Below are positions 1 through 64,000 of a stretch of DNA of 64,000 nucleotides, one piece after another. The DNA comes from Candidatus Dojkabacteria bacterium (lineage in GTDB: Bacteria; Patescibacteriota; Dojkabacteria; SC72). The notes beneath the pieces are model-generated. The model did not search any database, was not told where the DNA came from, and saw only the letters and a list, made by a program, of their open reading frames with translations. Each line of letters opens with the position of its first letter. Position 1 is the first letter of the stretch. The stretch covers positions 28,964-92,963 of the forward strand of contig DATERJ010000012.1 in NCBI GenBank assembly GCA_035271645.1, in the 5' to 3' direction. A program made the translations under genes and the position numbers.

Positions 1-172
1 ATATTATTAACTCTAAGACAGCATCCCCTAAGAACTCCAACCTCTCATTGTTTTTCAAACCTTTTCCTCTGTTTTCATTGAGGTATGACCTATGTGTAAA
101 GGCCGCCTTCAGAAGTCTTTTATCCTTAAACTCTACCCCTATTTTTTTTGCAATTTCATTATATATCTCCAC
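1..172 (-). CDS. rnc: ribonuclease III, N-terminal part (gene runs off the window start)
   Basis: Minus-strand frame reads (V/M)[56 protein letters not shown], containing the RNase III signature [11 protein letters not shown] at 170-172 is preceded by GAAGGAGAAGA (SD). Overlaps the nusB 3' end by about 14 nt. Confidence 0.65.
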
Positions 173-614
173 TATCTTCTCCTTCCTGTTTTTTCATCTC
201 TTCATATATTGCCCCTAGTACACCATTTACAAATTTACCACTACTCTCTCCTCCAAACTCTTTGGCAGTTTCAATTGCTTCATCTATTGCTACTTTAGGA
301 GGTGTAATTTTTTCTGTAAAGCCTTCAAATATTGCAATTCTTAGAATTTGCAAATCAACTAATTTCATTTGTTGAATAGGCCATTGTGGGGCATATTTTG
401 TAATTAATGCATCTATCTCTTCTTTATGTTCTATCACACCGTTAATAATCTTCTCTCTTAGAGCTTCATCATACTCTTCAATTTCATCAATACTAACTAA
501 TTCTTCTAATGGAATTGATTCTGTGGTATTGGAATCAGTTAAGAAATATTTCATAAAGAGCTCTTGTAGAGCTAGTATTCGTGCTAAATGTCTAGGGTCA
601 GTTGATCTCTTCAT
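159..614 (-). CDS. nusB: transcription antitermination factor NusB
   Basis: 151-aa ORF. N-terminal [13 protein letters not shown] plus overall NusB-like helical composition. Lies immediately downstream of rpmF on the same strand. Confidence 0.8.
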
Positions 615-616
615 AT

Positions 617-775
617 CTACTTTTTATATGTACCACAATTAGCGCACTCAAAATGGCTTCTTTTTATTGCACCACATTTAGGGCATTTAGATACTCCTTT
701 TACCTCCAATGCGTTATGTGCTCTTCTTCTACCTTTTCGAGCTTTTGAAATTCTTCTTTTTGGTAATGCACCCAT
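617..775 (-). CDS. rpmF: 50S ribosomal protein L32
   Basis: Hand-translated 52-aa ORF (below the ORF-track cutoff): [52 protein letters not shown]. This is the L32 N-terminal motif PKRR.SK.R plus a Cys4 zinc ribbon. Stop is TAG at 617-619. Confidence 0.8.
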
Positions 776-834
776 TTTTGTTTAAACTATATATTAACTT
801 GAAGATTATATTGTATTATCTCCTCTTTTTCAAC

Positions 835-3546
835 TTATTGTATCCAACTTTCTTTAATTTCAATTTCATCTCCTGGTTTTATTGTCTGTTCAATGATTCC
901 TTTAGCAATATTTCCTTCAATGCTATCTTGAATGTATCTTTTCATTGGTCTTGCACCTAACCCAGGCTCGTTAGATTTGTTTGCAATCAACATTGGTATC
1001 TGGTCTGACCATTTGATTGTTATTTCTCTTTCAGCAAGTCTCTTAGCAACTTGGTTTAGTTCTAGTATGGCTATTTCTGTAAGATTCTTAATATCATGTG
1101 GTTCAAATACAATTATTGCATCATACCTATTTAAGAACTCTGGTCTAAATGATTGCCTTATCTCAAGTAATGCTCTTTCTTTTGCCTCTTCCCACATAGT
1201 GTTCTGTTCTGCAAGGGCATCAAGTAGGATCTTGCTTCCTACATTGCTTGTGCAGATAATTATGGCATTTGTAAAATCAACAGTCTCACCGTATGCACTT
1301 GTTAATCGTCCTTCATCTAACAACTGAAGAAGTAGATCTAAGATGTTTGGATGTGCTTTCTCAATCTCATCAAAGAGGACTACTGTATGTGGATTACTCT
1401 TTATCTTATCAACCAATGTAATTTGTGCTTGTCCTAATGTATCTCCTCCCTCAGAAGAACCTAGGAATCTGTTTATACTAGACACTTCTTGATATTCTGA
1501 CATATCAACCCTAATCATGTCATCTCTTCCGAAATATTCTTCTGCTACTACCTTTGCAATGTATGTTTTACCCACACCAGTTGGTCCAACAAAGAGGAAT
1601 GAACCAATTGGTTTGTTGGGGTTTCTAATATCAGCTCTGGCTCTCCTAAGAGCTTCTGAGATTGCAATGACAGCTTCATCTTGTCCAACAACTCTCTGCT
1701 TGATATTCTCTTCAAGCTTCATCATTTTGTTGCTTTCATCTTGGTCTATCTCTGTAATATTAATATTCTTCTGTAATGAAATTGTCTTAGAAACATGTTC
1801 TGAAGTGATCTTTTGTATTCCATTTGCTTGTGCCCATGAACATGTTGCCTCTATGGTTTGTACTGCACTACTTGGAAGTTTCCTTTCTTTAATATATCTC
1901 TGTGCTAACTCTACAGCTGAAACAAGTGCAGGGAATGTTATATAGCAGTTAAAGTTCTGCTCTAATGAGTCGACTTTGGTTTCTAGAATGTAGAGTGCAT
2001 CAGCTGCTGATATCTCACTTACTTCAATATTTGTAAAACTTTGTCGTAAAGACTCATTACTGTAAAAATATTTCTTGTAATCAGCATAGTTAATACTTCC
2101 CACTATTGGGAATTGGCTGTTGAGAATGAAGGGGAGCATAATACCAGCAATACTGTGTCCACTCTCCCCTGCTTTTCTAGGAATAATCTCTTGAATTTCA
2201 TCGATGTAAAGAATTACATTACCAGCATTAGCTAGCTCAGTCATTGATTTAATGATGACCTCTTCCATGTTTGATTGGCTTTGTGAATATGCAATTAGTT
2301 GGTTGATATCTAACTCAACAATCTTCTTGTCTCTTAATTGTATTGGTACATCTCCATGGTTGATTTTTTGAGCTACACCTAAGATGATGCTAGACTTACC
2401 TACTCCAGCCTCTCCTACTAGAAGAGCGTTCTTGTTAGATATCTTTCCAAGTGTAGATATCAATGTTTCAACTTCATCATCATGTCCAATACCAAAGACA
2501 TCATTTGATTTAGCAACGGCAAGATTTACTTCTTTGCTAAAATGACTTAACACAAATGTCCACCCATAGATCCACGAATTTCCAATGCCTCCTGTCCTAA
2601 AGTATGGGTAATCTGGATTTAATGGTCTAGATTTCTTGCTATCTCTGTAGTTCCAGTACTCTATGACCTCTCTAAAGATATCAATATTTATATTATTCTT
2701 TTGTAGAAGTTTTTCCAATGCTGGAGATATCTTAGTTATTGCTAAGAAAAGGTGTTCAGGCAGTATTTGGTCACTATTTGTAAGAAGAGCCTCTTCTAGT
2801 GCATATGTTTGTAGTGCTGTGATTGCGGAGATTGGGTAATTAGGGACATGTTCTGTTGTTATTCCTGCTTCATCTAAGGTTGTTGTGGTGAATGTTATAC
2901 CACTTCTTCTAACCAGCTGTTGAACTTCATAATTATTTGTCAAAAGGTCTTTGTAAAGGTTAAGAGTGTAGAGGTTTCCTTTTTGTGTAAAGTTTCCTAG
3001 GTAGTCGATTGCTTCATTTGAGATGTAATTAACGGTTTCCATCTTTGCATATCTTCCGAATTTGAACCCAACAGCTTTGATCTCATCAAAATCTTTTTGT
3101 GGTATATTCTTTATCTTAGGTAATTTAATTACCTTGCTTCGTTCATTGTAGAAGTCATGCCAGAGTAAGATTAGTGAAAAGACAGACACTCCAAAGAGAG
3201 AGTTGATAATTCCAGAGTTAAGAATTTTTAGGATAGTTGGGTAGTTTTCTAGGATGTTTAGGAATTTTAATATATATCCAGCAGCAATGATTAGCCCTGG
3301 GATTAGCAATATGGTTATTATTATGTTTTTTACTTCTTCAAATTTTTCATATTTCGGATTACTTGTTAGATAGTATTCCATCTGTGGATTTGTAATTGAG
3401 AAGAAGTGGTCTCTAGTGAGAAGAAAGAGAGAATGGTTATCATCTGTTGGAAGTGGATATTTTTTTTCAACAACAGAGAAGGAGTTTCTCTTTCTGTTAT
3501 GCATTCCAATTATTGTTTTGTATTTGCTTCCAAAGTCTATTGCCAT
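835..3546 (-). CDS. Clp/Hsp100 family double-ring AAA+ unfoldase with N-terminal transmembrane anchor (ClpA/ClpC/ClpB-like)
   Basis: 903 aa. Two hydrophobic helices near residues 95-150. One Clp_N-like repeat (ALEEALLTNSDQILPEHLFLAI). D1 Walker A GEAGVGKS. D2 VGQDEAV...GPTGVGKT, sensor TSNVGS and FRPEFLNR. Short inter-NBD linker with no long M-domain. No (I/L/V)G(F/L) ClpP-docking tripeptide between TSNVGS and FRPEFLNR. Confidence 0.85.
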   Translation of the reverse strand: MAIDFGSKYKTIIGMHNRKRNSFSVVEKKYPLPTDDNHSLFLLTRDHFFSITNPQMEYYLTSNPKYEKFEEVKNIIITILLIPGLIIAAGYILKFLNILENYPTILKILNSGIINSLFGVSVFSLILLWHDFYNERSKVIKLPKIKNIPQKDFDEIKAVGFKFGRYAKMETVNYISNEAIDYLGNFTQKGNLYTLNLYKDLLTNNYEVQQLVRRSGITFTTTTLDEAGITTEHVPNYPISAITALQTYALEEALLTNSDQILPEHLFLAITKISPALEKLLQKNNINIDIFREVIEYWNYRDSKKSRPLNPDYPYFRTGGIGNSWIYGWTFVLSHFSKEVNLAVAKSNDVFGIGHDDEVETLISTLGKISNKNALLVGEAGVGKSSIILGVAQKINHGDVPIQLRDKKIVELDINQLIAYSQSQSNMEEVIIKSMTELANAGNVILYIDEIQEIIPRKAGESGHSIAGIMLPFILNSQFPIVGSINYADYKKYFYSNESLRQSFTNIEVSEISAADALYILETKVDSLEQNFNCYITFPALVSAVELAQRYIKERKLPSSAVQTIEATCSWAQANGIQKITSEHVSKTISLQKNINITEIDQDESNKMMKLEENIKQRVVGQDEAVIAISEALRRARADIRNPNKPIGSFLFVGPTGVGKTYIAKVVAEEYFGRDDMIRVDMSEYQEVSSINRFLGSSEGGDTLGQAQITLVDKIKSNPHTVVLFDEIEKAHPNILDLLLQLLDEGRLTSAYGETVDFTNAIIICTSNVGSKILLDALAEQNTMWEEAKERALLEIRQSFRPEFLNRYDAIIVFEPHDIKNLTEIAILELNQVAKRLAEREITIKWSDQIPMLIANKSNEPGLGARPMKRYIQDSIEGNIAKGIIEQTIKPGDEIEIKESWIQ

Positions 3547-3548
3547 GT

Positions 3549-3950
3549 CTATTTCTTAATTAATGACATTATGATAAATGTGATAGTTGCGATTGGTAGG
3601 AGTAGCCAAGTTAGTATGAAGATTATGAAGAGAATCATAGCAAGTAAGTAGAAAGTGATTGCAATTGGTAGGTAGAGTATTTTAATTACAATTCCAAAGA
3701 TAAGGCCGAAGATAGTTCTGTCTCTGTGCCATGGGACAAAGAAATTTTTAAAAAGAAGCGAGATTGACAGATTATCATCGATTACGGTTGATAATCTCCC
3801 AAGTACTCTAAGATATCGTGATGGCATTTTTACATACCACCAGTTTAGAAAGTCTTGGATAAAGAAAAGGAAAATCTTGGAATATGAGTCTGTTTTAACA
3901 GTTTGTATTAGTTGTTGTCCGCTGTTATCTACGGTATTTTGTTGTTTCAT
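3549..3950 (-). CDS. small integral membrane protein (3 predicted TM helices), co-oriented and abutting the Clp unfoldase gene
   Basis: 133-aa ORF with hydrophobic segments (GLIFGIVIKILYLPIAITFYLLAMILFIIFILTWLLLPIATITFIIM). Its stop lies 2 nt upstream of the Clp start codon. Confidence 0.5.
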   Translation of the reverse strand: MKQQNTVDNSGQQLIQTVKTDSYSKIFLFFIQDFLNWWYVKMPSRYLRVLGRLSTVIDDNLSISLLFKNFFVPWHRDRTIFGLIFGIVIKILYLPIAITFYLLAMILFIIFILTWLLLPIATITFIIMSLIKK

Positions 3951-4062
3951 TTTGGGCAGTTTTTTCTCTACTTACAGTTTATCGCAAGTAGATATCGCCT
4001 GTCAATTTTTTCTTTTATGATAGGAGTTAATGTGGTTTTTATTTGTCTGTTTTTCTTCGGAT

Positions 4063-4497
4063 TTACTCTACCTCGACTACCCCGTTTTCTAAAATAGTGA
4101 CAGTCATGTCATCTTGAACGTAGTTTAAGAACTCGTCTCCCAAAGAATCGATTGTTGGCATACTGTTATCTGTCCATACATCTGCTAAGATAGCTCCTGC
4201 TGCTGCTAGTGAGTCAATGGGTTTGGAAAACAGTAATGCACCAGGACTACAGTTCGTTACCGCTGCATTGTACAAGACCATACCTCCTGTTGTTGAACCA
4301 ATGGTTTGTGGTAAGCATAGGGCAACTCCTACAGTTGATTTGCCATACAGATCTTTGTTGTTTTGATCTGTACAGATATTCTTTCCCTCCTTACAATCTT
4401 TATACGATGCCAATGTATTAAAACCAGTATGTGATACTAAGGCTTTTAGCTTACAAGTACCTGGTACTACAACTCTTCCTTTAAATGTTTTTTTCAT
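4063..4497 (-). CDS. aconitase X (AcnX) small subunit-like swivel-domain protein (DUF126 family)
   Basis: 144 aa. Gly-rich core (TIGSTTGGMVLYNAAVTNCSPGALLFSKPIDSLAAAGAILADV) resembles DUF126. Immediately follows the DUF521-like large-subunit gene. Confidence 0.6.
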   Translation of the reverse strand: MKKTFKGRVVVPGTCKLKALVSHTGFNTLASYKDCKEGKNICTDQNNKDLYGKSTVGVALCLPQTIGSTTGGMVLYNAAVTNCSPGALLFSKPIDSLAAAGAILADVWTDNSMPTIDSLGDEFLNYVQDDMTVTILENGVVEVE

Positions 4498-4509
4498 TTT
4501 TCTTATCTT

Positions 4510-5769
4510 TTATATAATTTGTTCTAAAATCTCATCATCAGAATAATATTTAGATGAAGTATAGGTTCTTAATTTGTTTGAATTTGTAATAACTGGCATT
4601 TTTGCACATAGTGGATTATTCATATACATTAAAGGACATATATAGCTTGTAACTACACCCATCTCTTTTAACTTCTTAGCATTCTCTGTATTCTCAAATT
4701 CTTTCAAAACAGCTGGAGCAGAAGTAAAGACAGTTTTAATTCTAATCTTTTTCTTTCCTTTTGCTTTTAGAGCTTCTTCTAACTTCTCTGTCCAGTCATT
4801 AAGTTGTTTTAGACTCATATGTGGACAGCCCATGAAGCATAGTTTTGGTTTAGCATCAGGATTTTTCCAAATGCATGGATAGCTTTTCTTTACCCTTTCT
4901 AATTCAGCATCATCTACTATGTAGACTTTAGCGTTTTCATTAATCAAGTTTTCTTTTAATTCAACTGCTTCTGGGGTTAGATTTTCAACATGGTATAGTC
5001 CAACTGAGCCATTAGATGCCGTAGCTGCACCGAAGTCTTTTAAGTATGATAATGTGTCTTCATCTAAAGTGGTTCCTAACCATTTATCTAAACCTTTAAT
5101 ATATGGAACATCTTCTAAAACTTTCATCCCTATCGCAGAACCTAGTAGTTGTGCTTCTGGTTTCTTTGTTGTCTTTACTTCAACAATCCAGTTAGCTTTT
5201 CTTCCTTCATCAGTAAGAAGACCAAAGTAAGGGACATAGCCAACGATTGATCCAAACATTTCAATAATGCCAGAGTTACGATTGCATCTTGCTCCCAATA
5301 CAGAGTTTGCATAGTTTACAGCACTTGATTCTGCCCAAGAGAGAATGTCTCCTTTTTCGGGTATGTTACCTACTTCTGGAAGATATGCTGCACAGGTAAA
5401 AGCATCGTCTGAGAGAAGTCCTATCTTTTTAAGTTGATCTTCATATCGCTTTTGTGGTCCATACATGATTTTGAAAACAAGGTCTTGGAGGATATTCTTA
5501 GGTACATTTGGATCTAGTGGTCTAGGGTCTGCTGAGAATTTTTGTTTTGACTCAACTTCTGCATCAAGAAGTACATCCATTAAGTCAAAGACTCCTTTTA
5601 CAACTATGACTCCAAAACTAGTTACAATATGTCCGTATTTGCTAGTAACAGGAACCATTTTAGTAGCACCAAAGGTTTCTCCGTACATGACTAATGTCTT
5701 CATTATCTTAGCCATTACTTCACCTTGCTGACCATCTAAAATTGCTTGTTGTTCTTTTGTTAATTCCAT
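4510..5769 (-). CDS. aconitase X (AcnX) large/catalytic subunit-like protein (DUF521 family hydro-lyase)
   Basis: 419 aa. N-terminus MELTKEQQAILDGQQGEVMAKIMKTLVMYGE matches the DUF521 start pattern. Several conserved Cys/Ser positions. Paired with the small-subunit gene. Confidence 0.65.
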   Translation of the reverse strand: MELTKEQQAILDGQQGEVMAKIMKTLVMYGETFGATKMVPVTSKYGHIVTSFGVIVVKGVFDLMDVLLDAEVESKQKFSADPRPLDPNVPKNILQDLVFKIMYGPQKRYEDQLKKIGLLSDDAFTCAAYLPEVGNIPEKGDILSWAESSAVNYANSVLGARCNRNSGIIEMFGSIVGYVPYFGLLTDEGRKANWIVEVKTTKKPEAQLLGSAIGMKVLEDVPYIKGLDKWLGTTLDEDTLSYLKDFGAATASNGSVGLYHVENLTPEAVELKENLINENAKVYIVDDAELERVKKSYPCIWKNPDAKPKLCFMGCPHMSLKQLNDWTEKLEEALKAKGKKKIRIKTVFTSAPAVLKEFENTENAKKLKEMGVVTSYICPLMYMNNPLCAKMPVITNSNKLRTYTSSKYYSDDEILEQII

Positions 5770-5781
5770 ATATTTGTTTTA

Positions 5782-7842
5782 CTAAATTTTCATTCCAACA
5801 TCCCACGCTCTCCATGTGACTGTTCTTAAGTTACCAACCTCATTGCAATCACCTACGAGATGGACTTTTCGATTTGTTTCAGGGATTGTTTTTGGATTGT
5901 AGCCTACTGACATAATGACAGTATCTGCTTCTATGAATATTTCTTCTCCATCTTTGTTCATTATCTTAACTCCATCCTTTGTAATCTCTTGAACAGCAGA
6001 TTCTAAGTGAACCTCAACATTATTTAGTGCAAAGAACTCTCTGAGATATGAACTGTTTGCTAAACAAACTCCTCTTACAGCTATTAAATCATTCCTTGCT
6101 TCAACGATAATAGGTATTTTTCCTTTTTGGTATAGGTCTAATGCAATCTCACAACCGGTTAAACCTCCACCAATGATTATAACTTTTTCACCAGCTTTGG
6201 AGTTGTCTTTCAAATAGTCACATGCTTCAATTGTATTCTCAATTCCTTTTATCTTTAATCTCTTTGGTGTTGCCCCTATTGCAACAATTACTTCATCTGC
6301 ATCTATTTCATCAATATTAGTCACTTCCGTATTAAACTTAATTTCAATTTGTAAATCTTGCATCTCTTTTTCGTACCAATCAAGCAAGGCTCTCTCTTTA
6401 TCTTTAAAACCAGGTGTTGAAGCATATTTAAATACTCCTCCTACCCTATCACTTTTTTCATAAATTGTTGCCTTGTGTCCTCGTAGTGTTAAGAGTCTTG
6501 CAACTTCCATTCCCCCTATTCCTGCACCAATAACTGCAATGTGTTTAGGATTATTTGTTTTTACAATCTTGTATTTCTTAGATTGCATAGTAGTTGGGTT
6601 TAGTGCACATCTAGCCATACCTGCATTATCTGAAAGTGCTTGGTCATTCCCTACTCCTTTGTAGTGAGCCATATTAAAACATGCATTATGACAACCAATA
6701 CATGGCTTTATACTTTCCTCATCACCATTCATGAGTTTAGTAATCCACTCTGGATCAGTGAGGAATTGTCTAGCAACTCCCATTGCATCAATTCTGCCCT
6801 CTTTTATCGATCCTGCTCCTGCTGATGGTGTCATTCTACCTGCACAAACTACTGGAATATCTACATACTTCCTAATCTCTTCAACATCTTTAAGGTTACA
6901 GTTGTAAGGCATATACCCTGGAGGATGAGCCCAGTACCAAGCATCATATGTTCCATTGTCACAATTTAACATGTCATATCCTGCATCTTGTAGATATTTT
7001 GCAGCACGTTTTGATTCCTCCATATCTCTTCCTACTTCAGTATATTCTTCACCTGGGAGTGCTCCTTGTCCGAATCCTTTTGTCTTAGAAACGACCGAAT
7101 ATCTGAGTGATACTGGAAAATCTTTTCCACACTCTTTTTTAATTGCTTGCACTATTTCAATAGGAAATCTATATCTATTCTCAAATGAACCTCCATACTT
7201 ATCATCTCTAAAGTTTGTATATTTCATTGTAAATTGATCAAGAAGATAGCCTTCATGAACAGCATGAATTTCAATACCGTCTACTCCTGCCTCTTGGCAA
7301 AGTTTAGCTGTTTTAGCAAAACCTTCAATTATCTCCTGTATTTCTTCAACTGTCATAGGTCTAGACATTACAGAATCATCCCAACGATTTGGTGTTGCAC
7401 TTGCACTAGCTGTTAGGTAGTCAACATCTAGAACTGGTTTGAGAAGTGTTCCTAAGAATTTGTTGTGATGAGCTTCAATCATTAGGTGGTTAATTGCTAG
7501 ACTTCTTCCAAAACCTGCTGTTAATTGGATGAATAGTTTAGAACCTGTTTTGTGGAATTCATCCATGAACTCTTTAAGTTCTCGGAATTTGCCTTTACCT
7601 TGGTAGAGCCATTTTCCCCAAAGGATATCACGAATTGGAGCAATACCAGGGAGTATTAGTCCTACATTATTCCTTGCTCTTTCTAAAATGAAATTGGCTG
7701 CCTCTTTGTCAAAATGATTACCCAATGGTTCCATCCATCCAAAGAGTGATGTACCACCCATAGATGTCATAACAATCCTGTTTTTGATTTCAAGATTACC
7801 AATCTTCCATGGGGTGAATAGTGGTTTGTACTCTTGTTTCAT
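5782..7842 (-). CDS. Old Yellow Enzyme-family NAD(P)H:flavin oxidoreductase with 4Fe-4S motif and C-terminal FAD/NAD(P)-binding domain (2-enoate reductase / 2,4-dienoyl-CoA reductase-like)
   Basis: 686 aa. N-terminal OYE TIM-barrel features (IKNRIVMTSMG, HAVHEGYLLDQF). Cys cluster CIGCHNACFNMAHY...C. Rossmann motif HIAVIGAGIGGMEVA and a second IIIGGGLTGCE. Confidence 0.8.
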   Translation of the reverse strand: MKQEYKPLFTPWKIGNLEIKNRIVMTSMGGTSLFGWMEPLGNHFDKEAANFILERARNNVGLILPGIAPIRDILWGKWLYQGKGKFRELKEFMDEFHKTGSKLFIQLTAGFGRSLAINHLMIEAHHNKFLGTLLKPVLDVDYLTASASATPNRWDDSVMSRPMTVEEIQEIIEGFAKTAKLCQEAGVDGIEIHAVHEGYLLDQFTMKYTNFRDDKYGGSFENRYRFPIEIVQAIKKECGKDFPVSLRYSVVSKTKGFGQGALPGEEYTEVGRDMEESKRAAKYLQDAGYDMLNCDNGTYDAWYWAHPPGYMPYNCNLKDVEEIRKYVDIPVVCAGRMTPSAGAGSIKEGRIDAMGVARQFLTDPEWITKLMNGDEESIKPCIGCHNACFNMAHYKGVGNDQALSDNAGMARCALNPTTMQSKKYKIVKTNNPKHIAVIGAGIGGMEVARLLTLRGHKATIYEKSDRVGGVFKYASTPGFKDKERALLDWYEKEMQDLQIEIKFNTEVTNIDEIDADEVIVAIGATPKRLKIKGIENTIEACDYLKDNSKAGEKVIIIGGGLTGCEIALDLYQKGKIPIIVEARNDLIAVRGVCLANSSYLREFFALNNVEVHLESAVQEITKDGVKIMNKDGEEIFIEADTVIMSVGYNPKTIPETNRKVHLVGDCNEVGNLRTVTWRAWDVGMKI

Positions 7843-7938
7843 AAACCTTTCTCCTTTAATTTAGATATGAATTAAAAGATACGATTTGATACTAAATAGT
7901 ACAGAGTTAAGTTGTGGATTGCAAGGAGCTGGCTTTAA

Positions 7939-8118
7939 GGTCTGACCTAGGTCTGTCCCCCAATTTCCACCCCCTTCTGCCTGTCTATCAAGGTTTGTTG
8001 GTTTGGATACTTCTGATGACAGCTTACAAAGTTCATCCGAAATACGACGCTTTGGACTAGGAAACCGTTGTACAAGGAGAGAACCTTTGAACATGGAAGG
8101 TCTGACCTACCCCAGACC
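7939..8118. repeat. hairpin-bounded intergenic repeat element, copy A (about 180 nt; inverted relative to copy C)
   Basis: Termini GGTCTGACCTAGGTCTGTCCCCC ... GGTCTGACCTACCCCAGACC. The reverse complement of the core is about 90% identical over roughly 100 nt to the copy at 61003-61182 (shared ...CGGTTTCCTAGTCCAAAGCG.CGTATTTCGGATGAACTTTGTAAGC...TCCAAACCAACAAACCTTGATAG). Confidence 0.55.
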
Positions 8119-8132
8119 TTGGTAAGCTTCTG

Positions 8133-8141
8133 TGGTAGAAT
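8133..8141 (+). promoter_or_regulatory. extended -10 promoter element TGgTAGAAT immediately upstream of dus (predicted leaderless or near-leaderless)
   Basis: TG-n-TAGAAT at 8133-8141. The predicted TSS coincides with the dus ATG at 8148. No SD. Confidence 0.35.
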
Positions 8142-8147
8142 ATCTCT

Positions 8148-9092
8148 ATGAACATATACAGACAGATACTTAAGAAGAAAGGTCACATTCTGGCCCTTGC
8201 CCCTATGGAAGGTGTTACTGACACTGTTTTTAGGCAGGTTTTATGCAAAATTGGTAAACCAGATCTGTTTTTTACAGAATTTCTTAATGTTGAAGGTTTC
8301 TGTTCTAAAGGAAGGGAGAAAGTTATACATAGGTTGGATTTTAGGAATATTGAGAAACCTGTGGTTGTACAACTTTGGGGGAATGTTCCTGAGTATTATG
8401 CTGAAACTGTTGAATATGTAAAGACTCTTAATCCAGATGGTATAGATATTAACATGGGTTGTTCTGTTAGAGATGTGCTTTCTAGTGGAAGAGGTTCTGC
8501 TTTGATAAATGACAAGGTATTAGCTAAGGAGATAATTGATGTTGTTAAGGAGAGTGCAGGTGATTTACCTGTTAGTGTGAAGACTAGGATTGGTTTTGAC
8601 AAGATTGATACAGAGGAATGGATTGGCTTTTTGCTTGAGCAAGGTTTGGATATGATTACGGTTCATGGAAGACTTTCGAGAGAGGGTTACTCTACTCCAT
8701 CTAGGTGGGATGAGATAGCCAAGTGTGTAAAGTTAAGAAATGAAATTGCTCCTGATACTATTGTTTTAGGAAATGGTGATGTGAAGGATATTGAACAGGC
8801 TAAGGAATATGTAGATAGATATGGTGTTGATGGCGTTATGATTGGTAGAGCTATACTGACTAATCCATGGTTGTTTAGTGGTAGGAAGCCAGAGGATATA
8901 TCTAAGGAAGAGAGAGTTGAGGTTCTAAAAAAACATTTAGAGATTTTTGAGAAAGAAAGAGGAGAGATGAATATATTTAACAGTCAGAAGAAGTATATTA
9001 AGGCATACATTAGTAATTTTGATACAGCAGGAGAATTGAGATCTAAGCTTATGGATACAAGTAGTTCTCTGGAGATTATGGATATACTTTGA
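8148..9092 (+). CDS. dus: tRNA-dihydrouridine synthase
   Basis: 314 aa. LAPMEGVTDTVFR, TIM-barrel Dus motifs, DINMGC (catalytic Cys), VHGR. Confidence 0.85.
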   Translation: MNIYRQILKKKGHILALAPMEGVTDTVFRQVLCKIGKPDLFFTEFLNVEGFCSKGREKVIHRLDFRNIEKPVVVQLWGNVPEYYAETVEYVKTLNPDGIDINMGCSVRDVLSSGRGSALINDKVLAKEIIDVVKESAGDLPVSVKTRIGFDKIDTEEWIGFLLEQGLDMITVHGRLSREGYSTPSRWDEIAKCVKLRNEIAPDTIVLGNGDVKDIEQAKEYVDRYGVDGVMIGRAILTNPWLFSGRKPEDISKEERVEVLKKHLEIFEKERGEMNIFNSQKKYIKAYISNFDTAGELRSKLMDTSSSLEIMDIL

Positions 9093-9628
9093 TAGTATGT
9101 AGTATGGAATTGACCACAGTTTTAATCATTTCTTTTCTAATTATCTCTTCAGTTGGTACCCTACTCCACTTTACTCATAATTGGATAAAGAGAGGTTTTC
9201 TTTTACACCTGTTCTCTGCACTTAATGAGAGTACTTGGGAGCATATGAAGTTACTTCTTCTTCCTACATTGTTAGCTTCAGTATTCCAGATTTTTGTTTT
9301 TAAAGGTAGGTATGGGAATATGAATAGTGCGATATTGGTGTTGTTGTTAGTAGAACTTTTAGCTATGCCTTTGATATTTGAACCTTTGAGGGTTGTATTT
9401 AAGAAGGTTCATTTTGGGATAACTATTGGGATTTTCTTTGTTAGTATTGCTTTAGGTTTGTTAGCTGAGTATTACATTTTGATTAACAACATTATTGTTT
9501 TTAATGAGGTTGTAGCAGGTATTTTGATTTATATTGTTGTAATTCTTTTTGGAATATTTACTTTCTTTCCACCTAAGTTTTTCCTCTTTAAAGATCCTGT
9601 TACTGGGAGGTATGGGGATATTAGTTAG
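9089..9628 (+). CDS. hypothetical polytopic membrane protein
   Basis: 179 aa with about 5 hydrophobic helices. Start overlaps the dus stop (ATGA). Confidence 0.45.
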   Translation: MIVCSMELTTVLIISFLIISSVGTLLHFTHNWIKRGFLLHLFSALNESTWEHMKLLLLPTLLASVFQIFVFKGRYGNMNSAILVLLLVELLAMPLIFEPLRVVFKKVHFGITIGIFFVSIALGLLAEYYILINNIIVFNEVVAGILIYIVVILFGIFTFFPPKFFLFKDPVTGRYGDIS

Positions 9629-10745
9629 TAATTTTCTTGTTCTGTTGTAACTTCTTTACAAAATAGCATGCTAGGTATGTTGTAATTGGTACTGCTAAGA
9701 TTAGTCCAATACTTCCTACCAATGTTCTTACTATCTCTGTAGATACTACCTCCAGACTAATTACTTCACTAAAAGTTCTATCATCACTTAGAAAGAGAAG
9801 AAGGAGAGGCATAGATGCACCTGCATATACTAAGATTAATGTGTTAATCATAGATGCAATATGGTCTCTTCCAAGTTCAAGAGATCTTTTGAAAAGTTCT
9901 TTTGTTGATATATCTTTCTTAAGGTCATAGAGTTGGTGAACTATTGATGTTTGAGAGATTGTAATATCATCCATAATACCTAGTGTACCTATGAGTATTC
10001 CTGCAAGAAGGAGTCCTTTAAGATTGTATGTTGTATTATTCATACCTTGTAAGAAGAGTACCTCTTCAGATTCTGCTCCACTTAGATGTACTAGGTTACT
10101 GAAGATAACGGAGAGTATTCCTGTTATGATTAGTGCAATAATTGTACCTACTATTGCAATTGTTGTCTTTTTGTTAAATCCATGTGAGAGGTAGAAAGTT
10201 ATTGGTATGATAATCATGGATGTAAGTATTGTAATTAGTATTGGGTCTTTTCCTTGTTCTATCTGTGGTAAAAGAAATACAAAGATTATGAGGAAGGATA
10301 ATGCCATGGATAGTAGTGAGAGGAATCCCTTTTTTCTTCCTACTAATACTGCTAGTACTGTGAAGATAGCAAAGAGTATACCTAAGCTTTTAGTTCGGAT
10401 GTAATCTACAATGTAATATATTTCATTACCTTCTGCATCTATCATTTGTGATATTAATATTTCATCCCCTACCCTATACTTGTTTGTATGTCCCATGGGT
10501 TGTGTCCCATTCTCAGAGATTATCTCTTCACCTTTCTTATCTCCTTTTGTTACTAATATCTTTATTTTTTGATAGAGTTGTTTTTCTTTTGTTTCTTTGT
10601 GTTCTATTTCTTTTTCTTCAACAATCTCTGTTATCTTTCCATTCATATATTTAATGTTATCTTCTTGTGCAAATATATTACCTTTTGAGAAAAGGAATAT
10701 TGTTATTGTTGTTAGTAGTATTGTTAGGAGGTGTTTTGGTTTCAT
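9621..10745 (-). CDS. YibE/F-family membrane protein
   Basis: 374 aa. Signal/TM, then a soluble N-domain, then a multi-TM C-terminal domain. Composition and length are typical of the YibE/F family. Confidence 0.6.
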   Translation of the reverse strand: MKPKHLLTILLTTITIFLFSKGNIFAQEDNIKYMNGKITEIVEEKEIEHKETKEKQLYQKIKILVTKGDKKGEEIISENGTQPMGHTNKYRVGDEILISQMIDAEGNEIYYIVDYIRTKSLGILFAIFTVLAVLVGRKKGFLSLLSMALSFLIIFVFLLPQIEQGKDPILITILTSMIIIPITFYLSHGFNKKTTIAIVGTIIALIITGILSVIFSNLVHLSGAESEEVLFLQGMNNTTYNLKGLLLAGILIGTLGIMDDITISQTSIVHQLYDLKKDISTKELFKRSLELGRDHIASMINTLILVYAGASMPLLLLFLSDDRTFSEVISLEVVSTEIVRTLVGSIGLILAVPITTYLACYFVKKLQQNKKITN

Positions 10746-10795
10746 TTAGTAAGTTTAGTAGTTTAATTGTTTCATTATATCTCTATGTTATGGCA

Positions 10796-10828
10796 AAAGA
10801 CAGCCAGTATATTAAACTGACTGTCTTT
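10796..10828 (-). terminator. hairpin (12-bp stem AAAGACAGCCAG/CTGACTGTCTTT, 9-nt loop) downstream of the 10877-11212 gene; candidate intrinsic terminator
   Basis: Stem-loop read directly. Only a short U-run (TTTTGCC) follows on the minus strand. Confidence 0.3.
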
Positions 10829-10876
10829 ACCTAATTCTAATTAACTGAAGACAAGAAGAGTAATACTTCCTTCTAG

Positions 10877-11212
10877 CTATTTAATTACTATTGATTCTCC
10901 ACATAAACTCCAAGCTTGGATATAGTCTCCTCCAAGTTTCTTTTCGAAAAGAGGTTTAAGAAAATCGTATAGAAAGCCTCCCTGTACACTTTTCTTTAGG
11001 TTCTTTCTATCATATCTGAAATCTAGTGTCACAAAATCAGTACCATCAGGTCTGATACTTGCATAGATTAAACCTTTGTCCTCCTTCTCCCATTCTTTTA
11101 CAGCAGAATAAAGCTGTATTGGAGATACATACAAATTAGAGAACTTGAGGGAACCTGTAAACATTCCATTTTTTAAAGAGGTTTGGAATTCCTCTTGTAT
11201 GGTTTTATCCAT
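10877..11212 (-). CDS. hypothetical protein (111 aa)
   Basis: ORF only. No recognisable motif. Last gene of the same-strand block that follows tRNA-Val. Confidence 0.45.
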   Translation of the reverse strand: MDKTIQEEFQTSLKNGMFTGSLKFSNLYVSPIQLYSAVKEWEKEDKGLIYASIRPDGTDFVTLDFRYDRKNLKKSVQGGFLYDFLKPLFEKKLGGDYIQAWSLCGESIVIK

Positions 11213-11320
11213 ATTATTAAAGTAATTAAAGTAAAATAAAGTATTAGTAATATATTATTATATTACTGTAACTATATTATACCATTTTTTACTAGGGGTT
11301 TGCAAATCCAATTCTATTAC

Positions 11321-11830
11321 TTAATGAACTTCAATATCAGACAAAGAAAGATACTTTGCTACAATATCAGCTCGTTCTTTGTTTCTACTTACTACAGCTA
11401 CACTTACAATTGAATCATCTGCTTCGTAATCCCAAAACTCTACTTCACCTTCTACATCTAGTAATGAACCAAACTCTACTCTTGAAACTAGTTGATAGTC
11501 ATGAGCCACTTTTTTAAACTCTTTACCTTTGAACTGTACTGTTTCCTTAAAACCATCAAATTCAGGTATTCTACCTTCATTATGTCCAAGGTAAATAATA
11601 TTATCAGAAGGGATAAGGACTAGGACATTATGTTCTTCTAACAGAACTTTTGCATATATTGATGTGGGTTCACTCTGGGTTGCATACAAAGCCTTACCTA
11701 AAACTTTGTATGGTTTATCCTTAATAACTAGAGTACTTCCTTCTGTGATTTTTTCTATAATGGTGTTCATATAATTATTTCTTGTTAAATTATTTGTACC
11801 AAAATCTTTATCTCTCACTAACAAACTCAA
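11321..11830 (-). CDS. hypothetical protein, possibly DUF4178-like beta-rich domain (start may be the internal Met at about 11770)
   Basis: 169-aa ORF. C-terminal DVEGEVEFWDYEADD pattern. The first-ATG start overlaps the upstream gene by 23 nt. The internal MNTIIEK start avoids the overlap. Confidence 0.5.
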   Translation of the reverse strand: MSLLVRDKDFGTNNLTRNNYMNTIIEKITEGSTLVIKDKPYKVLGKALYATQSEPTSIYAKVLLEEHNVLVLIPSDNIIYLGHNEGRIPEFDGFKETVQFKGKEFKKVAHDYQLVSRVEFGSLLDVEGEVEFWDYEADDSIVSVAVVSRNKERADIVAKYLSLSDIEVH

Positions 11831-12053
11831 ACCTATTTACTACTGTACCATCCTCTAATTCTTTTGTACCCATGAAATCATCTAACTTTCTAACCCATGC
11901 TTTAGTTTCACTTTCTTCTTTGTAATACAATGGAATATATAATACAACATCCTCTTCTGTTTCAGAATCTTTAGCTAACATTAAAGCTAAATACATTCCT
12001 CCTTTGAAATGTCTATACACACCTGGTTGGAATTTTCTTTCTGTATTTCCCAT
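11808..12053 (-). CDS. DUF1653-family small protein
   Basis: 81 aa with GVYRHFKGGMY...VLYIPLY, characteristic of DUF1653. Confidence 0.6.
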   Translation of the reverse strand: MGNTERKFQPGVYRHFKGGMYLALMLAKDSETEEDVVLYIPLYYKEESETKAWVRKLDDFMGTKELEDGTVVNRFEFVSER

Positions 12054-12084
12054 ATATGAGATATGTTTTAAAATAATTAGTTAA

Positions 12085-12819
12085 TTATATACTCATTTGG
12101 AAATCTTTGCTCATCTTCTTTAGTTTAACAATCGCATTGTCTAATCTCTCCTTTACATCTTCTCTACAATGCTTCCCTATCCATACAATATGTCTATCTA
12201 TTAGAGCAATGTGTGGGATATCCTTTTCATCTAAATAAATTGCAACATTATCTTCCCCCAGAAAATCTGGATATATATCCTGATTTGATAATTCTAGAAA
12301 CTTTTTAATTAACTCAATTAAAGTTTTCTTAAACTCAGCATATTTTGTAGTATAGCTATGTAACTTCTTAGAATCTATTCTAAAAATATCTCCTTGTATA
12401 TTATCTATCCATTTGGTAGATATTAGAACAGTTTTCTGTCCTGTTCCCATAGGGTCATCACAGATAGAGTATTTCTCTTCTGGTATTACTAAGCTAGGTA
12501 TATTACCAAACTCAGAGGAGTACCAATCAGTTTCTTCTTTCCAATCTCTGATAACTTCTTGCAAATCTTCTATGGTATCTCCAGTATATACAGGTCTTGC
12601 TCTGAATTTTAGATATGGACGATTATTATGGTTAGGAGTTTCTTTAGAAATTAGTAGTGTTTTATTACAAACATCCTTATCTCTAAATACAAATGTTTGT
12701 CCGGCATAATATTTGTACTCTCCATATTGCCCTTTGTATTTTGATAATAACGACTCTACTGTTTTTCTACGTTCTTTGCTTTTGGAATTTGATGTAGAGT
12801 TCTTTTTAGGTTTTTTCAT
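12085..12819 (-). CDS. hypothetical protein (244 aa) with basic Lys/Ser-rich N-terminus
   Basis: ORF only. No recognisable catalytic motif. Confidence 0.5.
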   Translation of the reverse strand: MKKPKKNSTSNSKSKERRKTVESLLSKYKGQYGEYKYYAGQTFVFRDKDVCNKTLLISKETPNHNNRPYLKFRARPVYTGDTIEDLQEVIRDWKEETDWYSSEFGNIPSLVIPEEKYSICDDPMGTGQKTVLISTKWIDNIQGDIFRIDSKKLHSYTTKYAEFKKTLIELIKKFLELSNQDIYPDFLGEDNVAIYLDEKDIPHIALIDRHIVWIGKHCREDVKERLDNAIVKLKKMSKDFQMSI

Positions 12820-12825
12820 ATTTGA

Positions 12826-13263
12826 TTATATATCCTCTTCTTTAAAAATCCTATTCACCCTTCTGTATATTAAATCTTCCTTATCATCAAAAATATCTTC
12901 CAGTTCTACTAAGGATACCCATTGATAGTTAATATGTTCATCAGATAGTATTACTTCAGGAGTATTGTCTAAAAATACTAAAAATGTAGTTTCTGTTATA
13001 TTCTTAATATCACCTTTCTCTGTAGTAAAACTATATTTTTCAGAATCTACCTCTTTTAACTCTCTATCTGATATATCTATACCTGTTTCTTCTTTTACTT
13101 CTCTTACTACGGTTTTTGGCATATCTTCACCTTCTTCAATACCTCCAGATGGTAATTCCCAAAAACCTGGAAAGGAATCATCTTTTGGTGTCCTTTGGAT
13201 AAGGAGGAACTTTTTATCAGGATTGAGTAGTAAGCAAGAGATATTTTCTTTTGTGATTATCAT
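12826..13263 (-). CDS. NUDIX hydrolase
   Basis: Nudix box GGIEEGEDMPKTVVREVKEETGI (GX5EX7REUXEEXGU). Confidence 0.8.
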   Translation of the reverse strand: MIITKENISCLLLNPDKKFLLIQRTPKDDSFPGFWELPSGGIEEGEDMPKTVVREVKEETGIDISDRELKEVDSEKYSFTTEKGDIKNITETTFLVFLDNTPEVILSDEHINYQWVSLVELEDIFDDKEDLIYRRVNRIFKEEDI

Positions 13264-13305
13264 TGTGGTAGGTATTTAAATTTAGTTGTTTCTGAAGCAG
13301 GTATC

Positions 13306-14268
13306 CTATTGCTTTTTGGCCTTCTTTGTTTCTAATCGTTCAATCCTTTTGTCCCAGTCACCATTCCATCCCTGAGACTTTGCTTGTTTAACCAATTCAA
13401 TTGCCTCATCATACTTACCCTGTTTATCAAGAATAATAGCTAACTGAGTATATCCAGGATGAGTTGGCAGTCCTCCAGAATAGCTCTTTAGAAAAGCTTC
13501 TGCAGCTTTTGGGGATAAGTCTATCTGTTTTTGAGCAGATTGTATAGCGATATCCAACGCCTTCGGGTCTATATCACGAAGTTTGTAATACAATCCCATT
13601 TTTGCAGCCCAGAAGAAGTGTTGATCTAAAGTATCCCCCTTCTCTACATATTCTTCCGCCTTGTTAATAAGTTTAAATGCTAAAGTTCTATCTCTTGGGT
13701 TATCAAACCAGCTAGATAAAGATGAGAGATGAAAAGATGCAGATTTTTCTGTTAGTTTTGACAGCCCATTCTTTAATCCTGATGATGCTCCTAGTGGTTG
13801 GTACATTTCTTCCATGTGATTTTGTTCTTCTTTTGTAAATTCTTTTTCAAACCACTCTGCTAGATTTAGATTAGGACTGTTGTCTTCAATATCTGTATAA
13901 GAGGAGACAACTTCCTGTTCTGTCTGATTCTCTTGATTCCTACTTTTCTTTTTTTGTAGAAAGTAATAAATAATAATAGCTATTCCAACAGGAGGTAAAA
14001 TAATTAGCAAAAAAAGTCCTATTAGGATAGTACAGATGGATGAGTTATTTCCATTTGTTTGTCTCGTTTTTTTGTTGGTTTTGAATAAATCTCCTAATCC
14101 AAATGTGGTTTTATTATAAACTTTGTTATATACGTATCTTTTAGGATTTGTAATCCAACCTGTTCCGCGTGGCATTCGTAGACCTAAGGAGTTTTTAATT
14201 TTTCTTTTTATAGAAAATCTTGCTGACAAACTCTTTTTTAAAGATGGCTTTCTTAATCCGAATTTCAT
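13306..14268 (-). CDS. hypothetical membrane-anchored protein with C-terminal helical-repeat (TPR-like) region
   Basis: 320 aa. Basic N-terminus (MKFGLRKPSLKKSLSARFSIKRK...GWITNPKRYVYNKVYNKTT), one TM (ICTILIGLFLLIILPPVGIAIIIYYFL) and an alpha-helical C-terminus. Confidence 0.5.
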   Translation of the reverse strand: MKFGLRKPSLKKSLSARFSIKRKIKNSLGLRMPRGTGWITNPKRYVYNKVYNKTTFGLGDLFKTNKKTRQTNGNNSSICTILIGLFLLIILPPVGIAIIIYYFLQKKKSRNQENQTEQEVVSSYTDIEDNSPNLNLAEWFEKEFTKEEQNHMEEMYQPLGASSGLKNGLSKLTEKSASFHLSSLSSWFDNPRDRTLAFKLINKAEEYVEKGDTLDQHFFWAAKMGLYYKLRDIDPKALDIAIQSAQKQIDLSPKAAEAFLKSYSGGLPTHPGYTQLAIILDKQGKYDEAIELVKQAKSQGWNGDWDKRIERLETKKAKKQ

Positions 14269-14284
14269 ATCTGTATAACTCTAA

Positions 14285-14361
14285 TGGTGGGCGATACAGG
14301 AATTGAACCTGTGACCTTCACAATGTCAATGTGACGCTCTAGCCAGCTGAGCTAATCGCCC
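14285..14361 (-). tRNA. tRNA-Val (anticodon GAC), CCA encoded
   Basis: Minus-strand sequence GGGCGATTAGCTCAGCTGGCTAGAGCGTCACATTGACATTGTGAAGGTCACAGGTTCAATTCCTGTATCGCCCACCA. 7-bp acceptor, D arm GCTC/GAGC, anticodon loop TTGACAT, T arm ACAGG/CCTGT with TTCAATT loop. Confidence 0.85.
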
Positions 14362-14384
14362 ATCATAATGAACAGAATTCTACC

Positions 14385-14894
14385 CTATTTCTTTAAGTTT
14401 TTCCAATTATATATATTTCTTAATTCTCTAATATCTTTCTTCTTACTTTTCTCTGCGTTGTTGTAAAGGGTTTTAAGATACTCCGGAGATTCAAGACCAA
14501 GTGATTCAACCAAACAAGAAGTCATGTTTTTACCTATCTCAACAGCTGAAATAGCAGCAACCCAATCATCTCTTTCTATGAAATATACATCCACATTTTT
14601 GATATCATAGGCACCAATACGATTAGAGATTAAAACCTTACTGTCGATATCAACATCTGTTACTTTTCTAAATCCCCTTATCTTTTTCTTGTGGTTCTGT
14701 CCATGAACCATCTCTTCTAAGCTATACTCAATATCATCTAAGGTTAAATCGAAAAGGTCAGTTGTAAGTAGTGTCCCTTCTTCTCCATGTTCTAAAACAC
14801 TATCTATGTAACGAGTTAATCTCTCAACCTCATTTTGCTTGATGGCATCTCTGAGCTCATCTCCAGTAGTACATTTAGTATCTGTGAAATCCAT
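14385..14894 (-). CDS. hypothetical acidic protein (169 aa), translationally coupled to clpP
   Basis: ORF shares nucleotide 14894 with the clpP stop. No motif recognised. Sits where clpX usually lies. Confidence 0.5.
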   Translation of the reverse strand: MDFTDTKCTTGDELRDAIKQNEVERLTRYIDSVLEHGEEGTLLTTDLFDLTLDDIEYSLEEMVHGQNHKKKIRGFRKVTDVDIDSKVLISNRIGAYDIKNVDVYFIERDDWVAAISAVEIGKNMTSCLVESLGLESPEYLKTLYNNAEKSKKKDIRELRNIYNWKNLKK

Positions 14895-15490
14895 TACCTT
14901 TTTCTAATTATTTTATCTACCAAACCATAGGCCTTAGCCTCTTTGGCAGTAAAATATTTATCTCTATCAGCATCCTTGGTAATCTGAGCAACACTCTGAC
15001 CTGTCTTCTCTGAAAGCATCTTGTAAAGCTGTTCTCTAATTTTCATAATCTCCTCTGCTTCAATTGCAATATCACTAGCCTGTCCTTTTGCTCCACCAAG
15101 AGGTTGGTGGATATGAATCTTACTATTAGGTAATGCAAATCTTTTTCCCTTTGCACCGTTAATGAGAATCATTGTTCCCATGGAAGCTGCTAAACCAACT
15201 GCTGTAGTTGAAACATCTGGTTTAATGTAGTTCATTGTATCGATAATTGCCATACCTGCTGTAATGTAACCACCAGGGGAGTTGATAAACATCTGGATAT
15301 CAGCATTAGGGTCTTCTTTCTCTAAAAACAACAATTGAGCAACAATGGTATTAGCCATATTCGTCTCTATCTCATCACTAACAAACACAATTCTGTCTTT
15401 CAATAGTCTGGAATATATGTCATAGGCTCTCTCACCACCTTTTTCTTTTTCTATGACTGTTGGAATTAATCCCATATTTTTCTTTTTCAT
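14894..15490 (-). CDS. clpP: ATP-dependent Clp protease proteolytic subunit
   Basis: 198 aa. [17 protein letters not shown], catalytic Ser in GLAASMG, His in IHQPLGG. Confidence 0.9.
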
Positions 15491-15493
15491 AAT

Positions 15494-16522
15494 TTACTTT
15501 TTACCTAAAACCTCCTCAATGAAGGTCTTGAATGCTAACTCTTTTTCGCTTACTCTTCTTACATACTCTCTCCACTCTTCATTCTCATATATACTCTCAT
15601 CTGTACCTTCTGGAGCACTTTTCTTAATGGTTTCAATCTTCTCATTCAATTCCTTCTCTCCAATCTTAATATCTCTTTCTTTAGCATAGAGCTTAAGGAA
15701 TACATCACTCTCAAGAGCTTCTTTAGCATCCTTCTGCCATAGTTCTCTCATCTTCTCCATTGTTATGTTGTTAGCTTGAAGGAAATTCTCAATCTTTTCA
15801 TCATCATGACCCATATCATGTACGAAGGAATGTTCTCTTTCATGGGCTTCATAATCAATTGCTGGTTGTGGAATCTTAATATTGGAGAGTTTAATTGCTT
15901 GTGCAAATGCATCATCTTCCTGTCTCCTCTGCTCATACATACCCTTCTGCTTTTCCAAAAGGTCCTTAACATATTTTTTCAAGTCATCCAATGTCTTTAC
16001 ATCTTTAATATTCATTAACTTTGCAATCTCCTTTGCCCAAGCATCATCCATCTTCTTAGCTTTTGTTTTGTTACCCTTAAACACATTCTCTAATGCATCA
16101 TTAACTTCTTTCTCTGTTACCTCAACCTTCTCTTTCTTTACCTTAATCTTCTTCATATTACCTAATGTAAACTCAGGCATAATGGGAATCTCAACAACTA
16201 AAACTAAGTCCTCATCTTTTGAGAAGTCTGGGAAACTTTTGTATGTAGGTGGTGCAATTGGAGAGAGGTTTTCTTTTTGAAGTGCAGTTGTAAGGTACAT
16301 TGGAACCATTTTTTCAAATGTCTGTACCTTGATAGTATTCTTTACCTCAGGCTCTATCATATCTGTTGGAACTTTCCCTTTTCTAAACCCATCTAGCTTT
16401 GTATTACTTAACTCTTGTTCTAGAACAGCTTTGTAACTTTTGTTAAAAGCATCCTTGGGGATAGTGATAGTAAATTCGACTACGCTATCGCTAATATCTT
16501 TTCTTGTATGAAAATCTTTCAT
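15494..16522 (-). CDS. tig: trigger factor, short form lacking the PPIase domain
   Basis: 342 aa. N-terminal ribosome-binding signature GFRKGKVP. tig-clpP synteny. No FKBP-type segment. Confidence 0.75.
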   Translation of the reverse strand: MKDFHTRKDISDSVVEFTITIPKDAFNKSYKAVLEQELSNTKLDGFRKGKVPTDMIEPEVKNTIKVQTFEKMVPMYLTTALQKENLSPIAPPTYKSFPDFSKDEDLVLVVEIPIMPEFTLGNMKKIKVKKEKVEVTEKEVNDALENVFKGNKTKAKKMDDAWAKEIAKLMNIKDVKTLDDLKKYVKDLLEKQKGMYEQRRQEDDAFAQAIKLSNIKIPQPAIDYEAHEREHSFVHDMGHDDEKIENFLQANNITMEKMRELWQKDAKEALESDVFLKLYAKERDIKIGEKELNEKIETIKKSAPEGTDESIYENEEWREYVRRVSEKELAFKTFIEEVLGKK

Positions 16523-16552
16523 GATGTATATATTTAAATTATGCGGTTGATT

Positions 16553-17278
16553 CTACACTTTTTGATACAATTTGTCTAGCTTGGCAATGACAACAAGTCT
16601 CTTTTCTGAAGTCCATAGAGGAGTACAGGTTATTAAGGTTAATCGATAGTCATCACTCTCTTTGACAACGGATATATCATTAGCTTCTACAATCTTAGTT
16701 TCTGTAACAATGTATGTATATTCTCCTTCGGTATGTTTAACTTTAATTTCATCTCCTACCGTAACCTTATCTAAATTGTAAAAAGTGTCTTTTGCAGGTG
16801 GAAGATTCATGAATCTGTGCCCAATTACAACAAAATTACCTTTATGCCCTGGGTATGTAGAGCTTGGGAAATGCCAGAATCCCCTATCCATTGTGTATGC
16901 ATCTGTACCCTGAAAAACATTTCCTTCAATCAGAACATTTGGGATTGAGATTGAAGTATTGAGTTCTTCTAAAATCTTCTTGTCGAGAATGATGTTAGCT
17001 CCTTTGATAGATTCTTCTATCGAACCTTCAACAAATTCTTCCTTTAGAAACTTATCTTTTGTTGGTGAGAGAGTTGTTAGTAAGTTAATTGTAGTATCTT
17101 TTGCAAGTGAGTAGATGTTTAGAGAGTTCTTTCTTAATGCAATATCGTTGTATTGTGGATATATGATGAAAAGGGATATTGGAATCAGGACCAATAGTAT
17201 TAGTAAAAGAGTTGTAAGTATCTGTATTGTTTTTTTCATTTCTTCCCCTATTCTACTAAATTTCCTAAACAGTTGCAT
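16553..17278 (-). CDS. sortase (transpeptidase); likely true start at the internal Met near 17239
   Basis: N-terminal TM, catalytic His in GNFVVIGHR, active-site TLITC, conserved Arg downstream. GGGGAAG SD precedes the internal ATG at about 17239. Confidence 0.8.
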   Translation of the reverse strand: MQLFRKFSRIGEEMKKTIQILTTLLLILLVLIPISLFIIYPQYNDIALRKNSLNIYSLAKDTTINLLTTLSPTKDKFLKEEFVEGSIEESIKGANIILDKKILEELNTSISIPNVLIEGNVFQGTDAYTMDRGFWHFPSSTYPGHKGNFVVIGHRFMNLPPAKDTFYNLDKVTVGDEIKVKHTEGEYTYIVTETKIVEANDISVVKESDDYRLTLITCTPLWTSEKRLVVIAKLDKLYQKV

Positions 17279-17338
17279 TAAATTTAGAATTATATTATTC
17301 TAAGGTAGGGAGTATATAAATTATAATATAGGATTAAA

Positions 17339-18304
17339 GTGGCTAAGAAGAAAAACAAGTCTGCCCAAACAAAAACTACCCCAAAGAAGACAGTAAAGAC
17401 TGTCAAGAATCAAAAACCTGTTGCTAAAAATAGCATGGTTTCTAAGGTTGAGATTCAAGAGAAGAGAAGCAATACTTTATCCAGAATCATAGGGACAGTC
17501 CTGATTGTATTAGGGATTGCTTTGATAGGATACGGTGTTTTCTCATATATTAAATCAGATAAGGCTCCAAAGTTAGATGAGGCACTTACTCCTCCTACTA
17601 CGGCTCAGACATCAGCAATAACGAATGCTGAGAATATTGTCGTAAAGGGAGAGGCTGAAGGTCTTGATAAGGTCATTGTATATATCGACAATGAGGAAGT
17701 TGGTAAGGCAAGGGTAAACAAGGATGGAGAGTATGAGTATGAGCATGAAGTTGCAGAAGAAGGTAAATATATTGTTGCAACAGCAGGAGTAAAAGGTTTC
17801 TTCAAGAAGTTTGTCACTCCTAAGTCTGATCCTATCGTTGTAACTGTTGATAGAACAGCACCAGAGTTAACAGATATTAAATACTCAAGTGAGGTTGGTA
17901 CAGATAATTTCGGTGTAATTGGAAATGCAGAGCCTGAGAGTACAGTTGTTGTAAAGAGAGGTACAGATGTGTATGAGACAAAAGCTGATGAAACTGGATT
18001 GTTTGCAATTAAAAACATTGCTTTAGAAGAAGGACCAAATGTATATTCTGTTGAAGTTAAAGATAGTGCAGGAAATGTAAATGCAGTTGAGGAGAAGATT
18101 GAGGTTACATACTCTAAAGAAAGCAGTGTTAATGGAAATGCAGTTGTAGATGAGAATCTACCAGTTGCTTCAGGTGAGTTAGAAGCAGCACTCTCTGTAA
18201 TTAGAGATGGAAAGATTATGTTAATCTTAGGATTGATTGCATTTGTAGCATTCCTAGCTTCATCTGGAGTTGTTATCGCAAAGAGGCATAGAATCGAAGG
18301 TTAG
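17339..18304 (+). CDS. cell-surface protein with Ig-like (Big) domains and C-terminal LPxxG-like sorting signal
   Basis: GTG start with AGGA SD. N-terminal TM, two roughly 90-aa beta-rich repeats, C-terminal LPVASG + hydrophobic stretch + KRHR tail. Divergent from the sortase gene. Confidence 0.7.
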   Translation: MAKKKNKSAQTKTTPKKTVKTVKNQKPVAKNSMVSKVEIQEKRSNTLSRIIGTVLIVLGIALIGYGVFSYIKSDKAPKLDEALTPPTTAQTSAITNAENIVVKGEAEGLDKVIVYIDNEEVGKARVNKDGEYEYEHEVAEEGKYIVATAGVKGFFKKFVTPKSDPIVVTVDRTAPELTDIKYSSEVGTDNFGVIGNAEPESTVVVKRGTDVYETKADETGLFAIKNIALEEGPNVYSVEVKDSAGNVNAVEEKIEVTYSKESSVNGNAVVDENLPVASGELEAALSVIRDGKIMLILGLIAFVAFLASSGVVIAKRHRIEG

Positions 18305-18348
18305 TCTGTGCTATATTAAATAGTACATTAAGTTTAAGTAGGAAATCT

Positions 18349-19452
18349 ATGCCTAAGATATATTCTGTTGAGAGTAAAAAGGAGAACTCTAGTGGGTCTG
18401 GTATGAACAAAGTCGAAGTCCATTTAGATCCGAAGTTAGTTGCTTTGATATTAGTTATCTTAGCTATGATTTTCTTTGGTAAGCAACTTCTTTCTGTGAT
18501 TCTATTTATGATGTTGGCATTTGTATTTATGTGTACGATGAGGCCAATTGTTAGATGGTTTGAGAAGAAAGGGGTATCTAAAGGTTGGGCCCTTTTTCTT
18601 TCATATGCAGGACTGGTACTTGCCTGTGTGATATTGATTGCAATTATTGTAGTTCCATTTATCAACCAAATGGATAGTCTTGTAGCAACATTACCTAAAT
18701 GGATTGGGGAGATGATAGATTGGTTGAAGGGAATAAATATTGGTGGCAAGGGACTAGATACTGCAGAGATCGAGAAGGCAGCAACTGGTTGGTTAAAAGA
18801 TTTGACAAACTTGGGTAATGTTAAGAGTGTGACATCTGCAGTAAGTGGTATGTTTAGTGGTTTTGCTACATTCTTCTCAGCAGTAGTTCTTTCAGTATAT
18901 CTTGTTGCTGAGCATGATTCTCTGTCAGATGTTCTTTTTATCAGAATTAGATCAAAAGAAAAGAAGGACAGGGTAAAGCAGTTGATTGTAGATGTTGAGG
19001 ATAAAATAGGGAATTGGGTTTTAGGACAAGGTGCAGTTAGCTTGTTCGCTACTATTTTCTCAGCAGTAATCTTGTCAATCTTTAGAGTACCTTTCGCTGT
19101 TCCTCTTGCAGTTTTAGTAGGTATCTTAGATGCTGTTCCTACTGTGGGTGCAACATTAGCTGGCATTATTGTTGGCATTATTTCTTTGATTACAATTGGT
19201 CCTATTAAAGCAATAATAATATTGGTCTTAATGATGCTCTACCAGCAGGTTGAAAACAACATCATTATTCCAAAAGTAATGAGTAATGTTTCAGGTCTTA
19301 AACCACTATACATCCTTGTAGGTGCTATCATTATGTTAATCATTGCAGGACCAATAGGGGCAATTGTTACAGTTCCCCTACTCGTTATCGCAAAGATAGC
19401 ATATGAATTCTATGTAGACTTGCAAAAACTTGAAGCTAGGGGTATCGTTTAG
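18349..19452 (+). CDS. AI-2E family transporter (UPF0118/PerM-like permease)
   Basis: 367 aa with 7-8 TM helices and the family-typical conserved loop IPKVMSNVSGLKPLYILVG. Confidence 0.75.
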   Translation: MPKIYSVESKKENSSGSGMNKVEVHLDPKLVALILVILAMIFFGKQLLSVILFMMLAFVFMCTMRPIVRWFEKKGVSKGWALFLSYAGLVLACVILIAIIVVPFINQMDSLVATLPKWIGEMIDWLKGINIGGKGLDTAEIEKAATGWLKDLTNLGNVKSVTSAVSGMFSGFATFFSAVVLSVYLVAEHDSLSDVLFIRIRSKEKKDRVKQLIVDVEDKIGNWVLGQGAVSLFATIFSAVILSIFRVPFAVPLAVLVGILDAVPTVGATLAGIIVGIISLITIGPIKAIIILVLMMLYQQVENNIIIPKVMSNVSGLKPLYILVGAIIMLIIAGPIGAIVTVPLLVIAKIAYEFYVDLQKLEARGIV

Positions 19453-19487
19453 TAAAGTAAGATATAAATTTTGTACTGCCCAGTATA

Positions 19488-22031
19488 ATGGAGAGTGAGA
19501 GTAAGAAAACAACACCAGTATACTTTTTTGATGACTATTCAGCCAAAGAATTAAATGAAAACAAGGTTGGACGAAAAGGTCTAAGTCTTTTCAAACTTAA
19601 GGATATGGATGTACCTGTTCCAGAGTTTTTTGTGATTTCTACTGATACTTTCGTAGATTTCATGGTAAAGGCTTTTAAGGATGGGAAGGATAGGATTTTA
19701 GCGAAGGGAAGAAATCCAGAGAACAAAGAGGTTGAGGATATGCTTCTAAAAACAGAGTTCCCAAAGGAAGTATTAGATGAAATACTCTCGGCATATACAA
19801 GACTCTCTGGCTTTACTGATGCGTGGGTTTCTGTAAGGTCGTCTGTTTGTTTTACAGCAGATAAGGATGTTTCTTTTAGTGGTATATTTTCTACAGAATT
19901 GAATGTTAGAAAATATGATGAATTAGTCCAGTCGATTAAGAGAATATATGCATCGATGTTTAGCGATGATGTTGTAGCATATGCAGGTAGGATGAATATT
20001 GATTTGGCAGATGCAAAGATTGCTGTGGTAGTACAGAAGATGGTTCAGTCAGAAGTTGCAGGTGTGGTATATACTACCGACCCTGTCACTCAGGATAAAA
20101 CAAAGCTTAGTATTGAAGCAGTATATGGTCTGGGAGATGTAATCTCTCTTGGTGAGATAACTCCAGATACATATGTGCTTAACAAAAAAGACCTTTCTAC
20201 TGCAGAGATGTATATATCTCCACAAGAATGGATGAAAGTAAGGACTATGAGGAGAACAGGAAAAGGTACAGTAGGTGTTGAGAAGATAAAGATTTCAAAA
20301 AATTGGAGTCACAAACAGAAACTTCCTGATAGGGATATTCAAGAGATTGCGAAGATATCATTGGTGATAGAAGACAGGGGGAATGAAGCACAGAATATTG
20401 AATGGGTATTATCTGGTGGTCGATTCTGGGTGTTACAGAATAAACCAATTAGATATATCTCACTATCCGATGGGATACTAAAAGAAGGTGTGTATATTGT
20501 AAGGAAGAATGTTAGAGAGGTAATCTTAGGATTCATAGAGAAATACAAGAGTAAGGATGAGATGGTTACCTCTGCAATGACAGAAGCAAAGAAGATTGTT
20601 GAAAAGAACAATGATGAGGAGATAAAGAGACTTGAGAAATTGATAGTAGAGGCAAAGAAAGAGCTTGATAGTAAAGTTGCAGTTCCTGAGGTTAAACAAG
20701 ATGACTTCGTTATCTCAGGTATAGGTGCAAGTTTTGGAAAGGCAACTGGAAAGGTAAGGATTGTGTCTGGAGCTACAGATAAGAAATATACTAAAGATGA
20801 TATTCTTTTGATTAAGAAATATTCTTCAGAGATGGAATCTATGATTCTTTCTTCTGGAGGTATCATTATGGAAACAGGCGGTCTTACAAGTGATACAGCA
20901 ATTCTTTGTAGAGAGTTTAATATCCCAGCAGTAGTAGGTGCTACTGGAGCATCTACTCTGTTGAAAGAAGGTGACAGGGTTAGAATTGATGGTAATGCAG
21001 GGACAATATACAAGAGTGAGAAGTTAGCAACTGAGGAAACAGAGGTACATCCAGTTGTTGATGCATATACAAAGGGAGACCTTACTGGAATGGAGAGTAT
21101 TGAACCTGCTAAGGTAGAAGAAGTTAAAGAAGAGCTTCCACCTAAAGACTTCACCCTACCCCCTTCAGCTACAAGGGTCTTTTCAATGGTTACAGACAGT
21201 AGCAAAAAGATGTTTGAGTTTGTTGGTGATTCTCATGGATTGGTATATATTGATTTAGATAAAATAATGCTTGAAGATGGAAGACATCCACTTCAGTATG
21301 TGGAAGACAAAAAGTTTGTTGATTACACAAAGAAAATTTGTGAGAAAGTTTTGGAATATATTAAACTTGTACAAGGTGATGAAGTAGTTCTAACAATTGG
21401 TTCTAGTAAAGTGAGAGAGTTTAGGTCATTAGTTGGTGGTAAGAAGCAGGAGAATGCATCGGTTTCAGCAGAAGCATTTGGTGCCCAGCACTACATCAAC
21501 AATCCAGAGCTCCTTATCAGAGTTGCAAGGATAGTAAGGAGAATTAGGAATGTACACAAGAAGAGGAATGTTTCCTTAGGGATTCATGCAGTTATGAACG
21601 GTGACTTTATGGTCGAAATCAAAAAACAACTCTCTGGTGAGAACTTAAAGAGAACATCATCATTTAAACTCTATGCAGTACTTGATAACCCATCCGAAAT
21701 TATACTAGCCGATGAAATTGCTAATGCTAGAATAGATGGCATTATCCTCAATATGCCTAGGATTGCTATGCAGATGCAAGGATTTAAGATTGAAGATACT
21801 GATGCACATTACGATTTAGCAAGGCATAGTGTTTTCAAAGTTGTGGATAATCTTCTTGCTGAAGTGAAAGGAAAGCTAAGTCAGGTAATTGTTGTTGCTG
21901 AGGATAGTAAACCACTTCTTAGATATTGTGTAAGAGCTGGAGTGTATGGTGTTGCTGTTCTTCCTGAGGATATCAAAGATGCACGAAAAGCAGCTGCTGA
22001 TGAGGAAGGAAAGATAATCTTAGGAAAATAG
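19488..22031 (+). CDS. phosphoenolpyruvate synthase / pyruvate phosphate dikinase-family protein with non-canonical phospho-carrier motif (His->Asp)
   Basis: 847 aa. N-terminal PPDK_N-like ATP-grasp (VGRKGLSL). Central PEP-utilizer swivel motif GGLTSDTAILCREFNIPAVVG (canonical GG.T.HAAI.AREL.IPAVVG). The residue corresponding to the phospho-His is Asp (codon 20892-20894). Diverged C-terminal domain (IILNMPRI in place of GTNDL). Confidence 0.75.
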   Translation: MESESKKTTPVYFFDDYSAKELNENKVGRKGLSLFKLKDMDVPVPEFFVISTDTFVDFMVKAFKDGKDRILAKGRNPENKEVEDMLLKTEFPKEVLDEILSAYTRLSGFTDAWVSVRSSVCFTADKDVSFSGIFSTELNVRKYDELVQSIKRIYASMFSDDVVAYAGRMNIDLADAKIAVVVQKMVQSEVAGVVYTTDPVTQDKTKLSIEAVYGLGDVISLGEITPDTYVLNKKDLSTAEMYISPQEWMKVRTMRRTGKGTVGVEKIKISKNWSHKQKLPDRDIQEIAKISLVIEDRGNEAQNIEWVLSGGRFWVLQNKPIRYISLSDGILKEGVYIVRKNVREVILGFIEKYKSKDEMVTSAMTEAKKIVEKNNDEEIKRLEKLIVEAKKELDSKVAVPEVKQDDFVISGIGASFGKATGKVRIVSGATDKKYTKDDILLIKKYSSEMESMILSSGGIIMETGGLTSDTAILCREFNIPAVVGATGASTLLKEGDRVRIDGNAGTIYKSEKLATEETEVHPVVDAYTKGDLTGMESIEPAKVEEVKEELPPKDFTLPPSATRVFSMVTDSSKKMFEFVGDSHGLVYIDLDKIMLEDGRHPLQYVEDKKFVDYTKKICEKVLEYIKLVQGDEVVLTIGSSKVREFRSLVGGKKQENASVSAEAFGAQHYINNPELLIRVARIVRRIRNVHKKRNVSLGIHAVMNGDFMVEIKKQLSGENLKRTSSFKLYAVLDNPSEIILADEIANARIDGIILNMPRIAMQMQGFKIEDTDAHYDLARHSVFKVVDNLLAEVKGKLSQVIVVAEDSKPLLRYCVRAGVYGVAVLPEDIKDARKAAADEEGKIILGK

Positions 22032-22071
22032 TGGCTAGTTAATACATCTTCTTCTGTGATATACTTTCCAC

Positions 22072-24675
22072 ATGGATAGTACTCCGATGATGAGACAATA
22101 TTGGGGTTTTAAGAGACAATACCCTGATAAAATACTGCTTTACAGAATGGGTGATTTCTTTGAGACCTTTGGTGATGATGCAAAGATTACATCTAAAGTT
22201 TTAAATATTACTCTTACTAAAAGAAACAAAGAGAAAGATGCAATTGCTCTTGCGGGTTTTCCACATAAAGCGTTGGATCAATACCTTCCGAAACTGATAG
22301 AGTCAGGATACTCTGTTGTAATTGTAGACCAACTTGAGGATCCAAAGTTGGCTAAAGGAATTGTAAAAAGAGGAGTAACTCGAATTGTTACACCCGGTAC
22401 TGTTGATGGAGAACAAGCAAGTGCAATTAAAGATTCATATCTAGCTGCATTCTTTTTTGAAGGGAAAAATAGATATTGTTCCTTGGTTGATCTGTCTACT
22501 GGGAAGTTTTTAACACTCTCCCCTAGCCCATCTAAGGGATATGTAAACAATATTCTTTCTGCGTATGAACCTGTTGAAATTCTTCTTCTTGAAGGTGAAC
22601 AGAGTGAGGAGTTAGGAAATTCTCTTGTACATTTTGTAGAGAAAGGTTTGAGGAATTTGAAATATTCACAAGAGGTTGTTCAGGATTTTTACAATGTAAA
22701 AAGTATTAATTCTTTAGGAATAGAAGATGATTCTGCTGAAGTAGTTCCAGTAGCTATGTTAATTAAATATATTGAGGAAACACAGTTAATGAACCCTCAG
22801 CATATTCTGAAGCCTCAGAAGATTTCATTAAACAGTACCATGGTTTTAGATAGGGCTACAATTCGAAACTTAGAGATAATTAACAATTCATATACGGGTG
22901 GTATAGAGAATTCGCTTTTCTCTGTCTTGAACAAAACATGTACAAGAATGGGTACTAGATTACTCTACTCTTGGCTTCTTAATCCATTGATTGTTAAAAA
23001 GGAAATAGACCATAGATTAAATGTTACAGATAAATTTTTTCAAAATGAGAGTGTTTTAAGAGATGTAAGAGAGAAATTAGAAGGAATTAATGACATTGAG
23101 AGGGTTGTAGGTAAGATTGGGCTTAACAGAGTAACACCTAGGGATATAAAGGGACTGCAAGGATCGTTAATAAATTCTGATGAAATCCTTGAGATTCTCA
23201 AGAAAGATTTGAATATTAAATATGAAAAGTTAGATAGAAAATTCTTCACCAAGTTAGCAGAGAAGATAGAGGAAACGATTGCTGATGACCCTCCGATAAC
23301 AATTATGGAAGGAGGGATAATTAAAACAGGATTTAACAAAGAGGTAGATGAGTTAAGAACACTCTCTGGAGATAGTAAAGATTGGTTGAAAGAATTAGAA
23401 GAGAAAGAAAGAAAGGAAACAGGTATTCCTTCATTGAAAATAGGATTTAATAATGTGTTTGGATATTACATAGATGTTACAAAAGCACATCAGGAGAAAG
23501 TACCAGATAGGTATATTCGTAAACAGACATTAGTTAATTCAGAGAGATATATAACAGAAGAACTAAAGGAGAAAGAAGAGATAATCTTAAATGCTCGTGA
23601 TAATCTTAGTGCACTTGAGTATCAATTGTTTAATGAATTTAGAGAATCGCTCCTACCTAATCTTGGAAAACTTCAAGAGTTATCTAAGGTAATAGCCGAG
23701 ATAGATGTTCTTTCCAACTTTGCACATGTTGCAATTGAAAACTCATATTGCAAACCAGATATCTTTGAGATTGGTGAGAATGATGGATTGATTGAAATAG
23801 AGAAAGGTAGGCATCCGATAATTGAATCAATAGCTGATGAGGAATTCATATCAAATGATACTAAGATGTCTTTTAAAGAAGGTTGTATGTCTATTCTCAC
23901 AGGTCCTAATATGGCTGGTAAGTCAACATATATTCGTCAGGTTGCTACAATTGTTCTCATGGCACAGATTGGGTCTTTTGTTTCAGCAGAGAGTGCAAGT
24001 ATATCCTTGGTTGATCGAATATTTACAAGGGTTGGAGCATCAGATGATTTAGCAAGAGGAAGAAGTACTTTCATGGTAGAGATGGATGAGGCTGCTAATA
24101 TTGTAAACAATGCGACTAAGTATAGTTTGATAGTTCTTGATGAGGTTGGAAGAGGAACAAGTACATATGATGGTGTCAGTATTGCTTGGTCTTTAGCAGA
24201 ATATATTCTTAAAGAAGTTAAAGCTAGGACAATGTTTGCAACTCACTATCATGAACTTCTCAAACTTTCTGAAAAATATCCAGATAGTGTAAGGAATTAC
24301 AATGTTCTTGTTGAAGAAGATTTGGAGAAAGGAGTTGTAATTTTCCTAAGAAAGATTGTACAGGGTGGTACAGATAGAAGCTATGGAATCTATGTTGCTA
24401 AGATGGCAGGACTTCCCGAGAAGGTTGTAAAGAGAGCAAATGAGATACTAGAGAGCTTTGAGCAGAAGAATATGTTTACTGGAAAGTCTAGTGTAAGGGA
24501 GATTTCTTTTACAGCAAAGAGCAAGCAGGAGAAAGCTCGTTTAACTGCAATGCAGTATCCTCTCTTCTCTGCAAAGGATTCTGAAATTGAGAAAGAAATT
24601 CAAGGTATCGATACTGATAATCTTACTCCTCTTGAGGCACTTAAAAAGATTGTTGAGTGGAAAAAGAAAGTCTAG
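22072..24675 (+). CDS. mutS: DNA mismatch repair protein MutS
   Basis: 867 aa. N-terminal MMRQYWGFKRQYPD...GDFFE mismatch-binding domain. Walker A GPNMAGKSTYIRQVA. DEVGRGTSTYDG. C-terminal HTH region. Confidence 0.9.
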   Translation: MDSTPMMRQYWGFKRQYPDKILLYRMGDFFETFGDDAKITSKVLNITLTKRNKEKDAIALAGFPHKALDQYLPKLIESGYSVVIVDQLEDPKLAKGIVKRGVTRIVTPGTVDGEQASAIKDSYLAAFFFEGKNRYCSLVDLSTGKFLTLSPSPSKGYVNNILSAYEPVEILLLEGEQSEELGNSLVHFVEKGLRNLKYSQEVVQDFYNVKSINSLGIEDDSAEVVPVAMLIKYIEETQLMNPQHILKPQKISLNSTMVLDRATIRNLEIINNSYTGGIENSLFSVLNKTCTRMGTRLLYSWLLNPLIVKKEIDHRLNVTDKFFQNESVLRDVREKLEGINDIERVVGKIGLNRVTPRDIKGLQGSLINSDEILEILKKDLNIKYEKLDRKFFTKLAEKIEETIADDPPITIMEGGIIKTGFNKEVDELRTLSGDSKDWLKELEEKERKETGIPSLKIGFNNVFGYYIDVTKAHQEKVPDRYIRKQTLVNSERYITEELKEKEEIILNARDNLSALEYQLFNEFRESLLPNLGKLQELSKVIAEIDVLSNFAHVAIENSYCKPDIFEIGENDGLIEIEKGRHPIIESIADEEFISNDTKMSFKEGCMSILTGPNMAGKSTYIRQVATIVLMAQIGSFVSAESASISLVDRIFTRVGASDDLARGRSTFMVEMDEAANIVNNATKYSLIVLDEVGRGTSTYDGVSIAWSLAEYILKEVKARTMFATHYHELLKLSEKYPDSVRNYNVLVEEDLEKGVVIFLRKIVQGGTDRSYGIYVAKMAGLPEKVVKRANEILESFEQKNMFTGKSSVREISFTAKSKQEKARLTAMQYPLFSAKDSEIEKEIQGIDTDNLTPLEALKKIVEWKKKV

Positions 24676-25266
24676 CTAGACTGAGATGTAGTACCCGTGG
24701 TTGTATCTATTTCCAATGATTTTAATTCCAGTACCCTTCTTGGTTTTCTTGTTAATTCTAGAGATTGTACTTTTTGTTGAAGGATTCTCAATCTTACAAT
24801 ATGGTGATTCTCTCCTAATGATGTCTTCAAATGTTTTTAATTCTTGGCTTGTGAGAAGGACTTTGCAATTGTTGTATATTATTGCAGATTTATCTCTACA
24901 TATTGTAATTCCTTTGTACTTGTACTCCTTGCTTGTTACTTCAAGGTGACCTAGGTACTTTTTAATTAGACAGAAAAGCCAAAACTTAAATTCAGGTAGT
25001 GTGAGTATATGGTCTACTCCTTCGGCAGAAAGCTTCTCTATCTCTTGTCTGGATATTTTGTTGATAATGCAAATAATTTTACAATTCCATTTTACATCTG
25101 TAGGTATCTCTCTTCCATCGCGTTTGTCAATGATAATCAAATCTGCAGATCTGGAATCATTGTTGTTTACAGAAATCTCTGTTGAACTAAAAGTTCTTCT
25201 TAGTTCGTTAATTAGGTCTCTGTCCTTGCTTTTAATTAGTAATTTTTTTGAATATCTATCTGTCAT
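24676..25266 (-). CDS. winged-helix (OmpR/PhoB-type) DNA-binding protein with short receiver-like N-domain
   Basis: 196 aa. C-terminal YKYKGITICRDKSAIIYNNCKVLLTSQELKTFEDIIRR resembles trans_reg_C. N-terminal DLIIIDK resembles a receiver phospho-acceptor strand but the domain is shorter than a full REC. Confidence 0.5.
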   Translation of the reverse strand: MTDRYSKKLLIKSKDRDLINELRRTFSSTEISVNNNDSRSADLIIIDKRDGREIPTDVKWNCKIICIINKISRQEIEKLSAEGVDHILTLPEFKFWLFCLIKKYLGHLEVTSKEYKYKGITICRDKSAIIYNNCKVLLTSQELKTFEDIIRRESPYCKIENPSTKSTISRINKKTKKGTGIKIIGNRYNHGYYISV

Positions 25267-25374
25267 ACTTAAATGATACAGGAGAGTTATTACAAAATTG
25301 TTACTTTTAATAATTTTAGGAAATAATGTTTCGGATTCGATTTTGTTCGTTACATATGGGTTATATTGTATGTA

Positions 25375-25404
25375 TTGAAATTGCAGTGCTAAATAGGTTA
25401 ATAT
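25375..25404 (+). promoter_or_regulatory. candidate sigma70-like promoter (TTGAAA, 17-18 nt spacer, TTAATA/TAATAT) placing the TSS at or within 2 nt of the PBP1A ATG
   Basis: Hexamers read directly. No SD before the ATG at 25413. Confidence 0.3.
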
Positions 25405-25412
25405 ATTAAAGT

Positions 25413-28397
25413 ATGAAATATAGTGTAGGTTTTTCAGACAGTAGAAGAAGAAATGTAAGGAGTGCGGGAGGGAAGAGCTCTTTGGGACAGTCGTTTAGGT
25501 CTGGGAAGTTTGGGTTTGATAAGTATAAGAATGTAAAGAAGTATGCTTCTAGGAATTTGGGGAGTAAAACGGCTAGACATAGCAGTAAAAAGAGACCTAA
25601 AGACAAGAAAAAGCTTAAGAAGATATTCTTTGTGGGTTTAGGAGTTCTGTTCTTCATGGGGTGTATAGGTTTAGTAGTTTTAGGAATCTATTTAAAGAAA
25701 TTAGGTGATTCACTCCCATCTCCAAATGAGCTAATTTCAAGAAGTTCTGATCAGAGTACACAGATTTTAGATAGGAAGGGTAATGTCCTCTATACCGTAT
25801 ATGGTGATGAGAACAGAGAATTTGTTTCTATTGATAAGATTCCAGAACATACAAGAAAAGCTGTGTTAGCTGCAGAGGATGCGGAGTTCTATCAGCATAA
25901 AGGGATTGATTTGGTTGGTATTGCCAGAGCAGTAATTCAAAATATTAGAGGAAGAAGAGTTGTTAGTGGTGCTAGTACCCTTACTCAGCAGTTGGTAAAA
26001 AAGACATTGCTCTATGATATCTTGGGTGAAGAGGCTAATGAGAGAACAATTGCAAGAAAGGTGAAAGAGGTGCTAATAACAATGCAGGTGGAACAAACAT
26101 TCACAAAGGATGAGATCTTACAGATGTATATGAATGAAATTCCTTTGGGAGGTGTGAACTATGGATTTCAAGCTGCGGCACATTCATATTTTGGTAAAGA
26201 TGTAAGCGAGCTTACTCTTGCAGAGAGTGCTATGTTGGCCGGTATTATTCAAGCTCCTGGTGTGTACTCTCCTCTTTATGGTAGAGATGCAGAGAGTGGT
26301 AAAGTAAGGCAGAAGTATGTTCTAGACCAATTAGAGTCAAAGGAGCGATTGTTTGGTATTTCTAAAGAGGAGATAGATAAAGCACGAGAGGAAGAGTTAG
26401 TATACAAGCCTTCTAGGATTGATATCAAAGCGCCACATTTTGTCTTTTATGTCAAAGCAGAACTAGAGGAAGAATTTGGCGTGGATGTTGTAGAGAAAGG
26501 TGGACTTAAGGTAACGACAACTCTAGACCCTACTCTTCAGAGTATTGCGGAGGAGGAGATTACTAAGGGGGTTGAGAGAGCTGCGAAGCGATACAATGCT
26601 AATAATGGTGCTATGGTTGTAATTAACCCTAAGAATGGGCAGTTACTTTCTATGGTTGGTTCAGTTGACTACTGGAAGACTGATGACCCTAGGGTTGATG
26701 GGAATGTAAATATTACGACTAGTTATAGACAGATGGGTTCTGCAGTTAAGCCATTCGTGTATTTGAGCTCGATTATAAACAGAGGGACTGGTCCATGGAC
26801 AGTAACCCCTGATATCAACAATGTTGCTTTTGGAAGGTACAAACCAACAAACTGGGATAATAGGTATTATGGTTTAATAACTTCTAGGAAGGCATTAGTT
26901 GAGTCAAGAAATATTCCTGCGGTGTATACATTGCAAATGGGTGGGATTGACAATTTCCTTCAGCTTATGCAGAGGCTTGGTGTGTCTGGGATGGAGAATA
27001 AGGCAGATTATGGTTTAAGTATTGCTTTGGGTTCGGCAGAGATGCGAATGACTGAATTTGCGAATGCTTTTGCCACTTTAGCTAATGGTGGTGTTAAACA
27101 TGATTTGGTGTCCATTTTGAAGGTGGAGAATGCTAAGGGAGAGGTGCTTAAGGAGTACAAGGATAATGAAGGTCAGAGGGTTGTAGATGAAAAGGAGGCT
27201 TATCTTGTCAACTGGATGATTTGTGATTTGCAGAGATTTAATGACAGACCTGATAATAGATATTATACAGTCAAAGGAAGGAAGCTTTGTGGAAAGACAG
27301 GTACAACAAATGGGCCTAAGGATCTTTTAACCTTCCTTTACAATCAGAGTATCGTTGTAGGTGTTTGGAATGGGAATAACAACAATATTGTAATGCCAAG
27401 AGCATGGGCCACAACAGTCTCTCTGCCTCTTGCACATTCTTTCTTGCAGAGAGTAATTGATTCGTATGGAGAGTTCAACTTTAATAGACCTGCTGGTATT
27501 ATGACTACAAGTGTTTGTAAAGATACTGGAGCAACTCCTGCTGATGGAGTTGAGTGTAATAAGGAGGCTTCAATATATATCTCTGGTAGGTCTCCACAAG
27601 TTGATGATAGAAAGGCAATTGAGGTGTGTACTGCTGATGGAACGATTCCTACAAACTTAGAGGTTGCTAAACAGTATGGTTTAACAACAACTAAGATACT
27701 TTTGTCAACAAAACTAGAGAATCCAATGCAGGAAGATGCGTATCGTGCCTACCTTAATGCTAGTGAGAAATATCTTTTTGAGATGCCAGAGAGTAAGGTT
27801 TGTTTACCTCCATTAGGTCCAGATGGTGCACCTTTAGTAGATATTGCTTCTCCTACAGCAGGACAAGCTTTTTCGACAGGACAGAATATTGAGATAAAAG
27901 GAAGTGTAGTAGCACAGGGAGGTTTGAGTGCTTTTAGTATAACGGTTGGTGGGCAGATAGTTCCTGGAGTTGATCAGAGTTCTGTGAGGGCTGATGGGAC
28001 TTACATAATCAACTATGTTGTTCCTGGTAGTATGAATGGTAGTAAGGCGATTGTTGTTAGTGCAAAGGATATTGCTGGGAAAGTCGGGAGTAAGAGTGTT
28101 AATATTACCTTGGGTAACTCTGTTCCATCATCTTCACTTGAAATTATTCAACCAACCGATGGTAGTACTGTAGCTACTAATACACAGATAATTGTTGAAA
28201 TTGTTGGAGAGGCGATATCAGGGGTAAGTATAACAATTGGAAATGGAGGTATATCCACAGCACCTCAGAAGATTGGGGAGAAAAGGTGGGCAATTACGAT
28301 TCCTGCAACAATGGCTCCAGGTCCGTATAAAATCAAAGCTTCCGCCCTTGTTGATGGTAAGACATTGGAGAAATCAATAAATGTTAAAGTTAAATAA
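25413..28397 (+). CDS. class A penicillin-binding protein (bifunctional glycosyltransferase/transpeptidase, PBP1A-like) with C-terminal Ig-like domains
   Basis: 994 aa. N-terminal TM. GT51 motifs EDAEFYQHKGID and GASTLTQQLVK. Transpeptidase SAVKPF (SxxK), SRN and KTGT. About 250-aa beta-rich C-terminal extension. Confidence 0.85.
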   Translation: MKYSVGFSDSRRRNVRSAGGKSSLGQSFRSGKFGFDKYKNVKKYASRNLGSKTARHSSKKRPKDKKKLKKIFFVGLGVLFFMGCIGLVVLGIYLKKLGDSLPSPNELISRSSDQSTQILDRKGNVLYTVYGDENREFVSIDKIPEHTRKAVLAAEDAEFYQHKGIDLVGIARAVIQNIRGRRVVSGASTLTQQLVKKTLLYDILGEEANERTIARKVKEVLITMQVEQTFTKDEILQMYMNEIPLGGVNYGFQAAAHSYFGKDVSELTLAESAMLAGIIQAPGVYSPLYGRDAESGKVRQKYVLDQLESKERLFGISKEEIDKAREEELVYKPSRIDIKAPHFVFYVKAELEEEFGVDVVEKGGLKVTTTLDPTLQSIAEEEITKGVERAAKRYNANNGAMVVINPKNGQLLSMVGSVDYWKTDDPRVDGNVNITTSYRQMGSAVKPFVYLSSIINRGTGPWTVTPDINNVAFGRYKPTNWDNRYYGLITSRKALVESRNIPAVYTLQMGGIDNFLQLMQRLGVSGMENKADYGLSIALGSAEMRMTEFANAFATLANGGVKHDLVSILKVENAKGEVLKEYKDNEGQRVVDEKEAYLVNWMICDLQRFNDRPDNRYYTVKGRKLCGKTGTTNGPKDLLTFLYNQSIVVGVWNGNNNNIVMPRAWATTVSLPLAHSFLQRVIDSYGEFNFNRPAGIMTTSVCKDTGATPADGVECNKEASIYISGRSPQVDDRKAIEVCTADGTIPTNLEVAKQYGLTTTKILLSTKLENPMQEDAYRAYLNASEKYLFEMPESKVCLPPLGPDGAPLVDIASPTAGQAFSTGQNIEIKGSVVAQGGLSAFSITVGGQIVPGVDQSSVRADGTYIINYVVPGSMNGSKAIVVSAKDIAGKVGSKSVNITLGNSVPSSSLEIIQPTDGSTVATNTQIIVEIVGEAISGVSITIGNGGISTAPQKIGEKRWAITIPATMAPGPYKIKASALVDGKTLEKSINVKVK

Positions 28398-30867
28398 CTT
28401 TAGCATCAAACACTCTTTCAAAATCCTTTATAACCTTCTCTGAAATCTTCTTAATATCCTTGTCACTAGCAGTTCTGTCATATTTGCTAGCAATTACTCT
28501 TAATGTTGTTCTTTTAACATTTTTCATATTAGGGCTCTTGTAAATATCAATACACTCTACCCTAGCCCAACTCTCTTTGTCATTAAGAATTCTCTCCAAT
28601 TCTGAAATCATACTTTGACATCCAATCTCATCTTTTGTCTCAAAACTAAAATCTAAGGAGAAAGTGGGATAAATAGGAACCTCAAGATACTGGTTTCTCT
28701 TTACATCTAGCTCAAGAAGTCTGTTAAGGTTAATATCGATACCACAACTGTAATCAGAAAGTTTAAACTCTTCTTTAACACTTTTTGTAAATTCACCTAC
28801 TATACCAATTGCAGTACCATTTATGAAGCATATAGCTGAAGTATTAGGGTCAAACATAGGAAGTATTACTTTAACATCCTCTGGTAAATCTTGTTCTAAT
28901 GAATCTGCTATTAATACATAATTACATTTATCTGTGTTTAGAACCTTTTCCAAATATTTCTTACCCCAATAGTATGCAGAGCCAGAATCTTGTATATTGT
29001 TTTTGTTAAGAATACATGAAAGATGCCAATCTTCTTTTGGTAGAGAGTTCTCATCAACATATCCCTTTATATGTGGAATATTAAGTTCAAATAGTCCAAA
29101 CTCTTCAAACCCTCTTTGAATATTCTCTTTACACTTGGAAAGAATACTTTGTAGTAATGAAGTCCTCATGAATTTTAATTCTGGAGAGATTGCATTCTTA
29201 ACCACAAAAGCCCTGTCTAAATCTAAGTTGCTTTTCTGAAAATTGGATTCACTAGTAAAACTGTATGTTAGGATCTCGTTTGCACCTAAGTCAGAGAGAG
29301 TTTTCCTAATCTCTTTCTTCAAATTAAATATCTTGTTATCTTTAAGTGGTGTAATATCTTTGTGGGGCAACCTAATATCAATATTATTGTAGCCATGGAT
29401 TCTTGCTACATCTTCATAGATGTCCTCTTCTATTGCAACATCTCTTCTCCAACTTGGAACAATAACGGTGAGGAAGCCATCTCCTTTTGACTTGACTCTA
29501 TACTCTAGTGAGAGAAGGAGTTTTTCTACTTCTTCTTTCTTAAGATTAAGTCCTACCTTTATGTTTAATCTCTCGATATTTATTGTTATTAGTTGTTCTT
29601 GGTAGGGTTCTTCATATATATCAATAACTTCGGAAGCAACTTTACCACCAGTTATCTCTTTTGTAAGTTCTACTGCTTTTAGGAGTGCAGGTATACATGC
29701 TTCGGTATCTAATGAGTGTTTGTACTTTGTAGCAGCATCTGTATTTAGACCTAAATCCATTGAGGTTCTCCTTATACTATTCTTGTCAAAATTTGCTGAT
29801 TCGAAAACAACTCTCTTTGTATTCTCATCAACACTAGTATCCCTACCACCCATAACTCCAGCAATGGCAATTGGGTTTGTATTATCGGCAATTACCATAA
29901 CTCGATCGTTTAACTCATGAATCTTGTTGTCTAATCCAAGAATCTTCTCGTTATCTCTTGCCATTCGAACATTGATAGTAATCTTGTTGTTAGCTGCAGG
30001 GTCTGTGTTAATAATTTTGTCATAATCAAATGCATGAAGAGGTTGTCCAAAGAGGGCTGAGACATAGTTTGTAATATCAACAATACTGTTTGTTGGTTTA
30101 ACATCAAGTCTAAGAAGAGCTGATTTGAGCCATGTTGGAGATTCTCCATTAGTAATATTGTCCATAGCTATTGCTGTATATCTAGGACAGAGTGCTTCTG
30201 CATCATTTACAACATCAAGACTCAAACAGTTCTGTTCTGGTTTAATATTCTTTTTCTGGTTTCTGTACCATGCTGGACTTTCAAACCTCTCACCTGTAAT
30301 TGCAACTAGTTCTCTCGCCATTCCTACTAGACCGAAAAGGTCTCCTCTGTTTGTCAATGCCTTGTTCTCAACACTAACTACAAAGTCATTGAAAGAGTAG
30401 TATTCAGCAAAAGGTGTTCCGGGTATTGCATCAGAAGGAAGTCGCATAACATGGTCATGGTTTGGTCCAATGTTTAGTTCCTTCTCTGACCCTAGCATTC
30501 CATTGGAATCAACCCCTCTTAATTTGATAGCTTTGATTACGAAGGGTTCTTCTTCGTAGATAGAGTACGGGACAATGGAGTTTGGTTTGATGTACGCCAC
30601 CTTATCCCCTATCTCTAGTGTTTTATCTCCTGCAACTACTTGGTGTCTTGTTTCCTCACCTGTAAATACTTTGTATACTCCTAATTTGTCTGCATCTGGA
30701 TGATCTTTTTTCTCAACAATTTCAGCTACAACAATACCTTCATACTCTTTAGAAATATCATGAGAGTATTCTACATTCCCAATATGTGTATTTATCAAAT
30801 CAACAATATCTTCATTCGATATATTGATATCACTAATTGTTTTTAATAGTTCAGTAGTATATCTCAT
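28390..30867 (-). CDS. pheT: phenylalanine--tRNA ligase beta subunit
   Basis: 825 aa. Immediately downstream of pheS with overlapping stop/start. B3/4 and B5 domain-like regions. C-terminal FDX-ACB-like domain. Confidence 0.85.
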   Translation of the reverse strand: MRYTTELLKTISDINISNEDIVDLINTHIGNVEYSHDISKEYEGIVVAEIVEKKDHPDADKLGVYKVFTGEETRHQVVAGDKTLEIGDKVAYIKPNSIVPYSIYEEEPFVIKAIKLRGVDSNGMLGSEKELNIGPNHDHVMRLPSDAIPGTPFAEYYSFNDFVVSVENKALTNRGDLFGLVGMARELVAITGERFESPAWYRNQKKNIKPEQNCLSLDVVNDAEALCPRYTAIAMDNITNGESPTWLKSALLRLDVKPTNSIVDITNYVSALFGQPLHAFDYDKIINTDPAANNKITINVRMARDNEKILGLDNKIHELNDRVMVIADNTNPIAIAGVMGGRDTSVDENTKRVVFESANFDKNSIRRTSMDLGLNTDAATKYKHSLDTEACIPALLKAVELTKEITGGKVASEVIDIYEEPYQEQLITINIERLNIKVGLNLKKEEVEKLLLSLEYRVKSKGDGFLTVIVPSWRRDVAIEEDIYEDVARIHGYNNIDIRLPHKDITPLKDNKIFNLKKEIRKTLSDLGANEILTYSFTSESNFQKSNLDLDRAFVVKNAISPELKFMRTSLLQSILSKCKENIQRGFEEFGLFELNIPHIKGYVDENSLPKEDWHLSCILNKNNIQDSGSAYYWGKKYLEKVLNTDKCNYVLIADSLEQDLPEDVKVILPMFDPNTSAICFINGTAIGIVGEFTKSVKEEFKLSDYSCGIDINLNRLLELDVKRNQYLEVPIYPTFSLDFSFETKDEIGCQSMISELERILNDKESWARVECIDIYKSPNMKNVKRTTLRVIASKYDRTASDKDIKKISEKVIKDFERVFDAKVI

Positions 30868-31904
30868 TAGAATTGTCGTAAGAAGTTAAGATTGTTATCT
30901 CTTAAATATCTAATATCATTTATTCCTAGCTTAATCATTGTTAATCTATCAACTCCGAAACCCCATGCAAAGCCAGAGTACTTCTCAGGATCTATTTCTG
31001 CCTGTCTTAGAACATTCGGATGTATCATTCCACACCCCATTAACTCTATCCATCCAGAGTGTCCACATGTAGAACAACCTGCTTTTTTACAGAATGGACA
31101 ACTAATTACAAATTCACAATCAGGTTCTGTGAATGGGAAGAAAGAAGGTTGTACTCTAACTTCCAATTCGGTATCTAAGTATTTCTGCAGGAACTCTTTG
31201 ATAGTAGCAATCATATTTCCTAAAGACACTCCTTCATCGACATATATTCCTTCAATTTGATGGAATGTATGTTCATGACTTGCATCTGTTGCTTCATGTC
31301 TAAAGCATCGTCCTGGTAGTACTACTGCAATTGGTGGAGGTCCAAATATTTTCATTGCTCTGTTTTGCATTGTGGATGTGTGTGCGGGTAGGACCTGTCC
31401 TTCTTCTGTCCAGAATGTGTCATACATATCTCTTGCAGGATGTCCTACTGGGAAGTTTAGGGACTCAAACATATGATAGTCATCATCTAGTTGTTTGCTT
31501 TCTAATACATTGAACCCCATTCCTTTGAAGATTTCTACCCATCTTTCAACTTCGGAAGTAAGAGGATGTTTTGTACCCTTTGTATCCAACCACGATTGTA
31601 TGTTTTCTTTTTTAATATTTACATCGAAAGGTGCTGTTGGATCAATCCTTTCTTTTGAGGAGTATTCTTTCTTCTCTGTTTCTTTTCCTTCCAGTATCTC
31701 AGTTAGGATTTTTTTCAATTCATTTGCTTCCCTCCCATACTCTCCCCTATCCTTTTTATCGATATTAGCAATCTCTGAGAATGCTTTTGTAAGAAGTCCT
31801 TCTTTAGATGAATACTTTTTCTTAAGTTCATCTGTATTTAATTTTTCTTTATCTGTTAGAAGAGATTGATATATTTCTTCCAAATTTTTGTTTTTAAAAT
31901 CCAT
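30867..31904 (-). CDS. pheS: phenylalanine--tRNA ligase alpha subunit
   Basis: 345 aa. Class II motifs FRHEATDASHEHTFHQIEG and GFAWGFGVDRL. Zn-ribbon-like CPFCKKAGCSTC. Confidence 0.9.
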   Translation of the reverse strand: MDFKNKNLEEIYQSLLTDKEKLNTDELKKKYSSKEGLLTKAFSEIANIDKKDRGEYGREANELKKILTEILEGKETEKKEYSSKERIDPTAPFDVNIKKENIQSWLDTKGTKHPLTSEVERWVEIFKGMGFNVLESKQLDDDYHMFESLNFPVGHPARDMYDTFWTEEGQVLPAHTSTMQNRAMKIFGPPPIAVVLPGRCFRHEATDASHEHTFHQIEGIYVDEGVSLGNMIATIKEFLQKYLDTELEVRVQPSFFPFTEPDCEFVISCPFCKKAGCSTCGHSGWIELMGCGMIHPNVLRQAEIDPEKYSGFAWGFGVDRLTMIKLGINDIRYLRDNNLNFLRQF

Positions 31905-31947
31905 GTCTTTAGTATACTACATTGTATATGGAAAAAGGAAGATGAAA

Positions 31948-31976
31948 TTGCAATTCTGTAGGGTTTACGGTATAAT
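31948..31976 (+). promoter_or_regulatory. consensus-like sigma70 promoter TTGCAA-17nt-TATAAT driving the 31986 ORF
   Basis: TTGCAA at 31948-31953, 17-nt spacer, TATAAT at 31971-31976. The GTG start at 31986 is about 3 nt from the predicted TSS. Confidence 0.5.
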
Positions 31977-31985
31977 ATAGCCTAT

Positions 31986-32543
31986 GTGTTTAGCACATTA
32001 AAAAACAAATATAGATTTCAAAGGAGAAAAAGAAAATTGAAAGAGATTGAAATTAGTTTGCCAATCAAAAGTTCCCCAATTCAAGGTGTCTTATACACCC
32101 GTGATTTTGTGGGAAGACGTCACATATTTTTGGATTTTATACTTTCATCTTCACATTTGGAGTGTGAGAATCTTCAAATTATACCGTTTGATACAAGATA
32201 TGAATGTGCCATTGTGCCAAAAGTATGTGCGGCTGGTGAGTCAGCTCAGAGTCAGTTGATGGTAACTGTTTTGGACAACAACTTCAAATTTTTGCAAAAG
32301 CGAACAGTTGGAAAGCAATATATTGTTGAAACTTCAGATGAAGTAAAGAATCCAAAACTGTACTTAATTGAGGATTTGGAAAAAGACTTGTCAATGGCAA
32401 TACAGAGAAGTCTTGAAGACAGTCACCATCTTCAATATTGGTTGAAGGATTTCAAAGGTTTGAGTGAAGAAGACTTTCTCCAGAAGACTAAAGAGTATTC
32501 AAAAACAATCTCTAAAAGTCTGCTTAAGGATTTAAAACCTTAA
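31986..32543 (+). CDS. hypothetical protein (185 aa), antisense-oriented within the thrS-infC-rpmI-rplT / pheST region
   Basis: GTG-start ORF with its own promoter and downstream terminator hairpin. An alternative TTG start near 32037 has an AAAGGAG SD. No motif recognised. Confidence 0.5.
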   Translation: MFSTLKNKYRFQRRKRKLKEIEISLPIKSSPIQGVLYTRDFVGRRHIFLDFILSSSHLECENLQIIPFDTRYECAIVPKVCAAGESAQSQLMVTVLDNNFKFLQKRTVGKQYIVETSDEVKNPKLYLIEDLEKDLSMAIQRSLEDSHHLQYWLKDFKGLSEEDFLQKTKEYSKTISKSLLKDLKP

Positions 32544-32567
32544 ACCTAAATCTATAATCTTGTCCCA

Positions 32568-32617
32568 CCTAAGGATTGTATATTGAGTTATCTCATCAGT
32601 CCTTAGGATTTGTTTTT
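32568..32617 (+). terminator. hairpin (CCTAAGGA...TCCTTAGG) followed by ATTTGTTTTT; candidate terminator of the 31986 ORF
   Basis: 8-bp stem with a large 24-nt loop, then a T-run. Confidence 0.4.
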
Positions 32618-32630
32618 CATATACTCTAAT

Positions 32631-32655
32631 AACAAAAAAGGACTCTTCCGAGTCC
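32631..32655 (-). terminator. intrinsic terminator of rplT (GGACTC-TTCC-GAGTCC hairpin followed by U6 on the minus strand)
   Basis: 6-bp GC-rich stem, 4-nt loop, A6 on the plus strand = U6 after the hairpin on the minus strand. Confidence 0.6.
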
Positions 32656-32690
32656 CTTTCAATTTCAATATGTTTTTTTATATCTTATAC

Positions 32691-33029
32691 CTAAAGGGAC
32701 TTTACAATACTTGTAAATACCTCAGGGTTGTTAACAGCAATATCTGCTAAAACCATTCTGTTTAATGCTATCTTGTTCTTTCTTAATCCTGCAACAAAAT
32801 CTTTGTATTTAATATCATTATTCTTACAAGCAGCATTAATCTTGGTAACCCAGATTCTCCTTAGTTGTCCTGCTCTCTTCTGTCTATCATTGTATGCATA
32901 CTGACCTGCATGCATATATGCCTCATGAGCAACTTTGTACAATCTGTTTTTAGTCATTCTGTAGCCTTTTGTTTTGGCTAAGATTTTCTTATGACTTCTT
33001 TTTCTTTTTACTCCGCCTCTAACTCTCAT
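32691..33029 (-). CDS. rplT: 50S ribosomal protein L20
   Basis: 112 aa. MRVRGGVKRKRSHKKILAKTKGYR...RQKRAGQLRRIWVTKINAA. Confidence 0.9.
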   Translation of the reverse strand: MRVRGGVKRKRSHKKILAKTKGYRMTKNRLYKVAHEAYMHAGQYAYNDRQKRAGQLRRIWVTKINAACKNNDIKYKDFVAGLRKNKIALNRMVLADIAVNNPEVFTSIVKSL

Positions 33030-33034
33030 AATAT

Positions 33035-33253
33035 TTATTTATTAACATTAACAACTTTTCTAAGCATCTTCTTTCCAATTGTCTTGGAAACCAATGCATT
33101 ATCTTTTAATCTTCTCTTTTGTGTAGAAGACCTTTTAGTTTTCAAGTGTCCTTGATGGCTCTGTTTGTACATAATCTTGGGGGTTTTATTCCCTCTAGGA
33201 TTAGATACATTAAACCTCTTCTTTGCTGTTTTGTTTGTTTTTTGTCTTGCCAT
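33035..33253 (-). CDS. rpmI: 50S ribosomal protein L35
   Basis: 72-aa highly basic ORF between infC and rplT (classic infC-rpmI-rplT synteny). Its first 44 nt overlap the infC 3' end. Confidence 0.7.
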   Translation of the reverse strand: MARQKTNKTAKKRFNVSNPRGNKTPKIMYKQSHQGHLKTKRSSTQKRRLKDNALVSKTIGKKMLRKVVNVNK

Positions 33254-33776
33254 TAGGTTTAAAATTGATAAATATATTTCTTCCTTCCTTTACTGGACTG
33301 GGTTCGATACTACTATAATCTGCGAAATTAGTCAATATTTCATCAAATACATCACTTGCCTGTTCTCTTGATTGTCTTCCTTTGATAAACATGGTTAGTT
33401 TAACAGGATATCCTTTCCCTAAATATTCTTTGGCCCTTTCAATTCTGTGATTGATATCAGCTTTGTCTATGACGGGAGTAAATCTAAACTCTTTTGTTTC
33501 CTTTGTTTTTCCTTTCTTGTTGCTTCTACTCTTCTTGTTTTGTAGATATATGTATTTAGAGTAGTCCATGATTTTACAGACAGGAGGTCTTACATTAGGT
33601 CCGACTTCTACCAAATCTAATTCTACTTCTTCTGCCATTCTCTTAGCTTCTTCCGTTTTTACAACTCCTACATTCTCACCTTTCTCATTGATTAATTGCA
33701 CTTCCTCTACCCTAATCCATTCGTTTTTTCTAGGGCCATATTTCTTTCTTAAATCCTTTGTGTTGTCAAAAGACAT
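33210..33776 (-). CDS. infC: translation initiation factor IF-3
   Basis: 188 aa. IF3_N (VRLINEKGENVGVV-like) and IF3_C (FRFTPVIDKADINHRIERAKEYL) features. Follows thrS. Confidence 0.85.
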   Translation of the reverse strand: MSFDNTKDLRKKYGPRKNEWIRVEEVQLINEKGENVGVVKTEEAKRMAEEVELDLVEVGPNVRPPVCKIMDYSKYIYLQNKKSRSNKKGKTKETKEFRFTPVIDKADINHRIERAKEYLGKGYPVKLTMFIKGRQSREQASDVFDEILTNFADYSSIEPSPVKEGRNIFINFKPNGKTKNKQNSKEEV

Positions 33777-33794
33777 TATTTATATATATTAAAA

Positions 33795-35591
33795 TTAATT
33801 ATTTTCCTCTGGAGTGAAAGGCTCCTTTGTCCTTATCTCCTCCTTAAGATTGTCGATAAATTCTTGTACTTTCATAAGTCCCTCACTCTTGTTCTTTCTT
33901 GTTCTCACAGAGATGGTTTCTGTTTCAATCTCTTTATCTCCCATAATTACAATGTATGGAATCTTCATCTTCTCTGCATCTCTAATTCTTGATTGCATAC
34001 TCTTTGTTCTGTCATCTAACTTTACTCTTAGTCCTGCACTTCTTAACTCTTCGTAAACCTTGTTAGCATATTCATGGTGTTTATCTGAAATTGGTATGAC
34101 ATATACCTGTTCTGGTGTATACCAGAGTGGGAAATCTCCACCGTGGGTTTCGATAAGGAATGCAAAGAATCTTTCAAATGATCCGATTAAAGCTCTGTGA
34201 ATGACAAATGGCTCTTGTTCTTTTCCTTCTTCGTCGATATATCGGATGTTGAATCTCTCTGGTAAGTTGAAGTCTAATTGGAGTGTAGATACAGAGTCTT
34301 CCTTTCCAAATACATTAACTGCTTGTATATCAATTTTGGGACCATAGAATGCAGCATCTCCTGGCATCTCTTCAAATTCCATCCCTCTGTCAACTAAAAC
34401 TTTTCTTAAAACTTCCTCTGCTAATTTCCATCTTTCTGGGTCTCCTGCATATTTCTTTGGATTAGCTTCTCTGTCTGATAGAGAGAGTCTAAACTTGTAT
34501 TTTGTAAAGCCAATATCTTTGTAGAAAATATCAAGTAGGTCCAATACCTCGTTTATTGCACCTTCTAGTTGTTCTGGTGTACAGAAGATATGAGCATCAT
34601 TCTGTGTGAACCCTCGTACCCTCTGAAGACCTTGTAGCTCTCCAGACTTTTCATACCTGTATACAGTCCCTAGCTCTCCTAATTTGTATGGAAGGTCTCT
34701 ATAGCTCTTTGGACTTAGGTTGTAAACCATCATGCCTGAAGGACAGTTCATAGGTTTTAGATAGTATGTCTCATCATCAACTTGCATGCCTGGGTACATA
34801 GATTCTTTGTAGAAGTCTAGGTGTCCAGATGTTTCAAAAAGCTCTTGTTTGTTAATATGTGGAGTGAGTATATGTTGGTATCCAGCATTCTCTTCAAGCT
34901 CAATCATATAATTTTCTAAAATCCTTCTCATTACATATCCTCTTGGTAACCAAACAGGAAGTCCTTGACCAATCTCTGGGATAAGGGCAAAGAGTTCTAA
35001 CTGCTTCCCAATTCTCCTATGATTCCTATTCTCTATCTCTTCTTGGTTTTTAAGAAAAGTATTTAGTTCATTCTCTGTTTCAAAAGCAGTTCCATATATT
35101 CTTGTTAACATCTTCTTTGTCTCATCTCCCCTCCAGTATGCTCCTGCAGTCTTAGTTAACTTTAGTGCACCGATATCCTTAGTAGAATTGACATGTGGAC
35201 CTCTACAAAGGTCTGCAAATTCATTCTCTCCTGTTATATAGAAGCTTAACTCATCTCCCTCAATTTCTTCTATCAACTCAAGCTTGTATGTTTGATCTGT
35301 TTTCTTTAAATATTCCTCAGCATCTTTTCTTTTCATTGTAACTTGAGTGATTGGGAGATTCTGTTTTACAATCTTTTTCATCTCCTTTTCAATCTTCTTT
35401 AAGTCTGCCTCCTCTATTGGTTCTACAAAATCAAAGTCGTAGTAGAAACCATTTTCAATAGCAGGCCCTATACCTAATTTTGCATCAGGGTATAGTTTTA
35501 AGACAGCTTGTGCTAGTACGTGAGAAGCAGAGTGTCTCATGCTTTCTAGATATTCTTCATGTTGTTGTTTTTCTTCGTTTTCCATATACAA
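33795..35591 (-). CDS. thrS: threonine--tRNA ligase (lacks N-terminal TGS domain)
   Basis: 598 aa. Begins at the editing-domain motif RHSASHVLAQAV. Class II catalytic core. C-terminal anticodon-binding domain. Confidence 0.9.
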   Translation of the reverse strand: MYMENEEKQQHEEYLESMRHSASHVLAQAVLKLYPDAKLGIGPAIENGFYYDFDFVEPIEEADLKKIEKEMKKIVKQNLPITQVTMKRKDAEEYLKKTDQTYKLELIEEIEGDELSFYITGENEFADLCRGPHVNSTKDIGALKLTKTAGAYWRGDETKKMLTRIYGTAFETENELNTFLKNQEEIENRNHRRIGKQLELFALIPEIGQGLPVWLPRGYVMRRILENYMIELEENAGYQHILTPHINKQELFETSGHLDFYKESMYPGMQVDDETYYLKPMNCPSGMMVYNLSPKSYRDLPYKLGELGTVYRYEKSGELQGLQRVRGFTQNDAHIFCTPEQLEGAINEVLDLLDIFYKDIGFTKYKFRLSLSDREANPKKYAGDPERWKLAEEVLRKVLVDRGMEFEEMPGDAAFYGPKIDIQAVNVFGKEDSVSTLQLDFNLPERFNIRYIDEEGKEQEPFVIHRALIGSFERFFAFLIETHGGDFPLWYTPEQVYVIPISDKHHEYANKVYEELRSAGLRVKLDDRTKSMQSRIRDAEKMKIPYIVIMGDKEIETETISVRTRKNKSEGLMKVQEFIDNLKEEIRTKEPFTPEENN

Positions 35592-35719
35592 AAATAAAAA
35601 TATTAATTAAGAAATATGTGTGGGTATGTGGAAATATCACACATTAGAAGGTGTGTGTTGTAAAAACTATCCTACTTAGTTTTGATTTATTTATACCGTA
35701 TATTTTGTACACTATATGT

Positions 35720-35748
35720 ATTTTATATTTTTAAGTTCTTTTTTGCAA
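35720..35748 (-). promoter_or_regulatory. candidate thrS promoter TTGCAA-17nt-TAAAAT (minus strand) giving a roughly 120-nt leader
   Basis: Minus-strand reading TTGCAAaaaagaacttaaaaataTAAAAT. The leader contains CACACA...TGTGTG hairpins. No SD at the thrS ATG. Confidence 0.4.
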
Positions 35749-35756
35749 CTAGACAC

Positions 35757-36197
35757 CTATGGTTGTATTGTTGATGATAGATGTTTTTGCACTTTCTCAA
35801 GTACAATTCGCAAACCATCAAATGTGACTTTTTGCATAGCCTCTTCTAATGTAAACCATTTTCCTTCCAAATGCTCTGCACTCATCTCTTTTGTTGCTTC
35901 CAAGTTATCATCAAGTAGTTTAAAAAGATAGAAGGTTACTGTTTTCTCTATCTCTTCTCCTGTATTAGGATGTGTAAATGAGTATTGATGAGTATATAGT
36001 GGTTTTTGAAGAATAATTTCTGTATTCTGATAACCTGTTTCTTCCTGTATCTCTCTCTTAGCAGCTGTTATCTTATCTTCCCCCTCCTCTATTCCACCTT
36101 TAGGGAGAACCCATTCATCTCTTACTGTTTGATGAAGTAAATATACCTCATGCTTGTTATTAACTAAAACACCACCTGCGGAAAAATGTTTTTTCAT
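35757..36197 (-). CDS. NUDIX hydrolase
   Basis: 146 aa. Nudix box GGIEEGEDKITAAKREIQEETGY. Confidence 0.75.
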   Translation of the reverse strand: MKKHFSAGGVLVNNKHEVYLLHQTVRDEWVLPKGGIEEGEDKITAAKREIQEETGYQNTEIILQKPLYTHQYSFTHPNTGEEIEKTVTFYLFKLLDDNLEATKEMSAEHLEGKWFTLEEAMQKVTFDGLRIVLEKVQKHLSSTIQP

Positions 36198-36941
36198 CTA
36201 TTTAACAATAAAGAAAGAAATTACATTCAAACCAAGATTGATACTTTCAACTAATTTTAGATGTTTGATATCAATCTTCTCTAAATCATATCTCTTAGGA
36301 TGTTTAAGTATCAAAGCACCTTTCCATTTCTTTGTTTTTTGGTCTTGTACTCCAGGTAGTAGTTCTGATGCCATGTTAATAACTTGTTCCATCTTAAATG
36401 TTTTCTTTGTGTTAAAAAGTTTGTATGGGGGATCCATGAAGATAATGTCAAAGGTTTGAATATCCTCTTTCTCTTTGTTTGTCATTCTAAAGAGATAATC
36501 CTCTACCTTCTCTTTAAGAACTTCTGATTCTATTAGGAATCCAGTATGAGCTACATTCTTCTTAAGGACAGCTTCAGCATTCTTTGATGTATCTACAAAT
36601 GTAGCACTCTTTGCACCTCTGGAGAGTGCTTCTAATCCAAATGAACCAGCACCTGCATAGAGATCGAGAATGTCTTTGTTTACAATATCTTCCCTTAGAA
36701 TATCAAAGACTCTAACCTTCATTCTATCTGTCATGGGTCTTGTGGCTTTGGGTACTTCAAGAGTAAAGTTTCTAGCTTTACCTCCTGTTATTCTAACAGT
36801 TGTTGTAATGGTAGGTTCTTTACTCATGAGTCTTTCTTTAAGAAATGTTTCTTCCATTTCTATGAAGTCTTCAGGAGTATCTAATCTCCATTTGTTTTTC
36901 TCTTTTCTTATTTTTTTAAATGAATCGTGTTTTAAACTCAT
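36198..36941 (-). CDS. rsmD: 16S rRNA (guanine966-N2)-methyltransferase RsmD-family
   Basis: 247 aa. ITGGKARN, DLYAGAGSFGLEALSRGA, DPPY. Confidence 0.7.
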   Translation of the reverse strand: MSLKHDSFKKIRKEKNKWRLDTPEDFIEMEETFLKERLMSKEPTITTTVRITGGKARNFTLEVPKATRPMTDRMKVRVFDILREDIVNKDILDLYAGAGSFGLEALSRGAKSATFVDTSKNAEAVLKKNVAHTGFLIESEVLKEKVEDYLFRMTNKEKEDIQTFDIIFMDPPYKLFNTKKTFKMEQVINMASELLPGVQDQKTKKWKGALILKHPKRYDLEKIDIKHLKLVESINLGLNVISFFIVK

Positions 36942-37044
36942 GTGTATATTATATCTTTTTTATACAAAAAGAAAAAAGCCCTAAGACTTATGAGATATAT
37001 ATTAATATTTTTATCTCTGCTTAGAGCTGTTTGTTCTTTATACA

Positions 37045-37389
37045 TTACTTGTTTGTTCTGTCTTTCTTTACAATTTCCTCATCCATTTCAAGAGGGACTA
37101 AGTTAAAGTATCCTATTAGATCGTTTTTTTGAACAAGATAATTCTTTAGAGTTAGTAAATATACCTCTTCCACAGTGCCTGAAGGATATACTGGATGATC
37201 GATAAGTATGGGGAGTGTTACTTGGTTGAAAATTAAGTTGACACCGATTCCTGTCATCATACTGAACTTAAAAGCATCGCTAACAGCCTCTTCCAATGTT
37301 GAGCCTTCCTGTGCACTAATTGGTATTCGCCATGGTATTCTTAGATGTGGGAATTCCTTCTTCCTTATTGTAGACAACATCTTTATCAC
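37045..37389 (-). CDS. hypothetical protein (114 aa)
   Basis: ORF only. Confidence 0.4.
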   Translation of the reverse strand: MIKMLSTIRKKEFPHLRIPWRIPISAQEGSTLEEAVSDAFKFSMMTGIGVNLIFNQVTLPILIDHPVYPSGTVEEVYLLTLKNYLVQKNDLIGYFNLVPLEMDEEIVKKDRTNK

Positions 37390-37470
37390 CTTTTCCTTTC
37401 TTTTTGAATGTTTTTTAATTGTACAAAGAACCCTTAATTATACCACAGAACGATTGGGAACACTATGGGG

Positions 37471-37926
37471 TCAACCCCTTCTCGTTATCTCATACAAAAC
37501 AGTAGTTGCACAGTTAGCAACATTCAAAGATTCCTTCTTACCTCTCATAGGGACAAAAATCTTCTTGTCTGAATCTTTTAAAATCTCTTCCCCTACTCCC
37601 ATCTTCTCATGACCAAATACTAATGCTAACTTATGAGGATACTTAACTTTTTGAAAATCCTCTGCATCTTCAGTTAATTCTACCGAATATATTGGAATAT
37701 TCTGCTCTCTAATCTCCTCTAATGCTTCTTGTGTAGTATCATAATGTTGGGAAGGAACCATATCTATTGCACCAAGAGCTGTCTTCTCTAGTTTAGGATT
37801 ATCAATATCCGCTGTCATACCACAAAGATATATCTTCTTTACACTCCCTGCTCCATCAGCAGATCTAAAAATACTACCAACATTAAAAACAGAACGAATA
37901 TTATCAAGTACAATATGTATCTCCAT
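37471..37926 (-). CDS. SpoU/TrmH-family RNA 2'-O-methyltransferase (TrmL-like size)
   Basis: 151 aa. RNVGSIFRSADGAG, LVFGHEKMGV, SLNVANCATTVLYE (SPOUT knot motifs). Confidence 0.75.
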   Translation of the reverse strand: MEIHIVLDNIRSVFNVGSIFRSADGAGSVKKIYLCGMTADIDNPKLEKTALGAIDMVPSQHYDTTQEALEEIREQNIPIYSVELTEDAEDFQKVKYPHKLALVFGHEKMGVGEEILKDSDKKIFVPMRGKKESLNVANCATTVLYEITRRG

Positions 37927-39935
37927 TATCTAAAAAGATTATCTAAAATATATTCCAAATCATTATCTTCCTTTATCAATTTCTTCGCAAATGTTCTAGC
38001 TCTTTTCAGAAGGTCAACATCATATATATCTGCTACTTTAAATATTGGAATACCAGACTGTCTAGTACCATATACTTCTCCTGGACCTCTTGTTTGTAGG
38101 TCATACTGTGCAACATCAAAACCAGAAGAATGTTTAGAAAAATACAAAAGTCTTTCTTCTGCAGGAGAACCTTTCTCAACAGAACTAGATGGTATTACAA
38201 AACAGTATGACTCTTTATCACTCCTACCTACCCTACCTCTAAGTTGATGTAACTGTGCAAGTCCAAATCTCTCTGCATCTTCCACCACCATAATTGTTGC
38301 ATCAGGTATATCAATACCAACTTCAATCACAGTTGTTGAAACAAGAATATCAATTTTCTTCTCTCTGAAATTTTCCAGTAGCTTACTCTTCTCTTCTTCC
38401 TTTAATTTCCCATGTAAGTATTTCACCTTCAAGCCTTTAAAGATTTCCTTTAGACTTTCATATTCATTCAATACTGATTTTCTTGTAGACTTCTCACTTT
38501 CTTCAATTAGTGGGTATATGAAGAAGGCTTGGTTTTCTCCTTTGCTCTCTAGAATTTTTTCTTTCACCCACTCAAAACACTCTAACCTTTTTCTTACTGG
38601 TGTGTAATATGTTTTTACTTCAATTCTTCCTTTTGGTTTCTCTTTAATCTCTGATACATCTAAACCTCCAAAGAAAATTTCTGTCAAACTTCGAGGAATG
38701 GGTGTAGCTGTCATAGTGAGATAGTGAGGGGAATATTTTCCTTTTTCTCTAAAGTACTCTCTCTGTTCTACTCCAAATCTATGTTGTTCATCAATTATCA
38801 CAAGATTTAAATCTTTAGGTAATGCCATATCATACAGAATTGCATGTGTGCCAATTATTAACTTGTTGTCTGCATCAGAGATATTCTTGTCTGATGAGAT
38901 GCAGAGTTCTATGTCGATATTGAAATCCTTAAAAAGTTTGTTAAATGTTTCAAAGTGTTGTTTTGCAAGTACTGTAGTTGGAGCTAGGAGAATTGAAGAG
39001 AAACCATTTTTAATACAGTTTAATATTGCAATTCCAGCTACAACTGTTTTTCCACTACCTACATCACCATTCAGAAGACGAGTCATTGGTATTGAATTGT
39101 TACAATCAGAGAGAATCTCTGCAACTGCTTTGTTTTGATCATCTGTTAATTTGTATGGAAGTGATTTTATAAAGTTGTTTAGAACTTTACTATCAAGAGG
39201 AATCTTTTTAGCCTTCTCTTTTCTTTTTGCTTCTTTTTCCCTCTCTATCTTAATTGCTACTCTTAACATTTCATCAAAAGAGAGTCTTTGTTTGGCCATA
39301 TCAATATCTTTCTGGTCTTTTGGAAAATGTATTTTTTCAATAGCTTTAGAAATGAAGGGCAACTTCAGGTTGCTTTTTTTAATGTTTTTTTCTAAGGGGT
39401 CATCTAGTATTTTAGGAATATCATCTTGAAGGTCTGCAATCTTTCTTCTTAACATTGCAGAAGTTAATCCTTTTGTTTCTGGATATACTCCTACTATCTT
39501 TCCTACATGTAGTTGTTTTTCTTTTTCGTATTTAAACTTTTCAAATTTAGGGTTGTATATATTTTTGGTTTTTCCATTCCTGCTAGTTGAATATTTAGCA
39601 TCGAAGAGATATATCTCACCCTTTTGTAATGTTTTCTGAAGGTATGATTGGTTAAAATATGTTAATCGAAGAGTATCTGTGTCGTCTTTTACCTTTACAG
39701 TAGTTATCTTTTTTCTAAAGTATGTTGTTTTTACATCTTCTATCTCTGCAAGAAATGTTCCTTCTCCTCTTTCCTTAAATTCTTTTATTGAGATAATTTC
39801 AGATGTGTCTTGGTATCTAAATGGTATATGAAAAAGAAGGTCTCTAACCGTATGTATTCCTAAGTTTTCATAGAGATACAGAGATTTAGGCCCAATGCCT
39901 TTTAATTCTGATATTGGTGTATCTTTGCTTAGCAT
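37926..39935 (-). CDS. recG: ATP-dependent DNA helicase RecG
   Basis: 669 aa. Wedge/OB N-domain. Helicase motif I GDVGSGKT, DEQHRFG, SATPIPR. QLRGRVGR motif VI. Confidence 0.85.
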   Translation of the reverse strand: MLSKDTPISELKGIGPKSLYLYENLGIHTVRDLLFHIPFRYQDTSEIISIKEFKERGEGTFLAEIEDVKTTYFRKKITTVKVKDDTDTLRLTYFNQSYLQKTLQKGEIYLFDAKYSTSRNGKTKNIYNPKFEKFKYEKEKQLHVGKIVGVYPETKGLTSAMLRRKIADLQDDIPKILDDPLEKNIKKSNLKLPFISKAIEKIHFPKDQKDIDMAKQRLSFDEMLRVAIKIEREKEAKRKEKAKKIPLDSKVLNNFIKSLPYKLTDDQNKAVAEILSDCNNSIPMTRLLNGDVGSGKTVVAGIAILNCIKNGFSSILLAPTTVLAKQHFETFNKLFKDFNIDIELCISSDKNISDADNKLIIGTHAILYDMALPKDLNLVIIDEQHRFGVEQREYFREKGKYSPHYLTMTATPIPRSLTEIFFGGLDVSEIKEKPKGRIEVKTYYTPVRKRLECFEWVKEKILESKGENQAFFIYPLIEESEKSTRKSVLNEYESLKEIFKGLKVKYLHGKLKEEEKSKLLENFREKKIDILVSTTVIEVGIDIPDATIMVVEDAERFGLAQLHQLRGRVGRSDKESYCFVIPSSSVEKGSPAEERLLYFSKHSSGFDVAQYDLQTRGPGEVYGTRQSGIPIFKVADIYDVDLLKRARTFAKKLIKEDNDLEYILDNLFR

Positions 39936-39939
39936 CTTT

Positions 39940-40059
39940 TTAGAGGTTTGTGAGAACCAAAATCATTGGTACAAGAATACCTGCGAGCATAACTACTATT
40001 AGTATTATGTTTAGAATGGTTCTTGCTTTTTGTTTTGTTTTTTTCTTTATTTTTGCCAT
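39940..40059 (-). CDS. candidate 39-aa small membrane protein between the ABC ATPase gene and recG
   Basis: Hand-translated: MAKIKKKTKQKARTILNIILIVVMLAGILVPMILVLTNL*. Basic N-terminus plus one hydrophobic helix. Its stop lies 4 nt before the recG start. Other-frame alternative to the 85-aa track ORF. Confidence 0.35.
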   Translation of the reverse strand: MAKIKKKTKQKARTILNIILIVVMLAGILVPMILVLTNL

Positions 40060-40106
40060 ATTCTATTCTATCTCTTTTTGGAGGGTTTTGTAAATTACTA
40101 AAAGCG

Positions 40107-40865
40107 TTACTTCTTCTTTGGTGAGATATATGCCATGTATTCGCTGATGACTTTATTGGGTTCACCAATGTCTTTGACTTCTCCACCCTCTAACCACAGA
40201 ACTTCATCACACACTTCTTTTAGTTGTCCCATATTGTGAGAAACGATTATAACTGTTTTGGTTTTATCAAAGATAATTTCTTTAATCTTGTTAAAACTTT
40301 TCTCTCTAAAGGAAGTATCTCCAACCGACAGAATTTCATCTATTAGGATAATGTCAGCTTCGAAAATTGCTGTGATGGAGAAAGCTAGTTTAGAAACCAT
40401 TCCTGAAGAATATGTACTTATTGGTTTGTATATGAAGTCTCCCAGTTCAGAAAATTCAATAATTTCATCTATTTTAGATTCTATTTGACTTTTGCTAAAA
40501 CCTAGAAGGAGTCCTGATATGTAAATGTTCTCATAACCTGTAAGTCTACTTTTAAATCCTACTCCAATTGCTTGCAATGATACTGTATTATTAAACAGCT
40601 CTATTGTTCCCTCATCGGGAGAGAATATTCCTGCAATAGCTTTTAGGAGGGTAGATTTACCACTACCATTCGAACCGATGACACCAAGAATTTTACCTTC
40701 TTCTAATTCAAAGTTAACATTTTTTAAAGCTTGGAAGTAATCGGATTTAACTCCTTTGAGTTTTAATAGGTTTCTTTTTATAGAATACGGCTGAATGATA
40801 CGGTAACTGAGTGATACATTTGTTAATCTTAATGCTATGTTTTTCTTTTCTTTCTCCTTGCTCAT
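40107..40865 (-). CDS. ABC transporter ATP-binding protein, polysaccharide/teichoic-acid exporter type (TagH/Wzt-like)
   Basis: 252 aa. Walker A GSNGSGKST, signature SGMVSKLAFS, Walker B ILIDE. Confidence 0.85.
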   Translation of the reverse strand: MSKEKEKKNIALRLTNVSLSYRIIQPYSIKRNLLKLKGVKSDYFQALKNVNFELEEGKILGVIGSNGSGKSTLLKAIAGIFSPDEGTIELFNNTVSLQAIGVGFKSRLTGYENIYISGLLLGFSKSQIESKIDEIIEFSELGDFIYKPISTYSSGMVSKLAFSITAIFEADIILIDEILSVGDTSFREKSFNKIKEIIFDKTKTVIIVSHNMGQLKEVCDEVLWLEGGEVKDIGEPNKVISEYMAYISPKKK

Positions 40866-40870
40866 GATTC

Positions 40871-41653
40871 TTAAGATATCTTGGCGTAAGAGTTCTCATG
40901 CTTTTGTACTATGTGAATACCGGTAATAATGAGAACAATTGAAATAGCCAACCAAATTAAATAATATTTTATGTTTAATCCTTTTTCATATAGCATAACG
41001 TTTCTCATTTGATCTATAATGAACGCTATTGGGTTGCAAGTTAATAGTATTTTGTTAAAAGGTGCAGGAACTCTGCTTCCAATGTCATAGAAGATACCTG
41101 TTAGATAGAATACTATTTTCAAAGTAATGTTTGTTAAGTTAAATAAATCTTCAACATATACCCCAAAGTGTAGTAGAAACAGGGATATGCCAAAAGATAT
41201 TAGGTATAATAGAAGTAATAAAGGTAAGAACCATAATATGTTAATGGTTATAGGAACTTTTAATATGAAAAGTAAGATGAATATTAGAGTATAAGAGATT
41301 AGGCTCTTGAATAAGTAAACAAAGCTTTTTTGTAGTAACAAAATATATTTAGGAACGTAAATCTTACTAGTAATATGTTTATGGTCTCTTATCGCTTTTA
41401 CAGAACCAGATAACATTAGATTGAAGAAATTCCAGCTTGTCAATGCTATTAGTACAAAAGCTGGGAAGTAGTCTTCTGCTGATTTAAAGACAACTTTACC
41501 AATGAAGATGTAGATTAAAGTAAAAGCTAAAGGGTCGAGTATCCACCAAAACCAGTTGAGATAGGAGTTTGCAACCTCGCTTTTTAAATCAGACTTTGCT
41601 GAATAAACAGAATAGAAAAAATATTTTTTTAGATTCTCAAAGAATTTTAACAT
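40871..41653 (-). CDS. ABC-2 type transporter permease (TagG/Wzm-like)
   Basis: 260 aa with 6 TM helices. Directly upstream of the ATPase gene. Confidence 0.8.
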   Translation of the reverse strand: MLKFFENLKKYFFYSVYSAKSDLKSEVANSYLNWFWWILDPLAFTLIYIFIGKVVFKSAEDYFPAFVLIALTSWNFFNLMLSGSVKAIRDHKHITSKIYVPKYILLLQKSFVYLFKSLISYTLIFILLFILKVPITINILWFLPLLLLLYLISFGISLFLLHFGVYVEDLFNLTNITLKIVFYLTGIFYDIGSRVPAPFNKILLTCNPIAFIIDQMRNVMLYEKGLNIKYYLIWLAISIVLIITGIHIVQKHENSYAKIS

Positions 41654-42693
41654 GTCTCTTCTTCTAAATGCTTAATTGTTCTTGCAAAGCCATCCTTTAG
41701 ATCATATCTTCCTTTATATCCTAAACCTTTGATCTTTTCATTGGATAGTATTCCTAATGAGAAAGGAGCATAGGAAGCATTCTTTGTCTCCTGAACTTTT
41801 TGAACGACTTTGATTTTGTCACTAAAACTAGCAATGAGTTCTGCTAACTCTTTAATACTAATCTCATTCTCAGGATCGGAGACATTGTAAATGAGTTCTT
41901 CCTTTGGTGCAAGTAGGAGTACTTTAAACATTGCGTTGATAGCATCACCTATATAGGTATAGGTTCTCCTAGCTTCTCCTGTACTGTTCATGACTATGTC
42001 TTCATTGTTCATATAGTTTAGGAGGAAATCTGACTGAACTCGTCCATCGTGTATATTAATTCCAGGTCCGTATGTATGAGCTAGACGAACGGCTTTAACA
42101 TTTAAATCATATTGATATTGGTAACATGCTAGTAGGTTTTCTGCATTTTTTTTGCTTTCGGAGTAAGAGTTTCTAACTATTAAATGATCTAACTTTCCAT
42201 ATGGACCTTCTTCATAGAAAAATTTCTGGTCACTTGCAGCTTCTCCATAGATTTCTCTTGATGAAATGAATAGATATCCTTTACTGTTACTCTCTTTTGC
42301 AAGTTTTAATGTATTTATTGTTCCAAGAGTATTTGCTAGATTAACTCCTAATGGGTCAACCTTCATAACCTTAGGACTAGCAGGCCCAGCGGTATGTATT
42401 ACATAATCGATTTTCTCATCAATCTTTATTTCCTCTGTCACATCTTGTATCAAAAATTTAATGGTTTTATCTTCTTGTATTTCCTTAGGAAGTTTATCTT
42501 TATTTCTAACAAGCAATATAATTTTGTGGTTTTTGTTGTATAGCTTGTTTAATAAATATACCGTGTAGAGGAAATATCCTCCTATTAAGCCTGTTGCACC
42601 TGTGATAAAAAAAGTACTATCCGCTAAATCTAGAAGATTGTTGTCCTTTATTATGTTTTCAACATCTTCTTTTATAATGCTGGTGATTTTCAT
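41647..42693 (-). CDS. NAD-dependent epimerase/dehydratase (extended SDR) family protein
   Basis: 348 aa. FITGATGLIGGYF Rossmann motif. YxxxK (YSESK). Confidence 0.8.
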   Translation of the reverse strand: MKITSIIKEDVENIIKDNNLLDLADSTFFITGATGLIGGYFLYTVYLLNKLYNKNHKIILLVRNKDKLPKEIQEDKTIKFLIQDVTEEIKIDEKIDYVIHTAGPASPKVMKVDPLGVNLANTLGTINTLKLAKESNSKGYLFISSREIYGEAASDQKFFYEEGPYGKLDHLIVRNSYSESKKNAENLLACYQYQYDLNVKAVRLAHTYGPGINIHDGRVQSDFLLNYMNNEDIVMNSTGEARRTYTYIGDAINAMFKVLLLAPKEELIYNVSDPENEISIKELAELIASFSDKIKVVQKVQETKNASYAPFSLGILSNEKIKGLGYKGRYDLKDGFARTIKHLEEETC

Positions 42694-42715
42694 TTATTTA
42701 ATATGATGATTTAAA

Positions 42716-43435
42716 TTAGTTAAATACTTCCTGATAATCCTCTGCACTTAATATGCCTAACAATCTATATATATCATCTCGTGTGGTTATTTTAATGTTT
42801 CGTCTGTGACATTCAACTGTCTTTATCTTTTTACCAAAGGACTTCATAAGAGTACAATTGTCAATGATTCCTTCGTAGTTAGGGTTAACCTTTCTTACCT
42901 TTTTGTGAGCTTCAAAAACTTCTTTGAGAAAGAAGGTCTGAGGAGCTTTTGCAACAAAACATGTGTTTCTGTCTATTACATCTTTCACTCTGAGGTTCTT
43001 ATCGAGTATGACAGGAGTTTCATAGAGTTTTGAAACAGTTACCGCAGCACCATGTTTTCTACAAGTTTTGATGTTTTTGCTAATTAGTTCTTGGTCGATA
43101 AGGGGTCTGACACCATCATGGATTAAGACTACATCATCATCGTGAGCATTTTTAGAAGCTTCCCGTAGACCAATGTAAATCGAGTCCATTCCAGTTTTTC
43201 CTCCTGTGAAGACTTTTATTTTTGTAAGTTTGTTTTCTTTAATTAAATCTTTCATGTATTCCTCATAACCGGATTTTATTACTAAAAATATCTCATCTAT
43301 TTCAGGGTGGCATACAAAATTGTTAAGTGTATGGATAATTATTTGTTTACCTCTATATTTAATAAATTGCTTTGGTTTTTCGTGTTTCATTCTCTCGCCT
43401 ACTCCACCTGCAAAAATGACTGCTTTGTTTTTCAT
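42716..43435 (-). CDS. IspD/TarI-family sugar/polyol-phosphate cytidylyltransferase
   Basis: 239 aa. AGGVGERM...KQF and VLIHDGVRP motifs. Confidence 0.8.
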   Translation of the reverse strand: MKNKAVIFAGGVGERMKHEKPKQFIKYRGKQIIIHTLNNFVCHPEIDEIFLVIKSGYEEYMKDLIKENKLTKIKVFTGGKTGMDSIYIGLREASKNAHDDDVVLIHDGVRPLIDQELISKNIKTCRKHGAAVTVSKLYETPVILDKNLRVKDVIDRNTCFVAKAPQTFFLKEVFEAHKKVRKVNPNYEGIIDNCTLMKSFGKKIKTVECHRRNIKITTRDDIYRLLGILSAEDYQEVFN

Positions 43436-44556
43436 GTTATTTTCCCTTCTTTTAAAATAAATTTAACTAACTTCTCATTAGCATTATCGATGTTTACAAC
43501 ATACTTTTTCCTCTTGTTCTGATAGAAAGTTAAATCTTCCTTCTGAATCTTTGAGTTGATTCTCTTTTGTAACTCTTTTCTATCCTTAAATACGTATCCT
43601 TTATATTCTTTCTCAATATCTATTGTCAAACCTCTATCTTCTACATATTGGTTTAAATCAGGGACATACAAAAATACGACAATATCTCTAACCATTGCAT
43701 CATATATAACACAAGAGTAATCACTGATTAATTTATCTGAAACAAACAAGAAATCGAAGGTAGTGTGTTCTTGATCATAAATCACTCTATTGTTCTCCTT
43801 TGTAAGATTTTTGATTTTGATTCGATCCTTCTCATCTAGTGGGTGAAGACTCAGTATTAAATTATGTTTCGAAAAATCAACAATAGAGAGTATGTCTTTT
43901 ATATTTTCTAATACGAGATTGTTATTTTTGAATGTGGGTGCAAATGTAATGTTTTCCCTCTCTTTTAATACTGGATATTTTTGATAAAGTTCATCTTGGA
44001 TCTCCTTTTCATATTTTTTGTTGTTTAGTAAATCTACTCTAGGGAGAGAATAGATATGAACATAACTACTGTCATATCCAAATCCTTCTGCTAAATCTTT
44101 AGCGTATTCTTTGGAGGATGCTATTATATAATCATATTGTTTATGCATATTTAAGGAGTGTGCAATGTTTTCACCTCTTCCATCTTTCTTCCCAATAATT
44201 TGCTTTCCAAATTTTTTCATTGTTCCCATGGAATGCCATATCTGAAAGACTTTTAACTCTTCTTTATGTGTAAAATTACTTACAGCTAGGGAATAACCAT
44301 CAATAATTACAACTTTTGAATTGGCAATATTAAACAGGTCTTTTAGAAGTACTAAGTAGTAGGATGGGGAGTATTTTACTTTATGACAAGAAACATAAGT
44401 CTCTATTCCTTTTTCTTTAAGGCTTGCTATCAATAATTGGAAGTCTAAACCTGGAGTATTACCTTGTCTTGATAGGAAACATACCTTGTTTCTAATCTTC
44501 CTCTTTTTAAAGAAGTGATATATGAAAGAGGTAAGTTTTATAAGAATTTTAATCAC
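43432..44556 (-). CDS. CDP-glycerol/ribitol:poly(polyol phosphate) phosphotransferase (TagF/TagB/TarL family)
   Basis: 374 aa. Glyphos_transf-like pattern (IWHSMGTMKKFG, FAPTFK). Confidence 0.7.
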   Translation of the reverse strand: MIKILIKLTSFIYHFFKKRKIRNKVCFLSRQGNTPGLDFQLLIASLKEKGIETYVSCHKVKYSPSYYLVLLKDLFNIANSKVVIIDGYSLAVSNFTHKEELKVFQIWHSMGTMKKFGKQIIGKKDGRGENIAHSLNMHKQYDYIIASSKEYAKDLAEGFGYDSSYVHIYSLPRVDLLNNKKYEKEIQDELYQKYPVLKERENITFAPTFKNNNLVLENIKDILSIVDFSKHNLILSLHPLDEKDRIKIKNLTKENNRVIYDQEHTTFDFLFVSDKLISDYSCVIYDAMVRDIVVFLYVPDLNQYVEDRGLTIDIEKEYKGYVFKDRKELQKRINSKIQKEDLTFYQNKRKKYVVNIDNANEKLVKFILKEGKIT

Positions 44557-46960
44557 TTGATTTCTTGTTAAAAATTACTTCATCAACTATCTTTTTGCAA
44601 CTGTTACCAGTTGGAATCTCAACCTCCAATTTCTTAAATGTCTTTTGCCAATCTTGAACCTCCAAGTCGTGTAGAGAATCAATTAGCTCCATCGTATTAG
44701 AAGATGGGTTAGAGCCCTCGAATTCTTCTAGTTTTCTGTGAGTTGCTCCTATGTGTTGGTATCTGTCTTTATCAGGAGCAAAGAATTTAATAGGGATATC
44801 TAAAAGCGCTGCTTCATATATATTTGATGAGAAATCGGTTATTAAGCAGTCAGTTATGAACAATAATTCATTGAAATCTGGGTAATTACTAAAATTTAGA
44901 ATGTGTTTGTAATTATTAAAGTCTATATCTATCTCTTTAACAAAAGGATGCATTTTCACTAAGAAAAGGCAGTTGTTCTCTTTGCAAAACTCCTCTATTT
45001 TATTAAAATCTAACCAATCAAAGTTGTAATATGCTGATTCTTGTCCACCACCTCTAAATGTTGGAGCAAATAAAAGAATCTTCTTGTTTTTCAAATTAGG
45101 ATACTTTTTATAGAAGCTTTTTCTCACATCATCTTTCTTTTCTAAAAAGCCATCTAATCTAGGCAAACCAGAAACGATAAATTTGTCTTTCGAGATTCCA
45201 AAAACATCTTGATATATTTCCACAAGTTTTTTTGTTGGAGCTATCGCTTTGGTGTATTTCCTGTGTGAAGAAACTGCAATATCTGGTCCTGATGGTTTTC
45301 CAAACCTTGCATACCCTACTGATTTAAAACCTACACCTGCATGCCATACTTGGACTAGCTCGACATCCTTATCTAAGTCTAAAAAGTTAAAAATCGGGGT
45401 ATAGTTGTCAACAAAGATGTAGTATGAAATACCTATGTTTATTATGCATTTTAATAGACTGAAAATGTTTTTCTCTTGGAATATATTAGCTGTACTTATT
45501 AGGAGTTTTAAATCAGTATTTTTTTGCATGTATTCGTATAAAGCTTTTAGGTTACCTCCAAGTTCTTTTGAGTTTACTGTTAGAAATAGAACTTTTTTCT
45601 TACCAAAGCGCCTAAAGGGATAAAGTACTTTATATAGAAGCATCATACTAAGTTTGCCAAGTGCAAATAGAATTCTTTTATACAATTTCCCCTTGTCTGA
45701 CATAATCCTTTTAGGATTGGGTTTTTCCACTTTCTTATAAAAGTTGAAATTGATTGCTGGGGTCTCCTCATCAAAGGTAAGAAAAGCGAGATACTGCATG
45801 TCTTTACCATATCTAAAATGGCGATCACACTCATCGATTTGGGGATATAGGGACTCACATAGCTTTATATCCTTGTAATTGTAGTGAAAGTTATATTTTC
45901 CAAATAGGAATCTGTCTTTATTCTCAACATTAACAATGTTGATTTTAAAGTGACAGGGTTTGACTTTTATCATAGGGATTTTCTCTTCGTTAGCTGTGCG
46001 GTATAAGAATAATTGTGGAAGCTCCTCAGTTAATATTAGATTAAGATATGTTCCTGTCCAGTAAATATCTTTTATTTTTATTTCATTCATATTTGTAATT
46101 GGTGTGTTAGATATATATTTTTTTTGTTTTTCTTCAAAACGTTTTATTGCGAATCTGTTTCTAGAGTTACTTAGTTCTTTAAGAACCTTTTCTTTTAAGT
46201 ATGGGTTTTGTTTGGCAATCAATTCGTTGTCTAATTCGTAGAAAGAGAGAGTGTCTTCATCCTCTTGAAAAAAGAATTGCTCATGCTCATCCTGTGTTAT
46301 CTTCTTGTATTTGTTATTAACGACATCATGTATTTCATCTCTTGTCCAAATGACCTCCTCATTTAAAATTTTTGCTGGAGTTCCTCCTATGGAAACATTT
46401 GAAGGAAATGTTTTGGAACCGAAAATGCCTGCTCTAGCTCCCACAATACTACCACTTCCAATGGTTGTTCCTTTGCTAATAAAGGCATTAGCTCCAATCC
46501 AAACATAATCTCCAACAAGGACAGAGGCATTTGGGTTTATGAGTTCTTCTCCCTCTACTTTATATACACTATGTGCATCTGTTGTCCTAATAGTGATGTT
46601 TTCAGAGAGCATGGCTTCATTTCCAATGAAAACGTTTGTATCGCTAGCAATAATCCCAGTAAATGGGGTTTTGGTTTTGATTGAAGCATTCTCTCCAAAA
46701 TAGAAAGAAGCATTGCTCCACAAATCAATCCTCAAATTAAGAAAATTTTTGGTGTTTTTAGTTCTTTTTGCTATATAGACAAGAGAATTATTGCCTAAAA
46801 ATCTAATGTCGGCTTTGTGTAGATTGATTCCTTTTTCTATGATTAGTAGGTTATTTTTAGAATCTTCCTTGAAAGAAATTACAGACTCGTTTAATTCACC
46901 TTCGCAGATAACTTTGTTCTTTCCTATATTACCTCCTTCTTTCCTGTATTGTAGATACAT
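44549..46960 (-). CDS. fusion protein: N-terminal hexapeptide-repeat (LbetaH) acyltransferase + C-terminal TagF-like polyol-phosphate transferase
   Basis: 803 aa. Residues about 90-200 carry hexapeptide repeats (GANAFISKGTTIGSGSIVGARAGIFG). C-terminal half carries VWHAGVGFKSVGY and FAPTFRGGG, as in TagF-family enzymes. Confidence 0.75.
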   Translation of the reverse strand: MYLQYRKEGGNIGKNKVICEGELNESVISFKEDSKNNLLIIEKGINLHKADIRFLGNNSLVYIAKRTKNTKNFLNLRIDLWSNASFYFGENASIKTKTPFTGIIASDTNVFIGNEAMLSENITIRTTDAHSVYKVEGEELINPNASVLVGDYVWIGANAFISKGTTIGSGSIVGARAGIFGSKTFPSNVSIGGTPAKILNEEVIWTRDEIHDVVNNKYKKITQDEHEQFFFQEDEDTLSFYELDNELIAKQNPYLKEKVLKELSNSRNRFAIKRFEEKQKKYISNTPITNMNEIKIKDIYWTGTYLNLILTEELPQLFLYRTANEEKIPMIKVKPCHFKINIVNVENKDRFLFGKYNFHYNYKDIKLCESLYPQIDECDRHFRYGKDMQYLAFLTFDEETPAINFNFYKKVEKPNPKRIMSDKGKLYKRILFALGKLSMMLLYKVLYPFRRFGKKKVLFLTVNSKELGGNLKALYEYMQKNTDLKLLISTANIFQEKNIFSLLKCIINIGISYYIFVDNYTPIFNFLDLDKDVELVQVWHAGVGFKSVGYARFGKPSGPDIAVSSHRKYTKAIAPTKKLVEIYQDVFGISKDKFIVSGLPRLDGFLEKKDDVRKSFYKKYPNLKNKKILLFAPTFRGGGQESAYYNFDWLDFNKIEEFCKENNCLFLVKMHPFVKEIDIDFNNYKHILNFSNYPDFNELLFITDCLITDFSSNIYEAALLDIPIKFFAPDKDRYQHIGATHRKLEEFEGSNPSSNTMELIDSLHDLEVQDWQKTFKKLEVEIPTGNSCKKIVDEVIFNKKSSD

Positions 46961-47074
46961 GTGGTTTTCTTGTTTAAAGTTAAGTACTTTAAATTTTTTA
47001 TAATTTATTTCCTTTGAGGGGTACTGGATTATATATATTTATGTATTTATATTCAAGATTTTTCACCCACGATG

Positions 47075-47103
47075 TTGATACTATGGGTTGTTTATGGTAT
47101 AAT
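47075..47103 (+). promoter_or_regulatory. sigma70-like promoter TTGATA-17nt-TATAAT for the SPFH lipoprotein gene
   Basis: Hexamers and spacing read directly. About 85-nt leader ending in AAAGGAAAGG SD before the GTG at 47194. Confidence 0.55.
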
Positions 47104-47193
47104 TCATCTGTCAATTCAAACGAACTGACGCTCTTTTACAACTTACTTCAAAGAAAACAAACCATCCGTAACAAAAAGAAAGGAAAGGAAAAA

Positions 47194-48390
47194 GTGAAAA
47201 AGAAAATATCTTTGTTATTCGTGTTGTCAGTTTTAGTGCTCTCATTGCTTCTAGGTGGATGTAGTTCTGCTCAAGGAGTTGGTAGTGCTAAAGTTTTAGG
47301 AGCCAGTCCAGTATGGTTTGTAATCACATTGGTGGTTTTTGTTGTTATTGGAATCCTGGTAGCTTACTTTGTTGAGCCAGAAGATGAAAAAGGCAGGCAA
47401 GGGAAGACATGGGTGTTTATTGGTCTTTTAGTCGCTTTTCTTATACTCCAAATGGTGATTGGTGGTTTTGTTACCGTTGATCAGACAGAAATCGGAGTAA
47501 AAACCAGATTTGGTAAAGCAATAGGTATTACTATGCCTGGTGGACATTTTCTTGTCCCATATATTGATAGGGTTGTGATTTTCAGCGCAAAAGATTGGAC
47601 ATACTCGACTATGGATGAAGATTTCATGGCGGTATCCACAGATGATTATGAAGATCATCCAGCATTATTGGTGACAGCTGATAATGTGCAGGCATCAGTT
47701 ACATACTCAGTTATTGGTAGAATTGATCCTGTAAGAGTAATGGATATCTATCAAAGGTATGGCTCTCTTGATGAAGCAGTTGAAAAGGCAGTAAAAGCTC
47801 CAAGTAGAATTATTGTTCGCCAAAAATTGAAAGATTTTACTGCTAAGCAAATCTATCTTGAAGTGGATAATGTTGATGCGGCGGTTGTTGCAGAATTACG
47901 ACCATTTATGGAAGATGCTGGCCTGCAACTTGTTTTCTTCGGTTTTAGGAAGCCAACACTTGGTATTAACGGAGACTATGAAACCGAGCTCAACAACGAA
48001 ATGGTGGCAGCGCAAAGAGCTTTGGTTGCTCAGCAGAATATTGCTGTCTCTGAAGCACAAGCCCAACAGGCGATTGCTACTGCCGATGGTGAAAAAGAAG
48101 TTGCTATCAGACAGGCAGAGGCTAGAGCTGCTGCTACACGTGCAGAGCAAGAGGCTATTGCCGATGCCACACTTTATACTACGCAAAAAGAAGCTGAAGG
48201 AGTTAAAATGCTTGCTGATGCAGAAGCATATAGAATTATTAAAGAAGCAGAAGCAAATGCCAAAGCTAATACACTACTTGCAGCGGTGCTAACACCTGAC
48301 TTAATCCAGTATATTAAGTTAATACGATGGAATGGTGTATTGCCAATGTATACTGGTATGGATGCTGGGATTTTAATATCTCCAGAATAA
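47194..48390 (+). CDS. SPFH/Band-7 (prohibitin/HflK-like) domain lipoprotein with Ala/Gln-rich coiled-coil C-terminus
   Basis: GTG start with SD, in place of the track's TTG start at 47014 that lies upstream of the promoter. Lipobox LLLGGC. SPFH core (VTVDQTEIGVKTRFGK...). EAQAQQAIATADGEKEVAIRQAEARAAATRAEQEA. Confidence 0.7.
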   Translation: MKKKISLLFVLSVLVLSLLLGGCSSAQGVGSAKVLGASPVWFVITLVVFVVIGILVAYFVEPEDEKGRQGKTWVFIGLLVAFLILQMVIGGFVTVDQTEIGVKTRFGKAIGITMPGGHFLVPYIDRVVIFSAKDWTYSTMDEDFMAVSTDDYEDHPALLVTADNVQASVTYSVIGRIDPVRVMDIYQRYGSLDEAVEKAVKAPSRIIVRQKLKDFTAKQIYLEVDNVDAAVVAELRPFMEDAGLQLVFFGFRKPTLGINGDYETELNNEMVAAQRALVAQQNIAVSEAQAQQAIATADGEKEVAIRQAEARAAATRAEQEAIADATLYTTQKEAEGVKMLADAEAYRIIKEAEANAKANTLLAAVLTPDLIQYIKLIRWNGVLPMYTGMDAGILISPE

Positions 48391-48424
48391 TAAATTTTTA
48401 TTGAAGTAAGTCGAAAGAGTAAAA

Positions 48425-48473
48425 GGGGTTGTGTAGATCTTCTCTACATTAGTATTGAAAATCACACAACCCT
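48425..48473. terminator. convergent-gene hairpin (GGGGTTGTGT...ACACAACCC with nested GTAGA-TCTTC-TCTAC), candidate bidirectional terminator
   Basis: Lies between the SPFH gene (+) and the relA/spoT homolog (-). A T-rich run follows on the plus strand. Confidence 0.4.
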
Positions 48474-48482
48474 TCTATTCCT

Positions 48483-49946
48483 TTATTTAACCCCTATCTT
48501 TAAATTCTTCTTAATCTTACTCCTAGCAGTAGGAGAATTAGCATATTTAAGAGTTGTATCCTTCTGATATCTTTTGTTCTTGTCCACCTTAATTTCAACA
48601 GTATCCCCTGTTTTTAACTCTTGTCCCAATTTGGCAGGTTTACCATTAATCTTAGCTGATTCCATACTATTTCCTATATCTGTATGTAACTTAAATGCGA
48701 AATCTAAAGGAGTATCTCCTTTGTTTAATTGAATAATTTTACCTTTAGGTGTAAAAGGGAAAACCTCATCTTCGAAGATGTTACATATAATTGGGAAACT
48801 CTTTGTTCTCTTTGTTTCTTCCCTACTCTTAGCTATCTCATCTTGTATATCTTTTACCCAATCATATTTGTTGGTTGGCTTAGCAAACCTTGATTTACTA
48901 GCTTTGTATGCAATGTGGGAGGCTTTACCAAAAGTATTCTCGTAATACATCTCTTCTGTAAGAATCTGTATCTCTATATACATATCCGAAATCTCAGGGA
49001 ATCTAATTGGAAATTGTACAGCTCTGTATCCATTTGGTTTTGGATTTGATATATAGTCATCGTATCTCTCTTCATTTATCTCTCCCCTATCCATTAGTTT
49101 CTCAATGACTAGATAACAAGAATCTTCATCGGAAGCGGTAATTCTAAAAGCAATTAAATCATCTAATCTTCTAATATTTGGATCAATCCACTCCTTTTCA
49201 TATTTTTTTAATTTGTTGTAAATACTATATTTGTTCTTAATTCTTCCTTGTATCTCTGGTTTTACCTTGGATTCCTTTATACATTCTTTAATAGTTTTTT
49301 CATATTGCTTTTGTAATTTGGGGCATATATCTAACGCATCCATCTTGTTTGTAATACTTTGATATTCAAGAGGTAGGTAGTACTTAAAAGATGTTTCTTC
49401 TAGCTGTGCTCTTAGTTTTTCTAAATGAAGGTATTCTGCAAGTTTTGCATATATGTTAATGGCTTTGTAAAGCTTACTTTTTTTCTCGTTTGCGGGAATC
49501 TCATCAAATGAAAGGACATCGTGCAGAGTGTCATATATTTTAAGATATACAGGTCTAAGGTCTTTTGAGGTGTTTAGAATATATTTAATGATTATTTCAG
49601 GATTGGTATCTTTACTATCTGTGCCTCTTTTAATTTTTGTAATGCCATCAAGTATATTTAATACATCTACTCCAAACTCTTTAGTAATTTCTTTTCTTGC
49701 TTTTTCATCTAATGTCATTTCATGGAAGAGTGTGGCAAAAGCTGTATTTAAATCTAGTCCTTCTTCTAAAAGCGATATGGCAATTTTGAGTGTATGATTA
49801 ACCATCGGTTCATTGTTGTACCTGTATGAGTTTTTGTATTTCTCTTCTGAGTAAGATATTGCCTTTTCTAGGTCATCCCCAAAAATCTTGGGTACAAGAG
49901 ATTGTATCCTGCTTTTTAATACACCAGTTGGTGTTATTTTTTCCAT
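48483..49946 (-). CDS. RelA/SpoT-homolog (p)ppGpp synthetase with degenerate HD domain and TGS domain
   Basis: 487 aa. N-terminal HD-like region with HE in place of HD (TLFHEMTLDE). Nucleotidyltransferase/synthetase region (RIKNKYSIYNKL...GYRAVQF). TGS-like C-terminus (VFPFTPKGKIIQLNKGDTPLDFAFKLHTDIG). No ACT domain. Confidence 0.75.
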   Translation of the reverse strand: MEKITPTGVLKSRIQSLVPKIFGDDLEKAISYSEEKYKNSYRYNNEPMVNHTLKIAISLLEEGLDLNTAFATLFHEMTLDEKARKEITKEFGVDVLNILDGITKIKRGTDSKDTNPEIIIKYILNTSKDLRPVYLKIYDTLHDVLSFDEIPANEKKSKLYKAINIYAKLAEYLHLEKLRAQLEETSFKYYLPLEYQSITNKMDALDICPKLQKQYEKTIKECIKESKVKPEIQGRIKNKYSIYNKLKKYEKEWIDPNIRRLDDLIAFRITASDEDSCYLVIEKLMDRGEINEERYDDYISNPKPNGYRAVQFPIRFPEISDMYIEIQILTEEMYYENTFGKASHIAYKASKSRFAKPTNKYDWVKDIQDEIAKSREETKRTKSFPIICNIFEDEVFPFTPKGKIIQLNKGDTPLDFAFKLHTDIGNSMESAKINGKPAKLGQELKTGDTVEIKVDKNKRYQKDTTLKYANSPTARSKIKKNLKIGVK

Positions 49947-49948
49947 TA

Positions 49949-51178
49949 TTATTTTTGAATTGTTATATTTGTAATATGTTTACCTACCTTAAGGGTTAGA
50001 GGAGAGTCTGTAATAGTTATCTCTTCATTGTAGGTAGTCTTTTTCTCATCGTTAATCTTTACTGCCCCTTGGTCTACTAATCTTCTTGCATCACTTTTGC
50101 TTTTTGCAAAATCAATTTGTACAAGTAAGTCATTTAGAGGTAGTTTGTTTTCTTTGATTTGTATTGTTGGTATTTCTCCTTCAACATCTTTCTTCTGGAA
50201 TACAGATTCAAAAACTTTTTGTGCATTTTCTGCTTCTTCTTCACTCTTTATCTCTGCTGTAACTCTGTATGCTAATTCTTTTTTAAGAATCATTGGATTC
50301 TCGCCACTTTCTAATCTCTTTTTGTATTCTTCTTGTTCAGGAAGTGTTGCTTTTGTAAGGATTTCAAAACCGATTAGTATTTTTTCATCATCAAAAGACA
50401 TGATTTTTCCATAGATATTCTCTGCTGTGTCATCTAGTCTAGCCATATTTCCTTCTGATTTACCCATTTTTTCTCCATCTGCAGCTGTTAGGAGTTTTCC
50501 TGCTATTACTATTTTCTCTTTGTTAAGATGGTTAAATACCATATCTCTTCCTGCAAGCATATTGAAGAGTTGGTCATTTCCACCTACTTCTACATCAACA
50601 TCCATCATTACAGAGTCATATGCTTGCATTAGTGGATAGAGGAATTCATTTAGGTATATTGGTTTATCTTCTTTTAATCTCTCTTGGAACATACTTCTCT
50701 TTAACATTTGCTGTACTGTGAATTCTGATGCTAGTTGAATTACTTCTGCAAAGGTTAATTTGTCATGCCATTCTCCATTGTATTTAATTTCTACTGGATT
50801 TTCCTTGTTATCTATATCAATGATATGTGATGCTTGTTCTACATAGTTTTTTAGGTTATCTGCAATCTGTTCTTTGGTTAATACTTTTCTTGCAGATGCT
50901 CTTGCCTCCTTTTTATCCCCAGGGTCCCCTATTCTTGCTGTGAAGTCACCGATGAGGAAGATTACTTTGTGTCCTAGTAGTCTAAAGTCTTCTAGCTTTC
51001 TCATTCCAACAGTATGTCCAATGTGTAGTGTTGGTGCTGTTGGGTCAAAACCTTGATATATTGTTAGTCTTGTACCTGAGAGAAGCTTTTCTTTTAGTGC
51101 TTCTTTTGAAGGGAGTATTTGTTCTACTCCTTTGGTTAGTATTCTTTCAATTATTTCTAAGTCTTTTTTAATTTCCAT
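49949..51178 (-). CDS. tyrS: tyrosine--tRNA ligase
   Basis: 409 aa. HIGH motif (PTLHIGH). KMGKS (KMSKS-type). C-terminal S4-like domain. Confidence 0.9.
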   Translation of the reverse strand: MEIKKDLEIIERILTKGVEQILPSKEALKEKLLSGTRLTIYQGFDPTAPTLHIGHTVGMRKLEDFRLLGHKVIFLIGDFTARIGDPGDKKEARASARKVLTKEQIADNLKNYVEQASHIIDIDNKENPVEIKYNGEWHDKLTFAEVIQLASEFTVQQMLKRSMFQERLKEDKPIYLNEFLYPLMQAYDSVMMDVDVEVGGNDQLFNMLAGRDMVFNHLNKEKIVIAGKLLTAADGEKMGKSEGNMARLDDTAENIYGKIMSFDDEKILIGFEILTKATLPEQEEYKKRLESGENPMILKKELAYRVTAEIKSEEEAENAQKVFESVFQKKDVEGEIPTIQIKENKLPLNDLLVQIDFAKSKSDARRLVDQGAVKINDEKKTTYNEEITITDSPLTLKVGKHITNITIQK

Positions 51179-51218
51179 GTTTTGATTATATATGTATTTG
51201 GTGGATTTAGCTATATCT

Positions 51219-52424
51219 CTACTTCTTAATATACTTTCTATATTTTAATTTATCTGGCATACATTGTTGATCTGACTTCTTACTTGGTAAATCATGGTCA
51301 TATTCATAGTCTTTACCATATCCAATATCTTTCATTAGTTTTGTAGGAGCATTTCGTATATTCATAGGTACTGGAAGATTGCCATACTTCTCAATATCTA
51401 CTTTTACCTCACCCTCTACTCTGTATGCTGTATTGTCCTTAGGTGCATTAGAGAGATATATTGCTAATTGCATAAGGAATACTTCACATTCTGGCATACC
51501 AATCTTCTGACAAGCTTCATATACAGCATTTGCTAATATGACAGCTTGTGGGTCTGCATTACCGATATCTTCACTTGCAAACCTTAACATTCTTCTTGCA
51601 ATGTATAGTGGGTCTTCTCCTCCTGCTAACATTCTTCCAGTCCAGTAACAAGCAGCATCAGGATTAGATGACCTCATTGATTTGTGTATAGCGGAGATAA
51701 TGTTGTAGTGTTCTTCTCCTGTTTTGTCATAGTATACTGGCTTTTGTACTGTTGTTGTTAATATATCCATAGTTATTTCTTTCTTCTCTTCATCTTTTGC
51801 ATTTGCTAGTGTAGAACTCATTTCCAATATATTTAATGCAGACCTAATATCTCCATTTGAGAGATTAGCCATTTGTTCTAGTACTTTCTTTGATATTTTA
51901 ATCTCTGGATATTCTTCCTTTGATATTCGTTTTAGGAGGTTGTATATATCTTCTTCTGTTTGTTGTTTGAATACAAATACTTTTGTTCTAGAAAGAAGTG
52001 CAGATATTACAGTAAATGATGGGTTCTCTGTTGTTGCACCGATTAGTGTAATGATTCCTTTCTCTACATATGGTAGGAGTGTGTCTTGTTGTGCTTTGTT
52101 CCATCTGTGTATTTCATCTAGGAAGAGGATTGTTTTTTTACCGTATTGTTGATTACCAATTGCTATTTTAATGATTTTTCTTAGATGTTCTTTCCCACTA
52201 TTTACAGCTTGCATTTTGTGAAAGTCATAGTAGAGATTAAGGGAAAGTATGTATGCTAAGGTTGTTTTACCTGTACCGGGTGGTCCCCAGAATATCATAG
52301 ATGGTATTTTACCCGTTTCCAAAAACTTCCTTATGGGGCCGTTCTTTCCTACTAGGTGTTCCTGTCCTACAAACTCTTCAAGTGTTTTAGGTCTGTATTT
52401 TGATGCTAGTGGTTCGTTAGTCAT
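51219..52424 (-). CDS. rarA: replication-associated recombination protein A (MgsA/RarA AAA+ ATPase)
   Basis: 401 aa. GPPGTGKTTLA, LFLDEIHR, C-terminal MgsA-specific helical domain. Confidence 0.85.
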   Translation of the reverse strand: MTNEPLASKYRPKTLEEFVGQEHLVGKNGPIRKFLETGKIPSMIFWGPPGTGKTTLAYILSLNLYYDFHKMQAVNSGKEHLRKIIKIAIGNQQYGKKTILFLDEIHRWNKAQQDTLLPYVEKGIITLIGATTENPSFTVISALLSRTKVFVFKQQTEEDIYNLLKRISKEEYPEIKISKKVLEQMANLSNGDIRSALNILEMSSTLANAKDEEKKEITMDILTTTVQKPVYYDKTGEEHYNIISAIHKSMRSSNPDAACYWTGRMLAGGEDPLYIARRMLRFASEDIGNADPQAVILANAVYEACQKIGMPECEVFLMQLAIYLSNAPKDNTAYRVEGEVKVDIEKYGNLPVPMNIRNAPTKLMKDIGYGKDYEYDHDLPSKKSDQQCMPDKLKYRKYIKK

Positions 52425-52462
52425 ACCTGATTATACTACATAGTGGTGGTATAGGTGTTAAA

Positions 52463-52630
52463 GGTCTGGTCTGGGTCAGACCTTATACATTTTACGAAAA
52501 GCGTTGTCGCACGACCATTTGGAAGGAAAGCCAGTCCAAACCGAGAAATCGTACCCAACAAGTTAATCAGGAGAAAGCGGTTGTTTTCCTGTCATAAAAG
52601 GATATTACTAAGTCAGACCTAGGTCAGACC
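52463..52630. repeat. hairpin-bounded intergenic repeat element, copy B (same termini, divergent core)
   Basis: Termini GGTCTGGTCTGGGTCAGACC ... GTCAGACCTAGGTCAGACC. The 128-nt core shares only a short block (GTCCAAACC...) with copies A and C. Confidence 0.45.
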
Positions 52631-52640
52631 TGTTGAGAGT

Positions 52641-53234
52641 CTAACCATAAATATGCAAATATTCACCATTACTTAGTTTTTCTTTCTTTTTTGCTTTTAA
52701 TCCTTTGATTTCATATCTATAACTAAATACCTCACCCCCACCCTTAATAAATTTCTCAAACTTCTTTTTCAATATACTCATACTCTTTTCATCTAAATAA
52801 CAATATATTTTTGTAAAATCTTTTAGAGATGCTTCATATATATTCTCAACATCAAAAATGATATCTTTGTTTGTAGGATACTTTAATATTCTAAATGCTC
52901 TGGCAATGATAATCATGATTGGAGAGAGGTCTAAACCATAGCATTTACACTTAGCATTACCATATGTTTCCAGTACTACCTTTCCATCTCCACAACCTAA
53001 ATCTACAAAAGTATCATCTTTCTTAAGATTCATGAAATCAATAATTTCATGAATGATATCCCTAGGAGTTTTAAGAATAGGAACTAAAAGAAGATTGATT
53101 AAAACAGTTAAAAGGAATGCTCCAATGAGCATAATCACAATTAAAACAATACCTACAGTTATTCCATTTGCCATTTGTATAGAAGAATAATATATAATTA
53201 GGTATATGATAGACGGAATCTTGTTAATTAACAA
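52641..53234 (-). CDS. class I SAM-dependent methyltransferase with N-terminal TM helix (start more likely the internal Met near 53174)
   Basis: 197 aa. VDLGCGDGK motif I. The first-ATG start overlaps truB by 29 nt on the opposite strand. The internal MANGITVG start does not. Confidence 0.6.
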   Translation of the reverse strand: MLINKIPSIIYLIIYYSSIQMANGITVGIVLIVIMLIGAFLLTVLINLLLVPILKTPRDIIHEIIDFMNLKKDDTFVDLGCGDGKVVLETYGNAKCKCYGLDLSPIMIIIARAFRILKYPTNKDIIFDVENIYEASLKDFTKIYCYLDEKSMSILKKKFEKFIKGGGEVFSYRYEIKGLKAKKKEKLSNGEYLHIYG

Positions 53235-53910
53235 GGAGAGAGATATTACATCGTATGATGTGATAAGAAAATTGAAGAGGGTTTTGCCTAATGGACAGAA
53301 GATCGGCCATGGTGGTACTTTAGATCCTTTTGCAACAGGTTTGTTAATTGTTCTACTTGGTAAAGGAACAAAGTTAATGAATACTATTCATTCATTAAAA
53401 AAGGAATATATTGTAAGAGCAGAGTTTGGTTACTCTACAGACACTCAAGATATTACTGGAAAGAAAGATAAAATGTGTGAAGATTTAGAGAAGGTATCTG
53501 TGGAGGAGATTGAAACAAAGATAAAGGAGAAATTTTTAGGTAAGATATTACAAACACCTCCAATGTTTTCAGCAAAAAAGATTAAGGGAAAGAAGGCATA
53601 TGAGTTAGCAAGAAAGGGCGAAGAAGTTAAGATAGAGCCAAAGAAAGTTGAGATATATTCTTTTGATTTAGTTAATTACAACTGGCCCTACTCTACCTTC
53701 TCTATTTCATGCTCAACAGGTACATATGTGAGAACCTTAATTCATGATTTGGGTGAAGAGATAGGTACATATGGTACAGCTATTGAACTTGAGAGAACAA
53801 AGATAGGGGGTTTTAATTTGAAAGATGCTTTTGATTCGGAAGATATTGTTGATGATAATATTGATAAAATTATTGGAAATGTAATTAATTTGGACAATTT
53901 GGAATTATGA
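53206..53910 (+). CDS. truB: tRNA pseudouridine(55) synthase
   Basis: 234 aa. Catalytic motif GHGGTLDPFATGLL. Confidence 0.85.
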   Translation: MIDGILLINKERDITSYDVIRKLKRVLPNGQKIGHGGTLDPFATGLLIVLLGKGTKLMNTIHSLKKEYIVRAEFGYSTDTQDITGKKDKMCEDLEKVSVEEIETKIKEKFLGKILQTPPMFSAKKIKGKKAYELARKGEEVKIEPKKVEIYSFDLVNYNWPYSTFSISCSTGTYVRTLIHDLGEEIGTYGTAIELERTKIGGFNLKDAFDSEDIVDDNIDKIIGNVINLDNLEL

Positions 53911-54596
53911 AAAAAGGGAGACTTTTTGTTGTAGCTACACCGATTGGCAATCTTGAAGATATTACATTTAGGGCTGTGGATATATTAAAGAGTGTGCCTT
54001 TTGTATTAGCAGAGGATACCAGGGAGAGCAAAAAACTTTTTGATAGGTATGGGATTGAAACCATGTTGATATCGTACAGAGATCAAAATCATGAAAGAAT
54101 GATAGGCAAGATTTACGAAAAATTAAATATGGGATTGGATTTAGCACTGATTTCTGATGCAGGAACCCCACTAATCTCTGATCCGGGATACAAATTGGTG
54201 AAAGAATTAAGAGAGGAAGGTTATGAAGTTATCTCAATACCAGGTGCTTCAGCTGTGACAGCTGCCCTTTCTGTTAGTGGACTACCTACAGATAGATTTG
54301 TGTTTTTAGGGTTTTTACCAAAGAGTGAAAGCAAGAGGGAGAAGTTAATTGAGCAATACAAGGAGTTGGAGAATACCATTGTGATATATGAGTCGCCACA
54401 TAGGTTGAGTAAGTTGCTAAAGCTAATGTTAGGAATGTGTGGAGATATTAGGGTATTCCTTGCAAAAGATATTTCCAAGATGAGAGAGGAGAGTTTTAGT
54501 GGTAGTATATCTGAAGTTATTTCTGAATTTGAGTTAAGAAATTTTGATGAAAACCCTCATGGTGAGTTTGTTTGTATATTTAGCAAAGAAGTTTAG
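53907..54596 (+). CDS. rsmI: 16S rRNA (cytidine1402-2'-O)-methyltransferase RsmI (tetrapyrrole-methylase fold)
   Basis: 229 aa. LFVVATPIGNLEDIT...AEDTR. ATGA overlap with truB. Confidence 0.85.
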   Translation: MKKGRLFVVATPIGNLEDITFRAVDILKSVPFVLAEDTRESKKLFDRYGIETMLISYRDQNHERMIGKIYEKLNMGLDLALISDAGTPLISDPGYKLVKELREEGYEVISIPGASAVTAALSVSGLPTDRFVFLGFLPKSESKREKLIEQYKELENTIVIYESPHRLSKLLKLMLGMCGDIRVFLAKDISKMREESFSGSISEVISEFELRNFDENPHGEFVCIFSKEV

Positions 54597-55486
54597 GACT
54601 TTAGGAAAAGTTGTTGGTAATTTTCATCTGTAATTGCTTCAAGTTTTTCCATTGATATGTTTTTTATCTCACAAGCAACTTGCATAATTTCTCTGATATG
54701 TTTTGGTTGTGCAAACTTTTGCTTGATACTCTTCTTTTTTCTTACAGATTGAGGTGGTAAGAAAGGTCCATCTGTTTCAAAGAGGATTCTTTCTACTGGT
54801 GTTTTCTTTAAGATTTCTCTTACATTCTCTCCACTTTTGTATGTAATGATTGCATTAAATCCTACATGGAATCCTAAGGCCAGTATCTGTTCTAATTGTT
54901 CCAAGCTTCCTGTGTAGCTGTGGAAAGACCCTTGAAGAAGTCCTTTACCCTCTTCTGCCACTATTCTAATGGTATCATCTATACATTCATTGCTCCCCAT
55001 TTGGTCTCTAGCATGAATGCTTAGTGGTAAGGAGTTTTCTAAAGCTAGGTGAATTTCTTCTTGTAACATTAATTTCTGAACTTCTTTTAATTGTTCTTTA
55101 GTGTCATCAGAATATGTTTGATTGATTGAGAATTGATAGTAGTCTAATCCACATTCACCAATTGCAGAAATCTCCTCTTTGTTTTTGTTAAAAATCTCAA
55201 TGAACTTCTTCCTTTCCTTTTGTGATTTTTCATAGATATTGTCTTCCAAGTCTCTCTGTACTGTAACTTCCTCAAAGTATGTTGGGTGAAGCCCAATGGC
55301 TACTTGCATAACATTGTTTTGTATGAGGTTGGCTCTTTTTGCAATTTTGAAGTTGTCATCAAAGTCTAGCATGTCTGTTCCTTGTGTGAGTATATGTTTA
55401 CCACCTTCATTAACAAAGTCTCTTACTATTTCATCTAGATTGGTTTTTAATGGCTCCATCGCCATGTGTATGTGTGAGTCATGCAT
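54593..55486 (-). CDS. tatD: TatD-family metal-dependent hydrolase/DNase
   Basis: 297 aa. MHDSHIHM, GECGLDYY, FHSYTG, ETDGPFLPP. Confidence 0.85.
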   Translation of the reverse strand: MHDSHIHMAMEPLKTNLDEIVRDFVNEGGKHILTQGTDMLDFDDNFKIAKRANLIQNNVMQVAIGLHPTYFEEVTVQRDLEDNIYEKSQKERKKFIEIFNKNKEEISAIGECGLDYYQFSINQTYSDDTKEQLKEVQKLMLQEEIHLALENSLPLSIHARDQMGSNECIDDTIRIVAEEGKGLLQGSFHSYTGSLEQLEQILALGFHVGFNAIITYKSGENVREILKKTPVERILFETDGPFLPPQSVRKKKSIKQKFAQPKHIREIMQVACEIKNISMEKLEAITDENYQQLFLKS

Positions 55487-55539
55487 GAAAATATTTTACC
55501 ACATATTAAAATTGAAAAATGTGGTAGAATTATACTGTA

Positions 55540-56241
55540 ATGGAAAAACCAAGGAGAGTGAATTGGATTATGGTTATTACTGGTGTCCTGTTTCTAGTAT
55601 CAGTTGGTGTTTTGGGATACAAACTTTTTTCAGGGGAGGAAGTAACATCGTGTTCTTTCGAAGGTGGTGAGGTTGATTACGGCAAAGAGGTGATTTCTGC
55701 TAAAGGGGAGAGGTGTGTTTGTGGAGATAAGAGGAAGATGGTTTGTCAGGGGGAAGAAAGTAATGGAGAACAGGAGTCATTTTCTACGGAGGGTTTGGTC
55801 TTTGAGTATAGCTATTTGAATACAGTTGTAGGTGATTCTCCTAACATATCTAGAGTTTTACCAATTGATATCAATCAGAATGAAGGGGAATTGGAAGTTA
55901 TTCTTGAGAGAGAAAGTTGGTGTAGTGAAGATTTTGAAGCTTCAAGTCAGGTTGGGTATTATGAAAAGTATTCTGACAAGTTAGTACTATCAACGATAAC
56001 GAGTAGTGATGCAGAGAAATTTAATATTCCTTGTGTGGTATCTAATACCTTTAAGATTGCAAATTTTGATATAGAGGATGTAGAGGATTTTGAAATATAT
56101 TATCGTAATGAAAAAGGTAAAGAGTTTGACCTCATGGCTTGTTCTTACAATGGCGTATTGTATGGTGAGGGTGATGTTTTTGCGAGTAACTCGAATGAGG
56201 CAGTATGCAGTTGTGAGCAAGGAAAAGTTGCTTGTGAGTAG
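55540..56241 (+). CDS. hypothetical Cys-rich, acidic membrane-anchored/secreted protein
   Basis: 233 aa. N-terminal signal-anchor helix. About 14 Cys. Confidence 0.45.
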   Translation: MEKPRRVNWIMVITGVLFLVSVGVLGYKLFSGEEVTSCSFEGGEVDYGKEVISAKGERCVCGDKRKMVCQGEESNGEQESFSTEGLVFEYSYLNTVVGDSPNISRVLPIDINQNEGELEVILERESWCSEDFEASSQVGYYEKYSDKLVLSTITSSDAEKFNIPCVVSNTFKIANFDIEDVEDFEIYYRNEKGKEFDLMACSYNGVLYGEGDVFASNSNEAVCSCEQGKVACE

Positions 56242-57267
56242 TTAGAGTACTATTCCAACGTATAGCCCTACGATACAAGCTGCAAGTGCAAAGAGCCAAA
56301 ATCTCATTACTACTTTGTATTGTGGCCATCCATTAGCTTGGAAGTGATGGTGTATCGGTGCAATTTTGAAGACTCTTTTCTTAAAGAATCTTAGGCTGAC
56401 AATCTGTATTAAGCTTGAAGCCATAATACCCCATGTGATTGATGACATGATGAAATATGGAATGAGGTTGTTTGTTATCAGTCCGATGTAGAACATTGCA
56501 AAACCAAGTGGCATAGCTCCAGGTCCACCATTCCAGAATCTTGCAGGAGGGATATTGAAGTAAAGGTCAATGATTTTAACACCGAGCATGATAGCTAGTA
56601 TTGGGACAAACTCGTATTGTTGTTGTACGAGAAGTAGGATTGTCATAAATATGTTAATTATCATAAAGATTCCGACCATTAAACCATCTGCACCATCAGT
56701 TAGTTCTGCAGAATATATTGCAAACTGCCCTACTACTCCACTAATTGCTGCAACAAGAGGTGTGAAGTTAATGACAAGTCCACTCCATGGAGTTAACTCC
56801 TTTAGATGGCCAGTTTTTTGTAGAAGTAACATTACTCCAATATTCATTAGTATTGAAAAAAATAACTTTGCTAATCTCCACCCGAAGGTTTCTTGGAAGG
56901 CTCTCATTTTCTCATTATTCTTAAAGCCATTTGTAAAAATGACAACATCAATTAGCCCCCATATACCAAAGAGAATAAATCCTATTAAGAATACTCTGAC
57001 AAGTTCAGATATGGGAATTGTGAAAAGTATGATTGTTGGGACAATGATGAGTATCATTAAACCTCCCATATTTGGTGTTCCATTTGTAGTTGTTGTCTTC
57101 ATGATTTTCATGAAGAGAGAGTTATCCCCATCTCCTATCTTTGTTTTCTTTATCCCACTAACTTGATTCAATTTGTATAACAGGGAAATCATTATTGGAG
57201 CAAATACTATAGATACTCCAACTGCTAGGAATAGTAATTCTAAACTTTTCTTTAAAACATCTGCCAT
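56242..57267 (-). CDS. mraY: phospho-N-acetylmuramoyl-pentapeptide-transferase
   Basis: 341 aa. NGTPNMGG, LTDGADGL, APIHHHF..GW. Confidence 0.9.
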   Translation of the reverse strand: MADVLKKSLELLFLAVGVSIVFAPIMISLLYKLNQVSGIKKTKIGDGDNSLFMKIMKTTTTNGTPNMGGLMILIIVPTIILFTIPISELVRVFLIGFILFGIWGLIDVVIFTNGFKNNEKMRAFQETFGWRLAKLFFSILMNIGVMLLLQKTGHLKELTPWSGLVINFTPLVAAISGVVGQFAIYSAELTDGADGLMVGIFMIINIFMTILLLVQQQYEFVPILAIMLGVKIIDLYFNIPPARFWNGGPGAMPLGFAMFYIGLITNNLIPYFIMSSITWGIMASSLIQIVSLRFFKKRVFKIAPIHHHFQANGWPQYKVVMRFWLFALAACIVGLYVGIVL

Positions 57268-57301
57268 TTGTTAGAACAAATAAGGTTAACTATTTATTAT
57301 C

Positions 57302-59158
57302 TCAATTTCTCTTCTTAATTTCCATATCATCTGCAATTTCTAAGAAAATGTCTCGCCAGACTGGTACAGTAGTTAATGAAGCAAAGTTTGCAATCTGTGG
57401 TTCTTCTAGTCTTACAATCATTAGCATTTTAGGGTCTTCTGCTGGGGCAAAACCAATTACTGTATCATTGGTGTAATCTGTTTTGTATCCAGCTTCGCCT
57501 TGTTTTGCAATCTGTGCTGTTCCTGTTTTAGCAGCAATTGAATAGTTGCGGAGTTCTCTTCCTAACCCTCCAAGTAGTCCATTGTCGACTGCCTTTTTCA
57601 TAGCATCTCTAACAATATTTGCATTTTCTGCAGACACAGGTTGTGAGAGAATTTGTGGCTTTGTTTTTATTGTTTCATTTTCATCTGTAATTTCTTCTAT
57701 AATGTATGGTCTCATCCTAACTCCTTCGTTTGCAAGTGCACTAAATGCTGATACTGCTTGGAGTGAGGTCGCAGAGATGGCTTGTCCATATGATGATGTA
57801 ATGACATCTAATTTGGTCCAATATTTAAATGGTTTGAGGAAGCTAGTTGCCTCATCTTGAAGTCCTATTCCTATAAACTTGCCTATTCCAAAATCTTGTA
57901 ATGCTTTGTAATATTTTTCAGCATCAATTTCTAGCCCCATTCTTGCAGCACATGGATTATTTGATGTTTTAAATATTTCAGCCATGTCTAATTTCCCAGC
58001 TGCTCTTTTGTTCCAAGTATATACTTTTGAACCTTTCAAATCAGCATACCCAGTAGCTTTGTATAAATCTAGATAACCCGTATTATCAAGGCATTGGTAA
58101 TCTTTTGTTATCGCTCCATTTTCTAGTGCAATTGCTGCTGTAATTGGTTTTTGGATAGAACCGTATTCGTAGACATCTGCTACCGCTTTGTTTTTTAACA
58201 CCCATGCTTCTGGGGCTCGCCAGTATTCTGCAGGATTGTATGTTGGGTAGTTTGCCATAACTAAAATCGCTCCTGTCTTAGGGTCCATTATTATAACTGA
58301 ACCACTTTTTGCTCTGGTATGCTTTACGCCCTCTTCTAATATTTTCTCAACCTTGCTTTGGAGGTTTGGCACTATTGTTAATTTAAAATCTTTTCCTTCT
58401 CTGGGCAATACAGGTAAATATTCGGAGGTTAAAATAACATTACCGGCGGAGTCTTTCTCTTCATATGAGTATCCTTGTCGGCCGTTAATATCACCAAAAT
58501 AGTAGCCCTGTATACCGTACTGTCCAACAGATTCTCCTTCTGCATCTTGCCCTATGAATCCTAGTACATGTGCAGCTAATGTGTTGTTAGGATAGATTCT
58601 TCTCTCCCTCCTTTCGAAATGTAGTCCAAATCCTCTTGTGTTCTTTCCAAAAATCTCAAGGATTTCTAGGGCTTTTTTCTTCTCTGTAGAAACATCTTTT
58701 TGTATAGGGGCATATACAAAGTCTTCTGTAAGTTTAGATTCTACCTCTTCTTTTGTAATTCCTAGTATCCCAGACACTTCTGTGGCAAAAGCTTCTTTGT
58801 TATCAAAAAAAAGCTTTCTTTCTTTTTCATCCTTGCTGAGTGTTGCATAGACATCCCAAACAGGCTCATCAACAGCTAAGACTGTATTATCTGCTGCAGT
58901 TACTTTTCCTCGAGGTGCTACAGAGATATGGGTTGCTCTGTACTGTTCTTGGGACATATCTTTGAACTTTGAAGCATAGATAATCTGCCACCTAAAAGCC
59001 TGTGTTATTACAACAACTGCAAGTATGATTATTCCCACGACAAGAATCTTCAGACTGTTAAAACCCTTGTTCTTCTTCGATTTGGAGGTAAAACCCATTC
59101 TACGTTTTCTTGGATGACCACTTAGGTTTACTTTGTGTATGTGTGACAGGCTAGCCAT
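57302..59158 (-). CDS. ftsI: class B penicillin-binding protein (FtsI/PBP2-type transpeptidase)
   Basis: 618 aa. N-terminal TM. SxxK SIQK. KTGT. Dimerisation domain upstream. Confidence 0.85.
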   Translation of the reverse strand: MASLSHIHKVNLSGHPRKRRMGFTSKSKKNKGFNSLKILVVGIIILAVVVITQAFRWQIIYASKFKDMSQEQYRATHISVAPRGKVTAADNTVLAVDEPVWDVYATLSKDEKERKLFFDNKEAFATEVSGILGITKEEVESKLTEDFVYAPIQKDVSTEKKKALEILEIFGKNTRGFGLHFERRERRIYPNNTLAAHVLGFIGQDAEGESVGQYGIQGYYFGDINGRQGYSYEEKDSAGNVILTSEYLPVLPREGKDFKLTIVPNLQSKVEKILEEGVKHTRAKSGSVIIMDPKTGAILVMANYPTYNPAEYWRAPEAWVLKNKAVADVYEYGSIQKPITAAIALENGAITKDYQCLDNTGYLDLYKATGYADLKGSKVYTWNKRAAGKLDMAEIFKTSNNPCAARMGLEIDAEKYYKALQDFGIGKFIGIGLQDEATSFLKPFKYWTKLDVITSSYGQAISATSLQAVSAFSALANEGVRMRPYIIEEITDENETIKTKPQILSQPVSAENANIVRDAMKKAVDNGLLGGLGRELRNYSIAAKTGTAQIAKQGEAGYKTDYTNDTVIGFAPAEDPKMLMIVRLEEPQIANFASLTTVPVWRDIFLEIADDMEIKKRN

Positions 59159-59160
59159 AG

Positions 59161-59466
59161 TTACTTGTTTGCGACAACAGATGTCTCTTGCAAGTATACA
59201 ACGGTTTTTTGATTTGATGAAGACAATGAAAGAGACTTGTCTGCTAATTGTCGTATTACTGTAATTGAATTACTCTTTGCAATCTCTTCTTCCATTCCCC
59301 TGTTTTCTTCAACAAGGTAGTTCTTTTCACTGTTTAATTTTTGTAGTTCTGTTCCAAGAGGAGCAAGGATAGAGTTTGCGACCAGTTGAGAGAGAATGAA
59401 TGCAAGTAGTGAGAAAATGAAGAGTGTAGTACATATATTTTGCTTTATTTTACTAATAATTTTCAC
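59161..59466 (-). CDS. ftsL: cell division protein FtsL-like (single TM + coiled coil)
   Basis: 101 aa. Position between rsmH and ftsI. TM helix LFIFSLLAFILSQLV followed by a heptad-like segment. Confidence 0.55.
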   Translation of the reverse strand: MKIISKIKQNICTTLFIFSLLAFILSQLVANSILAPLGTELQKLNSEKNYLVEENRGMEEEIAKSNSITVIRQLADKSLSLSSSNQKTVVYLQETSVVANK

Positions 59467-59474
59467 AGAATCTT

Positions 59475-60371
59475 TTAATTTTTAATTAATGTTCTTAATT
59501 TGGCAGAAGCGGAGCGAGGATTTGAAATTCTCTCTTCATCGGTTGGGGCAATGTGTTTTGAAAAAAGCAAATTCCCTTCTCCGCTTCTCGATTTTTCTAA
59601 ATTAAAGTTTTTAACGATGCGATCTTCTAATGAATGGAATGTAATTACTGAGAGTCTTCCATTCTTGTTTAAGATCTCAAAAGATTTATCTAATGCCTTC
59701 TCTAAACTACCCAACTCATCGTTTACCACGATTCGCAGGGCCTGAAAGACCCTGCGAGAAGGGTTCTTAGTAAAGGAGTTCTCAGCAGCCGGTACTGCTT
59801 TGTAGATAAGTCTTGTAAGATCTCCAACTGTATTGATATTAGAGATGTTCTTTTTGATTTCTTTGGCAATTCTTTGTGCATATCTTTCTTCTCCATATGT
59901 CCAGAAGATTCTAGCTAGTTCTTTCTCTGAGAGTACATTTAGTAAATCTTTTGCTGTTACTCCTAATCCTTCATCCATTCTCATGTCTAAAGGTTCTTTT
60001 TCTTCTTGGTAGCTAAATCCTCTGTTGTGAGATTCTTCTAGTTGTCTTGAAGAAAGACCAATATCAAGTAGTATTCCATCTGGTTGTCTACCTTTTCCAA
60101 ATTCTTTTACAACTTTATCAATCTTGGAAAAGTTAGACTTAACGATTATCCAGTTATCAAGGATTGATTCTTTGTAGTACTCTTTAACAAAATCAATTGC
60201 ATGTTGGTCTTGGTCTATGCTGATTAAGAGTCCTTTTGGTGAGAGCCTTTTGAGAATCTCAAAACTATGCCCACCATCACCTAGTGTTCCATCAATGTAA
60301 AAGCCATCCTCTTTTATTGCTAAGGAATCAATCGTTTCATTAAGAAGTACTGGAATATGAATCTTATCCAT
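59475..60371 (-). CDS. rsmH: 16S rRNA (cytosine1402-N4)-methyltransferase RsmH (MraW)
   Basis: 298 aa. HIPVLL.E, DGTLGDGGHS, VITFHSLEDRIVK. Confidence 0.9.
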   Translation of the reverse strand: MDKIHIPVLLNETIDSLAIKEDGFYIDGTLGDGGHSFEILKRLSPKGLLISIDQDQHAIDFVKEYYKESILDNWIIVKSNFSKIDKVVKEFGKGRQPDGILLDIGLSSRQLEESHNRGFSYQEEKEPLDMRMDEGLGVTAKDLLNVLSEKELARIFWTYGEERYAQRIAKEIKKNISNINTVGDLTRLIYKAVPAAENSFTKNPSRRVFQALRIVVNDELGSLEKALDKSFEILNKNGRLSVITFHSLEDRIVKNFNLEKSRSGEGNLLFSKHIAPTDEERISNPRSASAKLRTLIKN

Positions 60372-60807
60372 TCTTACCTTCTGACATCTTACTTATCTCT
60401 TGAGCTATTTCATCTCCATGCTTTTGTAGGTACTCTACTCTTTCTGCCCATTTCTTTGCATCCCAAATTTCAATCCAGTTAACGAGTCCTATGAATACAA
60501 TTTCATCTGTTAAACCTGCATGGTCGAAAAGAGCTTGAGGGATTACAAATCTTCCTTGTCCATCCATCTCAATTTCTTTTGCACTTCCTACTAAGAATCT
60601 ACTTGTATCTCTAATATTTTTATCTGTAAAAGAGCCATTCATTACATCTTTTGCAACATTTTCCCACATTTTCTTGTTTACAAGGATTAGGGCTTCTTCA
60701 TATCCTCTGGTGAGAATTAAATCTTCACCAATCTCTTCCCTAAACTTTGTTGGAAGTGATACTCTTTTCTTTTCTCCTACTTTACTTTTGTATTCTCCGA
60801 TTATCAT
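60364..60807 (-). CDS. mraZ: transcriptional regulator MraZ
   Basis: 147 aa. Two MraZ repeats with DGQGR-like motif (MDGQGRFVIP). First gene of the dcw cluster. Confidence 0.85.
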   Translation of the reverse strand: MIIGEYKSKVGEKKRVSLPTKFREEIGEDLILTRGYEEALILVNKKMWENVAKDVMNGSFTDKNIRDTSRFLVGSAKEIEMDGQGRFVIPQALFDHAGLTDEIVFIGLVNWIEIWDAKKWAERVEYLQKHGDEIAQEISKMSEGKNG

Positions 60808-61002
60808 GTTTTGACTATATCATATTTCACCACTTTCTACCACTTCTTGCCACTAATATAGCTTGGGGGGCTTGGGGTGTCAAGAGAAAAACATTACAGG
60901 CTCGAATATAACACTCTGGGCCACATACTTCTCTAAAAGTAAAGCCATTTTCTATATGTGTGCTCTCCCTATTGTCATCTCCTCTGGAACCGATAGGTTT
61001 TA

Positions 61003-61182
61003 GGTCTGACCTAGGTTAGACCTTCGATTTCCTTCGGTTTTCGCATTGTACAATCGTTTCCTAGTCCAAAGCGCCGTATTTCGGATGAACTTTGTAAGCC
61101 GAAATCAGAAGTGTCCAAACCAACAAACCTTGATAGGTAGGTAGATAGGTATGGAAAACAGGGGACAGATCTGGGACAGACC
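61003..61182. repeat. hairpin-bounded intergenic repeat element, copy C (about 180 nt)
   Basis: Termini GGTCTGACCTAGGTTAGACC ... GGGGACAGATCTGGGACAGACCC. The core is near-identical to the reverse complement of copy A. Confidence 0.55.
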
Positions 61183-61197
61183 CTAAAGATGTTGGGC

Positions 61198-61226
61198 TTG
61201 CTAAATAACGGTAGAAGCAATATATT
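61198..61226 (+). promoter_or_regulatory. candidate murF promoter TTGCTA-17nt-TATATT, beginning 16 nt after the copy C terminus
   Basis: Hexamers and 17-nt spacer read directly. About 25-nt leader to the ATG at 61258. Confidence 0.4.
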
Positions 61227-61257
61227 ATGTTAAGGATAAACTTAGAACTGTACTGCT

Positions 61258-62637
61258 ATGAAGATTTTTCTAAAAGATATTAAGGAGAGATTTCCAGAGT
61301 TTGAGTTTCAAAACTACGATGAAAATGCTTTTTTCACAGGATTCTGTTATGACTCCAGAGATGTCACAGAAGGTGACTTGTATATCCCCATTGTTGGTGA
61401 AAGGTTTGATGGTCATGCTTTTGTTGTTTCCGCTTTAGAGAATGGTTGTTCTGTAAGTTTGTGTGAAAGTACTAAAAAATCTTTTTGTGAGGAAGCAAAT
61501 GGTCCAATAATTCTGGTTGATTCCATTGAGGAAGGGTTAATGAAAATCCTCAACTACTCCATTGGGTATATAAAGAAGCCGGTGGTGGCAATTACAGGTA
61601 GTACAGGAAAGAGTACAACGAGGAGGATGATTGTTCATATAGTTGAGAAGCATCTAAAGGTACTTTCCTCAAGTAAGTATAATACTGTGTGGGGGAATGC
61701 AAGGTTGCTTGGTCAATATGCAAATGAAGATGTAATTGTATTGGAATGTGGAATGGATCGAGTTGGAGAGATTGCATGGCATGTTAATTCTGTAGATCCA
61801 GACATAGGTGTTCTTTTGAATGTTTGTGATGTACATGCAGAGAAGGTTGGTGGTATAGAGAATGTGTTTAAGGAGAAGAAAGATTTGGCTGACTATATGG
61901 AGCGAACAGGAAAGCCTCTTGTGTTAAATATTGATGATGAAAGATTGAGACATATTCTGGAGGCATATAACAAGGAGGCACAGTTAATTACATATGGGCA
62001 AAACCCAGAAGCAGATTTTGTCTTAAGTGATATTGTTGTTGACCACGAAGGTACGCATTTTAAGTTTAGATATTATGATGCTAATGTTGTTTCGGTAGAT
62101 TTAAGTGTATATGGAGAGGGTTTTGCATATGATGCCATGGCGGCAATCATTGTAGCTAATGAATTGGGTGTAAGTATTGCTGATTGTGTCAAAAATCTGA
62201 GAGATTATGAAAATCAAGATGGTAGGTTCCAAGTTTTAGAGTATGGAGACCTTGTAATTGTAAATGATGGTTACAATGCTAATCCTGTTTCTATGAAGAT
62301 GGCTTTAGAGACATTTTCTAATCTCTACTTAGAGAACTACTATACTATCGCAATTCTAGGAGATATGAGAGAGCTAGGAGATGTATCAGATGACAGACAC
62401 AAGGAGATTGCTGATTTAGTTAAGGAATATGAGTTTAATGAAGTCTACTTAATTGGTGACCTATGGGGAGATTCGGATGTCGGAGAGAAGATTGCTTCTG
62501 CAGATGAAGTTGCCGCTCTGTTAAATGCTAAATTACAGGGTCTAAAAAACAGGAAGGTTGCAATCCTACTCAAAGGTAGTCATAGACATGGTCTTTATCA
62601 AGTACCAGACTTTCTTAAAAAGCTTGGAGCAGTCTAG
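61258..62637 (+). CDS. murF: UDP-N-acetylmuramoyl-tripeptide--D-alanyl-D-alanine ligase
   Basis: 459 aa. Mur ligase P-loop ITGSTGKSTT. C-terminal Mur_ligase_C. Confidence 0.75.
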   Translation: MKIFLKDIKERFPEFEFQNYDENAFFTGFCYDSRDVTEGDLYIPIVGERFDGHAFVVSALENGCSVSLCESTKKSFCEEANGPIILVDSIEEGLMKILNYSIGYIKKPVVAITGSTGKSTTRRMIVHIVEKHLKVLSSSKYNTVWGNARLLGQYANEDVIVLECGMDRVGEIAWHVNSVDPDIGVLLNVCDVHAEKVGGIENVFKEKKDLADYMERTGKPLVLNIDDERLRHILEAYNKEAQLITYGQNPEADFVLSDIVVDHEGTHFKFRYYDANVVSVDLSVYGEGFAYDAMAAIIVANELGVSIADCVKNLRDYENQDGRFQVLEYGDLVIVNDGYNANPVSMKMALETFSNLYLENYYTIAILGDMRELGDVSDDRHKEIADLVKEYEFNEVYLIGDLWGDSDVGEKIASADEVAALLNAKLQGLKNRKVAILLKGSHRHGLYQVPDFLKKLGAV

Positions 62638-63926
62638 TCAACCCAAGAGATATCTGCACCAAGTTTCTGTAAGTTTTCAACAAAGTTAGGATGTGCTCTT
62701 TTGATTGGGTCTGCATCTCTGATAATGCTCTCACCTTTAATTGTTAGTGCTACCATCATTAGTGCTACAGTTGCTCGGATAATGTTTGGACTGTCAACGG
62801 TTGCAGGTTTTAGAGGTTTGTCTCCAAACACGATTATCCTGAATGGATCACACATCACAATATGTGCTCCGAATTTCATCATTTCAGGAATCCAGAAGAG
62901 TCCTCCTTCGTATAACTTGTTCCAGAACATGATATTACCTTCTGATTTAACAGCAAGAGCTATCATTAGTGGCATTAAATCTACTGGGAAATATGGCCAT
63001 GGAGCTGCCTCTATTTTCTGTAGCATATTCTTTGTGTACGGTTCTTCTATTACAAGTTTCTCTACTGGCTTGACGATTGCAGTTTCTTCTTCATATTCAA
63101 TATCAACACCAAATTTTTTAAATGCTTTGACAATGAGTGGAAAATGCTCTGGTTCCGCCCTGTTTACTCTAACCTCTCCTCCAGTCATTGCACCTAAAGC
63201 AAGAAGTGTTGTAATCTCATGGTGGTCAGAAGAAATTGTGAAATCAGTTCCGTGTAATTCTTTTACTCCTGTAATCTTTAGAGTTGAGGACCCTATTCCT
63301 TCAATTTTTGCACCCATTGAGACAAGGAAGTTACAAAGGTCTTGAACATGTGGCTCAGATGCAGCATTCACCATAGTCGATGTTCCTTCTGCTTTGGATG
63401 CCGCCATTGCGAAGTTCTCTGTTGTTGTGACACTCATATAATCTTGCCAGAGAAATCCACCTTCGAGTCCATTACTTATATCAATCTTTAAGGTTGTCTC
63501 ATCATAAACCTTAGCACCAAGTCCTTGTAGAACCTCAATATGTGGATCTAGCTCTCTAATTCCTAAAGAACATCCCCCTATTTCTTTTCTAACCTCTATC
63601 TTTTTCATTCTTGTAGCTAATGGACCAAGGAGTAGGACTGCACCGCGCATCCCCATTGGAAAACCTTCTTCATCAAATTCATTTTTGAAGTTAGAGTTGT
63701 TAATCTTTAGAACACACTTCTCCTTATTCCAATCAATCTTAGAACCCATTGATTTCATTAGTTCGATAAGTTTGTTGACATCTGTAAGATCAGGCATATT
63801 TCGAATTATGACATCTTCATTTGTAAGGAGTGATGCACAAAGAATTGGTAATGCAGAGTTTTTGTTTCCTGCCGGAGTAATTTCTCCACTTAATACATTG
63901 CCTCCGCGTACTAAAAGGTTTGACAT
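62634..63926 (-). CDS. murA: UDP-N-acetylglucosamine 1-carboxyvinyltransferase
   Basis: 430 aa. EPSP-synthase-fold repeats. Active-site Cys in GGCSLGIRELDPH. Confidence 0.9.
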   Translation of the reverse strand: MSNLLVRGGNVLSGEITPAGNKNSALPILCASLLTNEDVIIRNMPDLTDVNKLIELMKSMGSKIDWNKEKCVLKINNSNFKNEFDEEGFPMGMRGAVLLLGPLATRMKKIEVRKEIGGCSLGIRELDPHIEVLQGLGAKVYDETTLKIDISNGLEGGFLWQDYMSVTTTENFAMAASKAEGTSTMVNAASEPHVQDLCNFLVSMGAKIEGIGSSTLKITGVKELHGTDFTISSDHHEITTLLALGAMTGGEVRVNRAEPEHFPLIVKAFKKFGVDIEYEEETAIVKPVEKLVIEEPYTKNMLQKIEAAPWPYFPVDLMPLMIALAVKSEGNIMFWNKLYEGGLFWIPEMMKFGAHIVMCDPFRIIVFGDKPLKPATVDSPNIIRATVALMMVALTIKGESIIRDADPIKRAHPNFVENLQKLGADISWVD

Positions 63927-64000
63927 ATTTTAATTAATTAAAATTTATATTATCTACAATTTTTTGAGCTGCGTTGGGTATAAAGATTCTTTTTCTTTTC

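Follow-up and report, generated by a model that had tools for sequence, protein, structure and literature searches.

Introduction

In the literature searched, and to our knowledge, class I Clp/Hsp100 proteins are described as soluble; they work by means of aromatic pore loops and either dock ClpP or are coupled to Hsp70 via an M-domain. ClpB and Hsp104 need the M-domain for coupling to DnaK/Hsp70, and a D1-to-D2 direction of translocation is established for ClpA, ClpB and Hsp104. AAA+ proteins with an N-terminal TM anchor that puts the entry face at the membrane, such as FtsH, YME1 and Msp1/ATAD1, are single-ring members of the classical AAA clade that have aromatic pore loops, and an M41 peptidase domain is present in FtsH and YME1. 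Plasmodium HSP101, of the PTEX translocon, is an Hsp100 of ClpB type that lacks a ClpP loop and works at a membrane alongside membrane proteins dedicated to it. It is not itself membrane-spanning, has kept its pore tyrosines and M-domain, and docks its D2 face on the EXP2 pore for export.

Torsins, which occur with LAP1/LULL1 in the eukaryotic ER and nuclear envelope, are single-ring, luminal AAA+ proteins related to Clp/Hsp100 D2. Their Arg finger is supplied by the cofactor, which has an AAA+-like fold. Aromatic pore loops have been described as conserved in Clp/HSP100 proteins and critical for processive unfolding, and the Torsins, which are membrane-associated and have dedicated transmembrane cofactors, are set apart by lacking them (PMC5425593). 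ClpI of Actinomycetota, a bioinformatically defined class, is a lineage-restricted third kind of double-ring Clp with a divergent N-terminal region, and the LGF ClpP motif is absent in some of its subclasses (PMC10149685). ClpI retains the M-domain, its motifs for unfolding and translocation are intact, and the paper describes neither a membrane anchor nor a small partner for it (PMC10149685).

Results

The gene pair and its neighbourhood

The pair studied here lies in a 64-kb window, the whole stretch of Candidatus Dojkabacteria DNA that was analysed. The features of the locus are as follows.

835..3546, minus strand: Clp/Hsp100-like double-ring AAA+ protein, 903 aa (ORF and Pfam)
3549..3950, minus strand: small membrane protein gene, 133 aa, 5' of the Clp-like gene (ORF)
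617..775, minus strand: rpmF (L32, 52 aa), first gene of the downstream block (read from the sequence)
3976..4005, minus strand: promoter-like TTGACA-18-TAAACT, in the 112-nt spacer upstream of the small gene (consensus match)
805..833: promoter-like TTGAAA-17-TATAAT, upstream of rpmF (promoter scan)
14894..15490: clpP, within the window

Both ORFs have exactly the coordinates given in the original prediction, and the spacing of 2 nt proposed there is correct, the junction between the small-gene stop and the Clp-like start reading TAG-AC-ATG. The tight coupling of the two genes, also claimed there, held in every locus where it could be tested: the Clp-like gene directly follows the small gene in 78/78 species-level loci, with gaps mostly of -1 to +6 nt and of -10 to +18 nt in 77 of them. 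A homologous small partner also adjoins the Clp-like gene in five distant relatives, whilst in a sixth an unrecognisable ORF occupies that place. Downstream lies a conserved L32-nusB-rnc-rpsP-khpA block, and the neighbours of the pair are L32, NusB, RNase III, S16, Dus and AcnX. Promoter-like sites around the pair were no more numerous in a consensus scan than in shuffled sequence. The pair is conserved across an entire CPR lineage, in the context of a housekeeping operon. The two-gene module is restricted to the uncultured lineage Candidatus Dojkabacteria (CPR/Patescibacteria), and a search with the N-terminal module of the larger protein returned only 33 representatives among 1.84 billion clusters.

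Family placement

Pfam matched the 903-aa protein to AAA, AAA_lid_9, AAA_2 (4.6e-49) and ClpB_D2-small, with a marginal match to Clp_N. The protein has the two AAA+ modules of a class I double-ring ATPase, each with Walker A and B, together with AAA_lid_9 and D2-small (Pfam; motif table of 63 species), and the double Clp_N repeat of the class I N-terminal domain. Its predicted Clp/Hsp100 ancestry is supported by Pfam, NCBIfam and PDB matches, but it scores far under every equivalog cut-off. The ClpB model (TIGR03346) scored 472.5 bits against a cut-off of 1232.1 and the ClpA model (TIGR02639) 425.2 against 993.15, the latter as a single, continuous match. The closest PDB sequence matches are ClpC, and the closest sequence matches overall are ClpC and ClpB. 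We read the protein as a ClpB/ClpC-derived class I Hsp100.

Other families were considered and rejected. ClpV/TssH scored 365 against 885 (TIGR03345), and the neighbours include no T6SS genes. An FtsH-type membrane protease does not fit a protein with double-ring Clp architecture in which Pfam finds no M41 peptidase domain. The Pfam Torsin score, 23.2 bits, is below the threshold of 27, the D2 Arg finger is present, and the partner is a helical hairpin without an AAA+ fold. In PADLOC the ATPase gave only generic AAA+ matches and the small protein none, and the synteny is that of housekeeping genes rather than of a defence system.

The N-terminal module and predicted membrane anchor

From N to C terminus the 903-aa protein comprises a small cytoplasmic beta domain, a TM hairpin, a full Clp N-domain, an aromatic linker, D1 and D2. 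The parts that precede the rings are listed here.

3391..3519, minus strand: four-stranded beta domain, cytoplasmic, family-specific, aa ~10-52 (AF2)
3259..3327, minus strand: TM1, aa 74-96, with conserved P83-G84 (KD19 2.65; part of AF2 helix 53-95)
3157..3225, minus strand: TM2, aa 108-130, ending in near-invariant L128-W129-H130 (KD19 1.81; AF2 helix 112-137)
2635..3099, minus strand: Clp N-domain fold, complete, aa ~150-304
2533..2610, minus strand: conserved aromatic/Gly-rich motif, family-specific, aa 313-338 (entropy)

In the AF2 model the beta domain has strands at residues 12-17, 22-25, 38-43 and 47-50 (pLDDT 84-93). G14, F41 and T44 are near-invariant, and no structural match for the domain was found. 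The two hydrophobic helices foreseen by the original prediction have TM-grade hydropathy: the Kyte-Doolittle 19-residue maxima listed above compare with less than 1.6 in the rest of the protein and with maxima of 1.12 in E. coli ClpA and 1.07 in ClpB. Both segments are kept in 120 homologues (median maxima 2.42 and 1.86), and TM1 was found in every distant relative. Mean K+R falls from 3.39 ahead of TM1 to 0.66 in the loop and returns to 2.86 beyond TM2, which obeys the positive-inside rule; the loop itself (aa 97-111) is acidic and variable (2.10 bits). Hydropathy, charge bias and the AF2 helices together predict an N-in/C-in hairpin. Conservation of PG and LWH in the TM helices argues for specific packing over a generic anchor.

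The linker motif, Y-x-[KR]-x-GGIxxxWIYG[YW]TFxLxxFS, has an entropy of 0.90 bits versus 1.67 for the N-domain. At the entrance to D1 it takes the place of the flexible linker between N-domain and D1, and it is kept in distant relatives; AF2 confidence there is low.

ATPase rings and pore loops

1717..2499, minus strand: D1 AAA+ module, aa 350-610 (alignment and motif table)
2266..2292, minus strand: D1 pore-1 loop equivalent, aa 419-427, no tyrosine (alignment to ClpB)
838..1716, minus strand: D2 AAA+ module and D2-small domain, aa 611-903 (Pfam, alignment, motif table)
1423..1458, minus strand: D2 pore-1 loop equivalent, aa 697-708 (alignment to ClpB)
1150..1236, minus strand: segment from sensor-1 to the D2 Arg finger, of ClpB-like length; site of the docking loop in ClpA, ClpC and ClpX

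The two nucleotide-binding domains had been called canonical, which holds for Walker A and B in both rings but not for the pore-1 tyrosines or the D1 Arg fingers. D1 retains Walker A (GEAGVGKS) and Walker B (ILYIDE). Its RR Arg fingers are replaced by Q-S/T in a conserved SLRQSF, with a conserved Arg one position upstream that might substitute for them. D2 is intact in Walker A and B, sensor-1 (TSN), the conserved NR Arg finger and sensor-2 (GARP). In the main clade strong purifying selection acts on D2, which makes it clear that ATP turnover is important in these proteins.

No aromatic residue occurs at the ClpB Y251 (D1) or Y653 (D2) columns in any of 64 species representatives. The pore-1 loops are the most variable parts of the rings: among 63 sequences the D1 loop has 57 distinct versions (1.79 bits) and the D2 loop 61 (2.19 bits), against 0.74 and 0.85 bits for the D1 and D2 large domains. 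GYVG is gone from the D2 loop, leaving a loose [ILV]-[LFMY]-G-Q.

In four divergent relatives (P0200, P0202, P0209 and P0222) the Walker B Glu, Arg finger and sensor-2 of D2 are gone, yet the membrane module is kept. The partner is recognisable beside the first three of these, and downstream synteny was seen for the last three. Retention of the TM module in D2-dead relatives suggests that part of the role is independent of ATP-driven threading.

M-domain, ClpP docking and C-terminus

As the original prediction had it, there is no M-domain: in an alignment with E. coli ClpB, about 120 M-domain columns are gapped in all family members, and the 903-aa protein has no D1-small insertion relative to ClpA. 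The absence of a ClpP-docking tripeptide, claimed for this one protein, extends across the family. Between sensor-1 and the D2 Arg finger, [ILVM]G[FLM] was found in 0/64 species representatives and in 1/121 homologues; the control searches recovered IGL from ClpA and nothing from ClpB. The missing loop is meaningful because clpP is encoded in the same window. The database label 'ATP-dependent Clp protease ATP-binding subunit ClpA/ClpC' carried by these proteins is unsupported by the motif evidence. Their C-terminus is a fixed E-x-W-[ILV]-x in 62/63 species. This conserved strand corresponds in the alignment to the final beta-strand of ClpB D2-small and is probably structural.

The small membrane partner

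The 133-aa protein has a disordered N-terminus, a long helix at aa 23-61 (FLxWWYxxMP), a loop with the motif DDNLSxSLL...FFxPWHRD and a hydrophobic stretch of 52 residues at aa 80-131 with conserved K90, P95, Y101, Y108, W115 and P119. AF2 places helices at 23-61 and 80-132 (pLDDT 87). It had been described as a 3-TM protein, which the hydropathy does not bear out. TM-grade hydrophobicity is confined to aa 80-131; aa 22-40 average about 0.45 (Kyte-Doolittle, calculated by hand) and the family mean for helix 23-61 is 0.36. Two TM segments are more likely than three. Searches of Pfam, NCBIfam and PADLOC gave no match for the protein, and its AF2 model gave no fold match. Homologue searches yielded 74 and then 236 clusters, of which those with a named source are Dojkabacteria, Patescibacteria or unclassified bacterium.

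To judge by gene linkage, the small protein is an obligate partner of the Clp-like gene. Its divergence follows that of the N-terminal part of the Clp-like protein more closely than phylogeny alone would give (partial r 0.35, versus 0.07 for the NusB control), which is only a weak hint.

Discussion

The Dojkabacteria protein shares with ClpB and Hsp104 the double AAA+ ring, Clp N-domain, D2-small, intact D2 catalytic motifs and a ClpB-like distance from sensor-1 to the Arg finger in D2 with no ClpP loop. Unlike them, it has no M-domain and no pore-loop tyrosines, its D1 Arg fingers are replaced, and it carries an N-terminal beta domain, a TM hairpin and an obligate small membrane partner. It is ClpA-like in length and, like ClpA, ClpC and ClpE, has no M-domain insertion, but it differs from these in lacking the IGL/VGF docking loop and pore tyrosines and in its predicted membrane anchor. 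The absence of aromatic pore loops, N-terminal hydrophobic membrane association, D2-type AAA+ relationship and dedicated membrane cofactor recall the Torsins; by contrast, the Dojkabacteria D2 has its own Arg finger and the partner is a small helical protein. The N-terminal TM anchor is common to FtsH, YME1 and Msp1/ATAD1, whose single ring, classical-clade AAA domain and aromatic pore loops are all lacking here, as is the M41 domain of the first two. HSP101 resembles it in lacking the ClpP loop and in having membrane partners, and ClpI in lineage restriction, N-terminal divergence and, in part, loss of the ClpP motif.

We tentatively favour a two-component, ClpP-independent, membrane-tethered Hsp100 derivative that acts as a remodeller or switch rather than as a processive unfoldase. 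This reading starts from what is shown above on the domain layout, the motifs, the linkage of the two genes and their restricted distribution, and from the predicted membrane anchor, and adds a hexamer, a physical interaction with the partner and a kind of work, all of which we infer. Family membership suggests a hexamer, whose N-domain/D1 face would lie directly beneath the membrane, held by 12 TM helices. The linkage suggests that the 903-aa protein most likely binds its co-translated 133-aa partner via membrane-embedded and juxtamembrane parts. D2, with all catalytic residues present, would be the motor, whilst D1 would bind nucleotide without canonical trans Arg fingers and probably serve assembly or regulation. 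The machine would use ATP to remodel, or act as a switch on, its partner or clients close to the membrane, like Torsin, p97-D1 or NSF-D2, with no substrate hand-over to ClpP. With both aromatic pore-1 loops gone and the loops drifting, a remodeller or switch is most likely and processive threading less so. The original prediction of a membrane-tethered unfoldase or extraction machine thus survives in its tethering and lack of ClpP docking, whilst the unfoldase label is doubtful because pore-1 aromatics are absent, D1 lacks canonical Arg fingers and four relatives are D2-dead.

Processive action is central to a rather unlikely alternative, a ClpP-independent dislocase or disaggregase that draws membrane-protein clients through the membrane-facing D1 ring to the cytosolic side, in the manner of Msp1 or of FtsH minus its protease, with the small protein as adaptor or substrate receptor. 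The N-terminal anchor would turn the conventional entry face (N-domain/D1) toward the membrane, the N-domain is complete, D2 is fully catalytic in its motifs, and the lack of a ClpP loop also agrees. In D2 the semi-conserved aliphatic [ILV]-[LFMY]-G of the loop, and at the pore entrance the conserved WIYGYTF linker, could grip polypeptide, and a full N-domain with a membrane-facing D1 entrance is as expected of a dislocase; both count against a remodeller, as does the purifying selection on D2. However, none of the 64 species has the canonical pore aromatics, and no part of the rings is less constrained than these loops. All dislocases known to us (FtsH, Msp1, Cdc48 D2) have aromatic pore loops. 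The canonical D1 Arg fingers are also lost, and D2-dead relatives still exist, the partner or the synteny being observed for most of them. The pair might instead be the lineage's replacement for ClpB/ClpC, a cytosolic chaperone or disaggregase of general function whose tethering to the membrane is incidental, the small gene being an unrelated neighbour or anchor helper. Its closest sequence matches and housekeeping block (L32, NusB, RNase III, S16) fit this, and in reduced CPR genomes one Hsp100 may serve several roles. Such a replacement is nevertheless improbable given the absent M-domain and pore tyrosines and the conserved residues within the TM helices, and 78/78 linkage at translational-coupling distances speaks against an unrelated neighbour.

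A membrane-bound Clp protease that still feeds ClpP through an unconventional contact is very improbable. The window's clpP directly follows tig with no clpX beside it, tig-clpP lies 4-5 kb or less from the pair in two relatives, and the fixed C-terminal motif could be read in its favour, but clpX may simply be elsewhere in the genome, the docking tripeptide is absent from a segment of ClpB-like length, and the C-terminal strand has its ClpB counterpart. We give almost no credence to an artefact in which the real start lies downstream of the hydrophobic region or the helices are buried in a soluble domain. Residues 1-140 are conserved (120 homologues, 63 species), and an ATG stands at the aligned start in 76/78 loci, adjoining the upstream stop. 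The TM-grade hydropathy is not seen in ClpA or ClpB, and the AF2 model predicts no soluble domain big enough to bury a 23-residue apolar helix.

More speculatively, and unlikely on present evidence, the pair may be a new bacterial membrane AAA+ machine in which an Hsp100 entry face is fused to a collar of 12-24 TM helices formed by its own hairpins and the partner. Such a collar could serve an ERAD-like retrotranslocase or dislocase that grips hydrophobic segments by non-aromatic loops and the WIYGYTF linker. Alternatively, it could make the pair the first bacterial counterpart of Torsin and cofactor, an ATP switch remodelling a membrane assembly, in which the D2-dead relatives would have an FtsHi-like or LAP1-like structural role.

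This family breaks several class I rules together, being predicted to span the membrane and having no M-domain, no ClpP loop, no pore tyrosines and an obligate small membrane partner. If active, it would widen the range of known functions of the Hsp100 scaffold and would supply a model, in bacteria, of AAA+ proteins that do not thread and that depend on a cofactor, as Torsins do. Should it be a dislocase, it would represent a new route of membrane-protein quality control in ultra-small bacteria.

The gene pair and its domain content

A six-frame ORF list placed two genes side by side in the window, as originally predicted:

835..3546, reverse strand, Clp-like gene, 903 aa
3549..3950, reverse strand, small-protein gene, 133 aa, directly upstream

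The junction sequence (AAA TAG AC ATG GCA) confirmed the claimed 2-nt gap between the stop of the small gene and the start of the Clp-like gene. In the Clp-like protein, Pfam recognised AAA (D1, the first AAA+ ring), AAA_lid_9 (aa 514-609), AAA_2 (aa 645-810, E 4.6e-49) and ClpB_D2-small (aa 820-897). The Clp_N match was marginal (aa 249-296), its 20.7 bits being exactly the cut-off. NCBIfam models for ClpB, ClpA, ClpK, ClpG and ClpV all matched far under their curated cut-offs (ClpB 472 against 1232, ClpA 425 against 993), and the closest solved structures by sequence were ClpC, ClpB and ClpA. Fold and domain order place the protein in the Clp/Hsp100 superfamily, and it is a ClpB/ClpC-derived double-ring ATPase. 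Source names attached to homologues assign the organism to Candidatus Dojkabacteria (WS6), a lineage of the CPR/Patescibacteria.

Linkage and distribution of the module

Scanning one genome per GTDB species with a profile of the small protein gave 86 relatives, and 80 loci were retained, with record titles mostly of Dojkabacteria or WS6, or of bins automatically labelled otherwise. The Clp-like gene directly followed the small gene in 78/78 loci with at least 300 nt downstream (the two loci left out are contig ends), bearing out the predicted coupling to a small membrane protein. For 77 of the 78, spacing lay between -10 and +18 nt, mostly -1 to +3, consistent with translational coupling. Many GTDB records with a Dojkabacteria-type locus (L008-L010, L017, L059 and others) are titled 'uncultured Candidatus Saccharibacteria', and two such loci belong to bins with the titles Lachnospiraceae and Caldisericia; automatic labelling or mis-binning of contigs probably explains these titles.

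The surroundings of the pair in the window are as follows:

617..775, reverse strand, L32 (rpmF), 52 aa, under the 60-aa ORF threshold, between the Clp-like gene and nusB
805..833, reverse strand, promoter-like TTGAAA-17-TATAAT ahead of L32 (11/12)
3976..4005, reverse strand, promoter-like hexamers ahead of the small gene (consensus match)
4063..4497, reverse strand, swivel subunit of a two-subunit aconitase X (AcnX), upstream of the pair
4510..5769, reverse strand, AcnX large subunit, upstream of the pair
5782..7842, reverse strand, 686-aa ORF, apparently a reductase by eye, upstream of the pair

Downstream of the pair, L32, NusB, RNase III, S16 and KhpA were found in all eight related loci with gene tables examined, and NusB was present in 60 GTDB loci. 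Because L32 is preceded by the region's strongest sigma-70-like match, the ribosomal/NusB block may have its own promoter. Promoter-like hexamer matches showed no enrichment over shuffles. The upstream neighbour differs, with AcnX genes in the window and Dus elsewhere, indicating a variable upstream module boundary. Dus lies on the opposite strand in other Dojkabacteria.

A HMMER search with aa 1-345 against 1.84 billion 50%-identity representatives returned 33 hits, about 13 of them full-length at 22-41% identity. That so exhaustive a search found only these confines the N-terminal module to the Dojkabacteria clade, and the two-gene module is Dojkabacteria-restricted. A homologous small gene abuts upstream in five of six distant relatives looked up; in the sixth, which diverges most, an unrecognisable ORF of 124 aa takes its place. 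The same downstream block was present in 5/6 of these loci. In a mirror-tree comparison controlled for NusB and the AAA+ core, divergence of the partner and of Clp aa 1-150 gave a partial correlation of 0.35 (NusB control 0.07), a weak hint since the pairs are not independent.

The N-terminal membrane anchor

In a Kyte-Doolittle scan (19-residue window), only aa 74-96 (TM1, 2.65) and aa 108-130 (TM2, 1.81) of the Clp-like protein exceeded the classical threshold of 1.6; E. coli ClpA and ClpB peaked at 1.12 and 1.07. Across 120 homologues (57-96% identity), median maxima were 2.42 for TM1, 1.86 for TM2 and 1.33 for the remainder of the protein, and TM1 was kept in all distant relatives found. 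In an AlphaFold2 model of aa 1-345 (27 sequences, pLDDT 82, pTM 0.74), four beta-strands form a domain at aa 12-50, followed by a long helix (53-95), a second helix (112-137) and a helical domain (150-304). Scan, conservation and modelled helices together substantiate the two hydrophobic N-terminal helices of the original prediction. The aligned start codon is ATG in 76/78 loci, adjoining the upstream stop, and residues 1-140 are conserved. Judged by this alignment, the assigned start is genuine, and the true start does not lie downstream of the hydrophobic region.

Over the 15 residues ahead of TM1, K+R averaged 3.39; the acidic loop of 15 residues averaged 0.66 and the flank past TM2 averaged 2.86. 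These flanks fit the positive-inside rule, so hydropathy and charge bias predict an N-in/C-in hairpin, the orientation needed by the ATPase rings. The near-invariant residues P83-G84 and L128-W129-H130 within the predicted membrane part argue for specific helix packing and against a generic tether.

Fold searches with the N-terminal beta domain returned nothing except Clp N-domain matches. An N-terminal I-G-[MY]-H was considered as a displaced ClpP-docking tripeptide and dismissed; in the AlphaFold2 model it lies in a membrane-adjoining beta-strand on the wrong ring face. Further along, a motif specific to the family and rich in Gly and aromatic residues, GGIxxxWIYG[YW]TF (aa 313-338, entropy 0.90 bits), takes the place of the N-D1 linker, which is normally unconserved.

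The small membrane partner

The 133-aa protein matched no Pfam, NCBIfam or PADLOC family. Its own tight family comprised 74 clusters by single-sequence search and 236 by profile search, and clusters with a named source came from Dojkabacteria, Patescibacteria or 'unclassified bacterium'. Motifs invariant across it are FLxWWYxxMP, DDNLSxSLL, FFxPWHRD, LYLPIA and WLLLP; their order, WY..P...FSxxLLxxxFxPW[RH]R...TM, may resemble that of hypothetical proteins in other CPR lineages. AlphaFold2 (pLDDT 87) gave helices at 23-61 and 80-132, and fold searches found no meaningful match (best E 6.5). Only aa 80-131 reached TM-grade hydrophobicity. Rather than the three TM segments originally proposed, the protein more likely has two, with a very tight turn on the outer side about conserved Y101 and Y108. 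A profile search found no paralogues in the 64-kb window.

Retained and lost motifs of the ATPase rings

The Clp-like protein was aligned with E. coli MG1655 ClpA and ClpB. The ClpB insertion is gapped column for column, upholding the claim that a ClpB-type M-domain is absent. The segment from sensor-1 to the D2 Arg finger is of ClpB-like length, and in it the ClpP-docking pattern [ILVM]G[FLM] occurred in 0/64 species representatives and 1/121 close homologues. With controls behaving as they should (IGL in ClpA, none in ClpB), the predicted lack of a ClpP tripeptide was confirmed.

Walker A and B are intact in D1, as are all motifs of D2, the second ring (Walker A/B, sensor-1, Arg finger NR, sensor-2 GARP). 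By contrast, none of 64 members has an aromatic residue at the pore-1 columns of ClpB Y251 (D1 KYR) and Y653 (D2 GYVG), and a conserved SLRQSF stands in place of the D1 Arg fingers (ERRF in ClpB). The description of two canonical nucleotide-binding domains is therefore correct for the Walker motifs and for the D2 catalytic motifs but had omitted the losses of the pore aromatics and of canonical D1 Arg fingers. The pore-1 loops are the most variable parts of otherwise well-conserved rings, with entropies of 1.79 (D1) and 2.19 bits (D2) against 0.74 and 0.85 for the respective large domains. Among 63 species there were 57 distinct D1 and 61 distinct D2 loop sequences, and all that remains in D2 is a loose [ILV]-[LFMY]-G-Q.

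The C-terminus reads E-x-W-[ILV]-x-COOH (838..852, reverse strand), with Trp always at -3, in 62/63 species and 120/120 homologues. An HbYX-like docking role was considered for this tail and set aside. Its alignment with ClpB 'DRIV' makes it probably the final beta-strand of D2-small, so it may be only structural.

In four divergent relatives (P0200, P0202, P0209 and P0222, at loci L088, L090, L091 and L092), D2 has lost its Walker B Glu, its Arg finger and sensor-2; some additionally lack D1 motifs, and from these residues the four look like pseudo-ATPase versions. All keep their length and their TM module. P0200, P0202 and P0209 each have a recognisable partner next to them, and L32-NusB lies downstream of P0202, P0209 and P0222; at the end of the P0200 contig there is an opposite-strand gene instead. 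Such retention implies that part of the family role outlasts the loss of ATP hydrolysis.

ClpP and other genes of the window

15494..16522, reverse strand, tig, directly ahead of clpP
14894..15490, reverse strand, clpP, directly after tig
47014..48390, forward strand, SPFH/Band-7 protein, 458 aa
43432..46960 (reverse), 16553..17278 (reverse), 25413..28397 (forward) and 57302..59158 (reverse), envelope genes of Gram-positive type

The presence of clpP in the window makes the missing docking loop meaningful. Next after clpP (stretch 13306..16522, reverse strand) come two ORFs of 169 and 320 aa, the latter with one hydrophobic segment; neither matched Pfam or PADLOC. The usual neighbour after clpP is clpX, but neither the window nor two related loci (L090, L091) have it there. 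In those two loci tig-clpP lies only 4-5 kb upstream of the pair. SPFH/Band-7 proteins scaffold the membrane AAA+ protease FtsH in other bacteria; no FtsH was seen within the window. The envelope genes encode two CDP-glycerol glycerophosphotransferases of the teichoic-acid type, a sortase and two PBPs, one of class A with Big domains and one of class B.

Possible function and relation to known systems

On its sequence features, the Clp-like protein fails the defining tests of every named subfamily. It lacks the M-domain of ClpB and scores under the ClpB cut-off, lacks the ClpP loop of ClpA, ClpC, ClpE and ClpX, and fits ClpV in neither score nor gene context. It differs from Torsin in being double-ring and in having a D2 Arg finger of its own, and from FtsH in lacking a peptidase domain. 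The nearest precedent in kind is ClpI, a bioinformatically defined, lineage-restricted third class of double-ring Clp, which, unlike the protein described here, retains the M-domain and translocation motifs (PMC10149685). The literature searched (Dojkabacteria Clp, membrane-anchored Hsp100, Patescibacteria AAA+ unfoldases) described neither this family nor any membrane-spanning class-I Clp.

The reading tentatively favoured here is that of a remodeller or switch, driven by ATP, that acts on the partner or on clients close to the membrane. The protein would form a hexamer with its N-domain/D1 face beneath the membrane and bind the small protein via membrane and juxtamembrane elements; D2 would be the motor and D1 a nucleotide-binding assembly or regulatory ring. 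The processive dislocase of the original prediction takes second place as a less probable reading, to which ring orientation, the retained N-domain, the aliphatic D2 loop remnant and the aromatic linker all lend support. Simple replacement of ClpB is improbable given the missing M-domain and the strict linkage to the partner. Coupling to ClpP as a protease is very unlikely without a docking loop, even though the absence of clpX after clpP at three loci speaks for it. An annotation artefact is essentially excluded, and a defence-system role was discarded, PADLOC giving only generic AAA+ matches. The remodeller or switch is a putative function for an unusual and conserved Clp architecture in an uncultured lineage.

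Follow-up and report, generated by a model that had tools for sequence, protein, structure and literature searches.

The window (the whole 64,000-nucleotide stretch of DNA that was analysed) contains three adjacent genes encoding an Old Yellow Enzyme (OYE)-type reductase and the large (AcnX-L) and small (AcnX-S) subunits of an aconitase X (AcnX) hydro-lyase. We consider it somewhat better than an even bet (a probability of about 0.55) that these genes form a self-contained operon, derived from Clostridia and spreading between Dojkabacteria lineages at a single, fixed site in the chromosome, that likely removes the hydroxyl group of a free β-hydroxy acid reductively, in two steps and independently of CoA. 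If this is true, the cassette is an electron (NADH) sink for a fermentative cell.

Gene organization and putative operon signals

The host of the cassette is a Candidatus Dojkabacteria (CPR) genome. A reduced-genome host had been proposed in the preliminary description, and this agrees with identical or near-identical proteins being named Candidatus Dojkabacteria bacterium and with the longest carrier contigs measuring ~750–763 kb. The features of the locus are as follows:

3951–4062, minus strand: intergenic region 3' of the AcnX-S gene, island edge on the orf133 side
3976–4005, within 3951–4062: orf133 promoter-like site TTGACA-N18-TAAACT
4063–4497, minus strand: AcnX small-subunit gene, 144 aa, ATG start
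4510–5769, minus strand: AcnX large-subunit gene, 419 aa, ATG start
5782–7842, minus strand: OYE gene, 686 aa, ATG start
7851–7857, minus strand: Shine-Dalgarno-like AAAGGAG, read from the sequence, 8 nt 5' of the OYE start codon
7896–7924, minus strand: promoter-like element TTGCAA-N17-TACTAT, 5' of the OYE gene, presumed function
7938–8108, no strand assigned: insert of ~170 nt in the Dus–OYE intergenic region, Dus-side edge of the variable locus

The open reading frame coordinates bear out the earlier picture of three same-strand genes, and the gaps between OYE and AcnX-L (5770–5781) and between AcnX-L and AcnX-S (4498–4509) are exactly 12 nt each. The promoter-like element matches the consensus at only 8 of 12 positions, which is why it was not flagged by the consensus scanner and why its function is presumed. 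Approximately 95 nt preceding the OYE ATG, including this element, are kept in the window and at loci L012, L092, and L094, while the remaining intergenic sequence differs; this stretch thus moves with the cassette. No intrinsic terminator was found in 3400–8400. Two observations count against the two-step operon: a clear ribosome-binding site is missing from the 12-nt gaps, and neither a transporter nor a regulator accompanies the cassette.

The AcnX subunits

The 419-aa protein matches the Pfam family PF04412 AcnX (E 6.2e-92; 308.8 bits vs a cutoff of 31.5) and the 144-aa protein the family PF01989 AcnX swivel (E 5.5e-13; 49 bits vs a cutoff of 27), which places the pair firmly in AcnX, as its earlier DUF521-like/DUF126-like assignment had claimed. 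By homology, the former is the predicted large, catalytic Fe-S hydro-lyase subunit and the latter the predicted small (swivel, domain-4) subunit with a presumed catalytic serine. Two characterised relatives guide the residue assignment, namely the archaeal phosphomevalonate dehydratase of T. kodakarensis (TkAcnX) and the cis-3-hydroxyproline dehydratase AtAcnX. In AcnX-L, C126, C315, and C378 align with the cluster ligands, and E147-S148-S149 and K399...Y403 with the carboxylate/3-OH binders, of both enzymes, and all of these residues are invariant among 78 relatives. The best solved relative of AcnX-S is 7cnr_B (TK1248, E 1.5e-7); the window motif G67-S68-T69-T70-G71 aligns to the G-S62-T63-V64-G of TkAcnX and is invariant among 70 small subunits.

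What the window AcnX keeps is exactly the set of residues that TkAcnX and AtAcnX have in common for the C1 carboxylate, the C3-hydroxyl, and the C1–C3 backbone, and what is replaced are the substrate-specific landmarks of both characterised functions. Since these landmarks are absent, the window AcnX belongs to an uncharacterised Type-II subclass, and mevalonate-5-phosphate and hydroxyproline, named previously as candidate substrates, are disfavoured.

The OYE-type reductase

The 686-aa protein matches PF00724 Oxidored_FMN (E 1.8e-54, residues 8–373) and PF07992 Pyr_redox_2 (E 2.2e-34). An FMN TIM-barrel at its N-terminus is followed by a [4Fe-4S] motif and, at the C-terminus, an FAD/NAD(P)H domain; it is accordingly predicted to be an Old Yellow Enzyme of the 2-enoate-reductase (2-ER) subfamily, a flavoenzyme with three cofactors. 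Among solved structures, it is closest to 2-naphthoyl-CoA reductase (6qkg, E 3.6e-59) and E. coli 2,4-dienoyl-CoA reductase (1ps9, E 1.4e-55). The Cys cluster C381-x2-C384-x3-C388...C412, the motif H193-A-V-H196-E-G-Y199, E581, and a pair of GxGxxG motifs do not vary among 12 orthologues. An active-site Tyr is typical of alkene-reducing 2-ERs, while a His is found in the amine-dehydrogenase cluster (PMC11759058); by this comparison, the window OYE carries the canonical four Cys and the Tyr rather than the His. The enoate-reductase class proposed at first is thus upheld by the two cofactor domains, the four-Cys motif, and the Tyr, and for both AcnX and Oxidored_FMN the family is confirmed with conserved active-site residues. 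Against the NCBIfam models for BaiCD and bilirubin reductase, it reaches 345 and 351 bits, short of the respective cutoffs of 825 and 750 bits. It also counts against the two-step reading that the closest solved relatives of the OYE use CoA thioesters, while AcnX chemistry requires a free carboxylate.

Conservation of the OYE–AcnX linkage

The pairing noted in the preliminary description is kept in many relatives. Among 78 AcnX loci of reference genomes, an OYE-type gene lies directly upstream in 49, of which 43 carry an OYE orthologue and 6 a different OYE-type protein (753–786 aa) that is only 27–29% identical. In metagenomes, AcnX is found within 5 kb of the OYE orthologue at 40 of 69 loci; AcnX-L is directly downstream in 31 of these, and in the 9 others the order is AcnXL-AcnXS-OYE or convergent, giving three gene orders overall. 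The flanks consist of unrelated housekeeping genes and have no other gene in common. The trio turns up in dozens of genomic backgrounds that are unrelated to one another, which puts its arrangement far beyond coincidence; common ancestry nevertheless links many of the 43 OYE-linked loci, so that these counts are not independent. The linkage is facultative both ways, and it counts against the two-step reading that AcnX is lacking within 5 kb of ~29 of the 69 metagenome OYE orthologues and that 27 of the 78 AcnX pairs have no OYE-type gene upstream. At 14 Acutalibacteraceae loci, AcnX is instead paired, across an 18-nt gap, with a divergent DHDPS-family protein, and its active-site motifs there are identical to those of the window AcnX; this also counts against the two-step reading, as the AcnX product could be a 2-oxo or imino acid and not a simple enoate. 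In the literature, no paper describing an AcnX–OYE enzyme pairing was found.

Horizontal origin and spread

All three cassette proteins are 71–86% identical to those of Clostridial cassettes, and the Dojkabacteria cassette clade nests inside Clostridia, which points to horizontal acquisition from gut-type Clostridia. Of the 80 related loci that a genome collection covering 185,579 species yielded, just 2 belong to Dojkabacteria. The Dus|orf133–ClpB site is full in the window, L012, and L013/L092/L178, holds the OYE gene only in L094, and is empty in L093, L177, and L179. Between Dojkabacteria lineages, the cassette proteins are 92–99% identical (OYE 92–98%) while ClpB is only 68–73% identical; at the nucleotide level, the values are 91–98% within the cassette vs 57–77% on the ClpB side. 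Uptake from Clostridia and subsequent lateral transfer between Dojkabacteria account for the unusual gene content of this reduced genome, remarked upon earlier. The cassette genes are under purifying selection in Dojkabacteria (dN/dS 0.03–0.08).

Copies of the palindromic repeat AGGTCTGACCT flank the insert at 7938–8108, one on either side, and the window has 4 exact copies in all vs 0.03 expected. The insert is missing from the 131–133-nt Dus–OYE intergenic regions of L012, L092, and L094; the repeat is also found in the empty site of L093 and adjoining the OYE-only allele of L094. On the other edge, at 3951–4062, no more than the ~45 nt next to orf133 can be aligned with the empty site of L093.

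Proposed function and alternative readings

A hydration-reduction module had been suggested at the outset. The pairing of a hydro-lyase with a C=C reductase stands, as it is conserved, but the coherent chemistry is dehydration of a β-hydroxy acid followed by reduction of the 2-enoate rather than hydration and reduction of a single unsaturated acid. In the first step, judged by homology, heterodimeric AcnX, probably with a [4Fe-4S] cluster on C126, C315, and C378, would bind the carboxylate and 3-OH of a free β-hydroxy carboxylic acid through E147, S148, K399, and Y403 of the large and T69 of the small subunit and release a 2-enoate. In the second, electrons from NADH would pass through the FAD domain and the [4Fe-4S] cluster of the OYE to FMN, the His193/His196 pair would hold the enoate carboxylate, and transfer of a hydride from FMN to C-β and of a proton from Tyr199 to C-α would form the saturated acid. 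The net reaction would be hydroxy acid + NADH → saturated acid + NAD+ + H2O. We infer the functional coupling of the two enzymes from gene context, and their sequential action, the direction of the reaction, and its physiological role are suggested likewise. The L094 allele, with OYE but no AcnX, is in keeping with a reductase that has a use of its own, AcnX broadening the range of substrates it accepts.

Other substrates for AcnX have to be weighed. It is rather unlikely that the AcnX substrate is a 2-amino-3-hydroxy acid or a 2,3-dihydroxy acid of the sugar or aldonic type, whose dehydration product would tautomerise to a 2-imino or 2-oxo (2-keto-3-deoxy) acid, and that the OYE acts at a later step, perhaps on a 2-oxo-3-enoate arising from another dehydration, or on an entirely different compound. 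This reading draws on the DHDPS-family gene right after AcnX-S at the 14 Acutalibacteraceae loci and L083 (weak NCBIfam matches DapA and KdgD), since the family includes 2-keto-3-deoxy-acid aldolases/dehydratases such as KdgD, and on the imino acid product of the characterised cis-3-hydroxyproline dehydratase (PMC5144071). However, that gene is absent from the window and from the 43 OYE-linked loci, its linkage falls within one family-level synteny block (GH95-MetY-MetA-GH25-AcnX) and may be simply inherited, and a 2-keto-3-deoxy acid offers no obvious role for an ene-reductase. A salvage of proline, in which AcnX would act as 3-hydroxyproline dehydratase and the OYE would reduce pyrroline-2-carboxylate (2,3-dehydroproline), follows known Type-I/IIa chemistry with a subsequent reductase (PMC5144071); Thr70 of AcnX-S matches the ring-nitrogen contact Thr72 of AtAcnX, and one Oscillospiraceae locus adjoins genes for arginine deiminase, OTCase, and an ArgZ-like protein. 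It is nonetheless improbable, as Asp203 of AtAcnX, which forms a salt bridge to the ring nitrogen, corresponds to an invariant Val49, the cluster ligands are of the three-Cys IIb and not the IIa type, the NCBIfam C3LHyp dehydratase model gives 140 bits vs a cutoff of 700, and none of ~160 surveyed loci has hydroxyproline genes. If AcnX were a phosphomevalonate dehydratase serving a mevalonate pathway of archaeal type in a bacterium, this would explain why TkAcnX is the closest solved relative (E 4.7e-42) with the same three-Cys ligand set, but we give it hardly any credence: the phosphate-binding loop has an insertion of ~6 residues, Asn53/Asn79 are replaced by Gly/Asp86, neither a mevalonate kinase nor an IP kinase or UbiD/UbiX-type decarboxylase is among the annotated neighbours, and the cassette is dispensable, being missing from sister Dojkabacteria lineages.

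Alternatively, the OYE and AcnX could be functionally unrelated and be neighbours through joint inheritance and transfer as a block. Each is present alone in many genomes, L094 retains only the OYE, and common ancestry in Clostridia could account for much of the co-occurrence. We regard this as unlikely, if deserving of attention, because the association persists across the three gene orders and completely different flanks, the second, divergent OYE-type subfamily takes the same position at six loci, the spacing is operon-like (−1 to 35 nt), and purifying selection in Dojkabacteria is equally strong on all three genes. Some enzymes of this OYE architecture were first described as NADH oxidases, and an oxidase, a quinone/flavin reductase, or a redox-protection enzyme would suit an OYE that stands alone in L094 and at the ~29 metagenome loci. 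Such a role, in place of C=C reduction of the AcnX product, is very improbable, however, given the enzyme's invariant, full His-His-Tyr substrate-activating/protonating set, and the recurrent linkage to a hydro-lyase would be left unexplained.

Comparison with known systems

Like the window AcnX, the archaeal Type-IIb phosphomevalonate dehydratases (T. kodakarensis TK1249/TK1248, PDB 7cnr/7cns; A. pernix) consist of a large and a swivel subunit, and the T. kodakarensis pair is the best solved match for both window subunits, although identity is only ~35%. The three-Cys cluster set (Tk C110/C283/C342, window C126/C315/C378), the catalytic Ser on the small subunit (Tk S62, window S68), and the Glu-Ser-Ser, Lys, and Tyr holding the carboxylate and 3-OH are common to both, whereas the phosphate-binding loop and Asn landmarks are replaced. 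The window AcnX also differs in its bacterial host, its lack of mevalonate-pathway context, its dispensable and mobile cassette, and its partner, an ene-reductase instead of a UbiD-type decarboxylase. AtAcnX has the same fold and β-elimination logic, and its pathway also continues with a reductase (pyrroline-2-carboxylate to proline), but sequence similarity is far lower (E 2.5e-18), the cluster ligands differ, and the window protein scores below the NCBIfam cutoff without a hydroxyproline gene cluster.

The FMN, [4Fe-4S], and FAD/NADH architecture of the window OYE is that of the Clostridial 2-enoate reductases (C. sporogenes FldZ; C. tyrobutyricum and M. thermoacetica Enr) and of the other 2-ER-subfamily enzymes E. 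coli FadH (1ps9), naphthoyl-CoA reductase (6qkg), BaiCD/BaiH, and BilR, with which it also shares the four-Cys motif and active-site Tyr. These oxygen-sensitive proteins of anaerobes act on a C=C bond in conjugation with a carboxylate or thioester and reduce it, as the window OYE would. The latter forms a distinct clade, with ~350 bits against the BaiCD/BilR models, whose cutoffs are 750–825, its H-A-V-H-E-G-Y motif unusually combines the classical OYE His pair with a FadH-type E-G-Y, and, unlike the window OYE, no characterised subfamily member has been reported beside an AcnX gene.

The strategy of eliminating water to a conjugated C=C bond, which is then reduced as an electron sink of anaerobes, is known from bile-acid 7-α-dehydroxylation (BaiE with BaiCD/BaiH), and the same eliminate-then-reduce strategy, again as an anaerobe electron sink, from the conversion of carnitine via crotonobetaine to γ-butyrobetaine (CaiD/CaiA). 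The dehydratases of both pathways are unrelated to AcnX, and both rely on CoA esters and are encoded in larger operons with ligases or transferases, whereas the window cassette consists of only two enzymes without a CoA-handling gene.

Organization of the cassette and its surroundings

The cassette codes for an Old Yellow Enzyme (OYE) of the 2-enoate reductase (2-ER) type and for the large and small (swivel) subunits of an aconitase X (AcnX-L and AcnX-S). The preliminary description had read these as three same-strand genes with 12-nt gaps, which the ORF coordinates (4063..7842) bear out, as the OYE/AcnX-L and AcnX-L/AcnX-S gaps are exactly 12 nt each.

5782..7842, minus strand: OYE, 686 aa, ATG start
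4510..5769, minus strand: AcnX-L, 419 aa, ATG start
4063..4497, minus strand: AcnX-S, 144 aa, ATG start
3549..3950, minus strand: orf133, predicted membrane protein, 133 aa

The carrier, previously called a reduced-genome bacterium, is a CPR organism, identical and near-identical proteins being named Candidatus Dojkabacteria and lying on contigs that reach about 750-763 kb. The flanks of the cassette are ordinary and consist of Dus, DUF6512, and YibE/F upstream and divergent, and orf133, ClpB, L32, and NusB downstream. A stretch of about 95 nt, within which TTGCAA-N17-TACTAT and an AAAGGAG ribosome-binding site are found, travels with the cassette, and no intrinsic terminator was found after AcnX-S.

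The orf133 product has no Pfam or NCBIfam match. Its homologues (n = 74) include a few with a lineage name, all of them Dojkabacteria, and the gene lies directly upstream of ClpB in 9/9 lineages examined. It is fast-evolving, with 58-74% identity where Dus shows 70-86%. The 64-kb window contains a single tRNA, Val-GAC (14285..14361, minus strand), and no other Rfam family was found in it. Furthermore, four independent Logan assemblies (L001, L004, L005, and L006) share the same break near window position 6234 (OYE residue 537); in the samples concerned, this points to a mixture of strain variants or to a recombination breakpoint.

Family and catalytic residues of the AcnX pair

The AcnX assignment made from the sequence alone held in profile searches, where both subunits scored above the Pfam cutoffs. 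AcnX-L matches PF04412 with 308.8 bits (gathering threshold 31.5, E 6.2e-92, profile positions 1-386 of 400) and AcnX-S matches the PF01989 swivel (domain-4) with 49 bits (cutoff 27, E 5.5e-13). The small-subunit gene, 12 nt downstream of AcnX-L in the window, is also adjacent to it in 69/78 related loci. The best structural matches are the two subunits of the mevalonate-5-phosphate dehydratase of Thermococcus kodakarensis, 7cnr_A for AcnX-L (E 4.7e-42) and 7cnr_B (TK1248) for AcnX-S (E 1.5e-7). Residues were mapped via alignments to solved structures and with the aid of the structural paper (PMC8184944).

Predicted functional residues of the window AcnX and their counterparts in the T. kodakarensis enzyme (Tk) and in the cis-3-hydroxyproline (C3LHyp) dehydratase AtAcnX (At)
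Predicted cluster ligand: window C126; Tk Cys110; At Cys273
Predicted cluster ligand: window C315; Tk Cys283; At none listed
Predicted cluster ligand: window C378; Tk Cys342; At Cys508
Carboxylate / 3-OH binding: window E147-S148-S149; Tk Glu129-Ser130-Ser131; At E292, S293
Carboxylate / 3-OH binding: window K399, Y403; Tk Lys361, Tyr365; At Lys530, Tyr534
General base, small subunit: window S68; Tk Ser62; At Ser70
Carboxylate binding, small subunit: window T69; Tk Thr63; At none listed

All mapped motifs are invariant among 78 large and 70 small subunits, and it is by exactly these residues that both characterised AcnX enzymes recognise the C1-C3 backbone, the C3-OH, and the carboxylate (PMC8184944). 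The window pair thus carries the features of a Type-II AcnX, namely the Pfam match, a separate swivel subunit, the Cys ligands, and the catalytic Ser with the Glu/Ser/Lys/Tyr set. In a library clustered at 50% identity, the AcnX-L clade forms essentially one full-length cluster, and its next relatives (40-47% identical) keep the catalytic core and have a different loop in place of YGHIVTSFG. The clade is a separate group of orthologues, with a presumably distinct specificity.

Which substrates are disfavoured

Two substrates that the preliminary description had put forward by name, mevalonate-5-phosphate and hydroxyproline, are disfavoured by landmark residues and gene context. The phosphate loop of the T. 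kodakarensis enzyme (G48-V49-S50 and Asn53) is altered in the window AcnX-L by an insertion of about six residues, GHIVTSFGVIVVKG, with the signature YGHIVTSFG. Asn53 is replaced by Gly, and Asn79 by Asp86, which is invariant among relatives. Mevalonate kinase, anhydromevalonate-phosphate decarboxylase, and IP kinase were absent from the annotated neighbours of the surveyed loci, and the cassette itself is missing from sister lineages. A role as mevalonate-5-phosphate dehydratase was therefore rejected. As for cis-3-hydroxyproline, Asp203 of AtAcnX corresponds to Val49, and among the C3LHyp landmarks Asp203, Thr72, Trp35, and Ile206 only Thr72 has its equivalent (T70). The corresponding NCBIfam model (NF051439, cutoff 700) gives 140.5 bits for AcnX-L and 27.7 bits for AcnX-S. 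On the Asp203 replacement, the cluster ligand set, and this score, that function was rejected as well.

Type-II subclasses IIc-IIf, which lack the landmarks of both known AcnX functions, are uncharacterised (Watanabe et al. 2021, PMC8184944), and the window AcnX fits their description by the absence of the known landmark residues. Its specificity region contains Asp86 in place of the phosphate-binding Asn79, together with a conserved Arg/Lys83 and His47. These three positions could accommodate a charged group at the distal end of the substrate, so that hydroxy-di/tricarboxylates and carnitine-like compounds join simple 3-hydroxy acids as candidates.

Family and likely activity of the OYE

The OYE consists of an N-terminal PF00724 Oxidored_FMN domain (E 1.8e-54) followed by a C-terminal PF07992 Pyr_redox_2 FAD/NAD(P)H domain (E 2.2e-34). 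Among solved structures, it is closest to 2-naphthoyl-CoA reductase (6qkg, E 3.6e-59) and to the 2,4-dienoyl-CoA reductase of E. coli (1ps9, E 1.4e-55). Between the domains lies a four-Cys [4Fe-4S] motif (C381-I-G-C384-H-N-A-C388...C412) that aligns to CIGCNQAC...C of FadH. An alignment of 12 orthologues (61-92% identity) keeps invariant the motif H193-A-V-H196-E-G-Y199-L-L-D-Q-F, the cysteines C381, C384, C388, and C412, both GxGxxG motifs, and E581. Y199 of the E-G-Y element aligns with the E-G-Y of FadH that holds Tyr166; an active-site tyrosine acting as proton donor (OYE1 Tyr196 / FadH Tyr166) is a defining feature of the 2-ER subfamily (PMC11759058). The three subfamily features tested, that is, domain order, four-Cys motif, and active-site tyrosine, are all present. 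The enzyme thus looks like a C=C reductase rather than a TMADH-type amine dehydrogenase, and a preference for NADH over NADPH is suggested by E581, located where the second Rossmann beta-strand ends. The nearest NCBIfam models, bilirubin reductase-long and BaiCD, both score below their equivalog cutoffs, and identities as BilR (351.5 bits, cutoff 750) and BaiCD (345.5 bits, cutoff 825) were rejected. Clostridial members such as FldZ are sensitive to oxygen and use NADH to reduce free 2-enoates (PMC5882074).

Pairing of AcnX with OYE across genomes

The pairing from which a two-step module had been proposed recurs in relatives, seen both from the AcnX side (78 loci) and from the OYE side (69 loci). 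For the former, one genome per species was scanned, genes were called by codon usage, and neighbours were clustered; 80 loci were returned, 78 of them with AcnX-L called. An OYE orthologue (59-76% identity) lies directly upstream of AcnX-L in 43/78, and another, larger OYE/Fe-S/FAD protein (753-786 aa, 27-29% identity) takes its position in 6/78. A further 14/78, of Acutalibacteraceae type, lack an OYE; in these, AcnX-S is followed at 18 nt by a gene for a divergent DHDPS-family protein. Neither partner is present in 13/78, and a contig edge falls at the start of the locus in 2/78. Starting from the OYE, metagenomes scanned with an alignment of this protein yielded 69 informative loci. AcnX-L follows immediately downstream in 31/69, AcnX lies within 5 kb in other arrangements in 9/69, and about 29/69 have no AcnX within 5 kb. 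The order AcnXL-AcnXS-OYE occurs in L117-L119, L121, L124, and L170, and also in L120 and L125, which are too short to count; OYE and AcnX are convergent in L141 and L160. A cultured carrier is Clostridium sp. Cult3 (L081, NZ_PPXY01000001), with the order TetR, OYE-like, AcnX-L, AcnX-S, second OYE, and Fe-ADH.

When the neighbours of 80 genome and 80 metagenome loci were clustered and annotated with Pfam/NCBIfam, no conserved transporter, regulator, or pathway partner emerged as diagnostic. No gene beyond the three is common to the loci, whose flanks are unrelated housekeeping genes (ATP synthase operon, ribosomal proteins, FtsZ/FtsW/MurG, NrdD, Spo0A, or arginine deiminase/OTCase), and TetR, LysR, EamA, MFS, MatE, and M20-peptidase genes are only sporadic neighbours. 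It could be supposed that AcnX and OYE are merely unrelated neighbours, a reading disfavoured by a linkage that withstands rearrangement. Because the link persists despite altered gene order, genomic background, and OYE subfamily, and because the spacing is operon-like, we regard the AcnX-OYE linkage as functional but facultative.

Two other associations were observed. In the Acutalibacteraceae-type block (L057-L075; for example, L072 4229..12639), genes for a GH95 fucosidase, an O-acetylhomoserine sulfhydrylase, a homoserine O-acyltransferase, and a GH25 lysozyme are followed by AcnX-L, AcnX-S, and the DHDPS-family protein, which lies 18 nt from AcnX-S and forms another candidate partner of this AcnX. 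At four OYE-only metagenome loci (L128, L142, L146, and L171), the OYE orthologue (60-66% identity) is preceded, at a distance of 7-22 nt, by one conserved gene set of the ATP-activated HgdAB/BCR/double-cubane superfamily, comprising two HGD-D-family proteins, a BcrAD/BadFG acyl-CoA-dehydratase-type activase, and a 237-aa protein weakly resembling CdhC. We give little weight to the notion of a swapped dehydratase here because NCBIfam does not separate dehydratase from reductase in this superfamily; the set represents a radical-enzyme system, ATP-activated and so far uncharacterised, that is linked to this same clade of reductases.

Proposed reaction

The simplest reading is that AcnX would remove the C2 proton and eliminate water from a beta-hydroxy acid to give a 2-enoate, which OYE would then reduce with NADH to the saturated acid. 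The net result would be a reductive dehydroxylation that proceeds without CoA activation and regenerates NAD+. This reading follows from the residues kept, as AcnX retains the set for carboxylate/3-OH binding and C2 deprotonation and OYE the set for reduction of a carboxylate-conjugated C=C bond. The main complication comes from the DHDPS-linked variant, whose AcnX active-site motifs are identical and which raises the possibility of a 2-oxo or imino acid as the AcnX product. Returning to the 2-enoate, the survival of an OYE-only allele fits the proposed reductive dehydroxylation, and any fermenter, among them a CPR cell whose redox options are minimal, would gain from regenerating NAD+.

In its fullest form, which we hold at a probability of roughly 35%, this proposal states that the Fe-S AcnX and the 2-ER form an undescribed CoA-independent NADH sink converting a common gut or digester beta-hydroxy acid to the saturated acid, useful enough to cross from Clostridia to CPR bacteria and then to sweep between lineages. 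Candidate conversions would be 3-hydroxybutyrate to butyrate, citrate or other hydroxy-di/tricarboxylates to tricarballylate-type products, and carnitine to gamma-butyrobetaine.

Transfer from Clostridia

Clostridial cassettes that share the gene order of the window encode proteins with 71-86% identity to all three of its products. Only 2/80 loci returned from reference genomes belong to Dojkabacteria; the others are mostly from Christensenellaceae, Oscillospiraceae, Acutalibacteraceae, and Ruminococcus, with a few from Erysipelotrichaceae, Anaeroplasmataceae, Coriobacteriales, and Spirochaetia. In a neighbour-joining tree, the sequences from Dojkabacteria group tightly in a single clade, which is nested inside Clostridial diversity. 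The GC content of the cassette in Dojkabacteria is 0.35-0.40 (GC3 0.24-0.32) vs 0.46-0.51 in most Clostridial copies; since it has adjusted to the host, the cross-phylum transfer is not very recent.

Plasmid and phage carriage were also considered and rejected. The best plasmid match, from Rhodococcus opacus PD630, is no close copy (46.6% identity) and has LysR and MFS neighbours and no OYE. The sole phage match, L096 (MT837347.1, "Bacteriophage sp.," 7059 bp, human faeces; its AcnX-L shares 69.5% identity with that of the window), is an unverified, unannotated contig of about 7 kb and most likely a mislabelled bacterial one.

Spread among Dojkabacteria lineages

Homologues of orf133, a lineage-specific gene, served to locate the equivalent site in other Dojkabacteria. 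All of these keep the Dus | orf133-ClpB-L32-NusB-RNase III synteny, and the site occurs in three states.

Full cassette: window, L012, L013/L092/L178
OYE only: L094
Empty: L093, L177, L179

In the ClpB tree, L093 (ClpB 85% identical), the nearest to the window, is empty, as is L179 (ClpB 86%), sister of the OYE-only lineage. Among lineages whose ClpB is 68-73% identical, OYE is 92-98% and AcnX-L 98-99% identical, and sliding-window nucleotide identity amounts to 91-98% in the cassette vs 57-77% on the ClpB side. Such a pattern is incompatible with vertical inheritance and losses. The cassette has moved among Dojkabacteria lineages, landing at the homologous site. The dN/dS ratios of 0.03-0.08 in all three genes (dS 0.12-0.55) point to cassette genes that are functional and constrained.

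A second mosaic tract covers the YibE/F gene (9621..10745, minus strand), with high identity from about 9900 to 10800, extending to about 11700 against L012. YibE/F is 94-97% identical at the nucleotide level to L092/L012/L013, and adjacent Dus/DUF6512 DNA is 61-88% identical (ClpB side, 57-77%), so recombination between divergent Dojkabacteria extends beyond the cassette.

A palindromic intergenic repeat, AGGTCWGACCT, often in tandem, has four exact copies in the window vs 0.03 expected.

Exact copies, window: 7938-7948, 8098-8108, 52621-52631, 61002-61012
Relaxed form, window: 1002, 52474
Copies elsewhere: L093 8624, 8736; L094 8734, 8919

Two copies bracket an insert of about 170 nt in the Dus-OYE spacer. 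In the empty site of L093, the repeat lies within a tandem duplication of about 112 nt, and in L094 it lies in the spacer beside the OYE-only allele; it is absent from the L012/L013/L092 loci. Possibly the repeat is an element of the REP/MITE kind that takes part in gains or losses at this site.

Significance and relation to known systems

The family is common in gut Clostridia, for example, Christensenellaceae, Oscillospiraceae, and Acutalibacteraceae, with at least 8000 candidate homologues, and given this abundance an unrecognised reductive dehydroxylation could account for a real flux of metabolites in the animal gut as well as in anaerobic digesters. For AcnX substrate screening, the NADH consumption of the partner OYE would offer a direct coupled read-out, which would make the question of subclasses IIc-IIf tractable. 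The cassette is also a clear instance of metabolic gain in a CPR bacterium, as a genome of about 0.75 Mb acquired the module by cross-phylum transfer with the Clostridial gene order kept. With full, partial, and empty alleles at one site, recent inter-lineage spread, and strong purifying selection, we take it to show directly that accessory redox metabolism is being actively selected in reduced CPR genomes.

The literature searched contains no paper that joins AcnX/DUF521/DUF126 to an enoate reductase and assigns no function to this AcnX clade, and the 2-ER bioinformatics paper (PMC11759058) is silent on aconitases or dehydratases as neighbours. Both enzyme families are already known; new are the subclass specificity, the pairing, and the transfer into and among CPR bacteria.

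Follow-up and report, generated by a model that had tools for sequence, protein, structure and literature searches.

The window, a stretch of 64,000 nucleotides (64 kb) from a Candidatus Dojkabacteria contig, harbors three intergenic elements, A, B and C, whose features are collected in Table 1. Element A is flanked by divergent promoters, those of an Oxidored_FMN gene (5782-7842, minus strand) and of dus (8148-9092, plus strand), and its right terminus occupies the -35 position of the dus promoter, ending 17 nt upstream of the TAGAAT hexamer. The left terminus of B adjoins the -35 region of the promoter of a minus-strand gene (51219-52424), and its right terminus begins 11 nt downstream of the stop codon of another (52641-53234, minus strand). 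Extended -10 motifs like TGTGGTAGAAT occur four times in the window, three of them 6 to 9 nt upstream of a start codon. Measured from outer palindrome end to outer palindrome end, A and C are both 180 nt long and B is 168 nt long. The elements have a G+C content of approximately 47%, compared with approximately 35% for the window.

Table 1. Coordinates of elements A, B and C, their terminal repeats (REPs) and associated motifs
Feature	Position	Strand	Description
Element A	7939..8118	+	REP, 140-nt conserved linker (core), REP; A/C family
A-left REP	7939..7958	+	GGTCTGACC TA GGTCTGTCC; 9-mers in the same direction, no stable hairpin alone
GTTCATCC	8031..8038	+	Motif within the A core, seen in the sequence
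GCTTTGGACTAGGAAAC	8049..8065	+	Best-conserved A/C core block; GGA-TAGGAAA invariant in an 11-copy alignment
GTTCA	8088..8092	-	A few nt inside A-right REP; position comparable to the motif beside the upstream REP of REP-associated tyrosine transposase (RAYT) genes
A-right REP	8099..8118	+	GGTCTGACC TA CCCCAGACC; hairpin type, -6.5 kcal/mol, z -3.75
TGTGGTAGAAT	8131..8141	+	Extended -10 element of dus, flanking feature outside the repeat; dus ATG at 8148, predicted leaderless
Element B	52463..52630	-	REP, 128-nt core, REP
B-left REP	52463..52482	+	GGTCTGGTC TG GGTCAGACC; hairpin type, -6.8 kcal/mol, z -4.5
B-right REP	52611..52630	+	AGTCAGACC TA GGTCAGACC; direct-repeat type
Element C	61003..61182	-	A/C-family copy, orientation opposite to A, between divergent promoters
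C-left REP	61003..61022	+	GGTCTGACC TA GGTTAGACC; hairpin type, -4.7 kcal/mol, z -2.6; homologue of A-right
C-right REP	61163..61182	+	GGACAGATC TG GGACAGACC; direct-repeat type; homologue of A-left

The termini of all three elements are variants of GGTCTGACC-TA-GGTCAGACC. The basic unit is a near-palindromic 9-mer, GGTCWGACC, and two units 11 nt apart make up a 20-nt REP. Allowing up to three mismatches, the 20-mer GGTCTGACCTAGGTCAGACC was found five times in the window, against 0.00 times in 100 shuffles. The pattern GGNCNGNCC NN GGNCNGNCC, with up to two mismatches, matched exactly six sites in the 64 kb, all of which are element termini. The three loci described in the initial annotation are at the coordinates given there. 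With six sites against none expected, the short extragenic repeat is over-represented, and the same motif is found in many metagenome-assembled genomes (MAGs) of the candidate phyla radiation (CPR).

The termini were folded as single-stranded DNA and compared with shuffled sequence. Stable stems were obtained for A-right, B-left and C-left, whereas the folds of A-left, B-right and C-right, each made of two 9-mers in the same orientation, were no more stable than those of shuffled sequence. One end of each element is thus of the hairpin type and the other of the direct-repeat type, and the architecture originally proposed, a core between two hairpins, holds for three of the six ends but not for the others. 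The outer arms of the elements are inverted and able to pair with each other. In most described REPs, one end bears a tetranucleotide tag, GTAG or CGTC (PMC3733652). Such a tag is absent from the REP ends in these elements, which have AA/AG...TT flanks and a CTAG center, GTAG being present only in the A-right-type variant GGGGTAGGTCAGACC. No target-site duplication was evident at A, B or C, and no left-flank tetra- or pentanucleotide of the kind expected for IS200/IS605-derived elements was constant across the copies: CTTTA precedes A, C and a copy in a related genome (locus L016; L numbers denote the loci compared) and does not precede B, the copy at L034 or other families.

A and C are reverse-complement homologues (82% identity over 187 nt), A-left resembling C-right and A-right resembling C-left, in agreement with the opposite orientation first noted for them. 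B has only its termini in common with A and C. Its core gave no significant alignment to theirs and was unique among the sequences compared; the polarity of its ends suggests that the minus strand of B corresponds to the plus strand of A. Across loci and genomes, the A/C core is conserved at 75 to 95%, and the CTAGG center of its best-conserved block, GCTTTGGACTAGGAAAC, resembles a degenerate REP center.

Pairs of the 20-mer 118 to 241 nt apart bound noncoding segments in many low-G+C CPR MAGs. Clustering of 31 REP-bounded segments gave 13 distinct core groups, and the A/C family comprises 14 segments at nine loci. Element A has an identical sequence in eight independent metagenome contigs spanning its full length and in a ninth (L010) that starts inside it; it is 94% identical in one further contig (L003), and its orthologue in a close relative is approximately 91% identical. 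The orthologue of C in a relative (L089) is 91% identical, compared with 93% for its flanks. Both A and C predate the split from a relative approximately 93% identical, in which they occupy the same loci. Their divergence is slightly faster than that of the flanks (identity of 90 to 91% versus 93 to 95%), a pattern that looks like neutral old DNA rather than an active element, and none of A, B and C showed an insertion polymorphism. A syntenic Dojkabacteria locus, L037, was considered as an empty site, but an extra gene differs as well, and the loci are not a clean filled/empty pair. The similarity of L034 to A continues for 33 nt beyond the element, but only through a promoter motif, TGTGGTAGAAT, that both have, and the gene downstream is another one; L034 is a copy at another locus and not an orthologue of A. 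Concerted evolution of A and C was favored by 3 alignment columns versus 24 that follow orthology, a weak signal.

In BIMEs, REPs alternate with recurrent linker modules to form mosaic arrays. Extra left half-modules are joined to full copies at L080, L118 and L124, and two extra right half-modules are present at L130; each of them ends in a REP, and the half-modules duplicate independently of one another. This mosaic of REPs and recurrent linkers is BIME-like. A 142-nt module (core plus REP) beside a RAYT gene is present at L122 and absent at L133, where the flanking proteins are 92 to 98% identical. Since the indel is bordered by imperfect direct repeats of approximately 15 to 23 nt, it could have arisen by recombinational deletion instead of transposition. 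Contigs from independent assemblies break inside or beside A (L004, L008 and L010), as expected for a dispersed repeat, which explains why assemblies of these organisms are interrupted at such sites.

In relatives, the same 20-mer palindromes lie on both sides of a Y1/HUH transposase gene of 150 to 180 codons. At L015 and L051, a pair of 20-mers 546 to 547 nt apart encloses an open reading frame of 161 and 172 amino acids, respectively. The product matches Pfam Y1_Tnp (PF01797) above the cut-off, and its sole NCBIfam match is REP_Tyr_transpos, with scores of 43 to 58 bits that lie below the curated cut-off of 80. RAYT genes with a REP on both sides were found at L015, L051/L107, L055-59, L060, L061, L062-64, L065, L067, L068, L122, L133 and L134-143. 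All further RAYT loci with flanks that were read have a palindrome of the same design on both sides, the sequence of which varies with the RAYT lineage (GGACTGACCTAGGTCAGTCC; GGGCAGACCTAGGTCTGCCC; GGGCAACCCTAGGGCTGCCC; GGCCAGGCCTAGGCATGGCC; GCCAGGCTATAGCCTGGC; and GGTCTGGCCTAGGCCTGCCC paired with GGGCAGACCTAGGCCAGACC). Translation of the RAYT usually stops within the downstream REP, and a 20-mer identical to A-left overlaps the stop codon at L015 and L062. Nearly all RAYT genes examined also have GTTCA(T/C)C, as in the A core, a few nucleotides inside their upstream REP. The 9-mers around RAYT genes and elements were compared for a consistent, arrow-type polarity, which was abandoned, the units being too palindromic and the patterns conflicting between lineages.

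Among 17 RAYT sequences, H75 and H77 (HxH, the HUH motif) and Y136-x3-N140-P141 (Y-x3-N-P) are invariant, and these motifs align with HMH and DYIYINP of Escherichia coli TnpA-REP (4ER8). A profile built from the 17 proteins retrieved only 4ER8 from the PDB (E value of 2.3e-5); a single-sequence search gave the same entry marginally (E value of 0.13), and the profile was needed. With an AlphaFold2 model of the RAYT (pLDDT of 88), the top Foldseek match was again 4ER8 (TM score of 0.70), and IS200/IS605 TnpAs scored 0.47 to 0.54. RAYT genes occupy two syntenic sites, one between genes for a DsbA-like protein and a DUF8173 protein and the other between recR-ybaB and mazG, and synteny is kept at both across RAYT proteins that are only 45 to 68% identical. 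This conservation fits vertical inheritance, as described for RAYTs (PMC5581495). Apart from the two REPs beside the gene, the 20-kb RAYT loci contain no further REP and no second RAYT copy, and the gene tables of the RAYT-encoding loci retrieved list no TnpB.

The absence of an encoded transposase from the window, as first annotated, was borne out: tblastn with RAYT proteins gave no match, and the RAYT profile found nothing in the six-frame translation (best E value of 0.016). A TnpA-type gene with ends matching those of the elements, which the initial annotation had suggested seeking, is found in relatives and not in the window, and the link to the window genome runs through those relatives. 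One RAYT (P0161, locus L136) is encoded on JAGPFQ010000001.1, a 644,853-nt contig of Candidatus Dojkabacteria Gw_SlDig_bin_189 that also carries an A/C-family copy (L016, 553-732) 83 to 84% identical to A and C. This genome is approximately 91% identical to a Joint Genome Institute (JGI) metagenome population, which is in turn 93 to 95% identical to the window. In another MAG, CAZKXP01, the RAYT locus L015 occurs together with short REP-bounded elements (L027, L028 and L036). Through the relatives that are 91 to 95% identical, we infer that the organism of the window itself probably carries such a RAYT. Tetranucleotide frequencies were also considered as a means of assigning the RAYT locus L122 to the population of the window; all Dojkabacteria-like loci scored 0.93 to 0.98, and the measure did not discriminate.

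Taken together, A, B and C are very probably REP/BIME-like mosaic repeats of a REP-RAYT system in a Candidatus Dojkabacteria-like (CPR/Patescibacteria) bacterium. The initial annotation had favored a nonautonomous, palindrome-associated element of the IS200/IS605 type. The Y1/HUH gene flanked by the same palindromes in relatives supports that affiliation, but the partner is probably of the RAYT type, located at syntenic sites and closest to TnpA-REP in the sequence and fold searches, and the elements are therefore better filed as REP/BIME-like than as MITE or PATE (palindrome-associated transposable element) derivatives of a multicopy IS200/IS605 element.

The closest known counterpart is the E. 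coli REP/BIME and TnpA-REP system (4ER8; Ton-Hoang 2012, Messing 2012). Both have dispersed short extragenic palindromes that also flank a small Y1/HUH transposase gene, and mosaic arrays of REPs and linkers. Their transposases are linked too, 4ER8 being the top match of the RAYT in the sequence and fold searches, where the HUH motif and the catalytic tyrosine align. Unlike the E. coli REP, the repeat of these elements consists of two 9-mer mini-palindromes, 20 nt in all, with a CTAG center and without the GTAG tag, and the linkers measure 130 to 200 nt rather than tens of nucleotides. The RAYT also differs from TnpA-REP in its stop codon, usually placed in the downstream REP, and in scoring under the NCBIfam equivalog cut-off, and the host belongs to the CPR, its genome measuring approximately 0.65 to 0.76 Mb, judged from the largest contigs of relatives. 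The REPIN-RAYT systems of Pseudomonas and Enterobacteria (Bertels and Rainey 2011; PMC3116915, PMC5581495) likewise have a nonautonomous two-REP unit whose inverted outer arms can pair, a RAYT at a fixed syntenic locus, and copies kept at orthologous loci, here over approximately 7% genome divergence. However, REPINs are compact hairpins with a short spacer, whereas the spacer in these elements is a conserved, nonpalindromic core of 128 to 140 nt and one end belongs to the direct-repeat type; the REPIN architecture of inverted REPs and a short spacer folding into one long hairpin was not found in A, B or C.

The elements could instead be MITEs or PATEs, that is, internally deleted copies of an active multicopy IS200/IS605 element moved by its TnpA. 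The partner protein belongs to Pfam Y1_Tnp, IS200/IS605 TnpA structures are its next-best fold matches, and the REP-RAYT-REP cassette is compact (approximately 546 nt), like a minimal IS200, and A-left has the same sequence as the 3'-end REP of the L015 RAYT gene. PATEs also share with A, B and C the dependence, predicted in our case, on a Y1 transposase for which secondary structures in subterminal DNA are the signal, and the lack of both classical long terminal inverted repeats and an evident target-site duplication. A further point concerns a minus-strand frame of the A/C core, open for approximately 55 codons in most of 11 copies and ending ...GQT* within the REP, as RAYT genes do, which may be a relic of a deleted transposase gene. 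The reading frames had been described as not conserved between copies, which does not apply to this one, yet it has no coding signature: substitutions are spread evenly over the codon positions (36/32/31). The RAYT profile showed no homology to the element cores, and a small protein encoded by the core was rejected on these two results. The lack of homology, and the fact that the cores fall in many unrelated groups, argue against deleted transposon copies as well. Besides, the RAYT cassettes stay at the same two syntenic sites despite 45 to 68% identity, where an IS would be scattered. Neither a second gene copy per 20-kb locus, nor a multicopy parent IS or tnpB, was found at the loci examined, and the best sequence and fold match is TnpA-REP and not an IS TnpA. 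We consider this origin quite unlikely.

Even less probable is that the elements are genes for a multicopy structured small RNA with the terminal palindromes as processing or terminator stems, a possibility raised in the initial annotation. Their G+C content above that of the genome (approximately 47% versus 35%), the 75 to 95% conservation of the core and the almost invariant GCTTTGGACTAGGAAAC block would suit such an RNA, and RNAalifold proposed helices on the plus strand, which depend on G-U pairs. With 11 copies, however, the covariation term was positive (a penalty), and a compensatory change was found in 1 of 34 predicted pairs; with five copies, the term was positive on both strands, with compensatory changes in 5 of 51 and 3 of 54 pairs. 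The folds of the aligned copies yielded almost no compensatory pairs. Single-copy folds of the two strands of A were unremarkable (z of -1.8 and -1.0). Rfam 15 returned only tRNAs at gathering thresholds, and at E values up to 1 its sole match was SNORA65, which is meaningless (16.8 bits versus a gathering score of 70). When the surroundings of A, B and C were scanned for promoters and terminators, nothing framed a transcript; the sole terminator-like match is the B-left hairpin, on the strand opposite to both neighboring genes. The orthologous copies diverge faster than their flanks, the half-modules duplicate independently, and the same ends flank a transposase gene, all of which speaks against an RNA gene. 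The other proposal of the initial annotation, a regulator-binding cassette, would make the palindromes operators for a dimeric transcription factor, for example of the GntR/FadR type, serving the adjacent promoters. Indeed, GGTCTGACC is the palindromic core of published GntR-family operators (LldR and PdhR), the units are 11 bp apart, which is one helical turn, and REPs overlap or adjoin the -35 regions of leaderless-gene promoters. Nevertheless, the neighboring genes have unrelated functions (dus, an oxidoreductase and others) and the sites, rather than being tied to a regulon, are paired around cores that are repeated and relocatable. They also border RAYT genes, varying in sequence from one RAYT lineage to another, and arrays of the same 9-mer flank RAYT genes in high-G+C bacteria. 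This association contradicts the operator proposal despite the resemblance of the 9-mer, and we hold that proposal to be very unlikely, although a regulator might use these sites secondarily.

Under the preferred REP/BIME-RAYT reading, each element consists of two REPs that enclose a 130- to 200-nt linker, itself repeated as family-specific modules. If the mechanism resembles that of E. coli TnpA-REP and of the TnpA of IS200/IS605, one Y1/HUH RAYT per genome, encoded elsewhere between two REPs, would recognize the REP folded in single-stranded DNA and nick beside it through a 5'-phosphotyrosine intermediate. We infer from the same analogy that the RAYT would bind and cleave these REPs and mobilize them, occasionally copying or moving REP-bounded modules, and the copies in the window are old, fixed residents beside promoters of leaderless genes. 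A more speculative extension, which we regard as improbable, is that the long, conserved cores are more than linkers and that the modules are mobile regulatory cassettes. In these small genomes they would insert immediately before leaderless genes with extended -10 promoters, replacing the -35 region, and would then act as a binding platform for a domesticated RAYT or, with the near-invariant GCTTTGGACTAGGAAAC as a loop, as a small structured element of RNA or DNA, and REP-RAYT would have been co-opted for promoter control or genome structuring, beyond persistence.

On the preferred reading, the elements are a known kind of nonautonomous repeat in an ultra-small CPR bacterium, not a new RNA or regulatory device, and the REP/BIME-RAYT system is one in a new lineage. 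REP-RAYT has so far been characterized mainly in Proteobacteria, and our literature search found no published account of it in the candidate phyla radiation. That a repeat family with its own domesticated-looking transposase persists in streamlined, likely symbiont genomes bears on how repeats survive under strong genome reduction. In practical terms, the REP modules are possible markers for strain typing, and the unusually simple REP (two 9-mers) with its small RAYT provides material for biochemistry. The recurrence of the same 9-mer beside RAYT genes in unrelated, high-G+C bacteria, where it forms arrays, points to a putative widespread RAYT clade with a conserved recognition sequence. Automatic annotation already names some of these genes "RayT".

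Re-reading the sequence confirmed the three elements of the initial annotation, A (7939-8118), B (52463-52630) and C (61003-61182), all of which are intergenic. Divergent genes lie on either side of A, and likewise of C, and B is placed between two minus-strand genes. The proposed opposite orientation of A and C was borne out by a repeat finder, which matched 7933-8119 to 61002-61188 in inverted orientation (187 nt, 82%); C is therefore a copy of A in reverse complement. Only the termini are common to B and the other two. The elements are clearly higher in G+C than the window (approximately 35%). The 20-nt terminal palindrome (REP; two 9-mers 11 nt apart), searched as GGTCTGACCTAGGTCAGACC with at most three mismatches, was found at 5 sites in the window versus 0.00 in shuffles, and a generalised 20-mer pattern at exactly 6 sites, which are the six element termini. 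A hairpin had been proposed at each end. In single-stranded DNA folding, A-right, B-left and C-left were stable, but A-left, B-right and C-right, which carry two 9-mers in the same orientation, folded no better than shuffled sequences, so that the basic unit is a near-palindromic 9-mer, GGTCWGACC, recurring every 11 nt. One end of every element is hairpin-type and the other direct-type, and the outermost arms of the two ends are mutually inverted and able to pair. One frame of the core is open, yet a coding function was rejected given no third-position excess.

The window encodes no transposase, as originally noted, and no REP-associated tyrosine transposase (RAYT) was found in it. TnpA-type genes with ends matching the termini had been proposed as a search target, and in relatives (loci L015 and L051) a Y1/HUH gene lies between such ends. 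At candidate phyla radiation (CPR) loci, motif pairs lie 118 to 241 nt apart with non-coding DNA between them; at L015 and L051 the pair is 546 to 547 nt apart and encloses an ORF of 161/172 amino acids, which matched Pfam Y1_Tnp above cut-off and, as its sole NCBIfam match, REP_Tyr_transpos under that model's cut-off. The L015/L062 RAYT gene carries at its 3' end a 20-mer identical to A-left. A palindrome of the 9-mer, TA, 9-mer design lies on both sides of the gene at every homologue locus with flanks read, and its sequence varies with the RAYT protein lineage. The stop codon is usually within the downstream REP (L015, L051, L055, L064, L067, L122), so that the last 2 to 4 residues (GQT, GLT, EEV) are repeat-encoded; at the exception, L136, the ORF stops 16 nt ahead of the REP. 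In nearly all RAYT lineages, a GTTCA(T/C)C motif is found 3 to 20 nt inside the upstream palindrome (L015, L051, L055, L060, L061, L064, L065, L068 and, in two copies, L122), and it is kept even where the flanking REP sequence differs. The motif also occurs within the short elements A, L035, L012, L053, L039 and L040; its spacing to the RAYT -10 element is not the canonical -35 distance.

Positions and sequences of REP-related features in the window and at other loci
Feature	Locus or protein	Position	Sequence or remark
GTTCA(T/C)C in core	A	8031-8038	
GTTCA(T/C)C just inside A-right	A	8088-8092	other strand than 8031-8038
RAYT-flanking palindrome	P0002, P0004		GGACTGACCTAGGTCAGTCC
RAYT-flanking palindrome	L015, P0003		GCACTGACCTAGGTCAGACC with GGTCTGACCTAGGTCTGTCC
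RAYT-flanking palindrome	P0006		GGGCAGACCTAGGTCTGCCC
RAYT-flanking palindrome	P0005		GGGCAACCCTAGGGCTGCCC
RAYT-flanking palindrome	P0007		GGCCAGGCCTAGGCATGGCC
RAYT-flanking palindrome	P0008		GCCAGGCTATAGCCTGGC
RAYT-flanking palindrome	L122		GGCCTTGCCTAGGTCTGCCC with GGGCAGACCTAGGCCAGACC
RAYT-flanking palindrome	L136		GGTCTGGCCTAGGCCTGCCC with GGGCAGACCTAGGCCAGACC
9-mer array, high G+C	L085	8149-8200	
9-mer array, high G+C	L085	8922-8965	
9-mer array (high G+C) or 20-mer copies	L112, L070, L123, L069, L026, L031, L047		

The protein is RAYT-like. HxH and Y-x3-N-P motifs are invariant in 17 RAYT sequences, and a profile of these matched 4ER8 alone among PDB sequences (E 2.3e-5, both motifs aligned), which is E. 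coli TnpA-REP in complex with a REP hairpin. The same structure was the top Foldseek match of an AlphaFold2 model (pLDDT 88; TM 0.70), with the ISDra2, IS608 and IS200 transposases next (TM 0.47 to 0.54). The gene occupies two conserved sites, DsbA-like/RAYT/DUF8173 and recR-ybaB/RAYT/mazG or fic, and this synteny is maintained across RAYT proteins 45 to 68% identical, which matches the fixed, vertical inheritance described for RAYTs (PMC5581495), unlike an insertion sequence. Some CPR homologues already carry the automatic annotation RayT; a literature search found no published account of REP-RAYT systems in CPR.

The repeat and the transposase were also linked to the window lineage. Contig JAGPFQ010000001.1 of Candidatus Dojkabacteria Gw_SlDig_bin_189 (644,853 nt; L136) carries both RAYT P0161 and L016, a full A/C-family copy with 83 to 84% identity to A and C. 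Over 2.4 kb, L016 and L083 share 91% identity, and L083 lies on one JGI contig with L089, the C-locus orthologue (93% identical to the window). These identities indicate that the three genomes are close relatives, in one of which repeat and RAYT are thus physically linked. The MAG CAZKXP01 likewise holds RAYT locus L015 and the short REP-bounded elements L027, L028 and L036. Across the GTDB species genomes scanned, the end motif was found in Candidatus Dojkabacteria, 'Saccharibacteria' and other Patescibacteria MAGs of 32 to 39% G+C; L037 (Dojkabacteria) is syntenic with window 23.8 to 30.4 kb (66 to 76% identity). The protein of the dus gene beside A is identical on contigs of numerous metagenomes, from anaerobic digesters and elsewhere; several of these contigs terminate within or next to A, as expected of a dispersed repeat.

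The elements had been tentatively ascribed to an IS200/IS605-type MITE. The enzyme superfamily was correct; against such an origin, the transposase cassettes keep fixed syntenic positions, neither tnpB nor a multi-copy IS was seen, and the element cores are unrelated to the transposase gene. The alternative of a structured small RNA found no support, since neither strand showed covariation in alignments of 5 or 11 copies, fold stability was unremarkable, Rfam gave no match, and scans around the elements showed no promoter or terminator framing them. As to a regulator-binding cassette, GntR-type operators have this 9-mer as their core, and REPs sit at the -35 position of leaderless-gene promoters; however, the association and co-variation of REPs with RAYT argue for operator function as at most a secondary use.

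The elements and RAYT are best explained as a REP/BIME-RAYT system. They differ from a strict REPIN in the long, non-palindromic spacer of the window elements, and from most described REPs in that no GTAG/CGTC tag is present. What was observed is the repeat family, its co-variation and physical association with a gene of the Y1/HUH type, the motifs and fold of the encoded protein, the modular arrays and a single polymorphic module. Beyond this, the biochemistry of TnpA-REP and IS200/IS605 suggests that RAYT would recognise a REP that has folded in single-stranded DNA and would cleave beside it via a phosphotyrosine intermediate, which could occasionally lead to duplication or relocation of REP-bounded modules. 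GTTCA(T/C)C may contribute to the site of recognition or cleavage.

When 31 REP-bounded segments of low-G+C loci were clustered, they yielded an A/C family (14 segments, 9 loci), a second family of 202 nt (5 segments) and a number of singletons, including B. A/C copies form mosaic arrays in which each half-module is REP-ended, with an extra left half-module (REP plus about 60 to 90 nt) at L080, L118 and L124 and two extra right half-modules at L130; E. coli BIMEs are organised similarly. Beside RAYT, a module of 142 nt (core and REP) is present in L122 and not in L133, loci whose flanking proteins are 92 to 98% identical; since the indel lies between imperfect direct repeats, gain and loss are indistinguishable. 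A and C share 80% identity, each is about 91% identical to its orthologue in the relative (L080 and L089, on JGI metagenome contigs 91 to 95% identical to the window), and their flanks are 93 to 95% identical. Columns of A and C followed orthology in 24 cases and a concerted pattern in 3. Judged by sequence divergence, the window copies are old.

Other arrangements were also seen. At L053 6691-7000 (Dojkabacteria MAG), between two tRNA genes, a perfect REP precedes tandem units of ~100 nt, each closing with the half-REP ATAGGTCAGAC; GGGGTCGAACAT-TGA-TTGACC is common to these units and the L122 module. A different sub-family in another Dojkabacteria MAG (L039 4200-4520, L040 4811-4928) has a conserved 20-mer, AAGATGAACTTTTTCTGAAC, ahead of each REP (GGTCTGACCTAGGTCAGACC or GGCGAGGCCTAGGCCAGGCC), its units running head to tail rather than inverted. 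In soil contigs and MAGs of high G+C (59 to 69%; Vicinamibacterales and others), tandem arrays of 3 to 5 copies of the same 9-mer, GGTCTGACC, with an 11-nt period flank RAYT homologues that are ~33% identical to CPR RAYTs, and Massilia and other Betaproteobacteria hold several perfect 20-mer copies. One recognition unit thus appears common to a RAYT clade across phyla.

The extended -10 element TGTGGTAnAAT recurs in the window (8131-8141, 37437-37447, 55493-55503, 55520-55530), in three of four cases 6 to 9 nt upstream of a start codon, a spacing which suggests that leaderless mRNAs are common in this organism; it also follows REP-bounded elements at L034, L118 and L012. A three-gene block by A (3982-7929; two AcnX subunits and a 686-aa Oxidored_FMN/Pyr_redox protein) is missing from the L080 relative, where the junction holds the extra partial left half-module; window 3982-4062 shows no trace of a REP. 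In a second strain-level replacement, window 10749-14287 (~3.5 kb), just upstream of tRNA-Val (14285-14361), is unrelated to L080 510-2525 (~2 kb). In one metagenome, L003 250-442 differs from window 7933-8125 at 11 of 193 positions within A, versus 2 to 3 differences over ~260 nt of flanks, and some variant bases are shared with other copies of the family, a hint of gene conversion, although most of the A and C columns counted above follow orthology.
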